Positions 1-64,000 of a stretch of 64,000 nt of DNA are shown one piece after another. The notes beneath the pieces are model-generated. The model made no database searches. It was not told the origin of the DNA and saw only the letters and a list, made by a program, of their open reading frames with translations. The position numbers were made by a program, and so were the translations under genes. The stretch is from positions 87 through 64,086 of the forward strand of contig DASTUJ010000138.1 of the NCBI GenBank assembly GCA_035759705.1. The letters run 5' to 3'. Numbering within the stretch: position 1 is the stretch's first letter; each line of letters opens with the position of its first letter. Source of the DNA: Actinomycetota bacterium (lineage in GTDB: Bacteria; Actinomycetota; CADDZG01; JAHWKV01).

Positions 1-7
1 TGGGAGC

Positions 8-1033
8 ATGGTTGACGTGTCAGCGACCATCTCGCCGGAAGCGCCGGAGACCTTCCCCGGGCCGGCCCGCCCTGCGATCGAGATCAGGGGACTGCGGAAG
101 GTCTACGGCGAGCTGGAGGCGGTGAAGGGCATCAACCTCGAGGTGCCCGCCGGCGAGATCTTCGGATTCCTCGGGCCCAATGGCGCCGGCAAGTCCACCA
201 CCATCAAGATACTCTGCACGCTCGTCCGCCCGACCTCGGGCGACGCCCTGGTGGCCGGCTACAACGTGGTCGAGGAGCGGACCGAGGTTCGGCGGCACAT
301 CGGGCTGGTCTTCCAGGAGCCCACCCTGGACGAGTACCTGACGGCCGAGCAGAACCTCAGGTTCCACGCCGAGATCTACGGCATCCCCCGGGCGGCGGTG
401 GCGTCGCGCCTGGAGTCGGTACTCAACATGGTCGGCCTGGCCGACCGCCGCAAGGACAAGGTCTCCACGTTCTCGGGCGGGCTCAAGCGCCGGCTCGAGA
501 TCGGCCGGGGCCTGCTGCACTCCCCGAGGGTGCTGTTTCTCGACGAGCCGACCATCGGTCTCGACCCGCAGTCCCGGGTGACTCTGTGGAAGTACGTCGA
601 CCAGCTGAGGGTCCAGGAGAGCATCACCGTCTTCCTCACCACCCATTACATGGACGAGGCGGAGCGCTGCGACCGGATTGCGATCATCGACCGGGGCGAG
701 ATCGTCGTCCTCGGGTCGCCGGCCGGCCTGAAGGCTAGCGTCGGCCAGGATCGGATCCGTATCCGGACCGCCGACGACACCGCAGCCGCCGAGACAATCA
801 TCACCGGCCTGGGGGTAAAGGCGATAGCCACCAAGGACGGGGTGGACGTGTTCACCGACGACGGTGAGGGTTTTGTGCCCCGGATCTTCGAGCTGGGCCT
901 CTCGGTGCAATCGGTCACGGTGACCAAGCCGACGCTGGACGACGTCTTCCTGGCCTACACCGGCAACCGGATCGACGACGCACCCGTGTCGGGCGGCATG
1001 CCCCCCGGGCCCTGGTCGAGGAAGCGCTCGTGA
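8..1033 (+). CDS. ABC transporter ATP-binding protein (DrrA-like, ABC-2 exporter family)
   Basis: Walker A GPNGAGKST, ABC signature LSGGLKRRL and Walker B LFLDEPT are all present. The 4-nt overlap with the downstream permease indicates an operon. Confidence 0.9.
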   Translation: MVDVSATISPEAPETFPGPARPAIEIRGLRKVYGELEAVKGINLEVPAGEIFGFLGPNGAGKSTTIKILCTLVRPTSGDALVAGYNVVEERTEVRRHIGLVFQEPTLDEYLTAEQNLRFHAEIYGIPRAAVASRLESVLNMVGLADRRKDKVSTFSGGLKRRLEIGRGLLHSPRVLFLDEPTIGLDPQSRVTLWKYVDQLRVQESITVFLTTHYMDEAERCDRIAIIDRGEIVVLGSPAGLKASVGQDRIRIRTADDTAAAETIITGLGVKAIATKDGVDVFTDDGEGFVPRIFELGLSVQSVTVTKPTLDDVFLAYTGNRIDDAPVSGGMPPGPWSRKRS

Positions 1034-1902
1034 CCACGGCGGCCGCCGCTCCCGAGCTGGAAATTGCCCCGGTCTCCGCCCCGGGCGGGGGTCTCGGCCA
1101 CGAGCTTCGGGCGATCAAGGTCGTCTGGAAGCGCGACCTGATCCGGTTCCGCAACGAGCGTGCCAGGATCCTGTCGAGCCTCATGCAGCCGCTGCTGTTC
1201 CTCTTCGTGCTCGGCAAGGGCCTGGCGGCCGTCGTGCCCGCCGAGGAGGGGACCGACTACTCGACTTTTCTGTTCCCGGGAGTCCTGATCACCGGCGTGA
1301 TGTTCACCGCGGTGTTCTCGGCGATCTCGATCGTGTGGGACCGGGAGTTCGGGTTTCTCCGGGAGATGCTCGTGGCGCCGGTCCGGCGGAGCAGCATCGT
1401 GATCGGCAAGTGCCTGGGCAGCGCAAGCATCGCCACCCTGCAGGGGATCGCGATCCTTTCGCTGGCCGGGCTGGTGCACATCCCCTACCACCCGCTGCTG
1501 CTGCTGGGGGGGACCGTGCTCACCTTCCTGGTCGCCTTCACAATCACCGCCTTCGGCCTGGTGCTGGCGGTCCGGGTCCAGTCGGTGCAGACGGTGATGC
1601 CCGTCATGCAGCTGCTGCTGACCCCGTTGATGTTCCTGTCGGGCTCGCTGTTTCCCATCGGGGGCAACATCCCGGCCTGGCTGTCGATTGCCACCAAGGT
1701 CAACCCGCTCAGCTACGGCGTGGACGCCACCCGCTCGCTGTTCTTTCACTTCCTGCCGGAGGGCGCGACCGGCGGTGCGCTGGTCGGGGGCATCACCTGG
1801 TTCGGCTGGCTGGTCCCGCCGTGGATGGACATCCTGATCGTCCTGGGAACCGGCATGGCGCTGCTCAGCGTCGCCTGCATCCTGTTTTCCAAAACCGAGT
1901 AG
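1030..1902 (+). CDS. ABC-2 type transporter permease (DrrB-like)
   Basis: A 290-aa polytopic membrane protein translationally coupled to the upstream ABC ATPase. It has typical ABC-2 permease hydrophobic segments. Confidence 0.85.
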   Translation: MTTAAAAPELEIAPVSAPGGGLGHELRAIKVVWKRDLIRFRNERARILSSLMQPLLFLFVLGKGLAAVVPAEEGTDYSTFLFPGVLITGVMFTAVFSAISIVWDREFGFLREMLVAPVRRSSIVIGKCLGSASIATLQGIAILSLAGLVHIPYHPLLLLGGTVLTFLVAFTITAFGLVLAVRVQSVQTVMPVMQLLLTPLMFLSGSLFPIGGNIPAWLSIATKVNPLSYGVDATRSLFFHFLPEGATGGALVGGITWFGWLVPPWMDILIVLGTGMALLSVACILFSKTE

Positions 1903-1942
1903 CCTCCACCAAGATGGTGCCCGCCCCGACTGGAGGCGCTTC

Positions 1943-3400
1943 GTGGACCTGGTAACCGGCTTCGGCCTCATCGGTGTGACCGTGATCGTGTCCGGCCTGG
2001 TGGCCGGATTGGTCGACCGGGGGCCGGTATCGTTCCCGATGATCTTTCTCGGGCTGGGCCTGGCGCTCGGGGCTGCCGGCGTGCTGGACGTGGGTGTGCA
2101 CGACCCGTCGCTGGAGGTCGTCGCCGCGCTCACCCTGTCCCTGGTCCTGTTCATGGATGCCTTCAGCCTGGAGGGCGGCGGGTCGCGCAAGGACTGGCTT
2201 GTCCCGGCGCTGGTCCTCGGCCCCGGCACGGCGCTTGTGATCCTGGTGGTCGCCGGGTCGGCCATCCTGCTGTTCGACGTGCGGCCGATCTCCGCTTTCA
2301 TCCTGGGGGCGGTTCTCTCCTCCACCGACGCGGTGGTTCTCAGAGATGTCGTCCGGGACGACCGGGTGCCGCGGCCGGTGAGGCGGGTCCTGTCGGTGGA
2401 GGCGGGGACCAACGACATCATCGTCCTGCCCCTCCTGCTCGTCCTGATCGCAGTGGCCGGGGGCGACGCTTCCGGCAACGGCGCCGGAGACTGGGCGCTG
2501 TTCGGCCTGAAGATCTTTGTCATAGGACCCGCCGTGGGCGCTGCGGTGGGCGCGGTCGGCGCCTGGCTGATGGCACGAGCCGACGCCCGGCACTCGGTCC
2601 GGCGCGAGTACCAGGCGCTCTACGGCGTCGGCCTCGTTTTGAGCTCATATGCCGCCGCGGTCGCGGTCGGGGGCGACGGCTTTTTGGCTGCGTTCTTTGC
2701 CGGCCTGGCGATCACGGCCCTCGACCAGACCTTGTGCGACTGCTTCCTGGAGTTCGGCGATGCTGCGGCGGAGATTTCGATGCTGTTGACGTTCGTCCTG
2801 TTTGGCGCCCTGCTCTCGACCGAGCTGGGTTCGGTCCCGCTGGTGAGCGGCCTGGCCCTCGCCGCTATCGTGATCTTCGTGGCCCGGCCGCTCGCCATCG
2901 AACTGGTGCTCAGCGTGCGGCAGGCCGCTCTCAGCCGGGCTGCCCGGGCGTTCATCGCCTGGTTCGGCCCCCGGGGCCTCAACTCCCTGCTTTTCGCTCT
3001 GCTCGTAGTGGCAGGCGAGGTGCCGGAGGGCGAGTTCCTCCTGGCGGTGACCGGCATGGTGGTCCTGGTGTCGGTTGTGGGGCACGGCGCCAGCGCGACG
3101 CCGGTGTCCTCCTGGTACGGCCGCAAGGTTGCAGCGGAGGTGCTGGCGGAGGAGCGCTTCGGCACCGCCACCGGCCTGTTCGAGCAGAAGGAGCAGACCT
3201 CCGACCGCATCAGCCCGGCCCGCCTGGCCGAGATGATGGAGAGCGACGACTCCCCGCTCGTGGTGGATGTCCGAACCCGATCGCAGCATGACCGCGATGC
3301 GGTGAAGATCCCCGGCAGCATCCGGGTTCTGCCCGACTCGATCCCCGAGTGGGTCTCCGACCAGCTGAAGGACCGGCCCTACGTCCTGTACTGCACCTGA
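1943..3400 (+). CDS. CPA1-family Na+(K+)/H+ antiporter fused to a C-terminal rhodanese-like domain, which is interrupted by an in-frame TGA
   Basis: The N-terminal ~400 aa are multi-TM with an NhaP/CPA1-like GAVLSSTDAV motif. The C-terminus (SPLVVDVRTRSQHDRDAVKIPGSIRVLP...YVLYCT) is a rhodanese fold that stops at TGA 3398-3400, inside the active-site loop. Confidence 0.75.
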   Translation: MDLVTGFGLIGVTVIVSGLVAGLVDRGPVSFPMIFLGLGLALGAAGVLDVGVHDPSLEVVAALTLSLVLFMDAFSLEGGGSRKDWLVPALVLGPGTALVILVVAGSAILLFDVRPISAFILGAVLSSTDAVVLRDVVRDDRVPRPVRRVLSVEAGTNDIIVLPLLLVLIAVAGGDASGNGAGDWALFGLKIFVIGPAVGAAVGAVGAWLMARADARHSVRREYQALYGVGLVLSSYAAAVAVGGDGFLAAFFAGLAITALDQTLCDCFLEFGDAAAEISMLLTFVLFGALLSTELGSVPLVSGLALAAIVIFVARPLAIELVLSVRQAALSRAARAFIAWFGPRGLNSLLFALLVVAGEVPEGEFLLAVTGMVVLVSVVGHGASATPVSSWYGRKVAAEVLAEERFGTATGLFEQKEQTSDRISPARLAEMMESDDSPLVVDVRTRSQHDRDAVKIPGSIRVLPDSIPEWVSDQLKDRPYVLYCT

Positions 3401-3538
3401 CCGAGCGAGGCCACCAGCGCCCGTGCGGCGCAACACATGAAGTCGAAGGGGTTCAGCCGGGTGTGGGCCCTGGAGGGAGGCCTCGACGCGTGGAGGGCCG
3501 GCTTCCCGGTGGAGGAGATGGTCACGCCGTCTGTCTAG
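3401..3538 (+). other. In-frame continuation of the rhodanese domain after TGA (PSEATSARAAQHMKSKGFSRVWALEGGLDAWRAGFPVEE...). It is either a readthrough or selenocysteine extension, or a pseudogenised tail
   Basis: The 45 codons after the TGA stay in frame and encode the conserved rhodanese C-terminal helix/strand (K.GF..V..L.GG...W..G.PV), ending at TAG 3536-3538. Confidence 0.5.
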
Positions 3539-5055
3539 AACTGGTCCCGGAGGGTCACCAGCTGGTCGACCGGGGCGTAGTCGTCGGTCAGCACCCGGGC
3601 TTTGCCCATGAACGACTTATACCGATCGCCCTCGATCAGGGTGAACTCCGGCGCCCGAGCGGCCAGCTCGGCCCGGATCGCCTCCACCGGCAGGGGGCTT
3701 TCCGACCCGACCATCACGAGGTTGTCGCCGCTACGGCCGGCGGCGACGTCGGGCCGGGTGATCAGGGCGACGTGCGGGAACACCTCCGCGATCGTCGCCG
3801 CCTCGGCCCGGGCGAACAGAAGGGGCGCAAAGTCGATGACGTTCACCAGGTAGATGCCGTCCGGGCGCAGGATGCGGCGGATCTGTTGGGCGGTCTCGAC
3901 CGTCGTCAGGTGCCAGGGCACCGCCAGCCCGCCGAAGGCGTCCTCCACGACGACGTCGCGGCTGGCGTCGGCCTGGTCTCTGAGAGCCACCCGGCCGTCA
4001 CCCACGTGCGCCTCGATGCCGTCGCCCAACTTCAGGCCGAGGCTCTTGACATCCAGGTCGACCACCCCCTGGTCGATCTCCAGCACCAGGTTGTCGGATC
4101 CGGGCCGGGTGAAGTCGAGGTACCTGGGGATGCTGAACCCACCGCCGCCGATGTGAAGCGCATCTATCGGCTTCTCCGGCTTGGCTGCATCGATCACCGC
4201 GGCAAATGAGCGGGTGTAGGAGAACTCCAGGTAGGAGGGGTCCTCGATGTCCACGTAGGAGTGAAAGAGCGTGTCCATGCGCAGCGTCCGTCCCGAGGGC
4301 CGGGTCGGGTCCACGACCACCTTGGCGCAGTGGTACGCCGTCTCCACGTCACACGGCGGAGGGAAGAACGACGAAGCACCGACTCCGGCCGCGGCGAACA
4401 GCAAAAGCCCGTAGGCCGCACGGTTGGCCCGCAGCTTGACTGTCAATATCAGCCCGAGCACGATCAGCGTGCCCCCCAGGGCCAGCAGGATGCGGCTCGT
4501 GGGCAGCTCGGCGACCAGCAGGAAGCCGGTGGCGAAGGTTGCCACCAGTGCCCCTAGCGTGCCGACTCCCGAAAGTCGCCCGACCACCCGGCCGGTCTCG
4601 TCCAGAGCCTGCAGCCGCAGCTTTACGACCAGCGGAGTGACCGCCGCCAGCAGGGCGGCCGGGGCGAGGATGGACACCGCCGCCATTACCAGAACCGAGG
4701 TGGCGTTGCCTCCCCGGACCTGCTCGCCGGTGAACCGCACTGCGGGCCCAACGAACAACACCAGGATGCCGGCCAGCAGGATCATCGGGCCCAGCAGCTT
4801 TTGTGGAGGCACCGCGTCGGCAGCGCGTCCGCCCAACCACGCGCCGAGGGCAATGGCGCCGAGGGCGAAGCCGATGACCCCGGTGCTCATCTCCAGCGTG
4901 AGCCCCAGGTAGGGCGCCACCAGGCGAAGGCTGAGGATCTCGAGCATGAGGATCGCCCCCGAGGTGATGAAGACCAGCCACCCCGCAGCGGCGGCGTTCA
5001 GCCCGGGGGCATCAACCGGCGTTGGTGCAGGCTCTTGCGGCGCGTCGTTATCCAA
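3535..5055 (-). CDS. speE: Membrane-anchored spermidine/spermine synthase-like aminopropyltransferase
   Basis: The N-terminal ~220 aa are polytopic. The C-terminal domain has the spermidine-synthase fold motifs (DALHIGGGGFSIPRYL, VVEDAFGGLAVPWHLTT, LRPDGIYLVNVID). Confidence 0.8.
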   Translation of the reverse strand: MDNDAPQEPAPTPVDAPGLNAAAAGWLVFITSGAILMLEILSLRLVAPYLGLTLEMSTGVIGFALGAIALGAWLGGRAADAVPPQKLLGPMILLAGILVLFVGPAVRFTGEQVRGGNATSVLVMAAVSILAPAALLAAVTPLVVKLRLQALDETGRVVGRLSGVGTLGALVATFATGFLLVAELPTSRILLALGGTLIVLGLILTVKLRANRAAYGLLLFAAAGVGASSFFPPPCDVETAYHCAKVVVDPTRPSGRTLRMDTLFHSYVDIEDPSYLEFSYTRSFAAVIDAAKPEKPIDALHIGGGGFSIPRYLDFTRPGSDNLVLEIDQGVVDLDVKSLGLKLGDGIEAHVGDGRVALRDQADASRDVVVEDAFGGLAVPWHLTTVETAQQIRRILRPDGIYLVNVIDFAPLLFARAEAATIAEVFPHVALITRPDVAAGRSGDNLVMVGSESPLPVEAIRAELAARAPEFTLIEGDRYKSFMGKARVLTDDYAPVDQLVTLRDQF

Positions 5056-5245
5056 GGAGTCGGCTCGATTCGTCTTGAGGGGTAACTCAGCCGATACTAC
5101 GACCGAAGCCGCACGAAGCCCTCAAAACGGCCGCGCCAAAGCGCCTGAAAGGCAGGTGGTGCAGGGGGAGGGACGTTCGAAAAGAAGGGGAAACTCACGC
5201 CGGTTACTCCTGCTTCAGTTTCGCCGGCGTGTTGGGTTTGTTTGT

Positions 5246-5425
5246 TTAGGCTGCGCCTCGCTGCAGGTGGGCGTGCCGGGGACGGCTCATAGCGTCCATG
5301 AACTCGTTCCAGTGCTCGGCATCCCGAGAACATTCGCCGCCCTCTTTGTAGACTTCGCCACAAAAAGCACAGGTCCAATCGGTGGAGATCTGCTGCTGCA
5401 CGATTTCTGCTCGCTTCAGGAACAA
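5246..5425 (-). CDS. Small hypothetical Cys-containing protein (possible zinc-ribbon-like)
   Basis: A 59-aa ORF (TTG start) sits in a 430-bp lower-GC intergenic gap. A strong SD (AAAGGAGGTG) lies upstream, and CAFCGEVYKEGGEC...H could be a metal site. A weak hairpin follows the stop. Confidence 0.3.
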   Translation of the reverse strand: MFLKRAEIVQQQISTDWTCAFCGEVYKEGGECSRDAEHWNEFMDAMSRPRHAHLQRGAA

Positions 5426-5523
5426 ACGACCCACCTCCTTTCGAACTCGATGTTTTCGTCTGATCCATCTGTACCCGGCAAAGCCCCTTTAAAACCCCGC
5501 GAAATTCTGTTATGGGGCCGGAG

Positions 5524-6369
5524 TCAGCGGGTGGGCGCCAGCCGGCCGTAGATTGCGATGCCGATCACTGCGGCCCACAGGCCCGCCAGGAGCGGTGCCG
5601 CCTCGGTTCCGAACACCACAAAAGCGGCCAGGCCGGTGCCCAGGGCAAGCAGCCGGGCGGCCTTCAGCCGTTCGGGTTCGATGGTCTGGCGGGTCCGGTC
5701 GCACCTCGACCGGGGGACGTAGTGCCCGATCGCCGGGAAGGCGGCCAGGGCGGCTGCGACGACAGCCCACCCGAGCCAACCGCCGGTGACGAACCCGGTC
5801 CCCAGGGTGTCCCGGAACAGCGTGACCGCGACGGTTGCGGCCAGGGTCAGGGCTGCCCCAACGTGATTGCGCCGGGGGCCGGGTTCGGGCAGCAGGGTGT
5901 CCCAGACGAGGGCGACGGCTACTGCGACCCCTCCGATCCACCCCCGCGGAAGCCAGGCGAAGGCTGCGGCGAGAACCGGCGCCGCCACCAGGTCAAGAAG
6001 GCTCGGCTGCTTGCCGGTGCTGCGGCCGGCGATCCGCAGCGCCATCAGGACGCCCACCGACGCTCCGGCCGCTTCGCTGCCGCCTGCCAGGATCAGGGCG
6101 GCAACTGCCGCCGCCACAAAGGCCGAGCGGGGGAAGTCGGGGTCAAGCTCCCGGGCGATCGCCCAGGACAAAAAGAGCATCACTGCGGCGTTTGCGGCGA
6201 CCGCTACGGCTGCAGCGGGCTCCCGGCCATCGATCACCTGGATCGCCAGCACTGCGGCAAATGTAACGGCGCAACACCCGAAGATCGTCAGGTGCGAGGA
6301 GTTCCTGGGGCTGAGTCCCCGCCAGAGGGTCGAGTTGCCGATGACTGCCGCGAGCCCGGAGGGGCTCAC
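5524..6369 (-). CDS. Hypothetical polytopic membrane protein (start uncertain)
   Basis: This is the C-terminal part of a long run-on ORF. It is Ala/Leu/Gly-rich with at least 6 predicted TM helices. The boundary is placed where the S9 peptidase gene ends. Confidence 0.5.
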   Translation of the reverse strand: MSPSGLAAVIGNSTLWRGLSPRNSSHLTIFGCCAVTFAAVLAIQVIDGREPAAAVAVAANAAVMLFLSWAIARELDPDFPRSAFVAAAVAALILAGGSEAAGASVGVLMALRIAGRSTGKQPSLLDLVAAPVLAAAFAWLPRGWIGGVAVAVALVWDTLLPEPGPRRNHVGAALTLAATVAVTLFRDTLGTGFVTGGWLGWAVVAAALAAFPAIGHYVPRSRCDRTRQTIEPERLKAARLLALGTGLAAFVVFGTEAAPLLAGLWAAVIGIAIYGRLAPTR

Positions 6370-8321
6370 GAAGGTCTGGCGGCTATCGCGTCGGCGTTCT
6401 CGATGTCTACCGGGGGCAGGTCGTCGGCCGGCGTGAACCCGAGGATCCGCCCGTAGAAGTACAGCTCGGCCTCGGCGGTGCGTTTGATGTTCTCCGCCTT
6501 GCGAAATCCGTGCTGCTCCCCCTCGTACGCCAGGTAGGCGAAGGGAACTCCCTTGGTGCGAAGGGCGCCGGCCATCCGCTCGGCCTGATCCGGCGGGACG
6601 ATCTTGTCCTCCAGGCCCTGGAACAGGATCAGCGGGGTGTCGAGAAGTTCCGTGTGGAAGATGGGCGAGCGCTCCTCGTAGAGCGCCCTGGCCTCGGGCC
6701 ACGGTCCGATCAGGTTGTCCAGATAGCGGGACTCGAACTTGTGGGTGTCCTCCGCCAGGGCTCCGGCGTCGGCAACCCCGAAGTGGCTTCCCCCGCAGGC
6801 GAAGGCGTCCCGGAAGGTGAGGGCGCACAGGGTGGTGTAACCCCCGGCGCTGCCTCCCCGGATCACCAAACGGTCGCCGTCGGCCTCGCCCCGCTCGGCC
6901 AGGTAGCGGGCGGCGTTGATGCAGTCGTCGACGTCGACCACCCCCCAGGTTCCGTTCAGACGCCTGCGGTACTCGCGGCCGTAGCCGGTGCTGCCGCCGT
7001 AGTTGACGTCGACCACCCCGATTCCCCGGGTGGTCCAAAACTGGATCCCCAGGTTGAGGGCCGACCATGTCGCCGAGGTCGGCCCGCCGTGGCTGATCAC
7101 GATAAGGGGAGGCAGCTCGCCCTCGACACCGGTGTATTCGGGGTGGTGCGGGGCGTAGAAGAGCGCGTGGGCGGTCAGCCCGCCCTCGGTGGGGAACTCG
7201 ATGGCCCGGGGCTCGGAGATCATCTCGGCCGGTATCGTGAGCTCCCGGCTTCGCCGGATGACCCGGGAGTTGCCTTCGGGCAGGTCGATCTCCACCACCG
7301 CCGGCGCCTGCGCGGCTCCGGCGGCGATCGCAACCACGCCCGTCCGGGACGGCCGGATCGAGTTCAAAACCGTGAACGGGAGGTCGACCGGCGTGAACCG
7401 GTCCTCTCCGGGCTTCATGACCCCGAGCCGGTCCAGGCCCGCCTCTCCCCAGATCGCGGCCAGCGAACCCCCGGCCAGGAATGTGTAGCTGGACTGGCCG
7501 AAGACCCAGTCCGGCCCGGAGAACTCGGAATCCATCGGCGCCACCGATCGGGGGCCTGCCGGCTCGTCGGCGTAGATGTTCCACCAGCCGCTGCGGTCGG
7601 AGATGAAGTAGAGCTGCCCGTCGGGGGACCAGCGGGGCTGGGTAACCGACTCGTCCCGCCCTCCGGCGACCTTGCGCGGTTTGCCGAGCGTCAGGTTCGG
7701 CCCGACCGGCGCCTCCCAGAGCTCGGTGCCGTCCCAAGGCATGTTGGGGTGGTCCCAGCTCACCCAGGCCAGGCGGTCGCCTGCCGGGCTGAGGCGCGGT
7801 GAGGCGTAGAAGTCGTGGCCGCCGAACAGGTCCTGGGGGTCGTCGGTCCCGTCCGCCGAGATGGCTGCGATCTCGTTGACCACCCCCTGGGCGGTGTGGC
7901 GCTCCCGGACACAGACGACCCAGCGGCCGTCGGGGGACACCACCGGGTCGGCGTATCGCTCGGACATCGGTTCGCCGGGCTGGGGTGTGATCGCCTGAGG
8001 CTCTTCGCCGGGGTCGAGGCGGTAGAGGCGCTGGTCGGAGAAGTTCGAGAAGAAGACCGATTCGCCGTAAACCGCGTGCGCCAGGCCGCCGTACTCGTGA
8101 ACGAGGGTGCGGGCGGCGAACCCCTCCGGCAGAACGTCGCCGATCGTCCCGTCCGCCGCCCTGCGGACGATCACGTACCGGCCGGCCTCGGCCGGGCGCA
8201 TCTCCAGCCAGAGCACGTCGTCGCCCTGGGCCATGGGGTAGCTGAGGGTGACTGCCTTCTCGACCAGAAGGTCGGCGGTGATGGGAGACGGCCAGGAGCC
8301 GTAGGGAAGTGGGGTGCTCAC
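6366..8321 (-). CDS. S9 family serine peptidase (prolyl oligopeptidase / acylaminoacyl-peptidase-like)
   Basis: 651 aa. An N-terminal beta-propeller region is followed by an alpha/beta hydrolase domain containing GGSAGG (nucleophile elbow GxSxGG) and downstream Asp and His residues. Confidence 0.9.
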   Translation of the reverse strand: MSTPLPYGSWPSPITADLLVEKAVTLSYPMAQGDDVLWLEMRPAEAGRYVIVRRAADGTIGDVLPEGFAARTLVHEYGGLAHAVYGESVFFSNFSDQRLYRLDPGEEPQAITPQPGEPMSERYADPVVSPDGRWVVCVRERHTAQGVVNEIAAISADGTDDPQDLFGGHDFYASPRLSPAGDRLAWVSWDHPNMPWDGTELWEAPVGPNLTLGKPRKVAGGRDESVTQPRWSPDGQLYFISDRSGWWNIYADEPAGPRSVAPMDSEFSGPDWVFGQSSYTFLAGGSLAAIWGEAGLDRLGVMKPGEDRFTPVDLPFTVLNSIRPSRTGVVAIAAGAAQAPAVVEIDLPEGNSRVIRRSRELTIPAEMISEPRAIEFPTEGGLTAHALFYAPHHPEYTGVEGELPPLIVISHGGPTSATWSALNLGIQFWTTRGIGVVDVNYGGSTGYGREYRRRLNGTWGVVDVDDCINAARYLAERGEADGDRLVIRGGSAGGYTTLCALTFRDAFACGGSHFGVADAGALAEDTHKFESRYLDNLIGPWPEARALYEERSPIFHTELLDTPLILFQGLEDKIVPPDQAERMAGALRTKGVPFAYLAYEGEQHGFRKAENIKRTAEAELYFYGRILGFTPADDLPPVDIENADAIAARPS

Positions 8322-8379
8322 AGGTTCAGGTTACCCGGCACGCGCTTGTTGAACCCGGTCGGATTCCTACGCGGGCGGA

Positions 8380-8616
8380 TCAGCTACAGCTGGGACAGGC
8401 CCCTGCGCCGCACGAAGGCGCGGGCCCGGAGTTGCCCGACGCCCGCTCGACGTTGTTGGGGCTGGTGCGCCCGCCCATGCCGGCGATCACCGACATCAGG
8501 CGTCGGGGCCGGCCGGCGCCGCAGGACGGGCAGGTGGCTTCGTCGACCTTGGCGGACGAGATCAACGTCTCGAACTCTTTTTCACATGCGGAGCATCTGA
8601 ACTCATAGATAGGCAT
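8380..8616 (-). CDS. FmdB-family zinc-ribbon protein
   Basis: MPIYEFRCSACEKEFETL...CPSCG is the canonical FmdB putative regulatory zinc-ribbon. The 78-aa ORF is embedded in the 3' end of a long antisense run-on ORF. Confidence 0.8.
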   Translation of the reverse strand: MPIYEFRCSACEKEFETLISSAKVDEATCPSCGAGRPRRLMSVIAGMGGRTSPNNVERASGNSGPAPSCGAGACPSCS

Positions 8617-8700
8617 GCGGAAAGTGTAGTCCGATCTCGTCCGGGAAACGTTCACAATGAAAGCTGCAGCTTTTTGCGGGCGAAGACGGGAGGACCGGGC

Positions 8701-10227
8701 ATGGAAGAGTCGGAGATCCTCGGCCGGTTCGACGACCTTCAGAAGAAGCTGGCCCCCTTCTGGAGCACCGCCGACGACCTCAACAAGCCACCGAACACCA
8801 TCTTCGTGATCCCGTCGATCAGCTACAAGGCCGCGGTCCTCAGCCAGCTGGAGAGCCTGCAGCAGTACGAGGAGAGGTTTCTCATCCTCTTCATGCTGCT
8901 GCGGAACCCACGCACCCGCCTGGTCTACGTCACCTCCGAGCAGACCCTTCCGAACGTTGTCGACTACTACCTGAACCTGCTGCCCGGCGTCATCGCGAGC
9001 CACGCCCGCCAGCGACTGTTCCTGGTCTCGACACTGGACGGGACACTTCGGCCGCTGACCGAGAAGCTGCTCGAGCGGCCGCGCCTGATCGCCCGCCTGA
9101 AGAGCCTGGTGATCGACCCGGACCGGGCCTACATCATCCCGTTCAACACCACCCACCTGGAGCGTGAGCTGGCGGTGAAGATGGACGTGCCCATCCTGGG
9201 GGCCGACCCCAGGTTCGGGCCTCTCGGAACCAAGAGCGGCTGCCGGCGCCTTTTCGCCGAGGAGGGGGTTCCCCACCCCGCGGGCTTCGAGGACCTGGCG
9301 ACCATGCCGGACGTGACCGCCGCAATCGCCAAGCTCCGGGCGGAGAAGCCGGGGATGCAGGAGCTGCTGGTCAAGACCAACGAGGGGGTTAGCGGTTGGG
9401 GGAACGCCCCCATCGACCTCGGCGGGCTGCCCGCCCCGGGGGACCCCGGTGAAGCCGAGGCGATCGAGCGGGCGGTGCGGGACCAGATCGGATTCAAGTA
9501 CCAGGCGTTCGAGGAGCAGTTCGTGCACGAGGGCGGAATCGTCGAGGAGATGGTGATCGGCGACGAGGTTCGCAGCCCCAGCGCCCAGATGTTGATCGAC
9601 CCGCAAGGCGGCGTGCAGATGCTTTCGACCCACGACCAGCTGCTCGGGGGCCCGGCGGGGCAGGTCTACCAGGGCTGCCAGTTCCCGGCCGACCGGGCCT
9701 ATGCGGTGAAGATCACGCAGGAGGCGGAAAAGATCGGGCGCCGGCTCGCCAAGGAGGGAGCGGTGGGCCGGGCGGCCATCGACTTCGTATGCATCCGCAC
9801 CCCCTCCGGGGACTGGGAGGCGTACGCGATCGAGCTGAACCTGCGCCAGGGCGGGACCACGCACCCGTTCCTCACGCTGCAGTTCCTCACCGACGGCAGG
9901 TACGTCCCCGACCAGGGCATATTCGTCGCCCCCAACGGCCGGCGGAAGTACTTCGTCGCCTCCGACCACGTCGAGTCGCCCCTGTACCGGGGTTTCACCC
10001 CGGACGACCTTTTCGACATTGTGGTGCGCCACCGGCTCCACTTCGACCACGCGGCCCAGACCGGGGTGGTGTTCCACATGGTGAGCGCCCTACCCGAGGT
10101 CGGCCGAACCGGGCTTACCGCGGTGGCCGACTCTGCGGAGGAGGCCCAGTGGATGTACGACGCGGTGATCCGGGTGCTGGACAACGAGGCGAAGGACGCT
10201 TTTGAGGAGCGACCGCCGTTCGGCTAA
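8701..10227 (+). CDS. ATP-grasp superfamily protein (PGM1-like peptide/amide ligase family, tentative)
   Basis: 508 aa with coding-like composition. There is a GGGAGG SD 8 nt before ATG 8701. The central region has an ATP-grasp-like fold signature, and the family assignment is by recall only. Confidence 0.6.
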   Translation: MEESEILGRFDDLQKKLAPFWSTADDLNKPPNTIFVIPSISYKAAVLSQLESLQQYEERFLILFMLLRNPRTRLVYVTSEQTLPNVVDYYLNLLPGVIASHARQRLFLVSTLDGTLRPLTEKLLERPRLIARLKSLVIDPDRAYIIPFNTTHLERELAVKMDVPILGADPRFGPLGTKSGCRRLFAEEGVPHPAGFEDLATMPDVTAAIAKLRAEKPGMQELLVKTNEGVSGWGNAPIDLGGLPAPGDPGEAEAIERAVRDQIGFKYQAFEEQFVHEGGIVEEMVIGDEVRSPSAQMLIDPQGGVQMLSTHDQLLGGPAGQVYQGCQFPADRAYAVKITQEAEKIGRRLAKEGAVGRAAIDFVCIRTPSGDWEAYAIELNLRQGGTTHPFLTLQFLTDGRYVPDQGIFVAPNGRRKYFVASDHVESPLYRGFTPDDLFDIVVRHRLHFDHAAQTGVVFHMVSALPEVGRTGLTAVADSAEEAQWMYDAVIRVLDNEAKDAFEERPPFG

Positions 10228-10235
10228 CCCGCTCC

Positions 10236-11078
10236 TCAAGGCAGCACCTTCACCTGCAAGTCGGCCTTCATCGCCGATAGAGCGGTTCCCCGGTAGGAGC
10301 CCTCGGACGGCAGGGTGGATGCCGCGGTCGGCCCTGCCGCCACCGCCAGGTGCCGGTCCGAAACCGCCAGCCCCAGAGTCGGGTCGAATCCCCTCCAGCC
10401 GACCCGGCTGAGGTACACCTCGGCCCAGGCGTGCAGGTACTTCTCGTCGACTTCCGGGTCGCCCTCCTGGTAGCCGCTGACGAACCGGGCGGCCAGGCCC
10501 ACGGACCGGCAGGCGTCCATGAAGAGCACCGCCGCATCGCGGCACGAGCCCCGTCCCCGGCTGAGCGTCTCCGCCGGGGAGAGGGGCTGCCCCTGGAGCC
10601 GTACCTCACCTTCGATCTCGGCCGCCAGCCGGCCCGACAGCTGGGTCAGAAACAGAGGAGCTTCGCCCCCCGCGGACTGCAGCACCTCCCGGGCAAGCTC
10701 CGACACGGCAGGGTCGCCGCCGGGCTGCATATACCGAACCAGTGCTGCCGACTCCTCCGCCGGGTAGCGCATCGGGAGCTCGATCAGCGCCGGGTCCAGA
10801 ACGATGTAGTCGAACGGGTTTGCACGAAAGGTCTCGGCTCGCACGCGTGTGGAGATCTCCAGGCTGGTGGTCCCCTCGGTGAACCAGGCGAGCGCGGTGT
10901 CGTTGCCGTCCAGGTCCGAGATCTCGGTGAGCCCGGCCGGGGCCGGGTCCAGGTTCAGCTCGAAGCTCAAAACGTGCTGCGAACGGTCGGCACGGGGCCT
11001 CAGGCGCACCGCCAGCGGCTCGAGCTTGACCGGCTCGCTGTAGTCGTAGCGGGTGGTGTGCTCAACCTCGAAGATCAC
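10236..11078 (-). CDS. Transglutaminase-like family protein
   Basis: Contains the transglutaminase core (GSCRDAAVLFMDACRSVGLAARFVSGY...HAWAEVY) with the Cys/His/Asp triad context. It is the last gene of the CP-ATP-grasp quartet. Confidence 0.85.
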   Translation of the reverse strand: MIFEVEHTTRYDYSEPVKLEPLAVRLRPRADRSQHVLSFELNLDPAPAGLTEISDLDGNDTALAWFTEGTTSLEISTRVRAETFRANPFDYIVLDPALIELPMRYPAEESAALVRYMQPGGDPAVSELAREVLQSAGGEAPLFLTQLSGRLAAEIEGEVRLQGQPLSPAETLSRGRGSCRDAAVLFMDACRSVGLAARFVSGYQEGDPEVDEKYLHAWAEVYLSRVGWRGFDPTLGLAVSDRHLAVAAGPTAASTLPSEGSYRGTALSAMKADLQVKVLP

Positions 11079-11079
11079 C

Positions 11080-11838
11080 TCAGCTCTCGATCCAGGTTAT
11101 CGGCGTCACGTTGGACGCCGGCTCGTCGCCCAGGAGGGGCTCCATCCAATCGGTGGGCATCTTCTCGACCAGCCGCCTCAAGCTGTAGTTCCACCGCTCG
11201 GCCACCGCAGTCAGGTCCTCGTGGAGGAAGCGGTTCGTGACCATCGGCTCGCCTTTGCGGAAGATCACCGCGTCCATCGGGTAGCCGACTCCCGTGGTGC
11301 TGCTCTGGGTGGAGTCGAACGCCAGAAAGCCCGCCTTGAACGCATCCTCCAGGGACGACTCGTAGCGCAGGATCCGATCCAGCAGCGGCTTGCCGTAGCT
11401 CGACTCACCGAGGATGCAGTACGGCGTGCCCCGGCCTACCTCCACCCAGTTGGCCTGGGGGTACAGCATGTAGAGCTTGTGCTCCTTGTCGGCGGAGAAC
11501 TGACCACCGATCAGGCAGTTCAGGTCGAAACGGAGCCCGGCGTCGAGCAGCGCCGCCTTGTCCTCCTGCGCCACCCTCCGGACCTGGTCGGCGAGGGCGT
11601 TGGCCGCCTGGTACAGCTTGTCGAAGCCGATCTTGCGCTCCTCCAGAGCCTCCTCGAAGTAGGTCAGGACCTTGTCGCGAACGCTTCGGAGGCCGGAGGT
11701 CATGAGCAGCATGGAGTGGTCGCCGTCCTCGATCACGGTGATCTTCCGGGCCGTGAGGGTCTGCGATCCCATCGATATCCGCGTGTCGGCGATCCCGACC
11801 AGCCCGTCGTGGACCTTGATGCCGATACAAAACGTCAT
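11080..11838 (-). CDS. Proteasome-type (Ntn-hydrolase, Anbu-like) peptidase
   Basis: 252 aa, starting MTFCIGIKVHDGLVGIADTRIS with a Thr/Ser near the N-terminus as in 20S beta / Anbu subunits. It lies in the 3' end of a 906-aa run-on ORF and overlaps the upstream gene by 4 nt. Confidence 0.8.
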   Translation of the reverse strand: MTFCIGIKVHDGLVGIADTRISMGSQTLTARKITVIEDGDHSMLLMTSGLRSVRDKVLTYFEEALEERKIGFDKLYQAANALADQVRRVAQEDKAALLDAGLRFDLNCLIGGQFSADKEHKLYMLYPQANWVEVGRGTPYCILGESSYGKPLLDRILRYESSLEDAFKAGFLAFDSTQSSTTGVGYPMDAVIFRKGEPMVTNRFLHEDLTAVAERWNYSLRRLVEKMPTDWMEPLLGDEPASNVTPITWIES

Positions 11839-12869
11839 TCTTTGCCTCCGGCCGCCCGGGACAAAGTGTTGCCGGCCGTCTGGGAGATCATCCACGCCCG
11901 GCGGTGGCTGTCCAAATCCCCAGCCGGCTGCTGGGCGAAGAGGTTGTCGAAGATCGCCTGGCCGATGAGGTTCAGCTGCGCCTGGATGTTGTCGAGGAAC
12001 TGGTGCAGGCCGAAGGAGATGATCTCCTCGATCCGCGCAAAGTTGAGCTGGGAACAGAGCAGCCCGAGGTGCTGCTCCGCCGGGTTGTCGAAGGTGCCGA
12101 CCCGGGACCCGGTCACCGCGTGCAGCGAGTCCTGGGCGCTGATCAGGCAGTGGCAGATGGCCCGGGGAAACTGGCGGTCCAGGATGAGGAACTCCGCCAC
12201 CCGGTCGGGCGTGATCCGTCCGTGGCGTTTGCGGAACATCTCGAAGGCGCTCGCCGACTTCAGCAGGGCCTTCCATTGGAGGGCGTCGAAGGGGGAGCCC
12301 ACCTCGGTGACGCTCGGCAGGAGGATGAAGTACTTCACGTCCAGCAGCCGGCAGGTCTTGTCCGCTCGCTCGATGTTGCGTCCCAGCTGGCCGAAGTGCC
12401 ACCCCTCGCCGTGCGACATGGTGTCGTCGGTGATGCCTCGAAACAGATGGCTCTGGATCTTGATCCTGTTGAAGAACGCGTGGGTGTCGCCGCTCTGCAG
12501 GTCCCGGTGCGACCCGGCGGCCACGAACAGGTAGAAGGTGTTGACCTGCTCCCACATCTCCGAGGAGATGGCGTCCCGAACCGCCCGGGCGTTCTCCCGG
12601 GCCATCTTCAGGCAGCTGAGGATCGAGTTGGGGTTGTCGGCGTCGAAGGTCAAGAACTCGATCACATTGGCGCGGGTCGGCGCGTCGTAGCGGGAGTCGA
12701 AGAGCGGCAGGTCGGCCAGGGTGAGGACCAGGGGCTCCCACTGCTCGTCGGATCCGGGCAGCAGGTCCAGCGTCAGGTTGAGGTTGGCGTCGATGAACCG
12801 GGCGATGTTCTCCGCCCGCTCGACGTAGCGGTGCATCCAGTAGATCGAGTTTGCTACCCGGCTTAACAT
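11835..12869 (-). CDS. Alpha-E domain protein (DUF403)
   Basis: A 344-aa alpha-helical protein of the family that always accompanies circularly permuted ATP-grasp enzymes. It is translationally coupled on both sides. Confidence 0.85.
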   Translation of the reverse strand: MLSRVANSIYWMHRYVERAENIARFIDANLNLTLDLLPGSDEQWEPLVLTLADLPLFDSRYDAPTRANVIEFLTFDADNPNSILSCLKMARENARAVRDAISSEMWEQVNTFYLFVAAGSHRDLQSGDTHAFFNRIKIQSHLFRGITDDTMSHGEGWHFGQLGRNIERADKTCRLLDVKYFILLPSVTEVGSPFDALQWKALLKSASAFEMFRKRHGRITPDRVAEFLILDRQFPRAICHCLISAQDSLHAVTGSRVGTFDNPAEQHLGLLCSQLNFARIEEIISFGLHQFLDNIQAQLNLIGQAIFDNLFAQQPAGDLDSHRRAWMISQTAGNTLSRAAGGKE

Positions 12870-14345
12870 CTACTCGGAGAGAACCCAGGTGTCTTTGCTG
12901 CCACCCCCCTGGGAGGAGTTCACCACCAGCGATCCTTTGGTCAGGGCGGCCCGGGTCAGGCCGCCCGGCATCACGTAGAGGTCCCGGCCCAGCAGGGTGA
13001 AGGGCCTGAGGTCCACGTGGCGGCCCTCGAAGTGGTCCTGGACGATGATCGGCGCCCGGGAAAGGGCCAGGGTGGGCTGGGCGATGTAGTTGCGGGGGCT
13101 GCCCTCGATGTGCCCTGCGAACTCCCTCCGCGTTTGCGGCGTGGCGTGGGGCCCGACCATCATTCCGTAGCCGCCCGACTCGTTTGCCGGCTTCACCACC
13201 AGCTTGTCCAGGTTGGCCAGGACGTGACGCCGGTCCTTCTCCTCCCAGCACAGATAGGTCGGGACGTTGGGGATGATCGCCTCCTCGCCCAGGTAGTACT
13301 TGATGATCTTCGGCACGTAGGCGTACACGACCTTGTCGTCGGCCACCCCGGTCCCCGGCGCGTTGGCCAGGCCGAGGTTGCCTGCCCGGAAGACGTCCAT
13401 CAGGCCCGGCACGCCCAGCATCGAGTCGGGCCGGAAGGCCCGCGGGTCCAGAAACATGTCGTCGATCCGGCGGTAGATAACGTCGACCTTGCGCATCCCC
13501 CGGGTGGTCCTCATGTAGACGGCGCCGTCGGTGGCGAGGAGGTCGGTCCCTTCGACCAGCTCGACCCCCATCTGCTGCGCCAGGTACGAGTGCTCGAAGT
13601 AGGCGGAGTTGTGGATGCCCGGTGTAAGAACCGCAACGGTCGGGTTCGCAACGCCGTGCGGGGCGATGTGCTGCAGAGTCTCCAGCAGCCGGGTGGAGTA
13701 GTTGTCGACCGGACGTACCCGGCACTCGGCGAAGACCTGAGGGAAGGTGCGCTTCATGACCTGCCGGTTCTCCAGCACGTACGAGACTCCGGACGGGCAC
13801 CTGAGGTTGTCCTCGAGCACGTAGAACTGCCCGTCCAGGTCACGGACCAGGTCCGAGCCGGCGATGTGACACCAGATGCCGTGGCGGGGGCTGATCCCCT
13901 CGCACTGGGGCAGGTACGACTTGGAGGAGCGGATCACGTACTCCGGGATGACCCCGGCCCTAAGGATCCTCTGGTCGTTGTAGATGTCCTCGAGGAACAG
14001 GTTGAGAGCCTGGATACGCTGCTCCAGGCCCGCCTCGATGCGCTTCCAGTCGCTCGCTTCGACGATCCGGGGGATGAGGTCGAAGGGGAAGATGCGCTCG
14101 GGGCCCGTGCCGGACGAGTTGAAGGTGATCCCCATGTTGAGCAGGGCCAGCTCGGCCGCCCGCTGCCGCCTGACCAGATCCCCTTCCGAAAGGGATGTGA
14201 TCCGGTCGACCACCGGCTCCGAGTGGGGACGCGGCCGTCCGTTGGGCTGGAACATCTCGTCGAAGAACCCCTCGGTGTCGTAGGTGTCGAACCCACGGGG
14301 TCCCGAGGGGCCGATGTTGGTCTCGACTCTAGCCGTGGGAACCAC
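12870..14345 (-). CDS. Circularly permuted type-2 ATP-grasp protein (DUF404/DUF407)
   Basis: A 491-aa protein with hallmark conserved blocks (GVIPEYVIRSSKSY, VVKPANESGGYGMMVGP, YIAQPTLALSR). It is the first gene of the quartet. Confidence 0.9.
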   Translation of the reverse strand: MVPTARVETNIGPSGPRGFDTYDTEGFFDEMFQPNGRPRPHSEPVVDRITSLSEGDLVRRQRAAELALLNMGITFNSSGTGPERIFPFDLIPRIVEASDWKRIEAGLEQRIQALNLFLEDIYNDQRILRAGVIPEYVIRSSKSYLPQCEGISPRHGIWCHIAGSDLVRDLDGQFYVLEDNLRCPSGVSYVLENRQVMKRTFPQVFAECRVRPVDNYSTRLLETLQHIAPHGVANPTVAVLTPGIHNSAYFEHSYLAQQMGVELVEGTDLLATDGAVYMRTTRGMRKVDVIYRRIDDMFLDPRAFRPDSMLGVPGLMDVFRAGNLGLANAPGTGVADDKVVYAYVPKIIKYYLGEEAIIPNVPTYLCWEEKDRRHVLANLDKLVVKPANESGGYGMMVGPHATPQTRREFAGHIEGSPRNYIAQPTLALSRAPIIVQDHFEGRHVDLRPFTLLGRDLYVMPGGLTRAALTKGSLVVNSSQGGGSKDTWVLSE

Positions 14346-14661
14346 CGTCCATTTCGATCCCTACTACTCGCCGGGGGGCTGAAGGAAAGGAGGTCCCGGC
14401 GGAGCGCCCTACGGAGGAGGCTCGTGGCGGCGAGACCGGATGGGCACTCCGGGGACCTTGGTAGAACCCTACGAAGCCGATGTTATCCGGCGGTTGCCGG
14501 AGGGTTAAGTCTGGGTAAACGCCCGCTGGGGCCCTCGATTGCCAAGAAAAGAGCCAATTTCGCCAGGTTTGGCTTAAGACGGCCGGCAGGCGTGCCGATA
14601 GACAGTCATGCGAGGGGCTCGACTTATTGCTGCCCTGGCTCAAAAGAGCTCTTCTTCATCG

Positions 14662-15384
14662 ATGATCGTTACATTCAGCTTCGTTCTTTTGATGCTTACG
14701 GGCTCGGTTGGGGCAATGGCTGTGCTCACTTCCCAGCCCTCAGCCTCCGAGACTGCCGCGAAGGCATCCGACCAATTGACACCCCCGGGTCTTGTTGCAA
14801 AAGCGCCCCCGGTGAAAACCCCTGCCTCCGATACCCTTCCCGCCAACTCGGCGCCGGGCGAGGCCGTCCCGGTCCCCGCCGAATCAACACCAAACAAGCC
14901 CCAGCCGCAGGCGTCGGGCAAGCCCAAGGCTCTTCCGGCCCCGCCGGCAGAGCCGGCTCCGGAACTGGGGAAGGTGGTCCCCGGGCAGGTGGTCCCTCCG
15001 GTTCTGCTCAGAGCGTTCAAAGTGGATTGCGAGCGGGACAGCCTGGCCGTCCGGCGGGGATGGTCCGTCACCTTCGACTGCACCCTCGACGGCTGGATTG
15101 CCGTTCCCACCAACGTCCCGATCCTGTTTTCGTCGGACAACGGCGGCGGCCCCTGTGACGGTACGCAGGCGTTTTCGTCAAGCCCCGACGTGATCCGGCG
15201 CTCCGCACTCCAGGCGCCGACCCCTTTCACCGTGACGGTGGACGCCCGCGGCGGAGGGTTCGCCGGTGGCCGGGTCGGGATCGGCACTCCGTGGGAGGCG
15301 AGTGAGGACCTGGTGGAGGTAGTGGTCGAAGACGCCCCGGGCGACCAGCACCCGGCCTGTGGCCCCGGCAAAGAGTCCCTGTAG
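14662..15384 (+). CDS. Hypothetical secreted Pro-rich protein
   Basis: Starts at ATG 14662 with a signal/TM-like MIVTFSFVLLMLTGSVGAMA. A Pro/Ala-rich linker is followed by a Cys-containing C-terminal domain. It is convergent with glnA. Confidence 0.45.
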   Translation: MIVTFSFVLLMLTGSVGAMAVLTSQPSASETAAKASDQLTPPGLVAKAPPVKTPASDTLPANSAPGEAVPVPAESTPNKPQPQASGKPKALPAPPAEPAPELGKVVPGQVVPPVLLRAFKVDCERDSLAVRRGWSVTFDCTLDGWIAVPTNVPILFSSDNGGGPCDGTQAFSSSPDVIRRSALQAPTPFTVTVDARGGGFAGGRVGIGTPWEASEDLVEVVVEDAPGDQHPACGPGKESL

Positions 15385-15399
15385 CCTCTCCGGCCAGGG

Positions 15400-16728
15400 T
15401 TACAGAATAGGGAGATACCGCTCCAGCTCGTAGGGGGTGACGTACGCCTTGTGGTCGTCCCACTCCTTCTTCTTGTTGCGGATGAACCACTCGAAGGTGT
15501 GCTCACCCAGGGTCTCCCGCACCAGATCGGAGGCCTCGCAGACCTGTATCGCCTCGTGCAGGTCCTCGGGCAGAGAGCCGATGCCGGCGGCCTTGCGCTC
15601 CTTGAGGCTCATCTCGTAGATGTTGTCGTCCGCCTCGGGCGGGAGCTCGTAGCTCTCCCGTATTCCTTTGAGCCCTGCGGCCAGCATCACGCTGAACGCA
15701 AGGTAGGGGTTGCAGGCGGGGTCGGGGAAGCGGGCCTCGATCCGGGTCGCCTGTTCCTTGCCCGGCTTGTACATCGGAACCCTCACCAGTGCGGAGCGGT
15801 TGCGGCGGGCCCAGCAGACGTAGACGGGGGCCTCGTAGCCCTGCACCAGCCGCTTGTACGAGTTCACCCACTGGTTGGTGACGGCGCAGATCTCGCTGGC
15901 GTGCCGCAGGACCCCGGCGAGGAACTGCTTGCCGACCGTGGACAGGTGGGCTTCGTCGGAAGCGTCGAAGAACGCGTTGTGGTCGTCGGAGAACAACGAC
16001 ATGTGCGTGTGCATGCCGCTGCCGTTGATGCCGCTGACCGGCTTCGGCATGAAGGTCGCGTAGACCCCCAGCTCCTGGGCGATCTCCTTCACCACCAGGC
16101 GGTAGGTCATTACGTTGTCGGCCATCGAGAGGGCGTCGGCGTACCTGAGGTCGATCTCGTGCTGGGACGGTGCCACCTCGTGGTGGACGTACTCGACGGG
16201 GATGCCCATCTCCTCGAGGTACTCGACGGTCCGCTTGCGCAGGTCGCCGGCTTCGTCGAGCGGCGTGAGGTCGAAGTAGGAGCCGTGGTCCAGGAACTGG
16301 GTGCTGCGGGAGTCCTTGAAGTAGAAGTACTCGAGCTCGGGGCCTACGTAGTAGCTGTAGCCCATCCCGGCCGCCTCCTTGAGCGTTCTCTTCAGGACCT
16401 GGCGGGGGTCGCCGGCGAACGGCGTTCCGTCCGGGTTCCAGATGTCGCAGAACATGCGGGCCGAGTCGGAGCGCGACGGGTGGGCCGGCATGACCTGAAA
16501 GGTCGACGCATCCGGCCAGGCGATCATGTCGGACTCCTCGATGCGGGCGAACCCCTCGATGGCCGAGCCGTCGAACCCGATGCCCTCGGTCAGAGCCTCC
16601 TCGAGGTCGGTCGGGGTGATGTCGAAGGCTTTGAGGAAGCCGAGGATGTCGGTGAACCAGAGGCGCACGAACTTGATGTTGCGCTCCTCAACCGTCTTCA
16701 GGACAAACTCTTGATCGGGTGTCAGCAA
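15400..16728 (-). CDS. glnA: Glutamine synthetase type I
   Basis: 442 aa with classic GSI motifs (FDGSAIEGF, KPVSGINGSGMHTHMSLF, NPYLAFSVMLAAGLKGI). Confidence 0.95.
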   Translation of the reverse strand: MLTPDQEFVLKTVEERNIKFVRLWFTDILGFLKAFDITPTDLEEALTEGIGFDGSAIEGFARIEESDMIAWPDASTFQVMPAHPSRSDSARMFCDIWNPDGTPFAGDPRQVLKRTLKEAAGMGYSYYVGPELEYFYFKDSRSTQFLDHGSYFDLTPLDEAGDLRKRTVEYLEEMGIPVEYVHHEVAPSQHEIDLRYADALSMADNVMTYRLVVKEIAQELGVYATFMPKPVSGINGSGMHTHMSLFSDDHNAFFDASDEAHLSTVGKQFLAGVLRHASEICAVTNQWVNSYKRLVQGYEAPVYVCWARRNRSALVRVPMYKPGKEQATRIEARFPDPACNPYLAFSVMLAAGLKGIRESYELPPEADDNIYEMSLKERKAAGIGSLPEDLHEAIQVCEASDLVRETLGEHTFEWFIRNKKKEWDDHKAYVTPYELERYLPIL

Positions 16729-16776
16729 AATTCCTCCAAAACCGGGCCCCGCACTCTTGCAGGCGCCCGCAGTCGT

Positions 16777-17433
16777 CTAGCCGGCGAAGCGGTACCCCAC
16801 GTTTCGAACTGTCTCGATCATGTGGGCCTCGTGCCCCAGCTTGGCCCTCAACCGTCTCACATGAACGTCAACCGTCCGGGTGCCTCCGAAGAAGTCGTAT
16901 CCCCAGACCTCGCTCAGCAGCGCACTCCGGGAGCAGACCCGTCCAGGCCTCTGCGCCAGATATGCGATTAGCTCGAACTCCTTAAATGTAAGGTCCAGTG
17001 CCTCGCCCCGCACCCGGACCTCGAACCGCTCGCGGTTGATGTTGATCTCTCCGCGCTTGATCACCTCGGACGACTCGGTCTCGGCCGGGCTGACCACCCG
17101 CCGCAGCCGGGCGTCGAGCTCCTCGGGAGTACAGCGGTCGGTCAAAAAGTCGGCGACGCCGGAGGCCCAGTCGAAGCTTGCCAGAGCATCGTCGTTGAGG
17201 ACCACGACGAACGGGGCTTCGGTTTCACCCCTCAGCTTTCGCACGACGACGGCGGCCTCGTCGGGACGGTCGCGGCCGTCCACGACGATGAGGTCGGCAA
17301 GGCGGCGGCTGAGCAGATCGGGGGTCGCGTCGGCGAAGGTGATGGGCTCCGGGGCGGGCCTCTTGCCGGAGAGCGGGGGGAAGGACTCCTCCGGATCGGA
17401 GCGCTGGCTACTCAGCCAAAGTAGACGAATCAT
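16777..17433 (-). CDS. OmpR-family winged-helix regulator with atypical receiver domain (GlnR-like nitrogen regulator)
   Basis: The C-terminus is an OmpR/PhoB wHTH (LTFKEFELIAYLAQRPGRVCSRSALLSEVWGYDFFGGTRTVDVHVRRLRAKL). The N-terminal receiver lacks the canonical acidic pocket, like actinobacterial GlnR, and it sits adjacent to glnA. Confidence 0.8.
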   Translation of the reverse strand: MIRLLWLSSQRSDPEESFPPLSGKRPAPEPITFADATPDLLSRRLADLIVVDGRDRPDEAAVVVRKLRGETEAPFVVVLNDDALASFDWASGVADFLTDRCTPEELDARLRRVVSPAETESSEVIKRGEININRERFEVRVRGEALDLTFKEFELIAYLAQRPGRVCSRSALLSEVWGYDFFGGTRTVDVHVRRLRAKLGHEAHMIETVRNVGYRFAG

Positions 17434-17521
17434 TGAGAATAGTCTAAGTGCTGACGGCTAAGCCGTGACGATATTCGAATGGTGGGCTCTCCTTACCCGG
17501 TGAAACGTAGGATAACGCGCA

Positions 17522-18340
17522 ATGTCGATGGAATCTCGGGAACGCACACCGGTCGTCACACGAGTGGCTCTGGCCGGCCTCGCGGCCGGCGCCGTTGGGT
17601 CGTCGCTCCTCGGACCTCGGATCCTGGCCGGCTACGCCGCCGTCGGCTTGGCGGTGGCAGTCGGGTTGACCCTCTACACACTCGGGGGCGGGGCGAGGGC
17701 TCTGCCTGCGCTCGGCGCAGTGCTGGTAATGGCCTACCCCCTGGCGGCGGTCGAGCGCGGCGAGGGAGGGATCTTGTGGGCGGCGGCGCTCACGTTTTTT
17801 GCGATGGCCGGCGCCTACGTGATGCGCGGCCTGGGCCGAGACGTGGTCGGCTCCTTGGCGGTGGGTGTCGCGGTGGTGCTCCACCTGGGGCTGCTCGGCA
17901 GCTATCTGGTGCTGGTTGCGGTTTCCGGGAACCGCCTGCTGGGCGCCCTGGTCCTGATGGTGGTGGCCTTTGAGGCGGCGCATGCCGTTCTGCTCTCCCG
18001 AGCCCACCCGTTGGAGCGGCCTTCCAACCGGGGGGCTGCTCCGGCGTCCTTCTTCGACCCGAGGGCTGCGCTGGCCGGGCTGGCCGCCTGCGTCGTTGCG
18101 TCGGTGGTCGCCCGGCTGTTTCTTGACTCCCCGCCGGGCGTGCTCAGCTCGGTTGTGCTCGGGGCGGCCGTCGGCGCCGCAGCGACGCTGGGACACGCCG
18201 CTGCAGCGGCCACCTCGGAGGATTTCGAGTCCGGCGCGCTGCGGATGGGGGGCCTCGACGCGGGGGTGTTCATCTCGCTCAACGCCTTGCTGTTTGCGGC
18301 CGGCGCCTTCTACTACGGCTTCCGCCTGTACCTCGCCTGA
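17522..18340 (+). CDS. Hypothetical integral membrane protein
   Basis: 272 aa, Ala/Gly/Leu-rich with about 7 predicted TM helices. No diagnostic motif was recognised. Confidence 0.5.
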   Translation: MSMESRERTPVVTRVALAGLAAGAVGSSLLGPRILAGYAAVGLAVAVGLTLYTLGGGARALPALGAVLVMAYPLAAVERGEGGILWAAALTFFAMAGAYVMRGLGRDVVGSLAVGVAVVLHLGLLGSYLVLVAVSGNRLLGALVLMVVAFEAAHAVLLSRAHPLERPSNRGAAPASFFDPRAALAGLAACVVASVVARLFLDSPPGVLSSVVLGAAVGAAATLGHAAAAATSEDFESGALRMGGLDAGVFISLNALLFAAGAFYYGFRLYLA

Positions 18341-18342
18341 TC

Positions 18343-18723
18343 TCAGGCCGAGGGGGCCGACTCCCGGGTCCGGACCTGCTCCAGCGCGGACCGGAGCGCT
18401 TCCAGGACGATGGTGGCGCAGTTCGTGCGCTCGTCGGGAATGCCGCCCAGCGCCCGGTAGAGCCGGGGGTAGTCGATCGTCTGGGCCTCCGTGATCGAGG
18501 TGCCGATGGCGAGCTCGCAGATGACATCGGCCGAGGCGATGGCGGTGGCGCAGCCCTGAGCCCGGAAACGGGCGTCGGCGATGACGCCGTCGTAGACCAC
18601 GAGGGCCAGGTGGACAACGTCGCCGCAGGTCTCGTTTCCGGCCTGAGCGGTGCCCTGGGGATCGTCCAGATCACCCGCATGCGACGGCTCGAGGAACCGG
18701 CCCATTAGCGCGTCGCTGTACAT
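18343..18723 (-). CDS. NifU/IscU/SufU-like Fe-S cluster assembly scaffold
   Basis: 126 aa with conserved scaffold Cys residues (GNETCGD, RAQGCATAIASADV, NCATIVLEAL). Confidence 0.85.
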   Translation of the reverse strand: MYSDALMGRFLEPSHAGDLDDPQGTAQAGNETCGDVVHLALVVYDGVIADARFRAQGCATAIASADVICELAIGTSITEAQTIDYPRLYRALGGIPDERTNCATIVLEALRSALEQVRTRESAPSA

Positions 18724-18796
18724 CCCTCCACTTTAAGGGACGGCGGGCTGCTATTTCCGAGCCTGGATAGAGTGCGGTCCTGCGGTAGTCTGGGGC

Positions 18797-19936
18797 ATGC
18801 CTACTATCGAGCAAGTGCGAGAGGTTCTCGCCACCATCAACGACCCCGAGCTCCACCGCAGCATCGTGGAGCTGGGCATGGTCAAGGGTATCGAGGTCGC
18901 TCCGCCGCACGTCACGGTCGACCTGGCCCTCACCATTCCCGGATGCCCCCTCAAGTCCTTCTTCCAGGAGGTCCTGCCGGCCAAGATCCAGGCCTCCTTC
19001 CCCGAGATCACCGCAGTCACGGTCAACCTCGGGTCCATGACCGACGAGGAGCGCAAAGCTCTGGTCGGCGGGGTGAAGAGTGAAAGCCCCTCCTCTTTTG
19101 CCGGCCCGCAGTCGCGCACCACGGTGCTGGCCATTGGAAGCGGAAAGGGCGGGGTCGGCAAATCGACCCTCACCGCCAACCTCGCAGCGGCCCTGGCCAA
19201 ACGAGGTCACTCGGTCGGCCTTCTGGACGCCGACATCTGGGGATTCTCCTCCTCCCGAATGCTGGGGACCTCGGCCAAGCCGACCGTCATCGACGAGCGC
19301 CTTATCGTCCCCGTCGAGGCTTACGGCTTCAAGATGATCTCCATGGGCAACCTGGTCGAGGACGACCGCCCGGTCGTCATGCGAGGCCCCATGCTCCACA
19401 AGATCCTTCAGAGCTTCTTGTCCGACGTTCACTGGGAGGAGCCGGACTACCTCCTCATCGACATGCCCCCCGGCACCGGTGACATCTCCCTTTCTCTGTC
19501 GCAGTTCGTCCCCGGTTGTTCGATCATCCTCGTCACCACCCCCCAGCAGGCTGCCGAGAAGGTGGCCGAGAGGGCCGGGCATATGGCCGGCAAGGTTGGG
19601 ATGAAGGTGGCGGGGGTCATCGAAAACATGGCTTACGCCCTCTGCGAGCACTGCGGAGAGCGGACCTACCCGTTCGGCAGCGGCGGCGGCCAGGAGCTTG
19701 CCGAGACGTTCGGGGCGCCGCTTCTCGGCCAGATCCCGCTGGACCCACCGATGGGCGCCCTCGCCGACCACGGCAAGCCTTCGGTGATCGTCACCCCGGA
19801 GTCACCCTCGGCGAAGGCTTTCGAAGAGGTCACCGAGGCCCTGGTCAAGCTGATTCCACCCAAACCCAGAAGCCGGATGCGCAAGTCGCTCCCGCTCATC
19901 ATGAGCCCTTCGGCCGCCCCCGCCCACACCGGCTGA
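18797..19936 (+). CDS. Mrp/ApbC-family Fe-S cluster carrier ATPase with N-terminal DUF59/MIP18 domain
   Basis: Has the deviant Walker A AIGSGKGGVGKST and a CxxC (ALCEHCG). The N-terminus has the DUF59 signature (INDPELHRSIVELGMV). Confidence 0.9.
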   Translation: MPTIEQVREVLATINDPELHRSIVELGMVKGIEVAPPHVTVDLALTIPGCPLKSFFQEVLPAKIQASFPEITAVTVNLGSMTDEERKALVGGVKSESPSSFAGPQSRTTVLAIGSGKGGVGKSTLTANLAAALAKRGHSVGLLDADIWGFSSSRMLGTSAKPTVIDERLIVPVEAYGFKMISMGNLVEDDRPVVMRGPMLHKILQSFLSDVHWEEPDYLLIDMPPGTGDISLSLSQFVPGCSIILVTTPQQAAEKVAERAGHMAGKVGMKVAGVIENMAYALCEHCGERTYPFGSGGGQELAETFGAPLLGQIPLDPPMGALADHGKPSVIVTPESPSAKAFEEVTEALVKLIPPKPRSRMRKSLPLIMSPSAAPAHTG

Positions 19937-20272
19937 GGATTCCAAAAAGCCACCAGAATTCGCGCTCGGCTGGCTTCAAAAAGAACTGGCCTAATGGGGT
20001 GGCACCTTGTACGATACCGATTGTCATACGCCCCATCAGGGGTGGCAGGATGGTCGGATATGTCTCTCGCCGCGGGGAACGGCGCCAGTTTCTTGGTTTG
20101 ACGGCGTTTTATTCTTCCGATGAGGGGCAGAAACTTCCCAGAAAGGCAGGTTTGTCATTGCCGTTCGGCCTAGGATTCATATCCCACGGACGAATGGGTC
20201 GTTCTGATAGTGTTTGCTAGACTGCGGGTGGAATACCCTTTGATTCGAAATGAAACGTAAGAGGAGGTAGTA

Positions 20273-20767
20273 ATGAAGAAGCTCACGGGACTACTGCTCG
20301 TGACTGTGATAGCAGGAGCGATCTTCGCCGCTCTGGCCCTCCCGGCGTTCGCTGCTAGCAGCAACGCAGGTGGAGTTGTTGTCGAGTCCGGCGATGCACC
20401 TGACTGTGTTGGCGGAAGCTGTGGCGGCGTCATCGTCGAGGACCCGGCTGGCGTCGGCCCCGACTGCACCGGCGGCAACTGCGGCGGAAGCATCTGCCAG
20501 GGCCCCGACTGCGGCAGCTGCGCAGGCGGTAACTGCGGCGGAAGCATCAGCGGTCCGGGAACGGCCGTTGACCACGGTAAGAAGCACGACGCACCGGCCA
20601 AGGCCGCTGGCGCAAAGGCACTGCCCCGCACGGGTATCCCGACCGCAGCCACCCTGGCACTCGGCGCCGGAATGATCCTGGTTGGTCTGTTCTTCACCTT
20701 CGTCGAGCACCCCTCGACCAAGGTCGCAATGGCAGCCATGACCTACCGCCCGAAGCGTCGCCTCTAA
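20273..20767 (+). CDS. Small secreted Cys/Gly-rich protein with LPXTG-type C-terminal sorting signal
   Basis: A signal peptide (MKKLTGLLLVTVIAGAIFAALALPAFA) is followed by three DC(x)GG(S/N)CGG repeats and then LPRTG, a hydrophobic segment and a KRR tail. A strong SD (AGGAGG) is present, and an intrinsic terminator follows immediately. Confidence 0.7.
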   Translation: MKKLTGLLLVTVIAGAIFAALALPAFAASSNAGGVVVESGDAPDCVGGSCGGVIVEDPAGVGPDCTGGNCGGSICQGPDCGSCAGGNCGGSISGPGTAVDHGKKHDAPAKAAGAKALPRTGIPTAATLALGAGMILVGLFFTFVEHPSTKVAMAAMTYRPKRRL

Positions 20768-20784
20768 TACACCGATTCAACCAA

Positions 20785-20816
20785 GCAGCCCCCGGAGACG
20801 GGGGCTGCTTTTTTTG
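20785..20816 (+). terminator. Rho-independent terminator (GCAGCCCCCG-GAGA-CGGGGGCTGC followed by a T7 run)
   Basis: A perfect 10-bp GC stem with a 4-nt loop is followed by TTTTTTT, directly after the stop of the LPXTG gene. Confidence 0.75.
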
Positions 20817-20902
20817 TTGAGTGATGACCGGACATCGCTCACAATGGTTGCGCCCCGGCGGGGGCAACCTGAAGACAACAAGTTCGAGCGGTAGGGGAGA
20901 GC

Positions 20903-22471
20903 TTGGCTCAAGATCAACTGCCCGCACCAACTCCGGCAACCCGGTCGATGCGCAGCCGGGTCGTCTCGTCGTTGTTTGCTCCGCTCGACCTTGCCGCCCT
21001 TGCCTACTTCCGGATCGTGTTCGGCCTGGTGGTCTGCTGGGAGTCCTGGAGATACTTCAAGCTCGGGTGGATCGACGCCTTCTTCGTCGATCCTCCGTTC
21101 CTGTTCACCTACTGGCCGTTTCACTTCGTAGACCCGTGGCCGGGCTGGGGGATGAAGGCTCACTTCCTGGTCCTCGGCGCCGCAGGCATCCTGGTCGCCC
21201 TGGGAGCGTTCTACCGGGCGTCCGCCTCGGTGCTGTTCGTTGCGATGACGTACTTCTTCCTGCTCGACAAGGCCAACTACCTCAACCACCTCTACCTGGT
21301 CTGCCTCCTCGCTTTTCTGATGATCTTCCTGCCCGCCCACCGGACGTGGTCGGTAGACGTCCGGAGGAAGCCGTCCCTTAGGGCAGACACCGCCCCGGCC
21401 TGGACCCTGTGGCTGCTTCGCTTCCAGCTGGCGCTTCCGTACTTCTTCGGGGGCATAGCCAAGCTGAACCCCGACTGGTTAAAAGGGGAGCCGCTCAGGA
21501 TGTGGCTGGCCGAGGACGTGGACTTTCCTCTCATCGGCCGGTTCTTCACCGAGGAGCCGGTCGTCAGGCTGATGACCTACGGCGCGTTGGCGCTGGACCT
21601 GCTGGTCGTCCTCTTCCTGCTGGCGTCCCGGAAAACCCGGCCCTTCGCATACGCCGCCGCAGTCGCTTTCCACTTCATGAACTCGAGGCTGTTCAACATC
21701 GGCATCTTCCCGTGGCTGATGATCGCAGGCACGGCAATCTTCTTTCCTCCCGACACCCCCAGACGGATTCTCGAGGACCTCCGGCGCCGGCCCGGCTCGC
21801 TGCGATCGATTGCATGGTGGATTGGGATGGCCGGCGGCGCTTGGCTCGGCTGGAAGCTGCCGACGACCTTCACGCTGCCCCAGGTGGCGATAGGCGGCCT
21901 CGGAATCGCAATCCTCTGCTGGAGCCTGGCCGAGCTGTTGCGGCCCCTACCGGCCGTTCCTGTGGCCTCCGAGCCGCAGCAGGAGAACGATCGGGCGACC
22001 GGGCCGGCGCTTCGCCCGCCCCGGCCGGTGCTCGCCCTTCTGGTCCTATGGGTCGCCGTGCAGGTGTTGCTGCCTTTCAGGCACCTGGCCGTGCCCGGCA
22101 ACGTCTACTGGACCGAGGAGGGACAGCGGTTCTCATGGATGATGCTCGTTCGGTCCAAGGAGGGCCGGGTCATCTACGAGGTGACCGACGTGAGCCGGGG
22201 TCAGACGTGGGAGCTGTTCCCCGAGAACTACCTGACCCGAAGGCAATCCCTGACGCTTAGGGACAAGCCCGACATGATCGTTCAGTTCGCCCACTACATC
22301 CAGGACCGGCTCCGGGAAGACGGCTACCCGGAGGTGGAGATACGGGCAATCACCGCCATCTCGTTGAACAACAAGCCGGAGCGCCCGGTCATCGACCGGA
22401 ACGTCGACCTGACGAAGGTAAAGGTTCCCTGGTTGGGCAAAGCAGACTGGATCACGGCTGAGGAGCCCTAG
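20903..22471 (+). CDS. HTTM-domain protein (vitamin K-dependent gamma-glutamyl carboxylase-like)
   Basis: A 522-aa polytopic protein. The N-terminal HTTM signature region is LAALAYFRIVFGLVVCWESWRYF...FHFMNSRLFNIGIFPWLMIAG. The C-terminal soluble domain (YWTEEGQRFSWMMLV) is as in bacterial VKGC homologues. Confidence 0.8.
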   Translation: MAQDQLPAPTPATRSMRSRVVSSLFAPLDLAALAYFRIVFGLVVCWESWRYFKLGWIDAFFVDPPFLFTYWPFHFVDPWPGWGMKAHFLVLGAAGILVALGAFYRASASVLFVAMTYFFLLDKANYLNHLYLVCLLAFLMIFLPAHRTWSVDVRRKPSLRADTAPAWTLWLLRFQLALPYFFGGIAKLNPDWLKGEPLRMWLAEDVDFPLIGRFFTEEPVVRLMTYGALALDLLVVLFLLASRKTRPFAYAAAVAFHFMNSRLFNIGIFPWLMIAGTAIFFPPDTPRRILEDLRRRPGSLRSIAWWIGMAGGAWLGWKLPTTFTLPQVAIGGLGIAILCWSLAELLRPLPAVPVASEPQQENDRATGPALRPPRPVLALLVLWVAVQVLLPFRHLAVPGNVYWTEEGQRFSWMMLVRSKEGRVIYEVTDVSRGQTWELFPENYLTRRQSLTLRDKPDMIVQFAHYIQDRLREDGYPEVEIRAITAISLNNKPERPVIDRNVDLTKVKVPWLGKADWITAEEP

Positions 22472-22532
22472 GGCCCGGTAACTGCAGCCGGGCGTCCCCC
22501 GAGGTTATTGCTACCTGCCGGGGCCGGTCCCG

Positions 22533-23095
22533 TCAGTCGCAGCCGTCGGGGTTACGATCCTCGACGCAGACATCGCCGCTTTGTCCGCTGGAGCCGGTTG
22601 CCCCGCTTCGAGCACCGTTGCCTCCGCGGCCGCTGGTGCCGCCGTCGGCTCCGTCGGCGCCGGTGCCGCTGTCGGCATCGCCTCCGCCTCCGGCTCCGCC
22701 CTGTCCGCCGGCGCCATCGCCCCCGCTGCCTCCGCCGCCGTCCGCGCTGTCGTCCCCGGAGCTGCTGTCCGAGCTGCCGCCGGAGCCGCCTCCTCGCCCA
22801 CTGCCGCTCCGCCGGAGCCTCCGTCACCGCTGCCGCCGACCGAGGCGCCGCTGGGACCTCCCGAGCCGCCTCCACCGCCGGACCCGGAGTCGCCCCCGCT
22901 CCCGCCGCCGCCCGAGGACCCCGTGGCGCCGCTGGCGCCGGATTCGAGGATGAACTCCTGCTCGCACCCCGTGGAGTCCGGGCCCGGACCGGAGGTCTCG
23001 CAAAAGTTTTCGGCTGATGCGGTTGAGATCAACGATGCCCCGAGAAGGGCGGCCGAGATCAATGCAACGGCCAAAAGCGTTCTGCGAGTTTTCAT
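22533..23095 (-). pseudogene. Paralog A of the secreted Gly-rich Cys-loop protein family, apparently frameshifted
   Basis: The N-terminus (signal peptide plus AENFCETSGPGPDSTGCEQEFILES) is in one frame from 23095. The conserved C-terminus (GNGARSGATGSSGQSGDVCVEDRNPDGCD*) is in another frame ending at 22533. The frames switch near 22805-22825 within the GGx repeats. Confidence 0.45.
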
Positions 23096-23301
23096 CCCAT
23101 CCTCCTTGTTCCGCCGGTTCTCCGAGCGTGCCCGGTTCGGTCACGAGCCCTCGGGATCCTCTGGAGCGCCTCCTCAGGCATGGTGCTCATGGTGCGTTTG
23201 TTAAGTAGCGTTTGAACAACATACTTGAGTCGCCTATGGAGGTATAGGCAATCCGGCTAATTACATCTTGAGGATTAGAGAGACTCGCCCTACCAGGACG
23301 C

Positions 23302-23333
23302 AAAAAAGGGGCGGCCCGAAGGCCGCCCCTTTT
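23302..23333 (-). terminator. Hairpin terminator (AAAAGGGGCGGCC-CGAA-GGCCGCCCCTTTT), bidirectional-type
   Basis: A perfect 13-bp stem with A/T flanks lies 3' of paralog B. Confidence 0.7.
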
Positions 23334-23355
23334 GCCTTTTCAGGCTGAACTGCTA

Positions 23356-24021
23356 TTAGCAGTCGTTGTTGTTGTCAGCGTCTGCGCAAGCGTCGCCGGA
23401 GTCGCCGGAGTCGCCGGTGGCGCCGCTACGGGCACCGTTGCCGCCGTTACCGGAACGTCCGCCTTCGCCGCCTTCGCCGCCGTCGCCGGTGTCGGCGTCG
23501 CCGCCGTTACCTTCGCCGCCGTCGCCGCCGGTGCCGTCGCCGCCACCTGCGCCGTTGCAGCCGCCGGACTCGTCGCCGGAGCCGTCACATGCGCCGTCGC
23601 CGCCGAGGCCGCCTGCGCCGCCGCCGCCGTCGCCGCCGCCGGTGGTTGCACCGGCGTAGTCGCCGCTACCACCAGCTGCGCCGCCGCCGCCGCCTGCGCC
23701 GCCGTTGCCGCCGCCGTCGCCGCCAGCACCGCCGGCACCTGCGCCGCCGCCGCCGCCGTCGCCGCTACCGCCGGCTGCTGCGCCGGATGCTCCGCCTGCG
23801 CCGCCGTCGCCGGCTGCGCCGGACTCGCCACCGTCGCCACCAGCGCCGGACTCGCCGGTTTCGCCGGTTGCGCCGGTCTCAAGGCCGAACTCCTGGGAGC
23901 ACTCGGTTGTGTCGGGGCCCGGGCCGTTTGCGTCGCAGTTGTTCTCTGCGGCTGCGGTCGGGATGAGCAGTGCTGAAACCATGGCAAGCATCATGAGCAT
24001 GCCAAACATTTTCTTGATCAT
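23356..24021 (-). CDS. Secreted Gly/Ala/Asp-rich (PGRS-like) repeat protein with three conserved Cys pairs, paralog B
   Basis: Signal peptide MIKKMFGMLMMLAMVSALLIPTAAA, then ENNCDANGPGPDTTECSQEF, ~150 aa of GGxGGxGG repeats, a middle CDGSGDESGGC pair and a C-terminal CADADNNNDC*. The SD is GGAGG. Confidence 0.8.
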   Translation of the reverse strand: MIKKMFGMLMMLAMVSALLIPTAAAENNCDANGPGPDTTECSQEFGLETGATGETGESGAGGDGGESGAAGDGGAGGASGAAAGGSGDGGGGGAGAGGAGGDGGGNGGAGGGGGAAGGSGDYAGATTGGGDGGGGAGGLGGDGACDGSGDESGGCNGAGGGDGTGGDGGEGNGGDADTGDGGEGGEGGRSGNGGNGARSGATGDSGDSGDACADADNNNDC

Positions 24022-24270
24022 TCCTACTACCTCCTGGCTAACTGCCGTATTCGATGTGCTTCTGAATTAGCGATGTATCGAACCTGCATGGTGTTGCGGG
24101 AAGTTCAAGCTGCTCGAAATGGAATGGGCGCTACCGGCCGCCTGATAGGCGAAACCGAGCCCCTTCCACCCGATACTCGGGGACTCTATCAGTTTGGCCG
24201 GTGGGAGTGGGCGAACCCGCGAAAAAAAGTTGGGAGCCGCTCCGACGGCGTTCGAGGTATCCCGGAATAG

Positions 24271-24300
24271 AAAGAGGGGCGGCAATTGCCGCCCCTCTTT
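24271..24300 (-). terminator. Hairpin terminator (AAAGAGGGGCGGC-AATT-GCCGCCCCTCTTT)
   Basis: A perfect 13-bp stem 3' of paralog C. Confidence 0.7.
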
Positions 24301-24316
24301 GTCGAGCTTGAAGCTG

Positions 24317-24988
24317 TTAGCAGTCGTTGTTGTTGTCGGCCTCGGCACAAACGTCGCCGGAGGTGCCGGAGTCGCCGGTGCGGCCGCTGCGAGCGCCGTT
24401 GCCGCCGTTACCGGACTGACCGCCCTCGCCGCCTTCGCCGCCGTCGCCGGTGTCGGCGTCGCCGCCGTTACCTTCGCCGCCGTCGCCGCCGGTGCCGCTT
24501 CCGCCACCTGCGCCGTTGCATCCAGCGCTGGTGTCGGTTGCGCTGCCGTCACATGCGCCGTCGCCGCCTGCGCCACCTGCGCCGCCGCCGCCGTCGCCGC
24601 CGCCGGTGGTTGCACCGGAGTAAGCGCCACTGCCGCCGGCTGCTCCGCCGCCGCCGCCTGCGCCGCCGTTGCCGCCGCCGTCGCCGCCGGCACCGCCGGC
24701 ACCTGCGCCGCCGCCGCCGCCGTCGCCGCTACCGCCTGCTGCTGCGCCGCTTGCGCCGCCGTCGCCGCCGGCACCAGCGTCGCCCGAGGCTCCGCCTTCG
24801 CCGCCGTCGCCGCTTGCGCCGGTTGCGCCGGTTTCGCCGGACTCGAGCTCAAAAGCCTGCTCGCAGCCGGTCTCGTCAGCGCCGGGACCGTTTGCGTCAC
24901 AGTTGTTCTCCGCAGATGCGGTGGGAACGAGCAGTGCGGCCGACAGGGCCAGCATCAGCATCATTCCGAAGAGGTTCTTGACCTTCAT
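24317..24988 (-). CDS. Secreted PGRS-like Gly-rich Cys-pair protein, paralog C
   Basis: About 90% identical to paralog B, with the same three Cys pairs and signal peptide MKVKNLFGMMLMLALSAALLVPTASA. Confidence 0.8.
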   Translation of the reverse strand: MKVKNLFGMMLMLALSAALLVPTASAENNCDANGPGADETGCEQAFELESGETGATGASGDGGEGGASGDAGAGGDGGASGAAAGGSGDGGGGGAGAGGAGGDGGGNGGAGGGGGAAGGSGAYSGATTGGGDGGGGAGGAGGDGACDGSATDTSAGCNGAGGGSGTGGDGGEGNGGDADTGDGGEGGEGGQSGNGGNGARSGRTGDSGTSGDVCAEADNNNDC

Positions 24989-25180
24989 TTTCGGTGTCCT
25001 CCTAGAGATTCGATCGAATCAACTCCCGAAGGAGTTGGGTGGAGCGTTTGATGCGCGCTCGACGCAAGGAGAGTTAGCACCTTCCGCCGTGCATCGGGGA
25101 GTCTATCAAACCGTTCGGCCAAAAGGGCACTCGGTGAGAAAAAGTTCTTCCGAAAATTGTTGACGGCTCTTTCGAGAAAT

Positions 25181-25210
25181 AAAACGGCGGCCCCGAAGGG
25201 CCGCCGTTTG
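25181..25210 (-). terminator. Hairpin terminator (AAAACGGCGGCCC-CGAA-GGGCCGCCGTTTG)
   Basis: A 13-bp stem 3' of paralog D. Confidence 0.7.
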
Positions 25211-25227
25211 TTGCCAGGGGTTGAGCC

Positions 25228-25896
25228 TTAGCAGTTGTTGTTGTTGTCAGCGTCTGCACAAGCGTCGCCGGAGTCGCCGGAGTCGCCGCTACGGCCGCTG
25301 CGTGCGCCGTTGCCGCCGTTACCGGAACGTCCGCCTTCGCCGCCTTCGCCGCCGTCGCCGGTGTCGGCGTCGCCGCCGTTACCTTCGCCGCCGTCGCCGC
25401 CGGTGCCGTCGCCGCCTGCGCCGCCGTTGCATCCAGCGCTGGTGTCGGTTGCGCTGCCGTCACATGCGCCGTCGCCGCCTGCGCCGCCTGCGCCGCCGCC
25501 GCCGTCGCCGCCGCCGGTGGTTGCACCGGCCCAAGCGCCACTGCCGCCGGCTGCTCCGCCGCCGCCACCTGCGCCGCCGTTGCCGCCGCCGTCGCCGCCG
25601 GCACCGCCGGCACCTGCGCCGCCGCCGCCGCCGTCGCCGCTACCGCCGGCTGCTGCGCCGGATGCTCCACCTGCGCCGCCGTCGCCTGCTGCGCCGGAGT
25701 CGCCGCCTGCGCCGCCGTCACCGGTTGCGCCGGTCTCGCCGGTCTCGCCGGTGGTGAGCTCGAGCTCCTGCGAACACTCGGTGGTGTCCTCGCCCGGGCC
25801 GTTGGCGTCACAGTTGTTCTCAGCTGCTGCGGTAGGAACCAGAAGTGCGGCCGCGAGGGCCAGCATCATCAGGGTGCCCATGAGTTTCTTGATCAT
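25228..25896 (-). CDS. Secreted PGRS-like Gly-rich Cys-pair protein, paralog D
   Basis: Starts at MIKKLMGTLMMLALAAALLVPTAAA (ATG 25896). It is near-identical to B and C, and the C-terminus is CADADNNNNC*. Confidence 0.8.
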   Translation of the reverse strand: MIKKLMGTLMMLALAAALLVPTAAAENNCDANGPGEDTTECSQELELTTGETGETGATGDGGAGGDSGAAGDGGAGGASGAAAGGSGDGGGGGAGAGGAGGDGGGNGGAGGGGGAAGGSGAWAGATTGGGDGGGGAGGAGGDGACDGSATDTSAGCNGGAGGDGTGGDGGEGNGGDADTGDGGEGGEGGRSGNGGNGARSGRSGDSGDSGDACADADNNNNC

Positions 25897-26350
25897 CTGC
25901 GTGATTCCTTCCTTTGATGTTGCCTTGCTTATGCGCTGCATCCGCCTCCTGGACCTTGCCGCCAGGGGCGAAATTCTTTTGCGAGACTTCGCAACTACTG
26001 GTAAATCCCCGCCGTATCTCGATGCAAAACTTTGGTGTAGACGAAACTAGCGCCCAGTTAAATGAGCACGCCGAATGTTACCGCTCCAAACCGGCCGGTT
26101 CAAGGAATTGTTTCAGAACCCCGCTCAGCGTTCGCAGATCCTCCACCGCCGTTTCCGCGTATCGAGTTTACGGGCGTGCGGGGAGTATGTGAACGGGAGG
26201 ATCGACGGAAATCCGGCGTCTCGCAGCCGAGTTAGACTCTTAAGGCATTCGCCGAAGAGCAACAGCGGCCGGGAGACAGATTTGACGGAGAAGAATTCCA
26301 GGCGGGACGACAGGATCCTCGATCCCGAGCTCCTCAACGACGCGGCCTCG

Positions 26351-26818
26351 ATGTCCACCACCGACCTGCGCAGCCGCCGGGACGAGGTCCGTGAGCTGGA
26401 AGCGGAGTTCAGCTATGCCCGCCGCCTTCTGCAGGGCAAGATCGACATCCTGGCCGCCGAGCTGAAGCGGCGCTCGGAGGGCGGAGAGGCCGGCATGGGA
26501 GACCTGGTCAGCCGGCTGCCCTCCATCCTTGCCGACGAGCCCCGCTCCGGCGGCGCCACCCGCCTGCTGGAGTCCGATCTCCCTCGCAACGCCGGCAAGT
26601 TCCGCAGGTACACCGAGAGGCTGGCTACCGGACTGGCACACATCGAGACCTCAACCCCCGAAGAGCTCACCGCGATGGTCACCGAGCTGGGAGCCGAGGA
26701 GCGAAAGGTCTCCGAAGACCGCCGGCGGGCCCAAAAGATCATCGACGGGCTGAACGCAGAGCTGGTGAGGCGGTACCAGAAGGGTGATGAGGACCCCTCG
26801 GCTCTTTTGAGCAGCTAG
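26351..26818 (+). CDS. Hypothetical coiled-coil protein (start uncertain)
   Basis: The ORF extends from 26075, but coding-like composition and charged heptad-like repeats begin around ATG 26351 (MSTTDLRSRRDEVRELEAEF). No motif was recognised. Confidence 0.45.
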   Translation: MSTTDLRSRRDEVRELEAEFSYARRLLQGKIDILAAELKRRSEGGEAGMGDLVSRLPSILADEPRSGGATRLLESDLPRNAGKFRRYTERLATGLAHIETSTPEELTAMVTELGAEERKVSEDRRRAQKIIDGLNAELVRRYQKGDEDPSALLSS

Positions 26819-26825
26819 CGGGCCG

Positions 26826-27605
26826 GTGGAACCCAGCGCTTTTGAGGTGAACGAACCCCCCTCCCAGTCCGGCCCCCCGGCCGAGTTCGAGACGGAGACC
26901 GACTACCGGGCCGAGCTTGAACGAACCCGCTCGCAGCTCCTGGTGTTCGCCCGGGACATGAGTGCGGTTTACCAGAGGAAGCGGGAGCACGAACAAAAGC
27001 TCGGCGCCCTGCTCGAGGAGCTCCGAACCGACTACCTCTCGATTGTGGAGACCCTCGCCCTGGTGGTGGAGGCCAAGGACCAGTACACCGCCAACCACCT
27101 CGAACGGTGCAAGCGTTACGGCATCGCGCTGACCAGCCGTATCGATGCGGCGATGATCACCCCGCAGCTCCAGTACGGATTCCTCCTGCACGACGTCGGC
27201 AAGATCGGCATCCCGGAGGCGATCCTCATGAAGCCCGGACCGCTGACCTCCGAGGAGATGACCGTCATGAGAACCCACCCCTTGATCGGGGTACAGATCG
27301 TCGCCCCGATGCGCCGGGTGCTGGACGAGGTGACGGTGGAGGTCATCCGCCACCACCACGAGCGGTTCGACGGCAACGGGTACCCGGACGGCCTCAAAGG
27401 GGAGGACATCCCGCTGTCGGCCAGGATCTTCAGCGTCGTGGACAGCTTCGACGCCATGACCACGAACCGGCCCTACCGCAAGGCCCTTCCCCTGGATGAG
27501 GCTCTCACCCGCCTCAGGGCCGAAGCGGGCAAGCAGTTCGATCCCGATGTCGTGGCCGAGTTCGAGCTGCTGATGCAGAGCATCCAGTCTCCCGAGGACT
27601 GGTAA
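26826..27605 (+). CDS. HD-GYP domain c-di-GMP phosphodiesterase
   Basis: The HD motif (LLHDVGKIGIP) and GYP motif (HHERFDGNGYPDGL) are both present. The start is GTG. Confidence 0.9.
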   Translation: MEPSAFEVNEPPSQSGPPAEFETETDYRAELERTRSQLLVFARDMSAVYQRKREHEQKLGALLEELRTDYLSIVETLALVVEAKDQYTANHLERCKRYGIALTSRIDAAMITPQLQYGFLLHDVGKIGIPEAILMKPGPLTSEEMTVMRTHPLIGVQIVAPMRRVLDEVTVEVIRHHHERFDGNGYPDGLKGEDIPLSARIFSVVDSFDAMTTNRPYRKALPLDEALTRLRAEAGKQFDPDVVAEFELLMQSIQSPEDW

Positions 27606-27651
27606 AAACCCGTTACCTGGCTAACCCCTGCGTTCTGTTAGCGTCGATCGA

Positions 27652-28689
27652 GTGGAAGTCACAGCTCATCCGATAGAAGGCGCCTTCGACCTGCCCGAGT
27701 GGCAGGAGCTGCTCGAGGCAGACCCGAACAGGCACGTCTTCGCCACCCCCGAGTGGAGCCGCCTGTGGTGGAACCGGTTTGGGGAGGGCAAACAGGAGGG
27801 CCTGGTGCTGACCTTTTCCGACCCCGGCACGGTCGCGCTGGCCGCGTTGACCATCGACCGAACGGAAGAAGGCCGCAGAGTCCGCTTTCTGGGAGGCGAC
27901 GACCTCACCGACTACCAGGGCCCGCTGATCGCGTCCGAGAGGCACCGTCCCGCGGTGGCCGAGGCGTTCATCCGGTACCTCGTTGAGACGTTCGACGACT
28001 GGGACTACCTGGAGGCCAAGGGACTTCCTGTGCCTTTCCACTTCTCGGAGTGGCTGGTTGAGGCCGCAGACCGGATGAAGCTCCGGTTCGAGCTGGAGCT
28101 GCATGAGCTGACGGCGGTGCTGATGCTCCCGGACTCCTGGGACACCTACCTCGCCGGCCTGGGCAAGAAGAAGCGGCACGAGCTGGAGAGGAAGACCCGC
28201 CGTTTTGAACGGGAGGCCCCCGACGCCGTGCTGCGCAGCACCGGCGACGAAACGCTCGAGGCGGACATCGAGGCGTTCATCCGCCTCCACAAGACCAGCG
28301 CCGGCGAGAAGGGCGAGTTCATGCTGCCCGCCCGCGAGGAGTTCTTCCGGGAGATCGCCCGCACCCTCCAGCCGATGGGGATGCTGGCGCTCGACTTCCT
28401 CGAGCTGGACGACAAGCCGATCGCCGCCACCATCTCGTTCCGGTACGACAACGTCTTTTACCTGTACAACTCGGCCTACGACCTCACCCTGCGCCCGATA
28501 TCGCCCGGGCTGATCCTGGTCTCCCGCCTGATACAGCGATCGATTGGCGAAAAGGCCAGGCGTTTCGATTTCCTGAGGGGCCGGGAACGGTACAAGTACG
28601 ACCTGGGGGCGGAGGCGCTGCCTCTCCACTGGATCCTGATCCGCCACCCTTCCGGGATGGCGACGGAATCCGGCCGTCCCAGTAAGTAA
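27652..28689 (+). CDS. GNAT-fold acyltransferase of the CelD/FemAB-like (BioF2-like) family
   Basis: 345 aa with the conserved C-terminal block (ISFRYDNVFYLYNSAYD...PGLILVSRLIQRSI...FDFLRG) typical of this family. Confidence 0.75.
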   Translation: MEVTAHPIEGAFDLPEWQELLEADPNRHVFATPEWSRLWWNRFGEGKQEGLVLTFSDPGTVALAALTIDRTEEGRRVRFLGGDDLTDYQGPLIASERHRPAVAEAFIRYLVETFDDWDYLEAKGLPVPFHFSEWLVEAADRMKLRFELELHELTAVLMLPDSWDTYLAGLGKKKRHELERKTRRFEREAPDAVLRSTGDETLEADIEAFIRLHKTSAGEKGEFMLPAREEFFREIARTLQPMGMLALDFLELDDKPIAATISFRYDNVFYLYNSAYDLTLRPISPGLILVSRLIQRSIGEKARRFDFLRGRERYKYDLGAEALPLHWILIRHPSGMATESGRPSK

Positions 28690-28837
28690 GGAATAACCAC
28701 AGGCTTCGGCTACCATTTTCCTAGTAGGCATAACGAGCGTAGTTTGCCAACATCCCGATTACGAAGGACGCCCCGCACTGGCCGTTAGAGATTTAACCCT
28801 GATTCCCGAGTCATTCCGGCCGGTCCGGCGTGTCGCG

Positions 28838-30124
28838 ATGCTTGTCGTGCACTCCAACCCCCTGGCCGAGCCCGGCTCGGGTGACGCCGGCGGCATGACG
28901 GTCTACGTCCGGCAGATGGCCGCAAGCCTCGCCCAGCGGGGCATCGAGGTGGACATCTTCACCCGGCGAGACTCAGCGGACTCGAAGACCGAGGTCACCC
29001 TCCGGCCGGGCGTGCGGGTCATCCAGGTCGAGGCCGGGGCTCCCGGCCTATCAAAGGAGCAGATCCCCGCCTACCTGCCCGAGTTCAGCGCCAACCTGCT
29101 CAAGTTCGTCGAGAGCTCAGGGATTTCCTACGACGTCGTCCACAGCCACTACTGGCTTTCGGGCAAGGTGGCCGCCATCGTCGCCGCCCGCTGGGGGGTC
29201 CCTTTCGTACACACCTTCCACACCCTCGGCCGCGAGAAGAACCGCGCCCGCCGTCCGGGAGACCTCATGGAGCCGGAGTTCCGGCTGGACGGGGAGGCGC
29301 GGGTGATCGCCGACGCCTGCGCGATCGTGGCCAGCACCGCGGAGGAGCGCAAGGCCCTCATCGATCTCTACTCGGCTCACCCGGAGCGCATCCACCTCAT
29401 CCCGCCGGGCGTGGACCATGCCACGTTCCGCCCCGACAACCGGGAGGCGGCCAAGCACGCCCTCGGCCTCGAGGGCAAGAAGGTCATGCTCTTCGTCGGC
29501 CGGCTGCAGCCGTTGAAGGCGGCCGACGTCGCCATCGAAGCTCTGGGACATCTGGTCCGCTGGGGAAGGGTGGGCCTGGACGACGTGCGTCTTCTGATCG
29601 TCGGAGGGTCCAGCGGCAAGTCCGGCTCGGGGGAGTCCGAGAGGCTGGCGGAGCTGGTTGCCGGTCTGGGCCTGTCGGAGGCGGTCCAGTTCGTCCCGGC
29701 GCAGCCGCACAACCGCCTGCCCGCCTACTACCAGGCGGCCGACGTGTGCCTGGTCCCCTCCTACACCGAGTCGTTCGGCCTGGTTGCGCTGGAGGCCCAG
29801 GCGTCGGGGGTCCCGGTGGTGGGATCCGCTGTCGGAGGCCTGAAGGCCATCGTCCGTCACGGGCAGACCGGCTACCTCGTGGCGCCCGGGGCGTCGGAGT
29901 CATTCGCAGAGCGGACGTGGATGGTCCTGTCGGACGACCGCCTCTCGGAGAGCATGGGCAGGCTGGCGGTCTGCTCGTCCGGCGACTTCGCGTGGGACCG
30001 CTCGGCCGGTGAGCTGCACGATCTTTACACCGCAGGGTCCAAGAGCAACGACTGTTCCCCCTCTTCGATGTGGAGTGGGAAGAAACCTTTCGGGTCGCGA
30101 ACAATTGTCCTGAAGCGGTCTTGA
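28838..30124 (+). CDS. mshA: D-inositol-3-phosphate glycosyltransferase MshA-like (GT4)
   Basis: Has the MshA signature N-terminus (VHSNPLAEPGSGDAGGMTVYV, VVHSHYWLSG) and the GT4 EX7E region (PSYTESFGLVALEAQASGVPVV). An in-frame TTG at 28745 would add RRVAM upstream, so the true start may be earlier. Confidence 0.85.
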   Translation: MLVVHSNPLAEPGSGDAGGMTVYVRQMAASLAQRGIEVDIFTRRDSADSKTEVTLRPGVRVIQVEAGAPGLSKEQIPAYLPEFSANLLKFVESSGISYDVVHSHYWLSGKVAAIVAARWGVPFVHTFHTLGREKNRARRPGDLMEPEFRLDGEARVIADACAIVASTAEERKALIDLYSAHPERIHLIPPGVDHATFRPDNREAAKHALGLEGKKVMLFVGRLQPLKAADVAIEALGHLVRWGRVGLDDVRLLIVGGSSGKSGSGESERLAELVAGLGLSEAVQFVPAQPHNRLPAYYQAADVCLVPSYTESFGLVALEAQASGVPVVGSAVGGLKAIVRHGQTGYLVAPGASESFAERTWMVLSDDRLSESMGRLAVCSSGDFAWDRSAGELHDLYTAGSKSNDCSPSSMWSGKKPFGSRTIVLKRS

Positions 30125-30469
30125 CGCTCCTCAAAGGGCTGGGTAACTTGTCCCAGTCGCACGCAGCCCGGTAAACCGCCGGCAGCGAAGCGGTCTCGAA
30201 GAGGGCAGAGCGAATCCTCGTTGGTCTCTCGTCTTTGAAGGTTTTGGCCTACATCGACGTGGATTTGGGCGGGAAGGCACTGCATCTACGGGATTGTGGT
30301 TGCCGGGATTTTCCGGCCGTGTGGGACTGGCAGGGCCCAAGATGCCGTAAGGAAGCACAAAACTGTGTTCGGGGAAGTGCGCAGTGGAGTGCGACTCGAG
30401 GTACCTCGGGCCCTGCTTCTTTTTGTCTCCGTATGTTCGCGTCGAGAGCGCGAATAAATCTCGTCTGCC

Positions 30470-30505
30470 GCCCTTGACCGGTTCGGCCGCGCGCCGTAGT
30501 TTTCG
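30470..30505 (+). promoter_or_regulatory. Candidate sigma70-type promoter (TTGACC-17 nt-TAGTTT) inside a 700-bp non-coding gap
   Basis: CCCTTGACCggttcggccgcgcgccgTAGTTTtcg has near-consensus -35 and -10 elements at optimal spacing. Confidence 0.3.
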
Positions 30506-30827
30506 AGTATCCCGAGCGATACCGGGGACCGGCAGCGGATCCTTCCGGCAGCTCATCCCAAGGCCGAAACCTTGTCGGCGGACCGGGCAACCAGGTCTGT
30601 CCACAGGTAGTACAGCTTTTGAGCGTCGGAGGTGATCGCAAAGGCCCCAGGGATTGCTCGGGACACTTTTAGGGCTCAGGGCAATAAGGTTGCGTGGCCC
30701 GCCGTAGCTACTGCACGAAGCACCGGCGAAAGCCGGCCGATCGAGCGGTTCTGGGGCCGGGTTGTGTGGCCCCAACTCCTGAGCCTTAAATGTGTCCCGA
30801 GCAAGGCGCGGTCTGGGATACTGCCGG

Positions 30828-31650
30828 AATGGACACAGATCGCAAGGTAGCCGTTCTCGGCTCCGGCAAGATGGGCGAGATCCTCGCCGCAGGCATGGTT
30901 CGCTCCGGCGTCTGTTCCGCCGGGCAGATTCTGGTCACCGACGCCGACCCGGATCGTCTCCAGCAGGTAGCCGGCCGCCATGGCTTTTCGGCCGCAAAGA
31001 GCAACCGGGAGGCCGTCGAGGAAGCCGGGGTCGTGGTACTGGCGGTCAAGCCCAAGGACATCGACGGTCTGCTCGCCGAGATCGGCCCCGCTCTGGGGGC
31101 CGGCACTCTGGTTATCTCAATCGCTGCGGGCATCACCACCGGCGCCCTGGAACACGGTTTGGGCGACGGGGCAACTGTGGTTCGCGCCATGCCGAACGCC
31201 GCGTCCTCTGTTGGCGAAGGCATCACTGCCATCTGCCCGGGCAGCGCAGCCGGCGACGAACACCTGGCCGTGGCCCGGGAGCTGCTGGAGGGCGTGGGGC
31301 CGGTCCTGTCGGTGGGCGAGGCCTACATCGACGCGGTGACGGCGGTCTCCGGCTCTGGTCCCGCCTACTTCGCCCTTTTCGCCGAGGCTATGGTCGATGC
31401 CGGCGTCACGGTTGGCCTGCCCCGGGAGATCTCAGCCCGGCTCGTGGCCCAAACTATGAAGGGCACGGCAGCGTTGATCACCCAGGGGATGGAGCCGGTG
31501 GAGGTTCGCGCAGCCGTCACCTCTCCCGGAGGCACCACCGCGATGGCGGTCCGGGAGTTGGAGAGGGCCGGGGTGCGTGCCGGAATCCTGAACGCCGTTC
31601 AAGCTGCCTTCGACCGGGCCAGAGGGCTGGCAGGAGCCGAAGGCAAGTAG
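30828..31650 (+). CDS. proC: Pyrroline-5-carboxylate reductase
   Basis: NADP-binding N-terminus (VAVLGSGKMGEILAAGMV) and a conserved C-terminal dimerisation domain (VTSPGGTTAMAVRELERAG). Confidence 0.9.
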
Positions 31651-31656
31651 GTTTCT

Positions 31657-31767
31657 AGGCCGAACCGCCGCCGGACTTCTTGGCGGCCTTCTTGGCCTTC
31701 TTCGCTGCCTGGGCGGCGTCGTTCTTCGGACGCTTCTTCTCTTTGGGTGCAGGCTGCTTAGCCACTT
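31657..31767 (-). CDS. Small Lys/Ala-rich basic protein (36 aa, hypothetical)
   Basis: A GTG start sits 6 nt after a strong SD (AAGGGAGG). It encodes VAKQPAPKEKKRPKNDAAQAAKKAKKAAKKSGGGSA*, which fell below the ORF-track length cutoff. Confidence 0.35.
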
Positions 31768-31953
31768 CGCCTCCCTTTGATTCAGGTGGTGGGCCTGGCC
31801 GTCGAAGGATCGAGCAGGCTCCCACATGGTGCCACCTCTAACAGCAAAATGGCGCCGTTGCCGGGTGAGGGATCATACCGCGCCCGATAGCAGGGGTTGC
31901 CCTATGTTGCCCAGTGGGGCGGGATGTATACTCCCGAAAAAAAGGGTGAGCGA

Positions 31954-32148
31954 ATGGCTCGTGAAAAACAGGGGTTCCAGTTTCTGACCGTGAGCGAGGT
32001 CGCTCTGCTGATGCGTGTATCCAACATGACGGTTTACCGACTGATCAAGTCCGGAGCTCTAAAGGCGGTGCAGGTCGGTAACCGCTACCGGGTTAAAGAG
32101 TCGGATGTTCACCAGTATCTTGATGACCATTACGTCAGGGCGGTCTAG
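31954..32148 (+). CDS. Excisionase/MerR-like HTH DNA-binding protein (BldC-like small regulator)
   Basis: LTVSEVALLMRVSNMTVYRLIKSGALKAVQVGNRYRVKESDV is the HTH_17/excisionase-family fold. It is about 64 aa from ATG 31954, which follows an AAAGGGTGAG SD. Confidence 0.7.
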   Translation: MAREKQGFQFLTVSEVALLMRVSNMTVYRLIKSGALKAVQVGNRYRVKESDVHQYLDDHYVRAV

Positions 32149-32259
32149 GCAGAGTCTCTAAGCTGAGGTTCGCTCGATGCGCGCCTCGAAAATGCAGTCT
32201 GCTCTACGAATAGATCGACGGTAGATGGCGCGCCGGCACTAACTTAAAAGGGATGCCAA

Positions 32260-33156
32260 GTGGCGCGTGTTTCTCAGAAAGAGTTGATCGACCGGCTCGT
32301 CGAGTCGTGCCACACCATCGTCCTGCTCGGGGGCATCGACTCCGGTAAAACCAGCTTCGGGCTCAGCCTCGCGGAAGCCGCCCGGCGTAAGGGAATCTCG
32401 GTTGCCTACGTCGACGCCGACCTGGACCAGTCCACGGTCGGCCCGCCTACCTGTGTGGGCCTCAAGTTCTGCACCGACCTGGAGAGGGTTGACGCCCAGA
32501 CCGTCCGGGACGCCGACGAGCTCGGCTTCGTCGGCGCCTACTCGGCCGAGGGAAACCTGACGGCGGTGGTGGCCGGAACCGCCCGCCTGGTCAACCACGC
32601 CCGGGACGCCGGGTGCCGGCTCGTCATCGTCGACACGGGAACGCTCATCTCCGGGACGGACGCCGAGCTGCTCAAATTCCACAAGCTGGACCTGGTCCGG
32701 CCCGACCACGTGGTCGGCTTTCAAAGAGGCGAGGAGCTCGACCCCATCCTCGGCGTTCTAAGCCGCTTCTTCTCGCTCGACGTCACGGCACTCAAGGTCG
32801 ACGGTGAGATCGCCGAACGGTCCGCCGAGGACCGGCTCGCGGCCCGGGAGAAGGCCCTCGCCTCCTTCTTCGTCCCGCCGATATCCAAGTGGCGGGTTAA
32901 GCGGACGGTTTTTATGCCCACGCTCGCTCCCGACACCGATGCGAGGCGCCTGGACGGCCTGCTGGTGGGGCTCGAGGACGGCAAGGGCAAGTGCCGCGGC
33001 ATCGGCCTTCTGGAGTACACCGAGGAGGGCGATGTGCTCAGGATGGTATCGTCAGTAGGCACCGGTGCCAGAGGTCTCAGGCTCGGATCGGTCCGCCTGA
33101 CCGTGGAAGGTAAGACCATCGGCAGGTTCGAAGCAGAAGAGATCTTCAGCAGCTAG
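32260..33156 (+). CDS. P-loop NTPase, Clp1/Grc3-like polynucleotide kinase family (tentative)
   Basis: The Walker A LLGGIDSGKTSFGLSLA resembles archaeal Clp1 (GxxDxGKTT). It also has a VIVDTGTL Walker-B-like strand. Length is 298 aa. Confidence 0.55.
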   Translation: MARVSQKELIDRLVESCHTIVLLGGIDSGKTSFGLSLAEAARRKGISVAYVDADLDQSTVGPPTCVGLKFCTDLERVDAQTVRDADELGFVGAYSAEGNLTAVVAGTARLVNHARDAGCRLVIVDTGTLISGTDAELLKFHKLDLVRPDHVVGFQRGEELDPILGVLSRFFSLDVTALKVDGEIAERSAEDRLAAREKALASFFVPPISKWRVKRTVFMPTLAPDTDARRLDGLLVGLEDGKGKCRGIGLLEYTEEGDVLRMVSSVGTGARGLRLGSVRLTVEGKTIGRFEAEEIFSS

Positions 33157-33193
33157 ACCGCTGAGGCCGAATTTCTTAGGAGAAGGGCTCGAT

Positions 33194-33295
33194 TTGTCAT
33201 CTGTCGTAAAGAAGCGCAGGAAAAAGATGCGCAAGAAGAAGCACAAGAAGATGTTGAAGCGGACGCGCTGGCAGCGCCGGCAGCAGGGTAAGTAG
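33194..33295 (+). CDS. Ribosomal protein bS22-like (33-aa actinobacterial small basic protein)
   Basis: TTG-SSVVKKRRKKMRKKKHKKMLKRTRWQRRQQGK* resembles the mycobacterial bS22 motif (…[21 protein letters not shown]…). An SD AGGAGAAGG lies 8 nt upstream. Confidence 0.75.
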   Translation: MSSVVKKRRKKMRKKKHKKMLKRTRWQRRQQGK

Positions 33296-33307
33296 GCCTT
33301 CCGCCAG

Positions 33308-34120
33308 ATAACCTTTCTCTCCGACTTCGGACTGGCCGACGAGTACGTCGCAGTCTGCAAGGCGGTGATTAGGAGTATCGCTCCGGGTGCGGAGATCGCA
33401 GACATCAGCCACCTCATCGAGCCCTACGGGGTGCGTCAGGGTGCCGTGGTGCTGTATGAGTCCGTCCCCTACTTCCCACAATCGGTCCACCTCGCAGTTG
33501 TCGACCCGGGTGTTGGTTCGGCCCGGCGCGCCGTGATCCTCTCGGTAGCCGGCGGCAGCTCGCTGCTGGTCGGGCCCGACAACGGCCTCCTTATGCCCTC
33601 CGCCGCCCGTCTGGGCGGCGTCGAGGGCGCCTGGGAGATCGCCAACCCCGAGCTGGGCCTCCCGGTCCGCTCCTCGACCTTCCACGGGCGGGACGTCTTC
33701 TCTCCGGCGGCCGCCCACCTGTTCCTAGGGGTCGCCCCGGCAGAGTTCGGTCCCGGGGTCGACCCAGGCTCCCTGGTGCGGCTGGAGGAGACCACGGTGG
33801 CGGACCTCGGCAGCCACCTGAGCGGCGAGGTCGTGCACGTCGACCGGTTCGGGAACCTGCAGACCAACCTTCGTAGTGTCCACCTGGACCGCCTGAACGC
33901 CGTACCCGGCGACCGGCTGCAGGTCCGTCTGGGAGAGCGCGTTGTGGAGGCGACCGTACGCCGGTCTTACTCCTTCGGCGAGGTGGGGGAGCTGCAGCTG
34001 GTGGTGGACTCGCACGGCTGCGTCGCGATCTGCGTCAACGAGGGGAGTGCGGCCCTGCTGACCGGCGCCCGGCCCGGTTCGACCGTGCTGCTGGGAGCTG
34101 GAGGGTTTGCGGAGGGCTAG
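33308..34120 (+). CDS. SAM hydroxide adenosyltransferase family protein (DUF62); start codon unresolved
   Basis: The conserved N-terminal ITFLSDFGLADEYVAVCKAV lies in frame directly after the bS22 TAG. No ATG, GTG or TTG precedes it (ATA 33308 or CTG 33332 are the only in-frame candidates). The ORF-track start GTG 33365 would delete the conserved DFG motif. Confidence 0.7.
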   Translation: MTFLSDFGLADEYVAVCKAVIRSIAPGAEIADISHLIEPYGVRQGAVVLYESVPYFPQSVHLAVVDPGVGSARRAVILSVAGGSSLLVGPDNGLLMPSAARLGGVEGAWEIANPELGLPVRSSTFHGRDVFSPAAAHLFLGVAPAEFGPGVDPGSLVRLEETTVADLGSHLSGEVVHVDRFGNLQTNLRSVHLDRLNAVPGDRLQVRLGERVVEATVRRSYSFGEVGELQLVVDSHGCVAICVNEGSAALLTGARPGSTVLLGAGGFAEG

Positions 34121-34301
34121 TGGATTTTGGAGCGTGCCGCCGTCTAGCGGGGAACGCTGCTCATCTGGAGGACCGAGAGGGCTCCCATCAGCAAAATTGC
34201 CAGGAGCAGCACCGCTACGGCCACGATCGTATTCCGTCTCACCCAATGAGGATATCGTGAGCCAACGTAATTGGGCACGACCGTGACACGGGAGTAGCAA
34301 A

Positions 34302-34559
34302 ATGGGTTCGTTTCTCTACGCAATCATCGTCGGCGGGATCGCCGGCTGGCTGGCCAGCATGGTTACGGGCACCAACGAGCGGATGGGTTGCCTGTTGAAC
34401 ATCGTCGCAGGGATAGTCGGGGGGTTCATTGGAGCCTGGGTCTTCCAGAAGACCGGCATGCAGATGCCGGGAGGAACCTGGGTGGGCCCGATTGTGGTGT
34501 CGTTCGTCGGCGCAGCGATTCTGCTGGGCATCGTTCGGTTGTTGACCGGGCGGGGCTAG
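34302..34559 (+). CDS. GlsB/YeaQ/YmgE-family stress-response membrane protein
   Basis: 85 aa with two TM helices and the GGIAGWLAS...GFIGAW family signature. Confidence 0.85.
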   Translation: MGSFLYAIIVGGIAGWLASMVTGTNERMGCLLNIVAGIVGGFIGAWVFQKTGMQMPGGTWVGPIVVSFVGAAILLGIVRLLTGRG

Positions 34560-34563
34560 CGGT

Positions 34564-34971
34564 CTACTTCCCGAGCTGAAGGGTCAGCTCGCAGATCGCC
34601 CGCTCCAGCGTCTCGAGGCCCTCGGCCTTGCCGACGCACAACGCCACCCCAACGCCGGCCGCCTGCTGCTTGAGGTCTTTGTCCACGTAGGCGGTGTAGA
34701 GAATGATGTTCTGGTCCGGGGCGTCGGCGAGGATGCGCCGGGAGGCCTCGAGGCCGTTCATCCCGGCCATGGCGTGGTCTATGACCATGACGGCCGGACG
34801 GTGCTCGGCCGCCAGCTCCACGGCCTGGGCGCCGCTGCTGCCCTGGCCGACGATGTTGAACCCGTCCAGGGTAAGAAGCGACACGAGCATGTCCAGCACG
34901 TGTTTGGTGTCGTCGACGACCACTACGTCTATCGCCAAGATGTTCCTTTCCTTAGGCTTGCCGGGCGGCAT
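34564..34971 (-). CDS. Stand-alone response-regulator receiver domain protein (CheY-like)
   Basis: Has the acidic pocket DVVVVDD, a phospho-acceptor Asp in MVIDHAM, and Thr and Lys in LYTAYVDKD. Confidence 0.8.
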   Translation of the reverse strand: MPPGKPKERNILAIDVVVVDDTKHVLDMLVSLLTLDGFNIVGQGSSGAQAVELAAEHRPAVMVIDHAMAGMNGLEASRRILADAPDQNIILYTAYVDKDLKQQAAGVGVALCVGKAEGLETLERAICELTLQLGK

Positions 34972-35028
34972 GGCGCGCGGTTGGCCTTCAATTCACATTA
35001 CTTGAAGTTTCGCAGTTAGGGTGTAGGT

Positions 35029-35769
35029 GTGATGGGTCTCTTTCCTCTGGCTGCTGCACTGGTAAGCGGCACATTCTCAGCCTCACTCCTCCGCCAGTTT
35101 GCCCGCCGGCGTGGTCCTCACCAGCTGGCCTGGGGCATCGCGCTGGGCACCTTTGCCGCCGCTTCGGTGTTTGCCGCGGTGGGCATGCTCGCCGGCTGGT
35201 CCGGTTCCATCTTCCGGTTGTACTATCTGTTCGGCGCCCTGGTAAACGTGCCGATACTGGCTTTGGGTACCCTCTATCTCTATTTCCCGCGCCGGGTGGG
35301 CCACCTGGCGGCACTTTTGGTGGCGGCGGCATCGCTTTACGGCGCGGTAGCAGTTATGTCGGCCGAACTGGTCGAGGCGCCGCTCAGGATCTCGGGCGCG
35401 ATCCCCATGGGCTCAGAGGTCATGGCCCCCGCCGTCCGTGCGCTGTCCCGCTACTACTCCTACGCCGGCTTCCTGATCGTCGTGGCCGGTGCAATCTGGT
35501 CGGCGGTGAAGCTCGCACGCAAGCCGGGGGAGCGGTTCAAGCGACTGGCGCAGGGTAACGGCCTGATCGCCGCAGGGACTGTCGTGGTGGCGCTGGGAAG
35601 CGCCTTCGCCCGGCAGGGCCAGGGAACGGTGTTTGCGGTGGGCCTGGCGGTGGGCGTGACGGTCATGTACCTGGGGTTTCTCCGCACGAGCACGCCGCCC
35701 GGCCGAAAGGCGGCTGTTGCCGAGGCGCAGGGCGCGGTGGTGGCGACCAATGGTTCCTCGGGAGGTTAG
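35029..35769 (+). CDS. Hypothetical integral membrane protein
   Basis: 246 aa with about 6 TM helices and no recognised motif. Confidence 0.5.
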   Translation: MMGLFPLAAALVSGTFSASLLRQFARRRGPHQLAWGIALGTFAAASVFAAVGMLAGWSGSIFRLYYLFGALVNVPILALGTLYLYFPRRVGHLAALLVAAASLYGAVAVMSAELVEAPLRISGAIPMGSEVMAPAVRALSRYYSYAGFLIVVAGAIWSAVKLARKPGERFKRLAQGNGLIAAGTVVVALGSAFARQGQGTVFAVGLAVGVTVMYLGFLRTSTPPGRKAAVAEAQGAVVATNGSSGG

Positions 35770-35819
35770 CGCTGCGCGGCGGGCTTTTGCGAAGCAGCTG
35801 AGCGGGACCGGCGTGGATC

Positions 35820-36560
35820 GTGGCTGACGCCTCGGTCGGGCTGCCGATCGCCTTTATCGCCGGGGCCGCTTCCTTCCTCTCTCCCTGCGTACTTCCCCTG
35901 CTGCCCGGCTACCTCTCCTACATGTCAGGGATGTCGCTGGAGATGGTGCGGGAGGGCAACGCGCCGGTCCGCCGGCTGCTCGGGCCGACTCTGTTGTTCG
36001 TTGCCGGCTTTTCGACCATCTTCGTTGCCCTGGGGACCTCGGCCAGCCTGGCCGGCTCGCTTTTGAGGGACCACCAGCTGATCCTGACCCGTATTGCAGG
36101 CGTGCTGGTCATTCTGATGGGGCTGGCTTTCATGGGCCTGCTGCCGCTCCCCTTCCTCTATCGGGAGAAGCGCCTGGACATGAGGCGGGGGCGCACCTAC
36201 ACCGGCAACTACCTGATGGGCCTGAGCTTCGGGCTCGGGTGGACTCCCTGCATCGGCCCGACCCTCGGCGCGACGCTGGTCATCGCCTCCCAGGCGGACC
36301 GGGTGGGGGAGGGGGCGCTCCTGCTGTTCGTGTACTCGCTGGGTCTCGGCATTCCGTTCGTGTTGTCGGCGCTCGGCGTGTCCCGGCTCACCGGGGCCCT
36401 CGCCTTTTTCCGCAGCCACCAACAGGCGATACTGCGGGTAAGCGGAGGGCTGCTGGTGGCGTTCGGGCTGCTCCTGTTCTTCAACCGGGTGTACGTGATC
36501 TCCGCCTGGATCCAGCGGGGGATGGACGCAGCGGGCCTGGAGGAGCTGATAGGCATATGA
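35820..36560 (+). CDS. ccdA: Cytochrome c-type biogenesis protein CcdA (DsbD-like thiol-disulfide transporter)
   Basis: The two conserved Cys are present in SPCVLPLLPGYL and GWTPCIGPTLG. Confidence 0.9.
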   Translation: MADASVGLPIAFIAGAASFLSPCVLPLLPGYLSYMSGMSLEMVREGNAPVRRLLGPTLLFVAGFSTIFVALGTSASLAGSLLRDHQLILTRIAGVLVILMGLAFMGLLPLPFLYREKRLDMRRGRTYTGNYLMGLSFGLGWTPCIGPTLGATLVIASQADRVGEGALLLFVYSLGLGIPFVLSALGVSRLTGALAFFRSHQQAILRVSGGLLVAFGLLLFFNRVYVISAWIQRGMDAAGLEELIGI

Positions 36561-36793
36561 GCGACGTGGTCCTTTACACGAAGCCGGGCTGCTGCCTGTG
36601 CGACGACGCAAAAGCGGCCCTGGAGAGGGCCGGCATCGGGTTCCGGGAGGTGGACATCAATCGGGACCCCGGCTTGTTCGCCGAGTACGGCATCCGCATC
36701 CCCGTGGTGGAGGTCGGCGGTGTGCCTGCATTCGAGGCGGGGATGAACCCGGACGAGATTGCGGAACTGGTGGACGAGGCGCGGGGCCTCTAG
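36557..36793 (+). CDS. Glutaredoxin-like protein (NrdH/GlrX-like), translationally coupled to ccdA
   Basis: An ATGA overlap joins it to ccdA. CCLCDDAK is a CxxC in a thioredoxin-fold context (LYTKPGCCLC...VPVVEV). Confidence 0.8.
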   Translation: MSDVVLYTKPGCCLCDDAKAALERAGIGFREVDINRDPGLFAEYGIRIPVVEVGGVPAFEAGMNPDEIAELVDEARGL

Positions 36794-36802
36794 CTCGGCA
36801 AA

Positions 36803-36836
36803 ACAAAAAGGCCCGGCCGGGTGGCCGGGCCTTTCG
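36803..36836. terminator. Bidirectional hairpin terminator (AAAAAGGCCCGGCC-GGGT-GGCCGGGCCTTT)
   Basis: A 9-11 bp GC stem between two convergent genes, flanked by an A-run and a T-run. Confidence 0.65.
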
Positions 36837-36850
36837 TCGGGGCTTTGTTT

Positions 36851-37894
36851 CTAAGCGATCTGAGGCTGGGTCAGCCGCGCTTCCTTCTCGATCTTCGAAA
36901 CGCCGATCAGGTGGGCGATCATCAGGATCACGCTGATCGCCAGGTAGATGAACGCCGGCACCCGTACCGATCCCCGGACCCGCACTGCTGCGACCAAGGC
37001 ATCGTCCGGAGCGCCCGGCTGTCCGGTCATGTCCAGTGTGGCGAAAGGCACGTTCGGCTTGATGGCGTCGTCCTTGCGGAATCCGTAGTCGATGAGCTTG
37101 CCGGTCTTGTCGGCGTTGAGCGTGATGGTCTGGCCCTCGGCGTCGACCTCGAGAATGGGCATTCCCGGAGTCACATCCGTGCCTTCCTCGACCAGGAACT
37201 CCTTGACGGTGCCCTCGGCTTTGCCGCCCAGGTCGCCGGACATCATCTGCTCGATTGCGACCGCCCGGCCGACTGCGAGGACGGAGTCCTTCCCGGCCAC
37301 GTCGACTTCCTTCATCCTGACGTCGGTGGTTGAGAACTTCTCAGGGTCGAGTGCGATGTCGCCCTTGGTCATGTCCTCGACCGACTCGACGACACCGGGG
37401 ATGGGGCTCGTGGCCTCCATCACCAGCGCCTCCATTACCGGGTCGGCGTTCTCCAGCTCGGAGGCCAGGTCGTCGCCCCCTTCGAGGTCGGCCAGGTGGA
37501 CGTCCTCCTCGGGCTCCTCCCAGCCTTCGCCGTCGGGGTAGTCCGCGGTGTCCCAGGTTCCCCACCGGGTGTCGACCTCGTCCAGCTCAGGACCGACCGC
37601 CGCCGGATGCCATGCGGTGTCCGTTCCCAGATCACCCCAGAAACCAGCTTCACCCTTCGGGCCAAGGCCCGTGGCGAACCAGATGGCCGAAAGAAGCGTC
37701 ATCACCGCAAACAGGCAGGCGCCGGTTACGAAGTAGCCGAGCTTGGCACCCAGGATCATCGACGTAAGCAGCCAGACGCTGCCCACGAAGACGACGATGA
37801 ACGCGATGGTGATTGCAATCCCCTTGATGAAGGTACCGCTGCCTCCGGAGGTCGCGGCCTCGGTAGCGAGTAGTGCGATGTCGGAGGTATTCAA
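36851..37894 (-). CDS. Hypothetical membrane protein at the end of the cytochrome b6c operon
   Basis: Three N-terminal TM helices, an acidic Glu/Asp-rich periplasmic region, then a lipoyl/hybrid-motif-like beta segment and a C-terminal TM helix. Confidence 0.55.
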   Translation of the reverse strand: MNTSDIALLATEAATSGGSGTFIKGIAITIAFIVVFVGSVWLLTSMILGAKLGYFVTGACLFAVMTLLSAIWFATGLGPKGEAGFWGDLGTDTAWHPAAVGPELDEVDTRWGTWDTADYPDGEGWEEPEEDVHLADLEGGDDLASELENADPVMEALVMEATSPIPGVVESVEDMTKGDIALDPEKFSTTDVRMKEVDVAGKDSVLAVGRAVAIEQMMSGDLGGKAEGTVKEFLVEEGTDVTPGMPILEVDAEGQTITLNADKTGKLIDYGFRKDDAIKPNVPFATLDMTGQPGAPDDALVAAVRVRGSVRVPAFIYLAISVILMIAHLIGVSKIEKEARLTQPQIA

Positions 37895-37920
37895 CGGCTT
37901 GCTCCCAATCCGAGAAGCAT

Positions 37921-38841
37921 CTACAGGCTCCTCTCGTAATCCACAACCAATTGGATCTGCTCATCGGTGAGGGTTCCGCCCCAGGCGGGCATCGCTCCGG
38001 TGCCCTGGCCGGACGTGCCGTAGGGCTGTCCGGGCTTGGAGCCTTCCTTCACGAAGGTCTTGTGATCTTCGATGTTCGGGAACATCGCCGACTCGGACCC
38101 ACCCTTCATCGCAGGACCGGATCCTCCGGCGCCGCCGATACCGTGGCAGGTGGAACAGAACTGGGTGAAGATCTGGTCGCCGGTGGCGCCCTCCTCCACC
38201 TCCGCCTCCTGCTGGATGCTCTCGAGCCAGTTGACGATGTCGTCAAGCTCCTGCTCGGTCAGAGGGCCGCCGTACTCGCCGCCCCATGTGGGCATGTCGG
38301 TTCCCGGGCGTCCACGTTCGATGGTCTCGCGGATGTAGGCGCGGGCATCCTCGAAGCCGGGAGGCGGCTCCTCGTAGCGGGCGAACACGGTCTTGAGCTC
38401 GGGCACCTGCACGATGGATCGGGTCCCGGTGTCCGGGTTGAGGAACTCGTTGGTTCCGCCCTCGGCACCCTCGCCGTGGCAGCGGGCGCACTCCTTGCCC
38501 TTCGAGTTGGTGGCTCCGGTCTGCTGGTTGGTGGTCAGGGCGTAGTACTCCTCGCCCCGCTCGAGCGACTCCTCGGCAAACTCCTTTTCGTTGTCCAGGC
38601 GGTTCTGGGGCTCCTGCACCCAGTAGGCCGGCATGAAGAAGGCAAAGAACAGCGTGAGGGCCAGGCCCCAGCCGTGGATCTTGGTTAGGCGTGACGACTC
38701 CAGCACTGCGTCGATGTCTGCCGGCCTGAGGGCCGGGGGCACCTTCGACTTGTTGCCGGATCCCGAGCGCGTCCTGAGCACAACCAGGGCGGCGCCGGCG
38801 GCAATGCCTCCAACTAGAACTGCGATAAGTAGCTGACCCAT
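37921..38841 (-). CDS. qcrC: Di-haem cytochrome c (QcrC-like)
   Basis: An N-terminal TM anchor and two CxxCH motifs (CARCHG, CSTCHG). Confidence 0.9.
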   Translation of the reverse strand: MGQLLIAVLVGGIAAGAALVVLRTRSGSGNKSKVPPALRPADIDAVLESSRLTKIHGWGLALTLFFAFFMPAYWVQEPQNRLDNEKEFAEESLERGEEYYALTTNQQTGATNSKGKECARCHGEGAEGGTNEFLNPDTGTRSIVQVPELKTVFARYEEPPPGFEDARAYIRETIERGRPGTDMPTWGGEYGGPLTEQELDDIVNWLESIQQEAEVEEGATGDQIFTQFCSTCHGIGGAGGSGPAMKGGSESAMFPNIEDHKTFVKEGSKPGQPYGTSGQGTGAMPAWGGTLTDEQIQLVVDYERSL

Positions 38842-38878
38842 GATCTCCTGCTAACTTGCTGTTCGAACGGTCAAAGTT

Positions 38879-39580
38879 TTAGGCGGTAACGCAGTGAGCC
38901 CCTTCAGGCTGCGGCTGCGTGGTGATGGTTCCCCGGGGGGCTCCGGCGATGATGGTGGCGGTGTCGACGATGATCTCGCCGTCCACCACCTCGACCCTGA
39001 ACTGGTCGAGGCTGCGAGGCGCCGGGCCATCCCGGTACTCGCCGTTCACGGAGTACTTCGAGCCGTGGCACGGGCACTCGAACCACTTTGCGGGCGGGCA
39101 CCACGGAACGCTGCAGCCCAGGTGAACGCACTTGCGGTAGAGGGCCATGAAGCCGGAGACATCGACGTTGGCTGCCTTGTAGGCGGGAACGTCGGCCGCG
39201 TCGGCCGGGTCGCCTTCGTACAGGGTCAGGTAGAAACGGCCGTCCGGGATGAACTTGGGCTCCCGGCTTGCGAGCTCGGCGCGAAGGTCGTCCTCGTTGC
39301 CGACGGTGATCTTCGAGCCGAATCCGCCCCGCAGGCGGGGGTACAAAAAGTCGATGGAGGCCAGGGCGAACTGCCCCAGGAAGGCGAGGGAGGCAAACCC
39401 TACGCCCCGCAGGAGGAACTTGCGGCGGCCGACGTCGGTGACGTCGGAAACCGGCTGTACCTCGAGCTGGCCTTCGGTGACCGCGCCGGCTTTGCGGCTG
39501 CGGGCGCCGATGAGAGCAAAAGGAATCCAGGCCAGAAGAGAGGCCAGGGCAATGATGAGGGCGAACTGAATAGGTGTCAT
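38879..39580 (-). CDS. qcrA: Rieske [2Fe-2S] subunit
   Basis: CVHLGC and CPCHGS Rieske boxes. The start ATG at 39580 overlaps the upstream gene by 4 nt. Confidence 0.9.
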   Translation of the reverse strand: MTPIQFALIIALASLLAWIPFALIGARSRKAGAVTEGQLEVQPVSDVTDVGRRKFLLRGVGFASLAFLGQFALASIDFLYPRLRGGFGSKITVGNEDDLRAELASREPKFIPDGRFYLTLYEGDPADAADVPAYKAANVDVSGFMALYRKCVHLGCSVPWCPPAKWFECPCHGSKYSVNGEYRDGPAPRSLDQFRVEVVDGEIIVDTATIIAGAPRGTITTQPQPEGAHCVTA

Positions 39581-40425
39581 AGCTCGAAAAATATCCCCGC
39601 GTCCCATGGGTAGACAAAGTTGAATCCAGGGCCTCTCATGATCGACCCTAGCATGCCGAGAATTGCGAACATGAGCATGAAGATGGTCCACATCGAGATG
39701 GCCAGCTTCCGGTCACCGGGCTTGTTGGACGGGTTCCGGTCGATGTACGGCGTTGCCATCAGGCCCAGGATGAGCCACTGCGGAATCGAAACGCCCGCCA
39801 CCTGCGGGTGGAAGTAACGAAGCAGCTCCTGCAGTCCGAGGAAGTACCACGGCGCCTTGGAGGGGTTCGGTGTGACGTTGATGTTGGCAAGCTCACGAAG
39901 CTCGGCGTTCACAAAAACGGAGACGATGGTCAGAAGCGCAGTTACCGCCAGAACGGCGAGGAACTCGCCCGCCATCAGGTGCGGCCAGGTGTTGACCCGG
40001 TCGATGGGCTCCTTCTCGACTCTCTGGATAGATTCCGGCTTGACGACCGCCAGCAGACGCTGCAGACGCTCGGGAGCGGCGTCGCCGGCCCCTACGCCTG
40101 CCCTTGCCGCCGCCCTGCGTCCACCGGCGGCCGGAGCCGCAGCAGGAGGGGCGGCTGCCGGAGCAGAGGCGGCGGCAGCAGCCGGAGCAGCAGCTACGGC
40201 TGCGGGCTCGGGTGCCGAAGCAGCAGCAGCCGCGGGTTTCTCGGCAGACTCATCAGCGGCAGCGGGCTTGTCAGCAGCAGGAGTCTTGGGAGCTCCCCCG
40301 CCTGCAGCAGCCTTCTTGGCGCGGTGCCGTGCAGCCTTGGCTCGAGCCTCGGCAACCGCCGGGGATGAGCCCTTGGCATTTTCTTCGGCCAGCGTCTGGT
40401 CGAATATTTCGTCAGGAGTGGGCAT
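39577..40425 (-). CDS. Cytochrome b6f subunit-IV-like (cytochrome b C-terminal half) with long Ala/Pro-rich N-terminal extension
   Basis: The C-terminal ~150 aa correspond to the PetD/cytochrome-b C-terminal helices (PWYFLGLQELLRYF, ISMWTIFMLMFAILG). It is preceded by a ~120-aa low-complexity Ala/Pro/Lys region. Confidence 0.8.
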   Translation of the reverse strand: MPTPDEIFDQTLAEENAKGSSPAVAEARAKAARHRAKKAAAGGGAPKTPAADKPAAADESAEKPAAAAASAPEPAAVAAAPAAAAASAPAAAPPAAAPAAGGRRAAARAGVGAGDAAPERLQRLLAVVKPESIQRVEKEPIDRVNTWPHLMAGEFLAVLAVTALLTIVSVFVNAELRELANINVTPNPSKAPWYFLGLQELLRYFHPQVAGVSIPQWLILGLMATPYIDRNPSNKPGDRKLAISMWTIFMLMFAILGMLGSIMRGPGFNFVYPWDAGIFFEL

Positions 40426-40459
40426 CAGTTCGTCCTAGTCCGTCGTGGAGTGGTGCAGA

Positions 40460-41251
40460 TCATAGTGGTCCCGAAATTCCGCCGTCCTTGCGGACTCGCC
40501 AGAAGTGCACGGCCATCAGCAGCGTGATGACAAACGGCAGTGCAAGCACGTGCAGCGTGTACCAGCGGATCAGAGTCCCGGCACCGATCTGAACGCCTCC
40601 GAGAAGGATGAACGAGACCTCTTTACCAACCAGCGGCGACTCGTAACCCATCTGTGTGCCGACGGTGACCGCCCAGATCGCCAGCTGGTCCCAGGGCAGC
40701 AGGTAGCCGGTAAAGGCCAGGAGCAGTGTGAGGAGCAGCAGAACGACTCCGATGACCCAGTTGAACTCCCGCGGCGGCTTGTAGGAGCCGGTGTAGAAGA
40801 CCCGGGACATGTGCAGGAAGACGGTGACGACCATCAGGTGGGCGCTCCAGCGGTGCATGTTTCTCACCAGCTGGCCGAACGCCACCGAGGTTGCCAGCCC
40901 GACCATGTCGGTGTAGACGACCTCGGTCGAGGGCCGGTAGAAGAACATCAGGAAGATTCCGGTGATCGTCAGGAAGATGAACAGGAAGAAGGAAAGGCCG
41001 CCCAGACACAAGGTGTACGAGAGCTTGATTCCGTGCCGCTTCACCTTCACCGGGTGGAGGTGGTACAGGACGGAGTTCATGATCACGTAAGCGCGGTTAC
41101 GTGGGGAGTCCTGGTATCCCTTCGTCAGGACCGATCCGGGCCTGAAGATGGAACGCCAAACCTGGCCGCCTCTCAGGCCGTCCCAAGCACCCTTTGCCAG
41201 AGCGCCCGGGTGGCGCAGGCCACCAAGCTTTTCTTTCAGATTTGCCGCCAA
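40460..41251 (-). CDS. qcrB: Cytochrome b6-like (split cytochrome b N-terminal half)
   Basis: Four-helix haem-binding core with conserved His pairs ([33 protein letters not shown]). At 263 aa it has b6 length rather than that of a fused cytochrome b. Confidence 0.9.
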
Positions 41252-41276
41252 CCCGTTCTCCTTGTGTCTTAGGTTG

Positions 41277-41690
41277 CTACGAAGTTGCGCCGGAAACCTT
41301 GCCCATCGCCCTCGCCGGAGCCTTCTGGGCCTCCAGCCTGCCGATGGTCAGCGCCCCCGTGGGACACCTTTCAACGCACAGCAGGCACCGGGTGCACGCA
41401 TCGTCGTCAATCACGAACAAAATGTCATTGGCTTTCATGTCCCGGGCTATCTCTTCCGAGCCGGCCTCCGCAACGATGTTGGGAGTGAGCATGAAGATGC
41501 AGTACCAGGGGCAGATGTCGACGCAGCCCTCGCAGAGAATACACAGTTCGGGAATGAGCCCGATGTACCGGGGCGGCTTGCGTACGGACTTGACCCAGGA
41601 AGCTTCGACGTCCTGCATGACGTAGTCGGTGCGCAGGCGCGGCTTCTCAATGTCGTTCTTCTCGCTAAACGGATCCTGCGGGTATGTCAT
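41277..41690 (-). CDS. 2x[4Fe-4S] ferredoxin-domain protein
   Basis: [12 protein letters not shown] and [12 protein letters not shown] cluster motifs. Confidence 0.8.
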
Positions 41691-42031
41691 TTCCCGGGGA
41701 GGTATCCCTTAACGCCCTCGCTGCCCCTGAGGCCGAGGCGCCGGCGGCGCTTCTCACCCAGGATGTAGGTCGCAGCTACGGGAATTGCAAAAATGAAGGT
41801 CTGGACGCCCATGGTGATCGCATCGTGGATGCGAACCAGGGTGTAGGGGTCCTTGAACTCGATGCCCGAGACACTCTTGATGAACGCCGCGATGGACTCG
41901 GAGTTTCCGTCCCAGGCGTAGCGGAACATCGACGGCAGAAAACCCAGGGTCACGATCAAAATTCCCGTGATGATCGTGGACAGGATGATCGCCCGGACCC
42001 AGGTCATCGGCTTGTCAGTTTGTTTGCTCAA
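41687..42031 (-). CDS. Small hypothetical membrane protein (possible accessory subunit)
   Basis: 114 aa with two TM helices. It is translationally coupled (4-nt overlap) to the ferredoxin gene. Confidence 0.5.
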   Translation of the reverse strand: MSKQTDKPMTWVRAIILSTIITGILIVTLGFLPSMFRYAWDGNSESIAAFIKSVSGIEFKDPYTLVRIHDAITMGVQTFIFAIPVAATYILGEKRRRRLGLRGSEGVKGYLPGK

Positions 42032-42145
42032 AGTAAGTGGTTCCCTCTTTGGTCTGTTCCGCCGTTCGGTTCGTGTGTCGGCGTCGGGCGCATTATAGCC
42101 GACGGTCCTGGCGACACTTCGGCCACTAACTGCACAGCCGACACT

Positions 42146-42295
42146 CTACTTTGCCGCGCCCTTTTTTTCAGAAGCCCGCAACTCGTCGATGCGCTTTTCG
42201 AGCGCCCGCTGACGCCTGGAAACCGAAAAAAGAAACATAACAATCGCCGCAAAAACCAGCAGATAGGCGAGTCCCAGAAAGCCGAGGCCGTCCAT
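42146..42295 (-). CDS. ccmD: Haem exporter protein CcmD-like (49 aa)
   Basis: MDGLGFLGLAYLLVFAAIVMFLFSVSRRQRALEKRIDELRAS... is a single TM helix plus a basic/coiled tail, immediately downstream of ccmC. It is missed by the ORF track (below 60 aa). Confidence 0.55.
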   Translation of the reverse strand: MDGLGFLGLAYLLVFAAIVMFLFSVSRRQRALEKRIDELRASEKKGAAK

Positions 42296-42332
42296 GTCAG
42301 GCCCGGGGGGTGCGGCGGCAGATGTTCACGGG

Positions 42333-43052
42333 CTAAAGACTACCCGCAGCGCGGTGGGTTATGACCGCGTTCTCCAAAGAGTCGCTCTCGAGCTCCATGA
42401 CCTCGTCCTCCAGCTTGATCACCCTGACCCCCAATGCAAGCAGGACCAGGTACAAAAGCGTGAAGACCGCGAACATCAGGACCAGCACGATCTGCATCTC
42501 CGGCGGCAGGGCGGCCGAGGCTTCGGGGCGGATCACGGTGCGGGACGGGTGCTGGCCCCGCCACCAGTCGACCGAGAAGTGCACGAGCGGCACCACCATG
42601 AACCCTGCGATGCCGATGACCGCGCCGATGCGGGCGCCCCGGGTCTCGTCGCTGGCGTTCGCCCGGAAGGTCAGGTACCCGAGGTAGATGAGAAACAGGA
42701 CGAGGGTCAAGGTGAGCCGGGGGTCCCACGCCCAGAACGCCCCCCAGATGGGCTTCCCCCACATGGCGCCGGTGATCAGCGTGATGCCGGTGAAGAGAAC
42801 CCCGACCCTGGCACTGCCCTGGGCGACCCAGTCCCAGCGGGACTCGGAGGTCTTGAGGTAGGCGACCGAGCAGGCCAGAACCACCCCGAACGCCAGGTAG
42901 GCGACCCATGCGGACGGCGCATGGACGTAGAGGATCCGCTGCGACACGCCCTGGAAGGCCTCGGTGGGAACCCAGAAGAAAATTAGGGCCAGGCCCGTCA
43001 GGAACGCGGCGGCCAGAATCGTTTGCGTGAGCTGGAGTGGGTCTTTTTTCAT
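42333..43052 (-). CDS. ccmC: Haem exporter protein CcmC
   Basis: Has the WWD domain WAWDPRLT and conserved His residues. Confidence 0.9.
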   Translation of the reverse strand: MKKDPLQLTQTILAAAFLTGLALIFFWVPTEAFQGVSQRILYVHAPSAWVAYLAFGVVLACSVAYLKTSESRWDWVAQGSARVGVLFTGITLITGAMWGKPIWGAFWAWDPRLTLTLVLFLIYLGYLTFRANASDETRGARIGAVIGIAGFMVVPLVHFSVDWWRGQHPSRTVIRPEASAALPPEMQIVLVLMFAVFTLLYLVLLALGVRVIKLEDEVMELESDSLENAVITHRAAGSL

Positions 43053-43753
43053 TCCTCGATCACAAATTCGAAGGTCACGGCTCCGAGAGTCAGGAAGATC
43101 ACGTCGAAGACTGCCAGAAGGATAAACCAGCGCAGTTCGTTACCGAACCCGTTCTCGATCAGAAGCGTGGAGGTGAGCTTGGAGGCTCCCAGGATCACCG
43201 GCAGGGTCAACGGGAACGTGAGCAGCGGCAGCATGAGCGACCGGGCCTCCGCATGCTGGGTGGCTGCGCCGAACAGGGTGCCCACCGCGGCCATTCCCAG
43301 GCTGGCCACAAGCATCACCGGAAGGATCTGCGGGAACAGCGACCCCGGCGCGATGTTGGCGAAAAGCATAAAAAGCGGGATTGCAACCATCTCGGTTGCC
43401 AGCAGAAAGGCCACGTTGGCAATCAGCTTGCCGGTGTAGAGGGCGGCGGGGTCCACGGGGGCGAGGAGCAGACCGTCGGCGGCCGAGGTCTCGCGGTCCG
43501 CCGCAGCGCTCCTTCCAAACCCGATGACCGCAGCGAAAAAGATGCTGGTCCACAGCAGCAGCCCCGTTATGTCCCGGGCCGACAGGGCGCCGGCGACCGG
43601 CACCGGCACCGGGGCCCTGAGGGCGCCCGGCGGCAGGGCGAAGGTCAGCAGGAAAACCAGGCAGAGGGCGAATACCAGCATCACCGGGGCGATCTGCCTG
43701 GCCCGCGACTCACCCCTCAGGTCCTTCGCGGCCAGCGCCAGCACAGTCCTCAA
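43049..43753 (-). CDS. ccmB: Haem exporter permease CcmB
   Basis: A 234-aa 6-TM ABC-2-like permease, overlapping ccmA and ccmC by 4 nt each. Confidence 0.85.
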   Translation of the reverse strand: MRTVLALAAKDLRGESRARQIAPVMLVFALCLVFLLTFALPPGALRAPVPVPVAGALSARDITGLLLWTSIFFAAVIGFGRSAAADRETSAADGLLLAPVDPAALYTGKLIANVAFLLATEMVAIPLFMLFANIAPGSLFPQILPVMLVASLGMAAVGTLFGAATQHAEARSLMLPLLTFPLTLPVILGASKLTSTLLIENGFGNELRWFILLAVFDVIFLTLGAVTFEFVIEE

Positions 43754-44352
43754 ACGAGCCGCCCTCCGTCCAGGTCCACGAGCCGTCCGGCGATCTGCAT
43801 CGCCTTCGCCCGGTCGTGCGTGGTGAGCAGCGTGGTCCTCCCGGGCCGGGAGATCAGCGCGGGGAGCCCGCCGGCGCTCGCCTCGTCCAGCCCGGAGAAG
43901 GGCTCGTCGAGCAGGAGGATGTCAGGGTCGTGCAGCAGGGCCCGGGCCAGGCCCAGCCTCTGTGACTCCCCGCGGGAGAACGTGCGGACCAGCGCGCTGC
44001 CCTTGTGCTCGAGGCCCACCTGCTCCAGCAGGCCCGGCACCTTCGCCCGGTCGACCCTGTACAGGTCGGCGTAGAACTGCAGGTTCTCCGGTGCCGACAG
44101 GTACCGGTAGAGGAAAGGCTCGTGCCCGAGGTACCCGATCTGCGCTTTGGCGTTCCGGGGTGCCCTGCCGGCGAGGGTTACGGTTCCCGAGGTCGGCTTC
44201 AACAGCCCGGCGGCGATCTTGAGTAGGGTCGACTTACCGGAGCCGTTGGCGCCGAGCAGGGCGACGGTCGCCCCCTCTTCGATCTCGAGTGTGAGGTTGC
44301 TCAACGCCCGGACCCGGCCGAACTTCTTGCTGACGCCGTCGAGGACTATCAC
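43750..44352 (-). CDS. ccmA: Haem exporter ATPase CcmA
   Basis: Walker A GANGSGKST, signature FSRGESQRLGLA, and Walker B LLLDEPFSGLD. Confidence 0.9.
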   Translation of the reverse strand: MIVLDGVSKKFGRVRALSNLTLEIEEGATVALLGANGSGKSTLLKIAAGLLKPTSGTVTLAGRAPRNAKAQIGYLGHEPFLYRYLSAPENLQFYADLYRVDRAKVPGLLEQVGLEHKGSALVRTFSRGESQRLGLARALLHDPDILLLDEPFSGLDEASAGGLPALISRPGRTTLLTTHDRAKAMQIAGRLVDLDGGRLV

Positions 44353-44362
44353 CGGTGGGGGG

Positions 44363-45583
44363 TCAGCTGTCCGCCGGAGCGCTCAGCCGGGCGAGAAGAG
44401 CCGCACGCTGGGATTCGTAGTCGTCCTTCTCGATCGCCCCCGACTCGAATAGCTCGTCCAGCTCGGCGATCTGTTCGATCAGGACCTCGCGGGTGGGCCG
44501 GTTCGGCTGAGGTGCGGGGGCAGCCGGCTTTCCGGCCGCCGCTTTGGCCGCCCTTCTGCGGCGCATCCGGACCGTAGCCAGGCCGAGCAGAAGCGCCAGC
44601 ACCGCGACCCCGGCGGCGAAACCGATCCACACCCCGTCGGTGCCCTCATCGGGGAAGCCGATGTCGGCCTCGATCACCGAGCCGGGGTTCAGCTCTCCGC
44701 TGCGGTAGCGGTTGTACGACTCGCCGCCGAGCGTTTTGGACTCCTCGAACTCGAACCCGGGCGCAGCGGTCAGCACCAGCCGTTTGCCGATGAGCAGGTC
44801 GGCGTGCTCGGTCGGGTGGTAGACCTCGCGCCGCAGCTGCCAGCCGGTTCGGGGGACCTTGACCTTGAACAGGTAGGCGACCGAGGCCTCGCCGGGCGGG
44901 AAAGCCGAGGTGGTGACCAGACGGCCCTCCCCGGACGTGGCCAGCCCGGCGCCGTTGGCGGCGTCGGCCGGCGCCAGGTCGTAGGCCGACTCGGGGACCG
45001 GGAGCTTCAGAACCTGCCTCTGCTGAGGAGCCGGCGACCCGGCTGGGCTCGGTTCCGGCTCCGCCTGGTCCGACTCGGAGCCGATGAAGGCGCGGTCGGA
45101 GTCGTTTTGGTACCTGAGCAGCTGGAGCACCTCCAGGACGTTGCCCTGGCCCTCCTCGGTGTTCTGGAGGACGGTCATGGAGTCCGAGGTGATCTTCACC
45201 ACTGACACATCGTCGGTGGTCTCGTAGATCTTCAGCTCGACCGGGTCGGTCCGGCCGGCCTCGACCACCTGGCTGTAGGCGACCCCTCCGTAGAACAGGC
45301 CGACCAGGTGGCTCTTTGCCGGGTCGGCCTCGAAGGTGAACGAGCCGTCGGCGGCGACCGGTGCAAAAACCGGCTGCCCCTGAGGAACGCCTTCGTCGTC
45401 GTTCTGCAGAACCGTGATCCGAAGGTCTCCGGGGAGTGCGGCCCCGGCGGTCCCCATAACCACCCGGCCGGGTGTCGCCGCCAGGGCAACTCGCGGCAGG
45501 GCGAGGACGGCGAACGCCAGCAGGGCTACCGCTGCGGCCCGCCGGTTGATCGAACGACTGGATGGTTCGGCCGGAAGGATCAC
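44363..45583 (-). CDS. Hypothetical exported, C-terminally membrane-anchored protein within the ccm operon
   Basis: A signal peptide, an about 300-aa beta-rich ectodomain, a TM helix (VWIGFAAGVAVLALLLGLATV), then a charged tail (EKDDYESQRAALLARL). Confidence 0.6.
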   Translation of the reverse strand: MILPAEPSSRSINRRAAAVALLAFAVLALPRVALAATPGRVVMGTAGAALPGDLRITVLQNDDEGVPQGQPVFAPVAADGSFTFEADPAKSHLVGLFYGGVAYSQVVEAGRTDPVELKIYETTDDVSVVKITSDSMTVLQNTEEGQGNVLEVLQLLRYQNDSDRAFIGSESDQAEPEPSPAGSPAPQQRQVLKLPVPESAYDLAPADAANGAGLATSGEGRLVTTSAFPPGEASVAYLFKVKVPRTGWQLRREVYHPTEHADLLIGKRLVLTAAPGFEFEESKTLGGESYNRYRSGELNPGSVIEADIGFPDEGTDGVWIGFAAGVAVLALLLGLATVRMRRRRAAKAAAGKPAAPAPQPNRPTREVLIEQIAELDELFESGAIEKDDYESQRAALLARLSAPADS

Positions 45584-45924
45584 TTCTTGCGCAGGCGGGC
45601 CCGTGCGGCCTGGATCTCCGCCTCGAGGGTCGCCTGCTCGCTTTCCGCCTCGGCCTCGCCCTCGAGCTCCCGGATGATTCCCAGGGCCTCGGCCTTGCTC
45701 TGCCGACGGAGCTGGACGTAGTCCTCGTCGTCCATCTTCCCCATCTCGTGGTCGAGCTCCAGGTCCAGGATCGACCGGTAGACGCTGGACTTCTCCTCCA
45801 GAAGGTCGGCCGTGCGTCGATCTTCGGCCGGCCCCCGAAGGGCCCGGCGGCGCCCCAGGAGCGGCCTCACGATCCAGGCGACGGCAGCGGCCACGACCAG
45901 CCCCACCACTACCTGCTCGATCAT
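45580..45924 (-). CDS. Small TM plus coiled-coil protein in the ccm operon (hypothetical)
   Basis: MIEQVVVGLVVAAAVAWIVRPLL is followed by a Glu/Asp-rich helical tail. An ATGA overlap couples it to the upstream gene. Confidence 0.5.
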   Translation of the reverse strand: MIEQVVVGLVVAAAVAWIVRPLLGRRRALRGPAEDRRTADLLEEKSSVYRSILDLELDHEMGKMDDEDYVQLRRQSKAEALGIIRELEGEAEAESEQATLEAEIQAARARLRKK

Positions 45925-46393
45925 TCCGATCCCCGCTTGAAGTTCTTGAAGTCCCTGTCGAACAGCTTTTCGTCCTGTTCGCTCAACTCGGGCACCGTCG
46001 CACTGGGCTCGGGCCCGGCCTCCCCGCCGCCGGTCCGGCGCCGGAGGAAGAGCATCACCACGCCCAGCCCCGCCAGCACGGCCAGGGGAGGGGCGACCCA
46101 GGCCAGCGAACCGCCTGGCCGGGCGAGGGCGACCTCGCCGAAGTTGTCGACTATCCACCGGTCGATCTCGGCGTTGGTGTCGCCCCGGCGAACCATCTCG
46201 TCCACTTCGGCCCGCAGCCGGCTGGCCTGGTCCGAGGGGCACTCGTCAAGAGTGAGGCCGGGGCAGAAGGGCGACATCATGCGGCCGGCGACCTCGTCGG
46301 AGGTGGGGACCGCGTCGGGGTCGGGACCGGAGGTGAGAGCCACTCCCAGCGCCAGGCCGCCGAGAACGGCTATGGCCGCCAGGGGCCACACCC

Positions 46394-46397
<4 letters not shown>
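45921..46397 (-). CDS. ccmH: CcmH-like cytochrome c biogenesis protein
   Basis: A signal peptide is followed by MMSPFCPGLTLDECPSDQASRLRAEVDEMVRRGDTNAEIDRWIV, which matches the CcmH LxCPxC...DLRxEV...I..W region. A C-terminal TM helix is present. Confidence 0.65.
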
Positions 46398-48391
<1,994 letters not shown>

Positions 48392-48415
48392 GGCCCTAAC
48401 CTCCTGCGGGTGACG

Positions 48416-48829
48416 CTAGCCTTCTGAGGCCAGCTTGGCTTCCATCTTCGACGGGCACTTGACCAGGACGCTGGAGGCGGAGAACGCCTCGTCCGCCATT
48501 GCTCCTTCGGCCACGACCTCGACGTCGTCGGCGAAGGTGTCGGGCAGAGCGTCCTCGGTGGTCACGTCGACCGATGACGACCCGTCGGAGACCGCGAAGC
48601 GAGTGGTGGTCCCGGCCGTCTCTATGGAACCGGGCACGACCTTACCGGCAACCCGCACGGAGCGGTTGCCGTCAAAGCTCCCGGAGGTCAGCTCCGAGGG
48701 CGTTCGGTAGTAGGCCGTGGTTCCCGAAAGTGACCAGACGATCAATCCGACGATTGAGGCCACGATCACTCCCGCGGCCAGAAGAAAGCGTTTTGACGCG
48801 GACATGGGCGTCATTATCCCATCGTTCAA
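48416..48829 (-). CDS. ccmE: Haem chaperone CcmE, Cys-variant
   Basis: An N-terminal TM anchor and an OB fold (VRVAGKVVPGS). The canonical haem-binding HxxxY is replaced by C-P-S-K-M (VLVKCPSKMEAK). Confidence 0.8.
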   Translation of the reverse strand: MNDGIMTPMSASKRFLLAAGVIVASIVGLIVWSLSGTTAYYRTPSELTSGSFDGNRSVRVAGKVVPGSIETAGTTTRFAVSDGSSSVDVTTEDALPDTFADDVEVVAEGAMADEAFSASSVLVKCPSKMEAKLASEG

Positions 48830-48934
48830 ACCAACCGGGCACTTGAGCCCCCGGCCGGGCGTGGAACGAAACTCGGTGCGAGAATTAGACTTGATTCAAG
48901 CGACTGCTCAAACCTTTGTGGGAGACATCAAAAC

Positions 48935-50260
48935 ATGGCGGAATACGACGCAATTGTCGTCGGTGCGGGCCCGGGAGGCTCCGCCGCCGCTTACTGGCTG
49001 GCGGCGGCCGGGCTCAAGGTCGCCCTGCTGGAGAAAAAGGCGCTGGGCCGGGACAAGGTCTGCGGTGACGGCCTCACCCCCCGCGCCACCAAGGCGCTGG
49101 TCGACATGGGCGTGCGGCCTGCCACCGAGTCCTACCACCGGATCAGGGGCCTCAGGGTTCTGGGCGCCGGCCGGGAGATGGAGCTGGACTGGCCCACCCT
49201 CAGCAACTTCCCGGCCAACGGCCTGGTGGCCGCCCGTGCGGTGCTGGACGCCGACATCACCCGCCGGGCGATCGAGGGTGGCGCCGAGCTGTTCGAGATG
49301 ACCGAGGCCGTCGAGCCGGTCCGCAACGGCAAGACCGTGGTCGGCGTGAAGTGGGTCCGCAAAGAGGCCGCCGAGGGCGGGGGCGTGGTCAAGGCCGAGG
49401 AGGGCACCTTTATGGCGCCGTTCACCGTGGTCGCCGACGGCGCCTCGTCGTCGTTCGGGCGCGCTCTCGGCATCCGGATGGACCCGAGCTACCCGCTGGG
49501 GCTCGGCATCCGGGCCTACTACGAAACCGATCGGTCGAGCGACGACTTCATCGAGTCCTGGCTGGAGCTGCGCAAGGACGACCTCCTACTGCCTGGCTAT
49601 GGGTGGCTGTTCCCGCTGGGCGACGGAACGATGAACGTGGGCGTCGGGCTGCTGCAGACCTCGAAGAGGGACCTGAACGTCAACCTCAGCCGGCTGCAGC
49701 ACGACTTCATCGACTGCCTCCCCAAGTCCTACGGCATCACCCACGAGACCGCCACCGGCCCCTACAAGTCGGCCCGCCTTCCTCTGGGACTGAGCGTACG
49801 CAAGCCCTACGGCGACGGCTTCTTGTGCATCGGCGACGCCGCCGGAATGATCAACCCGTTCAACGGGGAGGGGATCGACTACGCCCTGGAAACCGGCAAG
49901 CTCGCCGCCGGGATGATCAGTGCGGCGCTGGCCCGGGGCGACTCCACCGAGCTCGGTGACTACCAGACGGCCCTGACCGACATCTACGGCGGCTACTACC
50001 GGCTGGGCCGGCTGTTCCTCCGGATGATCAGCAAGCCCGAGCTGTTCCGCCTGATGTGCGGCATCGGCATGCGTTCCGAGTCGGTGATGGCCTTCGCCCT
50101 GCAGGTCCTGGCAAACCTCGGCGAGGAGCACGGCGGCAGGATGGCCGACCGGGCCTTCCGCGGGCTGGTCCGGGTGGCGGAGAAGGGCCTCGAGGAGTAC
50201 ACCGACCCGGAAATACCCACCCCGAACGGGGTTAAGGAAAAGGTCTCCGCCCGTTCATAG
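48935..50260 (+). CDS. Geranylgeranyl reductase family FAD-dependent oxidoreductase
   Basis: The FAD fingerprint is DAIVVGAGPGGSAAAYWLA. Family motifs are GDAAGMINPFNGEGIDYAL and FLCIGDAAG. Confidence 0.85.
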   Translation: MAEYDAIVVGAGPGGSAAAYWLAAAGLKVALLEKKALGRDKVCGDGLTPRATKALVDMGVRPATESYHRIRGLRVLGAGREMELDWPTLSNFPANGLVAARAVLDADITRRAIEGGAELFEMTEAVEPVRNGKTVVGVKWVRKEAAEGGGVVKAEEGTFMAPFTVVADGASSSFGRALGIRMDPSYPLGLGIRAYYETDRSSDDFIESWLELRKDDLLLPGYGWLFPLGDGTMNVGVGLLQTSKRDLNVNLSRLQHDFIDCLPKSYGITHETATGPYKSARLPLGLSVRKPYGDGFLCIGDAAGMINPFNGEGIDYALETGKLAAGMISAALARGDSTELGDYQTALTDIYGGYYRLGRLFLRMISKPELFRLMCGIGMRSESVMAFALQVLANLGEEHGGRMADRAFRGLVRVAEKGLEEYTDPEIPTPNGVKEKVSARS

Positions 50261-50728
50261 CCGGGCTGCGGCCTCTTCCGCCGGTGAGACCACCGAGTCG
50301 TAGTCGAAGGCCAGCCTCACGTATTCACCGGCCATCAACGGCGAGGTGACCATGAAGTCCGCCGACGACCGGTTGCAGGCGATTGGGATGTTGTAAACCG
50401 CAGCGATCCGGAGCAGCGCCTTGACGTCGACATCGTGGGAGTGGGACTCCAGCGGGTCCCAGAAGAAAACCACGAAGTCGATGTGGCCCTCGGTGATCCC
50501 CGCCCCAATCTGCTGGTCGCCGCCCAGGGGACCGCTCCGGAACCTCGTCACGTCCAGCCCCACCTCGTTCTCCAGCAGGGCTCCTGTGGTCCCGGTGGCG
50601 CATAGCAGGTGCTGGGAGAGGATCGGCCTGTTCCAGTTGGCCCAGTCGACCATCTCGCTTTTGCGGTTGTCGTGTGCCACCAGCGCGATGGTCTTCACCG
50701 CCGGCATGACGACAGGTTGAATCTTCAT
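50255..50728 (-). CDS. mgsA: Methylglyoxal synthase
   Basis: IALVAHDNRK...GTTG...GPLGGDQQIGA...IDFVVFFWDPL...HDVDVKALLR matches the MGS active-site region. The likely start is ATG 50728 (MKIQP...). Confidence 0.85.
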   Translation of the reverse strand: MKIQPVVMPAVKTIALVAHDNRKSEMVDWANWNRPILSQHLLCATGTTGALLENEVGLDVTRFRSGPLGGDQQIGAGITEGHIDFVVFFWDPLESHSHDVDVKALLRIAAVYNIPIACNRSSADFMVTSPLMAGEYVRLAFDYDSVVSPAEEAAARL

Positions 50729-50910
50729 AGGCCCGCTCCATTCGAACTCAGGTTTCACAATTCCGCTCCGCCCGCCGTTGGTCCGAGTATGCGGTCGCCA
50801 GGTTTCCGGTCTGTTGCGGGCTCGTGAACAGGAGATGGCGCCGGAGAATTCGCCCTTAACTAATTTCGCTTTGTGCCGATCAACTCGCAGAGATAACCGC
50901 GGGATCTCCT

Positions 50911-51534
50911 ATGGAGGCATGGGCTGATATGGACGGAAGAGCTGCCAGAAGTATCGAAGCAATCCTTGACGAGTACAACAAAAAACAGCGAGCTGCGAGG
51001 TTGGAGATGGAACTTCGGAAAGCCCAGCGAGAAGAGTTTTTGAGCAACTTTGCCGGACGCATCCAGAGCACCGTCCGGCCGGTGATGGTGGAGGCGGCGG
51101 AGCTGCTGAAGCGAAGCGGGCACGACTACGAGATCATCGAGAACGAAGACGGCCTGCAGGCCGACGGCAAGACCTTGAACGCTGCGATCGTCCTGGCAAT
51201 CTTCCCGGAGGGGGAACGCCCCAACGACCCCCGCAACAGCGAACAGTCCGGCTGGCCGCACATCGCCTTCTTCGTGAACCCCAACAAAAACACGATCTTC
51301 GTCCACGAGAGCGCCATGATGCCCAACATCGGCGGCCCCTCGGGCACCGCAGGGGAGTACACCCTGGACGAGATCACGGCCGAGACGGTGCAAAAGCACA
51401 TCGTCAGCGTCCTTGCCCGGGCGATGGGCATCGGCCGGGTAAAACGCACCACCCGCAGCCTCCGGGCCCCCCGCGTCCGCCGTCAGGCCGAGGACCCGAT
51501 TCCGGCAGCCCCCTTCAACTACCTGGCGCGCTAG
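50911..51534 (+). CDS. Hypothetical protein
   Basis: 207 aa with coding-like composition and no recognised motif. Confidence 0.45.
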   Translation: MEAWADMDGRAARSIEAILDEYNKKQRAARLEMELRKAQREEFLSNFAGRIQSTVRPVMVEAAELLKRSGHDYEIIENEDGLQADGKTLNAAIVLAIFPEGERPNDPRNSEQSGWPHIAFFVNPNKNTIFVHESAMMPNIGGPSGTAGEYTLDEITAETVQKHIVSVLARAMGIGRVKRTTRSLRAPRVRRQAEDPIPAAPFNYLAR

Positions 51535-51763
51535 CCGCCGCTCTTTCGGAGGGCCGGGATCCCGCGGTCAAAGGTCTCCGGAAGCGCCCGCATCGCCGCC
51601 GCCCCGGCCCGTAGCCGCCCTTCTAATGAAGGAGCGGCCTTTTCGACGTTTGCGCAGGCGGCGCTTCGGTAAGGGTTTGGGCTGACGAGCCTCGGGCTGC
51701 GGGGCAAGCTTGTGATAGCTTTCAGTGGTCTTGTCGGCTATCCACGAAGGGAATTGACGCTCA

Positions 51764-52132
51764 GTGCCGGACGGCTATTTCGGTTCATATCTAACCCTGG
51801 CGATCTACTCCCTGGCCATGATCGGCCTGGTGGGTGGCACCCTTGGGCTCAACCGCCTGGTTTCCCCCAAGGTGCCCGGCAAAGAGAAGATGACGACCTA
51901 CGAGAGCGGCGTCGACCCCATCGGCAGCGGCCAGAGCCAGACGACCATCCGCTACTACATGTTCGCCCTGCTCTTCGTCATCTTCGACGTCGAAGCGGTC
52001 TTCCTCTTCCCCTGGGCAGTGGTCTTCGAGGAGATCGGGTTGTTCGCCTTCGTCGAGATGATGATCTTCATTCTCATCCTCGCCCTGGGCCTGCTCTACG
52101 CCTGGCGCAAGAAGGTGCTGGACTGGATTTGA
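51764..52132 (+). CDS. nuoA: NADH-quinone oxidoreductase subunit A
   Basis: Three TM helices and the conserved YESGVDP plus FDVE(A/I)VFLFPW motifs. The start is GTG. Confidence 0.9.
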   Translation: MPDGYFGSYLTLAIYSLAMIGLVGGTLGLNRLVSPKVPGKEKMTTYESGVDPIGSGQSQTTIRYYMFALLFVIFDVEAVFLFPWAVVFEEIGLFAFVEMMIFILILALGLLYAWRKKVLDWI

Positions 52133-52193
52133 GAGCTTTCCCAGCACGGCAGGCCACTTCCGCTTCACCGAAAATTTCCCGTAAGGAGCGCTG

Positions 52194-52739
<546 letters not shown>

Positions 52740-53225
52740 CCGGCGGGTTTCCGACAAGATCGGGGACCTTGCCACCGGTATAGAGGTTAAATACGGGCAC
52801 ATCTGGGCGACGGTTGAACCGGCGCGCATTGTCGACGTCGTGACCACCCTCAAGACCGACCCGGACCTGCTGTGCAGCTACCTGACCTTCCTATGTGGTG
52901 TCGACTGGGAAGCCGAGGGCTTCGAGGTTGTGATCACCCTCTACTCGGTCACCAACGAGAACACCGTGATCCTGCACGTGCCGCTGGGGGCCGGCGCCAC
53001 CATGCCGACCCTGACCGGCGTATTTCGGAGCGCCAACTGGCACGAGCGTGAGGCCCACGAGATGTTCGGCATCAACTTTGAGGGCCACCCGAACCTGGTG
53101 AAGCTCTACCTGCCCGAGGACTTCGTGGGGCACCCCCTTTTGAAGAGCTTCAAGCTGGCCAGCCGCACCTACAAGCCCTGGCCCGGCGCTAAAGACCCAA
53201 GTGAAGCTGCAGGCGGAGGTCGCGG

Positions 53226-54386
53226 ATGAGCACCCTCATCCCCACCACCGACAAGTGGCTGACCGAGGCGCGCCTCTCCGGCGGCGGCACCCTGCGCACC
53301 GAGGAGATGGTGCTAAACATCGGCCCCCAGCACCCGGCGACCCACGGAGTTCTTCGGGTGGTGGTCACCCTGGACGGCGAGAAGATCGTCGACGCCGTCC
53401 CGGTCATCGGGTACATGCACCGGGGCCACGAGAAGCTTTTCGAGCAGCGGGACTTCCGCCAGATCACGAACCTGTGCTCCCGGATGGACTGGCTCTCCGG
53501 CATCAACAACGAGATCCCGGCGTCGCTGGCGGTCGAGAGGCTGATGGAGCTGGAGGTTCCCCGCCGGGCGACCTACCTCAGGGTGATCATGGCCGAGATC
53601 AACCGGATCCTGAACCACCTGATGTTCACCGGGTCGTTCGGCCTGGAGCTCGGCGCCACCACCCCGGTCATGTACGCCTTCCGCGAGCGGGAGCTGCTGC
53701 AGTCGGCCATGGAGATGGCCACCGGCGGGCGCCTGCACTTCGGTTTCATCCGCCCGGGCGGGCTGAAGGAGGACGTGCCGCGGGGGTTTGTCGACCTGGC
53801 CCTTAGAGGCATCCGCCAGCTGCAGCGGGCGATCCCGGACTACGAGGACCTGCTGATCGGCAACGAGATCTTCAAGGCACGCACGGTCGGAGTCGGCGTC
53901 CTGGATCCAGACCTGGCGATCGAGTACGGCGTGTCCGGCCCGATCCTCAGGGCCAGCGGGGTTCCCTACGACGTCCGCAAGGCCGAGCCGTACCTGAACT
54001 ACTCGGAGTTCGACTTCGACATCCCGGTGGGGGTGCAGGGCGACTCGTTCGACCGCTACTGGGTGTTGATCCAGGAGATGAAGGAGTCGGCGAAGATCGT
54101 GGAGCAGGCCCTGCAGGGGCTGCCCTCCGGCTCGCACATCGGGCAGGTCCCGAAGCGGCTGACCATCCCGAAGGGGGCCATCTGGGCCAAGGCCGAGAAC
54201 CCGCTGGGCGAGCTCGGCTACTACATAATCTCCGACGGCGAGGCCAAGCCCTACCGCATGAAGGCCCGGACGCCCTCGTTCTCCAACATATCGGTCGTCC
54301 CGCACATGCTCCGGGGCGCCTACGTGCCGGACATGGTTGCCGTGCTCGGCAGCATGTTCTTCGTGGTGGGGGACATCGACCGTTGA
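53226..54386 (+). CDS. nuoD: NADH-quinone oxidoreductase subunit D
   Basis: GPQHPATHGVLR, RMDWLSG and C-terminal PHMLRG...VLGSMFFVVGDIDR blocks. Confidence 0.95.
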   Translation: MSTLIPTTDKWLTEARLSGGGTLRTEEMVLNIGPQHPATHGVLRVVVTLDGEKIVDAVPVIGYMHRGHEKLFEQRDFRQITNLCSRMDWLSGINNEIPASLAVERLMELEVPRRATYLRVIMAEINRILNHLMFTGSFGLELGATTPVMYAFRERELLQSAMEMATGGRLHFGFIRPGGLKEDVPRGFVDLALRGIRQLQRAIPDYEDLLIGNEIFKARTVGVGVLDPDLAIEYGVSGPILRASGVPYDVRKAEPYLNYSEFDFDIPVGVQGDSFDRYWVLIQEMKESAKIVEQALQGLPSGSHIGQVPKRLTIPKGAIWAKAENPLGELGYYIISDGEAKPYRMKARTPSFSNISVVPHMLRGAYVPDMVAVLGSMFFVVGDIDR

Positions 54387-55396
54387 TCGCCGACATCCTT
54401 GCCAACGGCTACGTCCAGCTGGGACTGAAGCTCGGCGTCCTGATGATCCTGCTGCCGGCGACGCTGGCCCTGGGCTGGGTGGAGCTGAAGATCGGCGCCC
54501 ACATGCAGGCCCGGATGGGGCCGATGTACCCCGGCGGGTTCCACGGCTGGGCCCAGACGCTCGCCGACGGAATCAAGTTCGTCCTGAAGGAGAACATCAT
54601 CCCGAAGAACGCCGACAAGAGCGTCTTCTCGATGGTCCCCTACGTGACGATGCTCGGCGCCGCCCTCATCTACGTGGTGATCCCGGCCGGCGAGAACATC
54701 GTGATCGAGAACCTCGAGGTGGGGGTGTTCTACGTCCTGGCAGCGTCGTCCATCGGGGTCATCGGTGTGCTGATGGCCGGCTGGGCCTCCGCCAACAAGT
54801 ACTCGATGATGGGCGCCCTTCGCGCGGCGGCCCAGCTGATCGCCTACGAGCTTCCGCTGGTGCTGGCCGCGGCGGCAGTGGCGATGATGGCCGGTTCGCT
54901 TTCGCTGGTCGACATCGTGGAGGGCCAGAAGGAGCTGCAGCTGTTCGGCTTCTACATCCCCTACCTGCCGTTCCAGATCATCGGCTTCTTCATCTTCCTG
55001 ACCGCGGCCACCGCCGAGATGACCCGGCCCCCGTTCGACATGCCGGTGGCGGAGGCCGAGCTGATCACCGGCGCCTTCACCGAGTACACCGGCATCCGGT
55101 TCGCTTTCAGCCTGTTCGCCGCCGAGTACATCACGATGATCGGGCTGTCGGCGTTCGGCGCCACGATGTTCCTGGGGGGCTACGCTCCGCTGCACCGGGG
55201 GCTGGACTTTGTCCCCGGCATCGTGTGGCTGCTGGGCAAGACCGCTACGATCCTGTTCCTGCTGATCTGGATCCGGTGGACGTTCCCCCGCTTGAGGGAG
55301 GACCAGCTCCAGAAGTTTGCATGGAAGGTACTGATCCCGCTGTCGCTGGTGAACATCTTCGTCACCGGCGCCCTGAAGCTGACCCCGTGGATCTAG
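54383..55396 (+). CDS. nuoH: NADH-quinone oxidoreductase subunit H
   Basis: An 8-TM protein with the GW(A/S)SANKYS(M/L)MGALRAAAQ(L/M)I(A/S)YE signature. It starts immediately after nuoD with a TTGA overlap, leaving no room for nuoEFG. Confidence 0.95.
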   Translation: MIADILANGYVQLGLKLGVLMILLPATLALGWVELKIGAHMQARMGPMYPGGFHGWAQTLADGIKFVLKENIIPKNADKSVFSMVPYVTMLGAALIYVVIPAGENIVIENLEVGVFYVLAASSIGVIGVLMAGWASANKYSMMGALRAAAQLIAYELPLVLAAAAVAMMAGSLSLVDIVEGQKELQLFGFYIPYLPFQIIGFFIFLTAATAEMTRPPFDMPVAEAELITGAFTEYTGIRFAFSLFAAEYITMIGLSAFGATMFLGGYAPLHRGLDFVPGIVWLLGKTATILFLLIWIRWTFPRLREDQLQKFAWKVLIPLSLVNIFVTGALKLTPWI

Positions 55397-55405
55397 GAGA
55401 CCGTT

Positions 55406-56023
55406 ATGGCGACAACTGAAGACCGCATCGACGAGCTGGTGCCGCGCGACGCTCTAAAGACCCTCTCGCCGGGCCGGGACAAGCGGACCACGTTCGGCAT
55501 CGGCCTGATCAAGGGCCTCGCCGTCACCCTCCGGCACATGCTGAAGCCTGCGATCACCATCCAGTACCCGGATGAGATCGACGAGCTTCCCGCACGCTCC
55601 CGCGGCGTCATCGCCCTGAAGGAGGAGAACTGCACCGTCTGCATGCTGTGCGCCCGCGAGTGCCCGGACTGGTGCATCTATATAGAAGGACACAAGGAGG
55701 CCCGGGAGAGCGTGGCCGGCAAGAGGGCGAAGAAGTTCAATGTCCTGGACCGGTTCGCCATCGACTACGCCCTCTGTATGTACTGCGGCATCTGCGTCGA
55801 GGTCTGCCCGTACGACGCCCTGTTCTGGGGGCAGGAGGACAACTACTCCGAGCACGACGTCCTCCAGCTGACCCACGAGAAGGAAACCCTGAACCAGTGG
55901 ATGTACAACGTGCCGCCCCCGGTGGAGCTGGAGCTGGGCGCCATGGGGCCCGAGGTCAAGCCGCTTCCCGCCGCGGCGCCCGCCGCCGAGGCTGCCCCGG
56001 CTCCCGCCAAGGAAGGGGCGTAG
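55406..56023 (+). CDS. nuoI: NADH-quinone oxidoreductase subunit I
   Basis: Two 4Fe-4S motifs ([24 protein letters not shown]) and an Ala/Pro-rich C-terminal tail. Confidence 0.9.
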
Positions 56024-56024
56024 C

Positions 56025-56510
56025 TTGCAGGGACTGATTTTCCTGGTCGTCGCCGCCACGTCGGGCTTCGCCGCGATCCGGCTGGTGACCAACAAGAACC
56101 TGGTCCACGCCGCCCTGTACCTGGTGGTGACCCTGATGGGCATGGCGATCATCTTCCTGCTGCTCACGGCCGAGTTCGTCGCCTGGGTGCAGGTCCTGAT
56201 CTACGTCGGCGCGGTGATTGTGCTGCTGCTGTTCGGTTTGATGTTGACCCGGGCTCAAATCGGCAAGACCGCCCTCGACCGCCAGCAGCGCTGGGTGGCC
56301 GGGCCGGTTGCGCTGGTCCTGTTTGCCGTCACGACCCCGGTGCTGTGGAGGTTCTTCGACGGAGAGACCATCCGCCTCGACCAAACGTCCGGAAACACCG
56401 AGGCCCTGGGGATGGAGATCTTTACGAAGTTCGTCCTGCCGTTCGAGATCGTTTCGGTGCTGCTGCTCGCCGCGCTCGTGGGCGCCGTGTTCCTGGCGAA
56501 GAAGGATTAG
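56025..56510 (+). CDS. nuoJ: NADH-quinone oxidoreductase subunit J
   Basis: A 5-TM, 161-aa protein. The TTG start is 2 nt after the nuoI stop. Confidence 0.85.
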   Translation: MQGLIFLVVAATSGFAAIRLVTNKNLVHAALYLVVTLMGMAIIFLLLTAEFVAWVQVLIYVGAVIVLLLFGLMLTRAQIGKTALDRQQRWVAGPVALVLFAVTTPVLWRFFDGETIRLDQTSGNTEALGMEIFTKFVLPFEIVSVLLLAALVGAVFLAKKD

Positions 56511-56513
56511 CGC

Positions 56514-56819
56514 ATGCCTTTGAACTGGGTCCTGGTCCTCACCACCTTCCTTTTCTGCGTGGGTGTCTACGGCGTGCTCGCCCGGCGGAACGCCGTGATC
56601 GTGCTGATGTCGATTGAGATCATGCTGAACGCGGTCAACCTGAACTTCATCGCCTTCAACGGCGCGCTCGAGGGTGAGCGGCTGATCGGGCAGGTATTCG
56701 CCCTGTTCGTGATCGCCATCGCCGCCGCCGAGCTGGGCGTCGGCCTGGCCATCGTCCTTTTGATCTACCGCAACAGCTTCACGGTTTCGCTGGATGAGGT
56801 GAACCTGCTCAAATGGTGA
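56514..56819 (+). CDS. nuoK: NADH-quinone oxidoreductase subunit K
   Basis: 101 aa with three TM helices and the conserved ...[11 protein letters not shown]...[11 protein letters not shown] block. Confidence 0.9.
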
Positions 56820-58858
56820 CTATCCTTGCAACCGCGGCGGAGCACGGCACCGAGGCCGCAGCTTCCACCGGCGCTCCCCTGGAGATGGCCTGGCTGATCC
56901 CGATCATCCCGATGATCTCGGCGGGCGTCATCTGGGCGATCGGAAAGCGCTTCCCCCGGCGTGGCGCGGAGATAGGAATCCTGGCGATGCTGGCCGTCCT
57001 GGTGGGGGCGCTGGTCGTTTTCTTCGACACCATCGGCCACATTGCGGCCGACGAGGCCTGGCACGGCTTCGAGAAGTCGGTCACCTGGATGGACTTCGGG
57101 CCGAGCTCCACGCTCGAGCTCGGATTCAAGGTCGACGGCCTGTCGGCGGTTCTGCTGGTTGTGGTGGGCATCGTCGCGACGATGGTCCACGTCTACGCCC
57201 TCTCCTATATGAAGGGCGAGGTCCGGGTCACCCACTTCTTCGCCGCCCTCTCGCTGTTCACCGCTTCGATGCTGAACCTGGTCCTTGCGAACAACCTGCT
57301 GCAGATGCTGGTCGGATGGGAGGGTATGGGCGTCTGTTCGTACCTGCTGATCGGCCACTGGTGGGAGAAGCACGAGAACTCCTCGGCTGCCATCAAGGCG
57401 TTCCTCACCACCCGCGTCGGCGACGTCGGCTTCATGATCGGCATCTTCGTGCTGTTCTGGGGCGCCCAGAGCTTCAACGTCGGGGTCATCTCCGAGATGG
57501 CCACCGCCGGCGACATCGCCCGCGGCACGCTGACCGTGGGGGCGATCCTGCTGTTCTGCGGCGCCGTCGGCAAGTCGGCCCAGTTCCCGCTCCACACCTG
57601 GCTGCCCGACGCCATGGCCGGGCCGACGCCGGTCTCCGCCCTGATCCACGCGGCCACTATGGTCGTCGCCGGCGTCTACCTGGTGGCCCGGATGTTCCCC
57701 GTATTTGCCGCGGCGGCCCCGGCTGCTCTCGGCGTGGTCGCGGTCATCGGCTCGATCACCATGCTGATCGCCGCCCTGCTGGCCCTGGTGCAGAACGACC
57801 TCAAGAAGATTCTGGCGTACTCGACCGTCTCCCAGCTGGGCTACATGATCGCCGGCCTGGGCGTCTCCGCCTACACCGCCAGCGTGTTCCACATCTGGAC
57901 CCACGCCTGGTTCAAGGCGCTTTTGTTCCTGGCGGCCGGATCGGTGATCCACGGGGTGCACTCCAACTACATGAGCGACATGGGTGGCCTGCTCAAGAAG
58001 ATGCCCGTCACCGCCATGACCTTCATCATCGGAGGCCTGGCGCTGGCCGGATTCCCGCCCTTCGCCGGGTTCTGGTCGAAGGACGAGCTGGTTCTCGGCG
58101 CCTACACCGAGGCCATGCACGGCAGCGGGATCGCGATGTTCACCTTCATCGCCATGCTGGTGACCGCCTTTTTGACCGCGCTGTACGTCGCCCGGATGCT
58201 GGCTCTGACGTTCTTCGGAAAACCGAAGTACGACACCGCCCACGTCCACCCGCACGAGAGCCCCCGGCTGATGACCGTCCCACTGATGATCCTGGCCGCG
58301 CTCGCAGTCGCCGGCGGATGGGTCGGCCTGCCCGGCGAGGCGAACCAGTTCGCCAAATGGGTCCACCTGGCCGGAACCGAGCACCACCCGTTCAACATCA
58401 TGATCGCTGTGGTCTCCACCGGAGCGGCGCTGGCCGGCTTCGCTATCGGCTGGGCGATCTTTCGGATGGGCAGGGTCAAGGTCGACGTCCAGAAGACGGC
58501 GGCGGCCCCGCTCTACAAGCTGCTGGTCAACAAGTACTACCTGGACGACATCTACTGGAAGTTCATCGTGGCCCCGGTGCGGGACCGCCTGTCCGCGGCG
58601 GCCTACTGGACCAACATGAAAATTCTGGACGCCACGGTCGACGCGGCGGGCACGGTGGCGGTCAAGACCGGGGCCTTCGCCTACCGGGACGTCGACCAGG
58701 GCCTGATCGACGGTTTCATCCACAACCTGGCGGGGCTGGCCGGACTGGCCGGCTCGAAGATGAAGTTCTGGCAGACCGGAAACATGCAGCGGTACGCCGC
58801 TGCGATGTTCCTCGGAGTCGCCACGCTTGTCGGCGCATTCGTATTTTTCCGAATCTAG
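56813..58858 (+). CDS. nuoL: NADH-quinone oxidoreductase subunit L
   Basis: A 681-aa antiporter-like subunit with a long C-terminal extension helix. Confidence 0.95.
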
Positions 58859-58880
58859 ATCCAAAACAGACGGAGGGGCT

Positions 58881-60449
58881 ATGAACTTGGTTGAAGAGTG
58901 GGGAATCACGCTGGCGGTGTTTCTGCCACTGCTTGGGGCGATTGTCATTGCCCTGACTCCCAAGGGCATGGAGGGCATCCAAAAGATGCTGGCTCTCGCC
59001 GCAACCGGCGCTGCGCTGCTGGTCGGCCTGGCGCTGACCTTCGCGTTCGAGCACGGCGAGCCCGGAATGCAGTTCGAGAAATCGGCATCCTGGATCCCGT
59101 CGATCGACTCCAACTACCACGTGGGGATCGACGGAATCTCGCTTCCGCTGCTGGTCCTGAGTCTGCTGGTCTGCTTCCTCTGCATCATCTATGCCTGCTG
59201 GCACATCCCGGAGCCGGGCAACGCCAAGGCATTCCTGGCGCTGATCCTGCTGCTCGAGACCGGCATGAACGGGTCGTTCATCGCCCTGGACCTGGTGCTG
59301 TTCTTCGTCTTCTGGGAGCTGGTCCTGGTCCCGATGTACTTCCTCATTGGGATCTGGGGCGGCGAGAACCGCCAGTACGCCTCCATCAAGTTCTTCCTGT
59401 ACACGCTGTTTGGAAGTGTCTTCATGCTCCTCGGCTTCCTGGCGCTGTACTTCCAGTCCGACCCGCACACCTTCGACATGCTGCTGCTGCAGGACGAGGG
59501 CGTTCTCAGCCTGACGCCGGCCCTGGGCAACCTGATCTTCGGGGGCCTGGCGCTCGGCTTTGCGGTCAAGGTGCCGATGTGGCCGTTCCACACCTGGCTG
59601 CCCGACGCCCACACCCAGGCGCCGACCATCGGCTCCGTCCTGCTGGCGGCGGTTCTTCTGAAGATGGGCACCTACGGCTTCATGCGCATCGCCATCCCGA
59701 TCCTGCCCGAGCCGGCGATGAAGTTCGCCCCGGTCATTGCGATCCTGGCGGCGATAGCCATCGTCTACGGCGCATTGTGCTGCCTGGCGCAGACCAACCT
59801 GAAACGGATGATCGCCTTCTCGTCGGTCGGCCATATGGGCTTCGTCATGCTCGGCATCTCCACGATGACCCCGGAGGGTTTCAACGCCGCGGTCTTCGGC
59901 ATGGTTGCCCACGGGGTGGTCACCGGGATGCTCTTCTTCCTGGCCGGTTCGATCAAGGAGCGCTACCACACCTACGAGATGCCCGAGCTGGCCGGCATGG
60001 GGCTCAAGATCCCCCGGATGGCCGGCCTGCTGGCCTTCTGTGCCATCGCGTCGCTGGGGCTTCCGGGGCTCGCCGGGTTCTGGGGCGAGGTGATGGCCCT
60101 GCTCGCGTCCTACCAGCCACTGGAGGGGCTTGACCCGACGATCTTCCGGGTGGCCATGGTCGTCGGAGCCATCGGCACCGTACTCACCGCCGGTTACTTC
60201 CTGTGGATGCTGCAGCGGGTGAACATGGGCAAGGCCCGGGAGGACGGGCACCACAAAGACCTATTCGACGTGGAGCGTCTCGAGGTACTTGCCTGGGCGC
60301 CGCTGCTGGCCCTGATCCTGGTCCTCGGCCTGTACCCCCGCCTGATCATGGACACCACCACCAGCTCGGTCACCGCCCTCACGGAGACCATCACCGGGGA
60401 GAGCGCATCAAGCGATGAGGCCCGCGTGGCGACGGTGGCCGACCACTAA
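58881..60449 (+). CDS. nuoM: NADH-quinone oxidoreductase subunit M
   Basis: An antiporter-like subunit. The likely start is ATG 58881 (MNLVEEWG...) after a GGAGGGG SD. Confidence 0.9.
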   Translation: MNLVEEWGITLAVFLPLLGAIVIALTPKGMEGIQKMLALAATGAALLVGLALTFAFEHGEPGMQFEKSASWIPSIDSNYHVGIDGISLPLLVLSLLVCFLCIIYACWHIPEPGNAKAFLALILLLETGMNGSFIALDLVLFFVFWELVLVPMYFLIGIWGGENRQYASIKFFLYTLFGSVFMLLGFLALYFQSDPHTFDMLLLQDEGVLSLTPALGNLIFGGLALGFAVKVPMWPFHTWLPDAHTQAPTIGSVLLAAVLLKMGTYGFMRIAIPILPEPAMKFAPVIAILAAIAIVYGALCCLAQTNLKRMIAFSSVGHMGFVMLGISTMTPEGFNAAVFGMVAHGVVTGMLFFLAGSIKERYHTYEMPELAGMGLKIPRMAGLLAFCAIASLGLPGLAGFWGEVMALLASYQPLEGLDPTIFRVAMVVGAIGTVLTAGYFLWMLQRVNMGKAREDGHHKDLFDVERLEVLAWAPLLALILVLGLYPRLIMDTTTSSVTALTETITGESASSDEARVATVADH

Positions 60450-61897
60450 TGGACCTAAACCTCCAAGCACTACTGCCGGAGCTGATCCTGACGCTGGCCG
60501 CATGCGGCGTCATGACCATCGACCTGTTCCTCCCCAAGGAGAAGCGTGGGATGGCGTTCCCACTGGCGGTCGTGGGCATTCTGGCCACGCTGGCCGCGGT
60601 GCTCATGCTCTACGGCCAGAACATCACCACGCTGGACGGGATGTTCGTGGTCGACCGGTTCGCGGTGATCTTCAAGATCGTGTTCTGTGTCGCAGCCCTT
60701 CTGGTGTTCGCGGTGTCGCAGCCCTACCTGAACGACGACAACGACGTCCCCCACGGCGAGTACTTCACGATGATGATGTTCTCGCTGCTGGGCATGTTGA
60801 CCATCGCCTCCAGCCGGGACCTGATTGCGATCTTCGTCGCGCTGGAGATGATCTCGCTGCCCGCCTTCATCCTGGCCGGCATCCGCAAGAACGACATCCG
60901 CTCCAACGAGGCGGCCCTGAAGTTCTTCCTGTTCGGAGTCCTTTCGACCGCCCTGATGCTGTTCGGCATGTCGCTGTTCTACGGGCTGACCGGGGCCACC
61001 AACCTGGCCGACGTGTCCGAGGGCCTGGCCGGCCGGACCGACATCGACGAGGTGGCCCTGCTCGCCATCTTGTTCCTGATCGTCGGCTTCGGCTTCAAGG
61101 TCTCCGCCTTCCCGTTCCAGTGGTGGGTCCCCGACACCTACGAGGGCGCGCCCATCCCGGTGGCCGCCTTCCTCTCGGTGGCCTCCAAGACCGCCGGCTT
61201 CGTCGGTCTGTTCCAGGTCATGTTCCTGGGCCTGGGGGAGCTGGCCGACATGTGGCGGCCGATGTTCGCGGTAATCGGCATCGTGACTATGACGTTCGGC
61301 AACCTCGTTGCGATCCAGCAGAAGCAGATAGTCCGGCTTCTCGCCTACTCGTCGATCGCGCAGGCCGGCTACATGCTGGTCCCGCTGGGGGTGGCGAGCG
61401 CCACGAACGGCGAGGTAAACACCCAGATCGTCTTTTCGGTGGTTGCCTACCTGCTGGTCTACGCCTTCATGGAGACCGGCGCCTTCGCGGTCGCCACGGC
61501 GTTCGGCCGCAAGACCGGCAAGTACCTGATCGAGGACTACGCCGGGCTGTTCGCCCGGTCCCCGGCTCTCGCAGTGGCCATGGCGGCCTTCCTGTTCTCG
61601 CTGGCCGGCATCCCCCCGTTTGCCGGGTGGTGGGCCAAGTTCGTTATCTTCCAGACGTTGATCGAGGGCGAAGGCCTCTGGCTGGCCGTCATCATGGCCG
61701 TCAACACGGTCATCGCGATGTTCTACTACCTGGCGGTGGTCAAGAAGATGTTCGTCGACAAGCCTGAGGACGCGGCTGCGGTCCCGATGCCGAAGGTGCT
61801 GGCCGGCGCCATCGGGATTGCTGCAGTAGTGGTGACGGTTGGAGGCTTCCTGCCGGACCTGTTCGGCAAGCTCGCGACGAACTCGAACTTCTTCTAA
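60449..61897 (+). CDS. nuoN: NADH-quinone oxidoreductase subunit N
   Basis: An antiporter-like subunit with a 1-nt overlap to nuoM. It is the last gene of the operon. Confidence 0.9.
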   Translation: MDLNLQALLPELILTLAACGVMTIDLFLPKEKRGMAFPLAVVGILATLAAVLMLYGQNITTLDGMFVVDRFAVIFKIVFCVAALLVFAVSQPYLNDDNDVPHGEYFTMMMFSLLGMLTIASSRDLIAIFVALEMISLPAFILAGIRKNDIRSNEAALKFFLFGVLSTALMLFGMSLFYGLTGATNLADVSEGLAGRTDIDEVALLAILFLIVGFGFKVSAFPFQWWVPDTYEGAPIPVAAFLSVASKTAGFVGLFQVMFLGLGELADMWRPMFAVIGIVTMTFGNLVAIQQKQIVRLLAYSSIAQAGYMLVPLGVASATNGEVNTQIVFSVVAYLLVYAFMETGAFAVATAFGRKTGKYLIEDYAGLFARSPALAVAMAAFLFSLAGIPPFAGWWAKFVIFQTLIEGEGLWLAVIMAVNTVIAMFYYLAVVKKMFVDKPEDAAAVPMPKVLAGAIGIAAVVVTVGGFLPDLFGKLATNSNFF

Positions 61898-61919
61898 GCC
61901 GAACTGCGGCTCGGGTCCC

Positions 61920-62360
61920 CTACCAAAAGGAGCTCCAGGTCATCGGACCGACCTTGCCGTCGGCCGGGAGTCCCTTTTGCTGCTGGCACTGTTTGACGGC
62001 AGCTTCGGTCACCGGGCCGAACTTCCCGTCGGTTGCGAGCGGAAAACCCAGCTTGCCGAGAGCCTGTTGAATGAGGGCAACGTTCGGGTCGGGCTGGTGG
62101 GTTTGCTGGTACCGCGCCTGGCTCAGCACCGTGCCCGGATAGGGCGGGGCTCCGGATGCTCCGGCGAAGATCGCGTTCCAGGTCATCGGACCGACCTTGC
62201 CGTCGGCCGGCAGGCCTTTTTGCTGCTGGAACTGCTTGACGGCCGCCTCGGTTCCCGACCCGAACTTCCCGTCGCAGTCCACCGCCAACCCCTGTTTCGC
62301 CAGAGACTGCTGTACTAGCGCGACGTTCGGATCCGCCTGGTGGGTCTGCTGGTAGCGTTC
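61920..62360 (-). repeat. Internal ~220-bp tandem duplication encoding the two PG-binding domains
   Basis: Two about 80%-identical DNA copies: CAGGTCATCGGACCGACCTTGCCGTCGGCCGG...TGCTGCTGG...GAACTTCCCGTCG... Confidence 0.7.
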
Positions 62361-62885
62361 CTTGCTCATCACCGAGCCGGGATAGGGAAGCGAAGCGCCT
62401 TGCGAAACCGGTTGCGAGGGTGGGCTGGGGGCGCCGCCGCCCGAGAACAGCGCCGACTCCTTCTCCCGCCGTTTCGTAAGCCCGGGGAGAACCCTTCCCC
62501 CGGCTTTGTTCCACTTCATCATCTCCGAAGGGACATCGCCATACCGTCGTTCCCTCAAGGCGTTGACCAGGCCGGACTTCCTGGTCCACCCTGCGCCCAG
62601 GTTGTAGGTGAACGAGACCAGAGCGTCGAACTGGTTCTGGGTCAGCGGAACCCCGATCGAGTCGACGGATTTCGCGAACCGGTCGGAGGCCTGCTTGAGC
62701 ATCTCGAGCCCCCGTTCACGGCTGATTCCCCGCCGGAACTCCTCCGGCTCACTCCCGTTGATGCAGCCCATGTGAACAAGGGTTCCAAACCCTATGGTGC
62801 AGTTGTTGGCTGCATCGTTGTAGAGATTCGGACGGAACCCCTCGAACTCTGCGATCAGCTGCGCTCCGGCATCCGAAAGCCTCAT
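61920..62885 (-). CDS. GH24 phage-type lysozyme fused to two peptidoglycan-binding (PG_binding_1) domains
   Basis: The N-terminus (IAEFEGFRPNLYNDAANNCTIGFGTLVHMG...FDALVSFTYNLGAG) is a T4/lambda-type lysozyme fold with a catalytic Glu. The C-terminus has two about 70-aa repeats (LPADGKVGPMTW). Confidence 0.8.
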   Translation of the reverse strand: MRLSDAGAQLIAEFEGFRPNLYNDAANNCTIGFGTLVHMGCINGSEPEEFRRGISRERGLEMLKQASDRFAKSVDSIGVPLTQNQFDALVSFTYNLGAGWTRKSGLVNALRERRYGDVPSEMMKWNKAGGRVLPGLTKRREKESALFSGGGAPSPPSQPVSQGASLPYPGSVMSKERYQQTHQADPNVALVQQSLAKQGLAVDCDGKFGSGTEAAVKQFQQQKGLPADGKVGPMTWNAIFAGASGAPPYPGTVLSQARYQQTHQPDPNVALIQQALGKLGFPLATDGKFGPVTEAAVKQCQQQKGLPADGKVGPMTWSSFW

Positions 62886-62979
62886 AACCTCTGCCCCCCG
62901 TGACTAAGAACTACCTCTGCGCTGTGTGCAACTGGCCAATCTACCAGCGAGTCCGGGGTCGGGAAAGAGCGGGGCGAGG

Positions 62980-63477
62980 CTAACCCAGCGTTTTGCGAAA
63001 CAGCCAGTAGGGTTGGGCGCCCCGTTTGGCCAGGCCCTGCTCCTTGTGGAACCCGAGGCTCGAAAACAGGGCCTGGGCGCCGGTCATCAGCCCGTTGACG
63101 GTGGCGGCAATCGTGTCTGCGCCGTCGGCGGCCGCCCGTTCCAGACAGGCCAGGACCAGCGCCCGGGCGACGCCCTCGTTGCGTGCGTTCGGCGCTACCG
63201 CCAGGAGGTCGACGGAAGCCCAGGCGACCGGCAGCGGGGGCAGAGCCCACCCGGGAGGCCGGTAGGCGACCGAGCCCAACAGGCCGCCGTCCCCGCGGAC
63301 GACGAGAAACGTGGCGGTCTCCGACGCCGGGGAGATCGCGGTCAGGGTCTTCACCATCCCGGGCCAGACCTCGGCACCGAGCTCGTTCGAGAACTCCCGG
63401 TAGGCCCACACGTTCAGGTGCGCGATGGCAATGCGGTCCTCGGCGGTGGCTTCTTCGATGACGGGGGCTTCGCTCAC
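62980..63477 (-). CDS. GNAT family N-acetyltransferase
   Basis: 165 aa with acetyl-CoA-binding motif A context (VAPNARNEGVARALVLACLERAA) and the GNAT fold. Confidence 0.8.
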   Translation of the reverse strand: MSEAPVIEEATAEDRIAIAHLNVWAYREFSNELGAEVWPGMVKTLTAISPASETATFLVVRGDGGLLGSVAYRPPGWALPPLPVAWASVDLLAVAPNARNEGVARALVLACLERAAADGADTIAATVNGLMTGAQALFSSLGFHKEQGLAKRGAQPYWLFRKTLG

Positions 63478-63498
63478 GGGAAGCCACCTTACCGCCGG

Positions 63499-64000
63499 CT
63501 ACTCCTCGAGGCTGTGGAGGACCGCCCGCTCGATCTCGTTGAGCGTGTAGGTGTCGAGGATCTTGTTGCCGTCCTGTCCCCGGACGTAGAAGGAGTCGAC
63601 GACCTTGCCGCCCATCGTCTGGACTTTGGCCGACCGGATGTCCAGGTCCAGGTCCGCCAGCGCCCGGGTAATCCGGTAAAGGACGCCGACCCCGTCGGCG
63701 GCGTGGACCTCGATGACCGTGGCGGACTGGGAGGTGGAGTTGTCGAACCTGACCGATGCGGGAACCGGACTCCTGGTCATCGGCTTGAGCCGACCGTAGG
63801 TGCGGGCCCGTTCGGCCACGCGGGCCTGAAGGGCGAGGCCGCCTCCGAGCGCCAGCTTCAGGTCTTTCAGCACCCTGTCCCACGGCGTGACGTCCCGGCG
63901 CGGGTCGGAGACCTGGAACACCGAAAGTGCCCGTTCCTCGTCGCTGGAGTAGGCGTTGGCAATCAGGACGTCGAGCCCGTGAAGCGCCAGCACGCCGGCC
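63499..64000 (-). CDS. glnD: C-terminal ACT-domain region of a [protein-PII] uridylyltransferase GlnD-like protein (partial, runs off the window)
   Basis: Two ACT-like segments (VIEVHAADGVGVLYRITRALADLDLDIRSAKVQTMGGKVVDSFYV) typical of the GlnD C-terminus. The ORF is open to the window edge. Confidence 0.55.
   Translation of the reverse strand, partial: AGVLALHGLDVLIANAYSSDEERALSVFQVSDPRRDVTPWDRVLKDLKLALGGGLALQARVAERARTYGRLKPMTRSPVPASVRFDNSTSQSATVIEVHAADGVGVLYRITRALADLDLDIRSAKVQTMGGKVVDSFYVRGQDGNKILDTYTLNEIERAVLHSLEE

Follow-up and report, generated by a model that had tools for sequence, protein, structure and literature searches.

Gla domains carry the signature E-x2-[ERK]-E-x-C-x6-[EDR]-x10,11-[FYA]-[YW] (PROSITE GLA_1), with an ExxxExC core and EE dipeptides, and a Cys loop of 4 intervening residues. 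In Bacillus subtilis, the HTTM-domain membrane protein SdpB is needed to mature SdpC, a Sec-exported toxin precursor with a Cys pair. PGRS and RTX repeats have been proposed to bind Ca2+. Old and unexplained reports describe carboxy-aspartate and aminomalonate in bacterial protein hydrolysates.

Roles in the catalytic core of the human carboxylase GGCX have been described for Lys218, the Asn159/His160 pair, Trp223 and Phe299 (PMC12647623). The propeptide recognition element comprises Phe -16, Ala -10 and Leu -6; the cleft that receives it is shaped by clamp A, by the jelly-roll of clamp B and by the C-terminal domain, and both clamp B (which has R513) and the C-terminal domain (603-758) lie beyond residue 502 (PMC12647623). 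At the target site, the human enzyme prefers a hydrophobic or long aliphatic residue, 'Eup', before the Glu (PMC12647623).

An aspartyl unit is carboxylated by MloH, the VKDC-related bacterial enzyme that serves malonomycin biosynthesis (Law et al. 2018, as cited in PMC12647623 and PMC12186529). MloH shows that homologues from bacteria are capable of carboxylation and are not bound to Glu as the target. In the literature searched, this small-molecule pathway was the sole assigned bacterial function, and no bacterial protein substrate turned up. Homologues of vitamin K-dependent gamma-carboxylase (VKGC) are widespread in bacteria, with 1878 matches at E<1e-10 and at least 595 matching stretches in species-representative genomes.

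The carboxylase homologue

The window, the whole 64,000-nucleotide stretch of DNA that was analysed, encodes a VKGC homologue of 522 aa on the plus strand (20903..22471), with an HTTM membrane domain (PF05090, 1.1e-84) and a short extracytoplasmic domain (VKGC_lumenal_dom, PF22777, 1.6e-41). Comparison with GGCX in the PDB by phmmer gave 4.6e-40. The AF2 model had a pLDDT of 82 and matched only GGCX chains in Foldseek (E 1e-17, TMq 0.71); the TM-score normalised to the human GGCX chain was ~0.55. Judged by alignment and predicted model, the enzyme is a genuine structural and sequence homologue of human GGCX. It was rejected as a member of the SdpB family (TIGR04033), scoring 21.7 bits against a cutoff of 178.4. 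A metagenome scan with the single enzyme sequence returned nothing, and one with the clade alignment returned only more distant enzyme homologues, up to 58% identical over the best segment.

Human N159, H160, K218, W223 and F299 aligned with N128, H129, K187, W192 and F269 of the enzyme. Across 24 bacterial homologues, N128/H129, K187 and F269 were invariant and W192 was present in at least 90%. The enzyme thus keeps the residues that trap CO2 and those that deprotonate vitamin K hydroquinone. Tyr395, the Glu/Eup anchor, corresponds to Q408, and this place is held by Q or H across the bacterial family in the motif WTEEG[QH]. R436, the other anchor residue, aligned with T451, R406 with K419 and H440 with K455, in a lumenal alignment of ~25% identity where single-residue mapping is less certain. 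The alignment extended to about human residue 502 and then stopped; clamp B and the C-terminal domain are absent.

The secreted Gly-rich paralogs

Four tandem genes on the minus strand, paralogs A to D, encode secreted, very acidic, Gly-rich proteins. Paralog B (23356..24021, a 221 aa ORF) belongs to no Pfam or NCBIfam family, and none of the four matched Pfam at E<=0.01. Paralog C lies at 24317..24988 (223 aa) and paralog D at 25228..25896 (222 aa counted from the homologous start MIKKLMG; use of a longer ATG at 25941 is unlikely). Paralog A (22533..23095), of a short type, is frameshifted near 22800-22810 when its frames are compared with the L001 orthologue: its N-terminal part is in frame at 22802-23095 and its C-terminal part at 22533-22808. 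Its C-terminal half, from SGSGRGGG to GDVCVEDRNPDGCD and the stop at 22533, is intact in the other frame and matches the L001 orthologue. Intact orthologues of paralog A occur in L001 (9560-10117), L084 (5783-6355) and L169 (2872-3447). The sequence-only reading was right that paralog A retains the N-terminal pattern (ENFCETSGPGPDSTGCEQEFILESG); what it took for overall divergence is largely the frameshift.

A terminator-like hairpin with a T run lies 3' of paralog B on the minus strand (23308..23329), and comparable hairpins lie 3' of C (24276-24295) and D (25186-25205). As B, C and D each have such a hairpin, each paralog looks monocistronic. Alignment of the regions upstream of the paralogs showed terminators in common and no common regulatory element, and Rfam gave no match across the whole window.

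Paralog B opens with a signal peptide and an acidic N-module with a Cys loop. Beyond these it has a body that is acidic and rich in Gly (45% Gly, net charge -31, 0 Lys) and two further Cys pairs, one in the middle and one at the C-terminus (ACADADNNNDC). Family members contain 40-46% Gly and ~15% Asp plus Glu, have almost no basic residues and carry 2 or 3 short Cys loops; acidic residues are spread over the whole length, beyond the N-terminus too. An AF2 model of paralog B from the four-paralog alignment showed no fold (pLDDT 45). Because low-complexity Gly words swamp the index, a full-length homology search with B yielded 8000 word-sharing candidates and nothing significant. The 68-aa N-terminus as query found one match, and a 63-position N-terminal profile found just 13 among 1.84 billion representatives. 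Ala- or Arg-rich open reading frames overlapping the paralogs on both strands were set aside as shadows, since the reported frame alone keeps the signal peptide, the Cys positions and a dN/dS below 1 across orthologues. Lipoprotein identity was also rejected, the Cys of a lipobox being absent at +1. The paralogs are best read as a previously undescribed family of Sec-exported, intrinsically disordered, Gly-rich polyanions. The family is confined to one lineage of uncultured soil Actinomycetota.

Paralog B begins with a 25-residue signal peptide of typical n-h-c form, MIKKMFGMLMMLAMVSALLIPTAAA (23947..24021, minus), followed after the predicted AxA site by ENNCDANGPGPDTTECSQEFGLETGATGETGESG. 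Signal peptide identity was 92-100% among the compared sequences (dN/dS 0.04-0.09), and the copy in B is identical to that of the L001 orthologue at 25/25 residues despite a dS of 0.39. These comparisons indicate strong constraint on a signal peptide that is unusually conserved. The AxA site, proposed earlier from the sequence, agrees with the -3/-1 rule, with a shift of one residue possible. An AxA-type site is found at the matching place in every relative, and in the core family homology begins directly after it.

The N-module of paralog B (23845..23946, minus) holds six Glu at mature positions 1, 15, 19, 23, 29 and 32, a first Cys pair, C4/C16, and a Q-x-F-x-[LI]-E-[ST]-G motif, with G-x-[TS] triplets after it. 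The cluster of six Glu around this Cys pair was read correctly from the start: the first 34 of ~196 mature residues contain 6 of 11 Glu in B, 6 of 11 in C and 7 of 10 in D (binomial P about 0.005-0.006, 0.006 and 0.0003, respectively) but just 2 of 19-22 Asp. The Cys pair occurs in every relative. It is invariant, with 11 residues between, in 11/11 core homologues, and its spacing in distant members ranges from 2 to about 30 residues.

The Glu positions were less constant. Among the 11 core homologues none is invariant (E1 and E23 in 9/11, E17 and E19 in 6/11, E21 in 5/11), Glu exchanges with D, A, S or T, and triplet positions 26/29/32 hold E, D, A or S; distant members begin with A, V, I, L or Q and so lack E1. 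Selection on the N-terminus, as proposed from the sequence, can be upheld only for a scaffold of C4, G8, D12, C16, Q18 and G25/28/31/34. For the N-module overall it cannot: no other part of the protein varies more (49-69% identity, dN/dS 0.25-1.1, versus 77-88% and 0.27-0.48 in the Gly-rich body). The N-module is also a portable unit found on other architectures: in P0130 it is joined to a collagen-like run and an unrelated domain, and P0123 consists of the N-module and the C-terminal Cys module and nothing more.

Gene linkage and a possible enzyme-client pair

A family gene adjoins the enzyme gene in 8/8 sequenced clade loci, with enzymes 58-71% identical to the window's, and the genes are arranged in at least two ways. 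The layout is convergent in the window, L001, L084, L088, L169 and L171, and co-directional and operon-like in L170 and L003; L170 has a duplicated enzyme gene, in the order family, family, VKGC, VKGC, family. A ninth contig, known from gene sizes and not from DNA, has an enzyme 83% identical and matching gene sizes. As the clade loci are related to one another, the eight adjacencies are not eight independent events.

Outside the clade, this family was found in none of about 160 more distant VKGC loci, and it therefore cannot be the general substrate of the VKGC family. Secreted poly-Asp/Gly proteins did occur near these loci in many phyla (Bacteroidota, Latescibacterota, Phycisphaerae, Rubrobacteraceae, one cyanobacterium and one deltaproteobacterial MAG), at <1.5 kb in 11 loci versus >2.5 kb in 5; their density was 26.9 per Mb near and 7.8 per Mb far (P = 0.015, in a near-versus-far test only). 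All-versus-all clustering of the neighbours of about 169 VKGC loci revealed no widely conserved partner. The exception in this clustering was a DCC1-like protein family, encoded upstream in two clusters, one of 6 loci and one of 5.

Tentatively, and with somewhat less than even confidence, we take the paralogs to be polyanionic secreted candidate clients of the carboxylase homologue whose N-module is not a Gla domain. Supporting this are the homology of the enzyme and its conserved core, the 8/8 adjacency, the Glu-enriched N-module, the constrained signal peptide, and the common compartment that, by homology to GGCX topology, the extracytoplasmic side of the enzyme would share with Sec-exported proteins; the poly-Asp/Gly neighbours at distant VKGC loci add a supporting lead, and MloH is a precedent. 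It is weakened by the relatedness of the loci, by the absence of the family from about 160 more distant VKGC loci, by a family remnant with no VKGC gene on its contig, by the paralogs' own terminators, by the lack of Tyr395 and clamp B, by N-module Glu that mostly follow Gly or Cys, and by what is reported of the Leptospira orthologue (below). It is plausible that the paralogs are the first bacterial proteins to be recognised as clients of such an enzyme.

If the paralogs are clients, their acidic residues would be carboxylated on the outer membrane face, during or just after export, with menaquinol, O2 and CO2. Carboxylation would make a surface or matrix protein that is polyanionic to begin with bind divalent cations more tightly. 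Within the N-module, our best guess at a single site is the conserved [LI]-Glu at mature 22-23, in Q-x-F-[DE]-[LI]-E-[ST]-G; the target could equally well be a GG[DE]GG site in the body, which is better conserved. The best candidate for a docking element is the strongly conserved signal peptide rather than a propeptide.

A bolder form of this proposal, which we consider unlikely, is that a bacterial vitamin K (menaquinol)-dependent carboxylase has in the Gly-rich polyanions its first substrates of ribosomal origin, recognised via the signal peptide, and, more broadly, that VKGC homologues in many phyla carboxylate Asp/Glu of disordered acidic tracts in secreted proteins, with which the poly-Asp/Gly neighbours would agree. 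The locus does offer a concrete candidate pair: a compact enzyme with the catalytic core and without the propeptide clamp, and secreted proteins built almost wholly of Gly and carboxylatable residues. If carboxylation does occur, bacteria would join the organisms that gamma-carboxylate proteins, a substrate would be shown to be recognised in the absence of a propeptide, and a minimal carboxylase would be at hand for CO2-fixation engineering. Under the broader proposal, the products would be high-capacity Ca2+/metal-binding surface proteins, and they could supply a source for the old carboxy-aspartate/aminomalonate reports.

The strongest competing explanation, a real possibility although we put it well short of even, is that no carboxylation takes place. 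The paralogs would then be unmodified polyanionic envelope or matrix proteins with, for example, a cation-binding, hydrating or spacer role and the N-module a disulfide-stapled docking module; the VKGC homologue would have some other activity, such as quinone epoxidation or another oxidation, and adjacency would reflect membership of one envelope island or synteny by descent. Clade members do share synteny over the whole region (GS, GlnR, NifU, Mrp, LPXTG protein, VKGC, paralogs, RsiG, HD), the paralogs in the window have their own terminators and are not co-transcribed with the enzyme, and one family remnant lies between pup and prcB on a 4.7 kb contig with no VKGC. The interchange of Glu and Asp suggests selection on charge and not on Glu, and the portability of the N-module across P0130 and P0123 also favours this explanation. 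A Leptospira orthologue of the enzyme reportedly epoxidises vitamin K without carboxylating peptides (Rishavy et al. 2005). Against this explanation, the linkage outlives rearrangement to the co-directional L170 cluster with its duplicated enzyme gene, the CO2-trapping and hydroquinone-deprotonating residues are retained, and VKGC homologues of unrelated phyla repeatedly have secreted neighbours of acidic, low-complexity sequence. Should carboxylation be refuted, the locus still defines disordered polyanionic envelope proteins as a new family, one whose signal peptide is oddly conserved.

The N-module, the LPXTG protein and known systems

The sequence-only reading likened the N-module to a miniature Gla domain, in which several specific Glu of the first ~30 mature residues would be gamma-carboxylated to form a Ca2+-binding module stapled by a C4-C16 disulfide. 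The neighbouring GGCX homologue, the Glu bias (P about 0.005) and the invariant Cys pair all stand, and E1 and E23 are each kept in 9/11 core homologues. The Leu or Ile before E23 fits the dipeptide rule of the human enzyme (PMC12647623), and [LI]22-E23 alone is both conserved and in agreement with that rule. Closeness to a membrane-anchored signal peptide would also put the segment by the active site.

The features that define a Gla domain were not found. The PF00594 profile did not match the isolated 49-residue N-termini even at E<=10, and a regular-expression scan of A to D turned up neither the Gla signature nor ExxxExC nor any EE dipeptide; as a positive control, the Gla sequence of human factor IX did match. 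The 11 core homologues lack the positionally conserved Glu (about 9-12) of Gla domains, with E17, E19 and E21 in at most 6/11 and positions 26/29/32 variable, E1 is missing in distant members, and the N-module is the fastest-evolving part of the protein. The requested alignment of N-termini with homologues thus upheld the Cys pair and told in part against the Glu. Most N-module Glu come after Gly or Cys and not after a hydrophobic Eup residue (before Glu in 11 N-modules: G 13, C 9, L 7, Q 6, F 4, D 4, I 3, T 2, V 1). The parallel with a Glu-rich segment beside a carboxylase recognition element failed: the Glu cluster begins right after the AxA site with no intervening propeptide, and the enzyme is without clamp B and has Gln for Tyr395. 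Neither its descent nor its signature nor its pattern of conservation makes the N-module a Gla domain, and its likeness is one of composition only. A functional miniature Gla domain is quite unlikely.

A Cys/Gly-rich surface protein of 164 aa is encoded at 20273..20767 on the plus strand, with a signal peptide, an LPRTG sortase-type anchor, weak LPXTG profile matches and repeats of the form V-[VI]-V-E-x(4-6)-PDC-x-GG-x-CGG. It is a possible second candidate client. That it is instead the real client, with the Gly-rich paralogs as bystanders or secondary clients, is very improbable. In favour of this reading, its gene is directly upstream of the enzyme gene on the same strand, at a constant position in all 8 convergent-layout loci (counting the window and duplicate contigs), and the protein is nearly invariant across the clade, far better conserved than the enzyme, with a repeat core almost identical where enzymes are 58-71% identical to the window's and two invariant Glu after hydrophobic residues (VVVE, VIVE). 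Against it, those two are its only candidate Glu, a strong terminator-like hairpin (12 pairs and a T run; 20783..20810, plus) separates the two genes, and the sequenced part of the co-directional L170 cluster has a Gly-rich family gene in the upstream place and no LPXTG gene.

Among known proteins, the paralogs resemble PE_PGRS, RTX GGxGxD, collagen-like G-x-T (BclA) and snow-flea antifreeze proteins in composition, through GGAGGDGGGNGGAGG runs and G-[EDA]-[TS] triplets. Membership in collagen-like, RTX, PGRS or polyglycine-II antifreeze families was rejected on the basis of 0 profile matches and predicted disorder (AF2); the paralogs are without the hydrophobic position of the RTX nonapeptide, a PE domain or Pro-rich collagen triplets. 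The arrangement resembles SdpB/SdpC in that an HTTM-family protein is encoded beside a small Sec-exported protein with a Cys pair. Unlike SdpB, however, the window enzyme bears a VKGC lumenal domain, and the putative clients are long Gly-rich polyanions where SdpC yields a 42-residue hydrophobic toxin; no SdpA-like or SdpC-like gene was seen among the genes read around the cluster.

Set beside the window enzyme by description, MloH is likewise an actinomycete member of the enzyme family with carboxylase chemistry on an acidic unit. MloH belongs to a biosynthetic gene cluster and its substrate is a small intermediate of polyketide-nonribosomal peptide type, whereas the window locus has no such cluster and its candidate clients are ribosomal secreted proteins of ~200 aa.

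Compared with metazoan Gla proteins and GGCX, the paralogs have no sequence relationship to Gla domains, their Glu cluster lies directly after the signal peptide, their Glu positions are not conserved and swap with Asp, their Cys loop has 11 intervening residues rather than 4, and the remainder of each protein is a disordered Gly/Asp-rich polyanion; the enzyme differs from GGCX in lacking clamp B, the C-terminal domain and Tyr395. The two systems are alike in a secreted protein whose N-terminal region is biased towards Glu and has a putative short Cys loop, in an enzyme that keeps the catalytic Lys, the Asn-His pair, the Trp and the CO2-pocket Phe, and in the extracytoplasmic, lumen-equivalent compartment where enzyme and candidate client would meet.

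The tandem paralogs and their surroundings

Four tandem genes at 22.5-25.9 kb of the window, all on the minus strand, encode secreted, acidic, Gly-rich proteins: paralogs A (22533-23095), B (23356-24021, the subject of the sequence-only reading), C (24317-24988) and D (25228-25896). Each has a terminator-like hairpin of its own behind it. On the plus strand are the genes for a Cys/Gly-rich protein of 164 aa with a signal peptide and an LPRTG anchor (the LPXTG protein, 20273-20767) and, 3' of it beyond a strong terminator, for a 522-aa VKGC homologue (20903-22471; hereafter the enzyme) with the Pfam domains HTTM (1.1e-84) and VKGC_lumenal_dom (1.6e-41). Flanking genes are housekeeping or regulatory (NifU, Mrp/ParA-like ATPase, RsiG, HD_5 protein), and GC is 63-70%. 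An origin in an uncultured member of the Actinomycetota is indicated by the actinobacterial RsiG and by the named relatives. At 26075-27605 (+) a gene for an RsiG-like anti-sigma factor is directly followed by one for an HD_5 (HD-GYP-type) phosphohydrolase; the pair, also kept in locus L001 downstream of the paralogs, may be linked to c-di-GMP regulation. A 517-aa protein unrelated to the paralogs (8674-10227, +) combines IQCH-like ATP-grasp and PGM1_C domains, the latter as in the pheganomycin peptide ligase.

The sequence reported earlier for paralog B at its predicted signal cleavage, MIKKMFGMLMMLAMVSALLIPTAAA/ENNCDANGPGPDTTECSQEFGLETGATGETGESG..., was confirmed. The AxA site satisfies the -3/-1 rule, and an AxA-type site occupies this position in all homologues found. 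The reported Glu cluster was also present: the first 34 of about 196 mature residues hold 6/11 Glu in B, 6/11 in C and 7/10 in D (P = 0.006, 0.006 and 0.0003), and nearly all Asp (19-22 per protein in B, C and D) lies outside this segment. Gly makes up 40-46% of A-D, Lys is absent and Arg is limited to 2-3 residues (in A, none up to the frameshift); net charge is -28 to -31 in B-D and -8 in A, counted only to its frameshift. Cys pairs number three in B-D (C4/C16 at the N-terminus, one in the middle and ACADADNNNDC at the C-terminus) and two in A-type proteins. AF2 predicted disorder (pLDDT 45), and Pfam and NCBIfam gave no family for any of A-D.

Paralog A had been described as keeping the N-terminal pattern despite overall divergence. 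The pattern is indeed retained; the apparent divergence after it is a frameshift near 22800-22810. The N-part ends near residue 98; the C-part (SGSGRGGG...GDVCVEDRNPDGCD, ending at the stop) is intact in a different frame, the remainder being 65% identical to the L001 orthologue. The reading frame is intact in the A orthologues of L001, L084 and L169. The frameshift reflects either a pseudogene or an assembly error within the G/C-rich repeat.

Relatives of the family and conservation by region

Homology search with the full-length paralog protein was unsuccessful because of its composition, and relatives were recovered both via the enzyme's relatives and by N-terminal profile search. The loci recovered via the enzyme's relatives are L001 (enzyme 70% identical, fully syntenic, three paralogs), L169 (three paralogs), L088 (a fragment at the contig end), L084-L087, L171, L170 and L003. 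The profile search against 1.84 billion representatives gave only 13 matches, mostly truncated; the family is therefore small and lineage-restricted.

The N-module (the first ~34 mature residues) is portable, as proteins matched by the profile show. In P0123 (80 aa) it is joined straight to the C-terminal Cys module, the Gly-rich body being absent, and P0130 (299 aa) combines it with a collagen-like GPxGPx run and an unrelated domain at the C-terminus; P0127 has six or more copies of a similar F-C-R-E-T-G-P-G-P-N...C loop. A degraded member, collapsed or twice frameshifted (L173 1201-1520), consists of signal peptide, ENNCDANGPGNDSTECSQEFDLETG, a short Gly run and GDVCAEAKNNNNNN. It is flanked by pup and a BPSS1860-domain gene, ahead of the two proteasome subunit genes prcB/prcA, and is followed by a terminator hairpin.

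Conservation of the N-module was assessed in 11 ungapped core sequences. C4, G8, D12, C16, Q18 and G25/28/31/34 are invariant, and no Glu is; E1 and E23 occur in 9 of the 11 sequences, E17 and E19 in 6 and E21 in 5. In the G-x-[TS] triplets, x is taken by E, D, A or S. Distant members start with A, V, I, L or Q, and their Cys loops span 2 to ~30 residues. Between orthologues, amino-acid identity is 49-69% in the N-module (dN/dS 0.25-1.1), 77-88% in the Gly-rich body (0.27-0.48) and 92-100% in the signal peptide (0.04-0.09), with Fisher tests of signal peptide versus N-module giving P = 0.0006-0.01. A special constraint on the N-terminus is therefore not borne out, and the earlier proposal that it is under selection holds only for a scaffold: the disulfide/Gly framework and Q-x-F-[DE]-[LI]-E-[ST]-G are kept, and other positions vary but remain acidic.

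Constraint was unexpectedly strong in the signal peptide. In the B/C/D type (23947-24021 and equivalents in C and D; L001, L169, P0122-P0133) this cleavable segment is more conserved than the mature N-terminus; between B and its L001 orthologue it is identical at 25/25 positions at dS 0.39. It has the consensus M-x-K-K-[LMV]-[FM]-G-x-L-M-M-L-A-[ML]-x-[SA]-A-L-L-[IV]-P-T-A-x-A, and may serve to dock the proteins to the membrane enzyme.

The carboxylase homologue and its linkage to the family

The enzyme aligned with human GGCX at E 4.6e-40, and its AF2 model (pLDDT 82, pTM 0.83) had GGCX chains as its only PDB matches (E 1e-17, TMq 0.71, TMt ~0.55). N128/H129, K187, W192 and F269 correspond to human N159/H160, K218, W223 and F299, which serve to trap CO2, bind the Glu carboxylate and deprotonate KH2 (PMC12647623). 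They are invariant or nearly so among 24 bacterial homologues. In contrast to human GGCX, the enzyme has Gln408 for Tyr395 and Thr451 for Arg436, and stops at about human residue 502, so that clamp B and the C-terminal domain are missing. The propeptide cleft of human GGCX comprises clamp A, clamp B and the C-terminal domain. Carboxylase chemistry has plausibly been retained, unlike substrate recognition via a propeptide cleft.

All bacterial homologues aligned have W-T-E-E-G-[QH]-[RNK]-[FY]-[SA]-W (enzyme residues 403-412, window 22100-22140) in place of W390-T-N-G-L-Y395-G-Y-S-W399 of human GGCX; at the presumed substrate site they have another residue for the Glu-anchoring Tyr and gain two invariant Glu. 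The enzyme family is large, with 1878 matches (E<1e-10) and, in a species-representative genome set, no fewer than 595 stretches that match it, across many phyla.

A family gene lies directly beside the enzyme gene in 8/8 sequenced loci whose enzyme is 58-71% identical to that of the window, these clade loci not being independent samples. On a ninth contig (P0002, enzyme 83% identical) the neighbouring genes match in size, sizes alone being compared. Window-type loci are convergent, and L170 and L003 co-directional. L170 is an operon-like version of the window cluster, with co-directional genes in the order family (3-275, partial), family (536-1216), VKGC (1317-2900, 527 aa), VKGC (2910-4460, 516 aa) and family (4689-5231), the gaps being 100, 9 and 228 bp. 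The family was absent from all of about 160 more distant VKGC loci, and the 4.7 kb contig of L173 has no VKGC gene. The link between family and enzyme is thus consistent, yet specific to the lineage.

Directly upstream of distant VKGC homologues, the one neighbour to recur was a DCC1-like (DUF393) CxxC thiol-disulfide oxidoreductase (L014 5501-5926, L146 5560-5994, L172 5611-5874 and about 8 other distant loci). It is fused to the VKGC homologue in P0115 and absent from the window cluster; a preprint models an HTTM/DCC1-DUF5819 complex (10.64898/2026.08.19.745780).

Candidate substrates and comparison with known carboxylases

We tentatively favour a new family of secreted disordered polyanions that would be clients of the neighbouring carboxylase homologue: the paralog proteins are candidate substrates, which the conserved signal peptide may dock to the enzyme. 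The anatomy and conservation pattern of the proteins, the enzyme's homology and conserved catalytic core, and the gene linkage are established here; the proposed chemistry is inferred. The main rival, itself a real possibility, is that carboxylation is absent, the paralogs being plain acidic envelope proteins and the enzyme doing something else. The literature searched reported no bacterial protein substrate of any VKGC homologue.

The N-module is not a Gla domain, and the sequence-only reading of it as a miniature version of one is unlikely. Glu density speaks for that reading. The human enzyme prefers a hydrophobic "Eup" residue before the target Glu (PMC12647623), a preference that, among the residues preceding Glu, only the conserved [LI]22-E23 matches. 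The Gla profile matched neither the paralogs nor, at E<=10, their isolated N-termini; the Gla signature, ExxxExC and the EE dipeptide were absent from the paralogs, the factor IX control matching. Unlike Gla-domain proteins, the family has no propeptide, and its Cys spacing differs. Very improbable as main client, albeit compatible with the other readings, is the LPXTG protein (10 Cys, repeats V-[VI]-V-E-x(4-6)-PDC-x-GG-x-CGG; no family assignment), whose gene is directly upstream of the enzyme gene and which is nearly identical across loci whose enzymes are only 58-71% identical to the window's (L001 7329-7835, L084 3416-3919, L088 5459-5935, L169 700-1191, L171 3763-4242).

In a wider pattern across unrelated phyla, the VKGC gene has a poly-Asp/Gly/Ser low-complexity protein encoded no more than 1.5 kb away, frequently right next to it, in 11 of about 160 distant loci; at distances above 2.5 kb there are five such proteins (26.9 versus 7.8 per Mb; binomial P = 0.015). 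The neighbours, most of which show a signal-like N-terminus when judged by a crude pattern, include L032 7745-8767, L036 7506-12086, L059 1946-2545, L075 7532-8695, L076 5126-6004 and 3456-4259, L143 up to 1685, L149 4829-5872 and L163 2228-2779, and just under the filter at L016 7672-8661 (an unclassified MAG) and the pair L049 (Phycisphaerae) and L096 5616-5810. The 11 loci stem from unassigned metagenome contigs and from MAGs that bear the labels Latescibacterota, Bacteroidota, Rubrobacteraceae, a cyanobacterium and Deltaproteobacteria. Among known systems, the bacterial VKDC relative MloH acts as a carboxylase on an aspartyl unit (PMC12647623, PMC12186529); beyond it, the literature searched gave general remarks on bacterial conservation (PMC12647623). 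Together, the poly-Asp neighbours and the Asp chemistry of MloH suggest, as a lead, that bacterial homologues may act on acidic residues, Asp as well as Glu, in flexible Gly-rich contexts.

Follow-up and report, generated by a model that had tools for sequence, protein, structure and literature searches.

The contig studied here comes from a soil actinobacterium, one of an uncultured lineage within the Actinomycetota that is allied to Acidimicrobiia, and the genes at positions 36851–48829 of the stretch analysed (64,000 nucleotides, hereafter the window) most likely form two functional modules arranged head to tail, one for cytochrome c maturation and one for a menaquinol:cytochrome c oxidoreductase. 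Module 1 (48829–42146) would supply a complete variant System I maturation pathway, and module 2 (42031–36851) would encode a b6c-type oxidoreductase whose quinone we take to be menaquinone. Gene calls made by Pfam and NCBIfam profile searches (Table 1) fill this interval with 16 co-directional minus-strand genes in the order ccmE-ccmF-ccmH-ccmI(like)-p406-ccmA-ccmB-ccmC-ccmD, followed by genes for a 2-TM protein (tm114), a 2[4Fe-4S] ferredoxin, cytochrome b6, subunit IV, a Rieske protein, a di-haem cytochrome c and a 347-aa membrane protein (p347). The genes that an earlier note on this DNA placed in the interval were recovered on that one strand and its identifications were correct, as was its statement that they are co-directional; the count of 17 genes becomes 16, and the 4-nt overlaps that it mentioned (ATGA, GTGA or TTGA) occur at seven junctions. 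The remaining gaps measure 10–37 nt, save the one between ccmD and tm114 (114–138 nt; 138 nt to the tm114 ATG). A 74-aa ORF at 42028–42252 was rejected as spurious, the real ccmD being the 49-aa ORF in a different frame. The ccdA gene does lie near the ccm set, as had been noted, but on the plus strand, convergent with the block and outside 36851–48829.

Table 1. Features of the block and its immediate surroundings, with positions in the window.
Feature	Position	Strand	Evidence and remarks
ccmE, haem chaperone, Cys type	48416..48829	-	PF03100 3.5e-23; likely start ATG 48805
ccmF, haem lyase / holocytochrome c synthase core	46394..48391	-	CcmF_C 1.2e-65; Cytochrom_C_asm 1.2e-34
ccmH-family protein	45921..46397	-	PF03918 1.3e-14, 54 bits (cutoff 25)
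CcmI-N-like, 114 aa, 1-TM coiled	45580..45924	-	TIGR03142 24.3 bits, under 29.3 cutoff
p406, 406 aa, conserved, no assigned family	44363..45583	-	inside ccm cassette
ccmA, ABC ATPase	43750..44352	-	PF00005 2.4e-31
ccmB, ABC permease	43049..43753	-	PF03379 5.5e-14
ccmC, haem handling, WWD domain	42333..43052	-	PF01578 6.9e-35; motif WGAFWAWD
ccmD, 49 aa	42146..42295	-	TIGR04391 32 bits (cutoff 24); TIGR03141 27.5 bits (cutoff 25.95)
GCTATAATGCGCC, 13-nt -10-like box	42087..42099	-	in ccmD-tm114 gap
tm114, small 2-TM protein, basic tail (...RRRRLGLRG...GYLPGK)	41687..42031	-	probable start ATG 42007
2x[4Fe-4S] ferredoxin, 137 aa	41277..41690	-	Fer4 families; two C-x2-C-x2-C-x3-CP motifs
cytochrome b6, 263 aa, 4-TM short cytochrome b	40460..41251	-	PF00033 4.1e-44
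subunit IV, 282 aa	39577..40425	-	PF00032 1.9e-9
Rieske [2Fe-2S]	38879..39580	-	PF00355; CVHLGC...CPCH
di-haem class I cytochrome c, membrane-anchored	37921..38841	-	CARCH, CSTCH; Cytochrom_C and CBB3 domains, two each
p347, 347-aa 3-TM protein	36851..37894	-	weak Biotin_lipoyl match
intrinsic-terminator-like hairpin	36806..36835	-	between two convergent gene sets
glutaredoxin-like, 78 aa (CCLC)	36557..36793	+	PF05768 4.8e-15; overlaps ccdA stop codon
ccdA, DsbD_TM thiol-reductant transporter	35820..36560	+	PF02683 5.6e-16; two PC motifs; convergent with block

The respiratory module is built around a split cytochrome b. Its b6 aligns end to end with the cyanobacterial b6 1vf5_A (1.8e-45, versus ~6e-23 for mycobacterial QcrB), and its four His ligands (haems bp and bn) align with His86, His100, His187 and His202 of that protein. 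A CLGG motif at residue 82 brings a Cys into register with b6 Cys35 (the CxGG haem cn motif), and on the strength of this motif b6 probably binds haem cn covalently. The core of subunit IV aligns both to b6f subunit IV (1q90_D/1vf5_B) and to the C-terminal half of cytochrome b; the protein carries an APWY Qo motif at residue 191 and an N-terminal extension of ~120 aa, kept in relatives, that runs from a conserved head through an Ala/Pro linker to a 'ERLQRLLAVVKPESIQRVE' segment, likewise conserved. The Rieske protein has an extra N-terminal TM helix with an RRKFL Tat-like anchor and matches the b6f PetC type best (NF010001, 71.8 bits versus 30 bits for QcrA_actin; 2zt9_D 3.2e-16). These results bear out the earlier description of a b6f-style split in place of a fused QcrB, of a 263-aa b6 with a subunit IV bearing a 120-aa Ala/Pro-rich extension, and of a di-cluster ferredoxin before and a di-haem cytochrome c after them.

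Three further genes accompany this core. The ferredoxin, which is NuoI- and polyferredoxin-like, has neither a signal peptide nor a TM helix and is predicted to be cytoplasmic; its gene stands directly upstream of b6 in 78 of the 80 best related loci. The tm114 gene, whose product gave no Pfam or NCBIfam match, shares a 4-nt overlap with the ferredoxin gene and is translationally coupled to it; each of the three clades has a tm114 orthologue on the upstream side of its ferredoxin gene. The extracytoplasmic part of p347 is a large acidic domain containing a lipoyl-like barrel without a modifiable Lys; in many loci p347 is conserved on the downstream side of the gene for cytochrome c, with shorter orthologues in relatives that use System II. 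In the working complex, b6 with two b haems and the probable haem cn, subunit IV and the PetC-like Rieske protein would form the core and the membrane-anchored di-haem cytochrome c would be the electron exit, while the 2-TM protein, the ferredoxin and the acidic 3-TM protein would be class-specific additions.

Relative to cyanobacterial and chloroplast b6f (PetB, PetD, PetC), the split b is common to both, with the C-terminal ISGPL, the four His and the Cys35 equivalent aligned; the Rieske protein is closest to PetC and the subunit IV core is homologous. However, cytochrome f (PetA) and the PEWY Qo motif are both absent here and are replaced by the di-haem class I cytochrome c and APWY, so that by these sequence criteria the complex is of the b6c type, within the APWY clade, and is not a b6f complex proper. 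It differs further in the subunit IV extension, in the additional ferredoxin, 2-TM and 3-TM candidate subunits, and in coming from a non-photosynthetic organism. The APWY clade, or subfamily G of short cytochromes b, includes anammox complexes (Kao & Hunte 2014, PMC4122944; Dibrova et al. 2017, PMC5600118), and no member had been biochemically characterised as of the 2014 paper, which lists Ilumatobacter among five split actinobacterial pairs in the PEWY-cyt c or APWY clade (PMC4122944). The present complex shares with this clade the APWY motif, a short b6 with CxGG, the inclusion of Actinobacteria and cytoplasmic FeS partners, and its Rieske protein resembles the Kuenenia Rieske proteins 9rk3 and 9rk4; but its FeS partner is a small 2[4Fe-4S] ferredoxin where the anammox complexes have a large NAD(P)-binding FeS oxidoreductase, and its c subunit carries two haems instead of many. 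QcrCAB of Mycobacterium and Corynebacterium, from the same phylum, likewise has a Rieske protein with additional membrane anchoring at its N terminus and a di-haem c as built-in exit, but there QcrB is fused and long, and the gene order differs. Identity with this actinobacterial bcc complex could be ruled out (QcrA_actin 30 of 275 bits, QcrC_actin 16 of 200, b split), and the di-haem cytochrome c is not a QcrC orthologue (16 bits against a cutoff of 200).

In the maturation module, the CcmA/B/C/D haem-delivery set is complete by Pfam and NCBIfam matches, and CcmF aligns over its full length with Thermus CcmF 6zmq (1.2e-110), keeping the HP, FLH, VHTF and VH positions and a WWD motif (WGGYWAWD). 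CcmE has the PF03100 domain but not the covalent haem-binding His of HxxxY: in its motif, ...VLVKCPSKME, this His is Cys and the Tyr is Met. The KCPSK[M/F] motif is kept in five of five lineage members, the residue four after the Cys being Met in the window and in L081 and Phe in L001, L083 and L084 (locus numbers here and below denote related contexts). Approximately 126 of the 150 best CcmE representatives are of the Cys type, with CxxxF in 40 and CxxxM in 2. The cysteines of CcmH are spaced C-x7-C (SPFCPGLTLDECPS), which is non-canonical relative to LRCxxC; the motif is kept in six lineage members, and a sequence search against solved CcmH structures gave no match. The CcmI-N-like gene occupies the same position in every lineage context. 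p406, present in 8/8 of these contexts, contains no cysteine, and a model (AF2, pLDDT 79.9) predicts two extracytoplasmic beta-sandwich domains between an N-terminal anchor or signal and a TM helix, with a SHOCT-like tail in the cytoplasm; a fold search with this model returned generic beta-sandwich matches alone (TM-score <=0.30). Its 34 homologues include six that are taxon-labelled, all from Actinomycetota MAGs, and those that are named are all "hypothetical protein".

Measured against canonical System I (E. coli CcmABCDEFGH; Thermus CcmF 6zmq), the CcmA, B, C, D, E, F and H families are present, with WWD in both CcmC and CcmF, but CcmE has Cys for His130 and Met or Phe for Tyr134, CcmH lacks the CxxC spacing, CcmI is cut to its N-terminal part, p406 is extra, CcmG is missing from the window, and the order is EFH...ABCD. 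Desulfovibrio and Methanosarcina have a working CcmE of the CXXXY type (PMC9084895), and this type marks the variant System I of archaea and Desulfovibrio (Allen 2006, Goddard 2010, via PMC9084895); in the account given there, the 2006 variant was defined without CcmH. The Cys-type CcmE with its KCPSK motif is common to that variant and ours, whereas here the Tyr is Phe or Met, and the set includes a CcmH-family protein, CcmD and a CcmI-like protein, none of which archaea have. System I in this lineage is a variant with a Cys-type CcmE and an unusual CcmH, joined by an extra conserved beta-sandwich membrane protein; the Phe/Met of CcmE, the altered CcmH spacing, the truncated CcmI and this new protein together make it an unusual version. 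Since all core components fall in known families, nothing in the block is categorically new. Mechanistically, CcmABCD would load haem onto the Cys-type CcmE, and CcmF, the non-canonical CcmH, the CcmI-N-like protein and probably p406 would then join it to CxxCH sites outside the membrane.

Reductant for this step would come from CcdA, encoded convergently next door. The glutaredoxin-like gene beside it also occurs in L081, L085 and L086. A search for ccmG or resA, which the earlier note had proposed, found no thioredoxin-fold gene of this kind within the 64-kb window, while L084 and L091 have a thioredoxin-fold gene directly upstream of ccmE. A CxxCH scan of the window identified the di-haem cytochrome c of the block as its sole CxxCH protein.

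The System I–b6 order is found in seven other independent assemblies (NCBI, JGI, Logan), including contigs of 327–567 kb; because of this recurrence the arrangement is no accident. CcmF identity falls from 87% to 53% over these syntenic loci (L001, L002, L081, L083, L084, L091 and L092) and from 98% to 52% over the 120 protein clusters listed, and 8/8 contexts are syntenic. In a midpoint-rooted NJ tree of one protein, b6, the ccm-linked loci form their own clade beside Acidimicrobiales. The slightly GC-richer ccm half (0.68–0.69, against 0.62–0.65 for the b6 half) would fit with an artefact of assembly or binning, or with a horizontal insertion made very recently in this contig alone, but we give this explanation almost no credence: besides the repeated order, a protein 100% identical to p406 and flanked by the same genes occurs on 13 contigs that stem from different samples, and GC3 is evenly high throughout the block. 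The suggested horizontal acquisition is therefore no one-off of this contig, and the linkage to System I is a lineage-specific, stable trait of the whole uncultured lineage. The Fd-b6-SUIV-Rieske-c cluster has a far wider range, with b6 encoded in more than 594 species genomes and the gene set kept in 76 of the 80 best loci; it is class-wide and the norm in Acidimicrobiia. A split cytochrome b was also published in 2014 for Ilumatobacter and Rubrobacteridae (PMC4122944), and this half of the finding is thus ordinary. Hundreds of environmental species encode this b6-type complex with its probable haem cn and dedicated ferredoxin, which is a complex of aerobic Actinomycetota from soil and water.

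The maturation half is different. Reviews usually name System II as the route of Gram-positive bacteria. The distribution of Systems I and II among bacteria has been described as unexplained (PMC9145763). System II (CcdA-ResB-ResC) does the same job with non-homologous machinery, of which CcdA is retained in the window, and no ResB-like sequence was found within its 64 kb. In L065, L085 and L086 a divergent System II (ccdA-resB-resC) adjoins the same b6 cluster, so the locus looks like a case of system replacement. These three related loci, with System II at the equivalent place, uphold the earlier suggestion that System I is unusual here; of the two traits that would have made the block ordinary for its clade, the split b is the norm in Acidimicrobiia. 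The ccm module sits between a geranylgeranyl-reductase-like (GGR-like) gene and the b6 module, a neighbourhood that one related lineage fills with the divergent System II; in Aquihabitans (L054) a GGR-like gene is followed by a monohaem cytochrome c gene alone, then by tm-Fd-b6... and nuoA. The simplest reading is that one maturation system was replaced by the other, in either direction, at a single locus next to its main client. Sister lineages with the same respiratory client and neighbourhood and a different maturation system would offer a natural experiment on switching. It has precedent elsewhere that a lyase is dedicated to one client: nrfEFG (NrfEFG) and dedicated CcsA paralogues (CcsA1/NrfI with NrfA) are encoded beside their clients. 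By analogy, the ccm cassette could be a client-specific haem lyase for this complex with general maturation left to System II elsewhere, as its tight linkage to the client and the System II of relatives might suggest. We consider this improbable, as the cassette, with its A, B, C, D, E, F, H and I-like components, amounts to a full system and goes beyond a lyase paralogue, the CxxCH sites of the di-haem cytochrome c are ordinary ones for which a special lyase is unnecessary, the window lacks ResB, and in L083, L084, L091 and L092 the cassette also adjoins cbb3 or caa3 oxidase genes with c-type haem domains of their own.

For the respiratory module, a ferredoxin-coupled Rieske/cytochrome b machine is conceivable, in which electrons would pass between the bound 2[4Fe-4S] protein and haem cn at the quinone site on the cytoplasmic side, either for ferredoxin:menaquinone reduction or with quinol electrons bifurcated to cytochrome c and ferredoxin. 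The ferredoxin gene invariably adjoins b6 and is coupled to tm114, the CLGG haem-cn motif is present, and the neighbouring nuo operon lacks nuoEFG; in anammox bacteria, short subfamily G cytochromes b co-occur with cytoplasmic FeS/NAD(P) oxidoreductase subunits (PMC5600118). Relatives with the same ferredoxin nevertheless have full nuo operons including nuoEF, and a role for the ferredoxin in assembly or regulation is an alternative, which leaves the idea doubtful. Equally speculative is a wider reading in which the ferredoxin and 2-TM protein, as true subunits, would wire haem cn at the n-side quinone site to low-potential cytoplasmic carriers and in which, separately, System I would have been adapted to Gram-positive cells through p406 and the changes in CcmE, CcmH and CcmI. 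Were ferredoxin coupling true, a class-wide actinobacterial b6c complex would be a ferredoxin:menaquinone or electron-bifurcating machine, and in this lineage it could cooperate with the adjacent NuoEFG-less NDH-1.

Finally, we considered how the two modules may be transcribed. The GCTATAATGCGCC box in the ccmD-tm114 gap is identical or near-identical in L081, L002 and L083, and GCTATAAT lies 790–890 nt upstream of b6 in L001, L002, L081, L083 and L092 as well as in the System II relatives L065 and L085. In these relatives the upstream genes are divergent, so there the box must act as a promoter for the b6 cluster itself. The respiratory genes in the window would likewise have their own promoter (the GCTATAAT box), retained by a module that appears ancestral to the class. 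An own promoter makes a single obligatory transcription unit of all 16 genes, coupling the output of the maturation machinery to that of its client complex, unlikely, and the one unit proposed earlier is unlikely as the sole mode, even though all genes are co-directional with seven 4-nt overlaps, their order is kept in 8/8 contexts and the window's only CxxCH client lies inside the block. The single large gap is the one that carries the conserved box, shared with System II relatives, and most Acidimicrobiia have the same b6 cluster without ccm genes upstream. Moreover, ccmB and ccmC are separated by two or three unrelated genes in both L084 and L091, and one of those in L091 lies on the opposite strand, so the ccm part is no rigid single operon. 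No terminator-like hairpin was found between ccmD and tm114, and read-through from a ccm promoter into tm114 and beyond is therefore possible alongside the internal promoter. A strong intrinsic-terminator-like hairpin (13 bp, 9 GC, T-tail) does close the block after p347, and its site between convergent gene sets suggests that it may work in both directions.

GC3-guided gene calling together with profile searches resolved the minus-strand block into a single chain of 16 genes. In transcription order these encode CcmE, CcmF, CcmH, a 114-aa CcmI-N-like protein, p406 (a 406-aa protein), CcmA, CcmB, CcmC and a 49-aa CcmD, followed by tm114 (two TM helices), a 2x[4Fe-4S] ferredoxin, a 263-aa cytochrome b6, a 282-aa subunit IV, a Rieske protein, a di-haem cytochrome c and p347 (a 347-aa membrane protein). 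The earlier note's picture of a one-strand block with 4-nt overlaps holds, seven junctions being of this kind; the remaining gaps are 10–37 nt with one exception, the ccmD–tm114 gap of 138 nt (114 nt if measured to an upstream TTG). Its count of 17 genes does not: a 74-aa ORF, possibly the one it took for ccmD, has an odd sequence and no family match, and the true ccmD is a different ORF. A 13-bp GC-rich hairpin with a T-tail lies 3' of p347. Rfam and tRNA scans of the 64-kb window gave no matches.

Positions of the features discussed (in the window unless a locus is named)
Feature	Position	Strand	Remark
Block	36851-48829	minus	16 genes
p347	36851-37894	minus	barrel at residues ~216-283
Subunit IV	39577-40425	minus	extension at residues 1-140
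74-aa ORF	42028-42252		rejected as ccmD
GCTATAATGCGCC box	42087-42099		ccmD–tm114 gap
ccmD	42146-42295	minus	49 aa
Geranylgeranyl-reductase-like FAD protein	48935-50260
246-aa membrane protein	35029-35769	plus	polytopic, ~6 TM helices
ccdA	35820-36560	plus	convergent with block
nuo operon	51764-61897	plus	11 genes, nuoA-B-C-D-H-I-J-K-L-M-N
Phage-lysozyme-domain protein	61920-62885	minus
HTTM/gamma-carboxylase protein	20903-22471	plus
Region of high GC	~22500-26000
Glutamine synthetase	15400-16728	minus
GlnR-type regulator	16777-17433	minus
RsiG-like protein	26075-26818	plus
ccmB/ccmC insert, L084	15415-17998
ccmB/ccmC insert, L091	15443-17568

The second half of the block encodes a complex of clear b6 type. 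Its cytochrome b matches cyanobacterial b6 from end to end (1vf5_A, 1.8e-45), with bc1 cytochrome b at 1e-30 and mycobacterial QcrB at ~6e-23, and it keeps the four His ligands as well as a CLGG Cys that lines up with b6 Cys35, to which haem cn is attached. Subunit IV has APWY at the Qo position, and the Rieske protein (CVHLGC…CPCH) is nearest to the PetC of b6f complexes and to Rieske proteins of anammox bacteria rather than to actinobacterial QcrA. The cytochrome c, with two CxxCH motifs and no QcrC orthology, is the only CxxCH protein across the 64-kb window. To place this complex, b6 was scanned against one genome per GTDB species, giving more than 594 relatives; the best 80 (67–84% identity) are nearly all labelled Acidimicrobiia (Ilumatobacteraceae, Iamiaceae, Microthrixaceae, Aquihabitans), with two labelled Bifidobacterium. 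When all block proteins were compared with these 80 loci by tblastn, the ferredoxin–b6–subunit IV–Rieske–cytochrome c set was found in 76, in many cases accompanied by a p347 homologue. For deep-branching Actinobacteria a split cytochrome b was already on record: Kao & Hunte 2014 (PMC4122944) reported it in Rubrobacteridae and Ilumatobacter coccineum and defined an 'APWY clade' across several phyla, then without a characterised member, and Dibrova et al. 2017 (PMC5600118) described short cytochromes b with CxGG associated with cytoplasmic FeS oxidoreductase subunits. Taken together, the conserved cluster and these reports show that the split cytochrome b, which had been put forward as unusual, is ordinary for the class and known at sequence level; likewise, the ferredoxin partner is conserved as a feature of the class and is not peculiar to this contig.

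Two subunits of this cluster carry additional segments. Subunit IV does have the low-complexity Ala/Pro-rich N-terminal region described before, and comparison with the Aquihabitans locus L054 and with L007, L025, L035 and L052 revealed more than low complexity: both the head of this region, PTPDEIFDQTLAEENAKGSSPAVAEARAKAARHRA, and the segment just before the TM helix, ERLQRLLAVVKPESIQRVE, are conserved. Among Acidimicrobiales, a duplicated motif, IPEHLxKRAxEARxKA, makes up the head. The extension may be a cytoplasmic docking element. The lipoyl/biotinyl-like barrel of p347 is an insert found only in the ccm-linked lineage; in the System II relatives the protein is shorter. Where the modified Lys would stand the sequence is VDAEG, and the barrel is therefore probably not lipoylated.

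The distribution of the first half is quite different from that of the second. Among the 80 best b6 loci, ccm genes and a detectable tm114 were found by tblastn only in the two closest, L001 and L002. A search with CcmF returned at least 120 clusters; the matches listed span 98–52% identity and all belong to the same lineage, every named one being an Actinomycetota/Actinobacteria MAG and one labelled Acidimicrobiia. The contexts of five matches were fetched (L081, 87% identity; L083, 65%; L092, 63%; L084 and L091, 53%), and all five have the order ccmE-F-H-I-p400-A-B-(…)-C-D, then tm-Fd-b6-SUIV-Rieske-cc-p347. In a neighbour-joining tree of b6 all ccm-linked loci form one clade, beside an Acidimicrobiales clade. 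This shared order and the b6 clade indicate that an entire uncultured lineage has long and stably kept System I beside the b6 cluster, and on the conserved synteny an assembly artefact or recent horizontal transfer is rejected. The earlier note was right that System I is unusual here, but it is a lineage-wide variant and not a one-off acquisition by this contig. The variant is apparently unpublished; in the literature searched, no prior description linked Acidimicrobiia with ccm, res or b6. In L084 and L091, ccmB and ccmC are separated by a Peptidase_M15_4 gene and one or two other unrelated genes; in L091 one of these lies on the other strand. The cassette thus tolerates interruption. These two loci also have a thioredoxin-fold gene just 5' of ccmE and a divergent caa3 oxidase operon, while in L083 and L092 the divergent oxidase is of cbb3 type.

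The System I proteins themselves are recognisable yet modified. WWD motifs are present in both CcmC and CcmF, and the full length of CcmF can be aligned with Thermus CcmF (6zmq, 1.2e-110), conserved His positions included. In CcmE, Cys replaces the haem-binding His: the motif KCPSK[M/F] occurs in all five lineage sequences examined, and among the 150 best-scoring representatives drawn from 1.84 billion proteins ~126 are Cys-type (83 CxxxY, 40 CxxxF, 2 CxxxM) and ten His-type. Cys-type CcmE is the mark of the 'variant System I' of archaea and Desulfovibrio, whose function has been demonstrated, as described in PMC9084895. The window cassette resembles that system in its CcmE but differs in retaining a CcmH-family protein, CcmD and the CcmI-N-like protein. 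The CcmH-family protein has two conserved Cys spaced C-x7-C instead of CxxC; it gave no sequence alignment to solved CcmH structures, and the correspondence of the Cys is by eye. A search for ccmG/resA, proposed earlier for elsewhere in the genome, found neither within the 64-kb window. Finally, p406 is bitopic: two beta-sandwich domains lie on the extracytoplasmic side, and its tail in the cytoplasm is SHOCT-like (AF2 model, pLDDT 80). It matches no Pfam or NCBIfam family above cutoff, and its model resembles nothing beyond generic beta-sandwich folds (OST1/ribophorin, pilins, TCR; TM-score <=0.30). A 100%-identical NCBI hypothetical protein comes from an 'Actinomycetota bacterium' MAG, and all homologues with a taxon label are from Actinomycetota MAGs. 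Since p406 contains no cysteines it is not a thiol-redox protein. We infer that it may stand in for the apocytochrome-binding part that CcmI lacks here.

How did the two halves come to lie together, and are they transcribed as one? ResB was found neither in the window nor in 79 of the 80 b6-related loci. A third b6 clade (L065, and L085 and L086 found via the L065 ResB) has the same tm-Fd-b6-SUIV-Rieske-c cluster adjoining a divergent ccdA-resB-resC, then a caa3 oxidase operon, CtaG, a cupredoxin and a thioredoxin. The window shares flanking genes with these System II loci: the SAM hydroxide adenosyltransferase and the glutaredoxin-like gene. In Aquihabitans L054 only a monohaem cytochrome c gene lies between the geranylgeranyl-reductase-like FAD protein and tm-Fd-b6, with nuoA after the cluster; the corresponding slot, from the FAD protein to tm114, is exactly where the ccm cassette lies in the window. 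This synteny is most simply read as an exchange of non-homologous maturation systems beside the same client cluster, in one direction or the other; such a System I/II replacement would be instructive.

That the block is obligatorily transcribed as the one unit previously suggested is unlikely. Comparative alignment identified a box, GCTATAATGCGCC, in the block's only sizeable gap, identical or near-identical in L081, L002 and L083 and variant in L084, while the surrounding DNA does not align between relatives. The form GCTATAAT lies 790–890 nt 5' of the b6 start in L001, L002, L081, L083 and L092; the System II relatives L065 and L085 have it at that distance too. As it is kept there although the 5' genes run in the opposite direction, the best reading of the box is a -10 element that belongs to the b6 cluster itself and persisted once the ccm cassette had been placed upstream. 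A sigma-70 consensus scan gave one match, inside a gene and at chance level. The gap contains no terminator, so transcripts may read through from ccm.

The ccdA said to sit beside the ccm set is real (PF02683, 5.6e-16) and is followed by a glutaredoxin-like gene, but it is on the opposite strand and outside the block. Directly 5' of it is the 246-aa membrane protein, which matches no family and might be a member of the ccdA/glutaredoxin unit.

Families, motifs, synteny and promoter-box conservation are observed directly; established knowledge of the families suggests how the parts may act. CcmABCD would load haem on the CcmE Cys, CcmF/H and accessory proteins would ligate it to the di-haem c and to oxidase c domains, and CcdA would send reductant outward. 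In the b6c complex menaquinol would be oxidised at the APWY Qo site, one electron passing via Rieske and di-haem c to an oxidase and the other via bp, bn and cn to an n-side quinone, with tm114, ferredoxin and p347 as candidate extra subunits or assembly factors. A ferredoxin-coupled model, prompted by the ferredoxin beside a haem-cn-bearing b6, seems rather improbable.

Elsewhere in the window, the GlnR-type regulator, beside glutamine synthetase, and the RsiG-like protein are actinobacterial signature regulators and support the phylum assignment. One gene product combines an HTTM domain with a vitamin-K-dependent gamma-carboxylase lumenal domain (1.1e-84, 1.6e-41), which is unusual in bacteria. 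In the region that follows, every candidate ORF has ~0.70–0.77 GC at all three codon positions; the region shows no clear coding frame and may be low-complexity or repeat-rich coding sequence. In the nuo operon nuoD is followed by nuoH without nuoE/F/G, so the NADH-oxidising module is not encoded in it; this module may be encoded elsewhere, or another donor may be used. The L081 operon is the same, while L083 and L092 have nuoE/F after nuoD. Directly after the nuo operon lies a gene for a phage-lysozyme domain with two peptidoglycan-binding domains.
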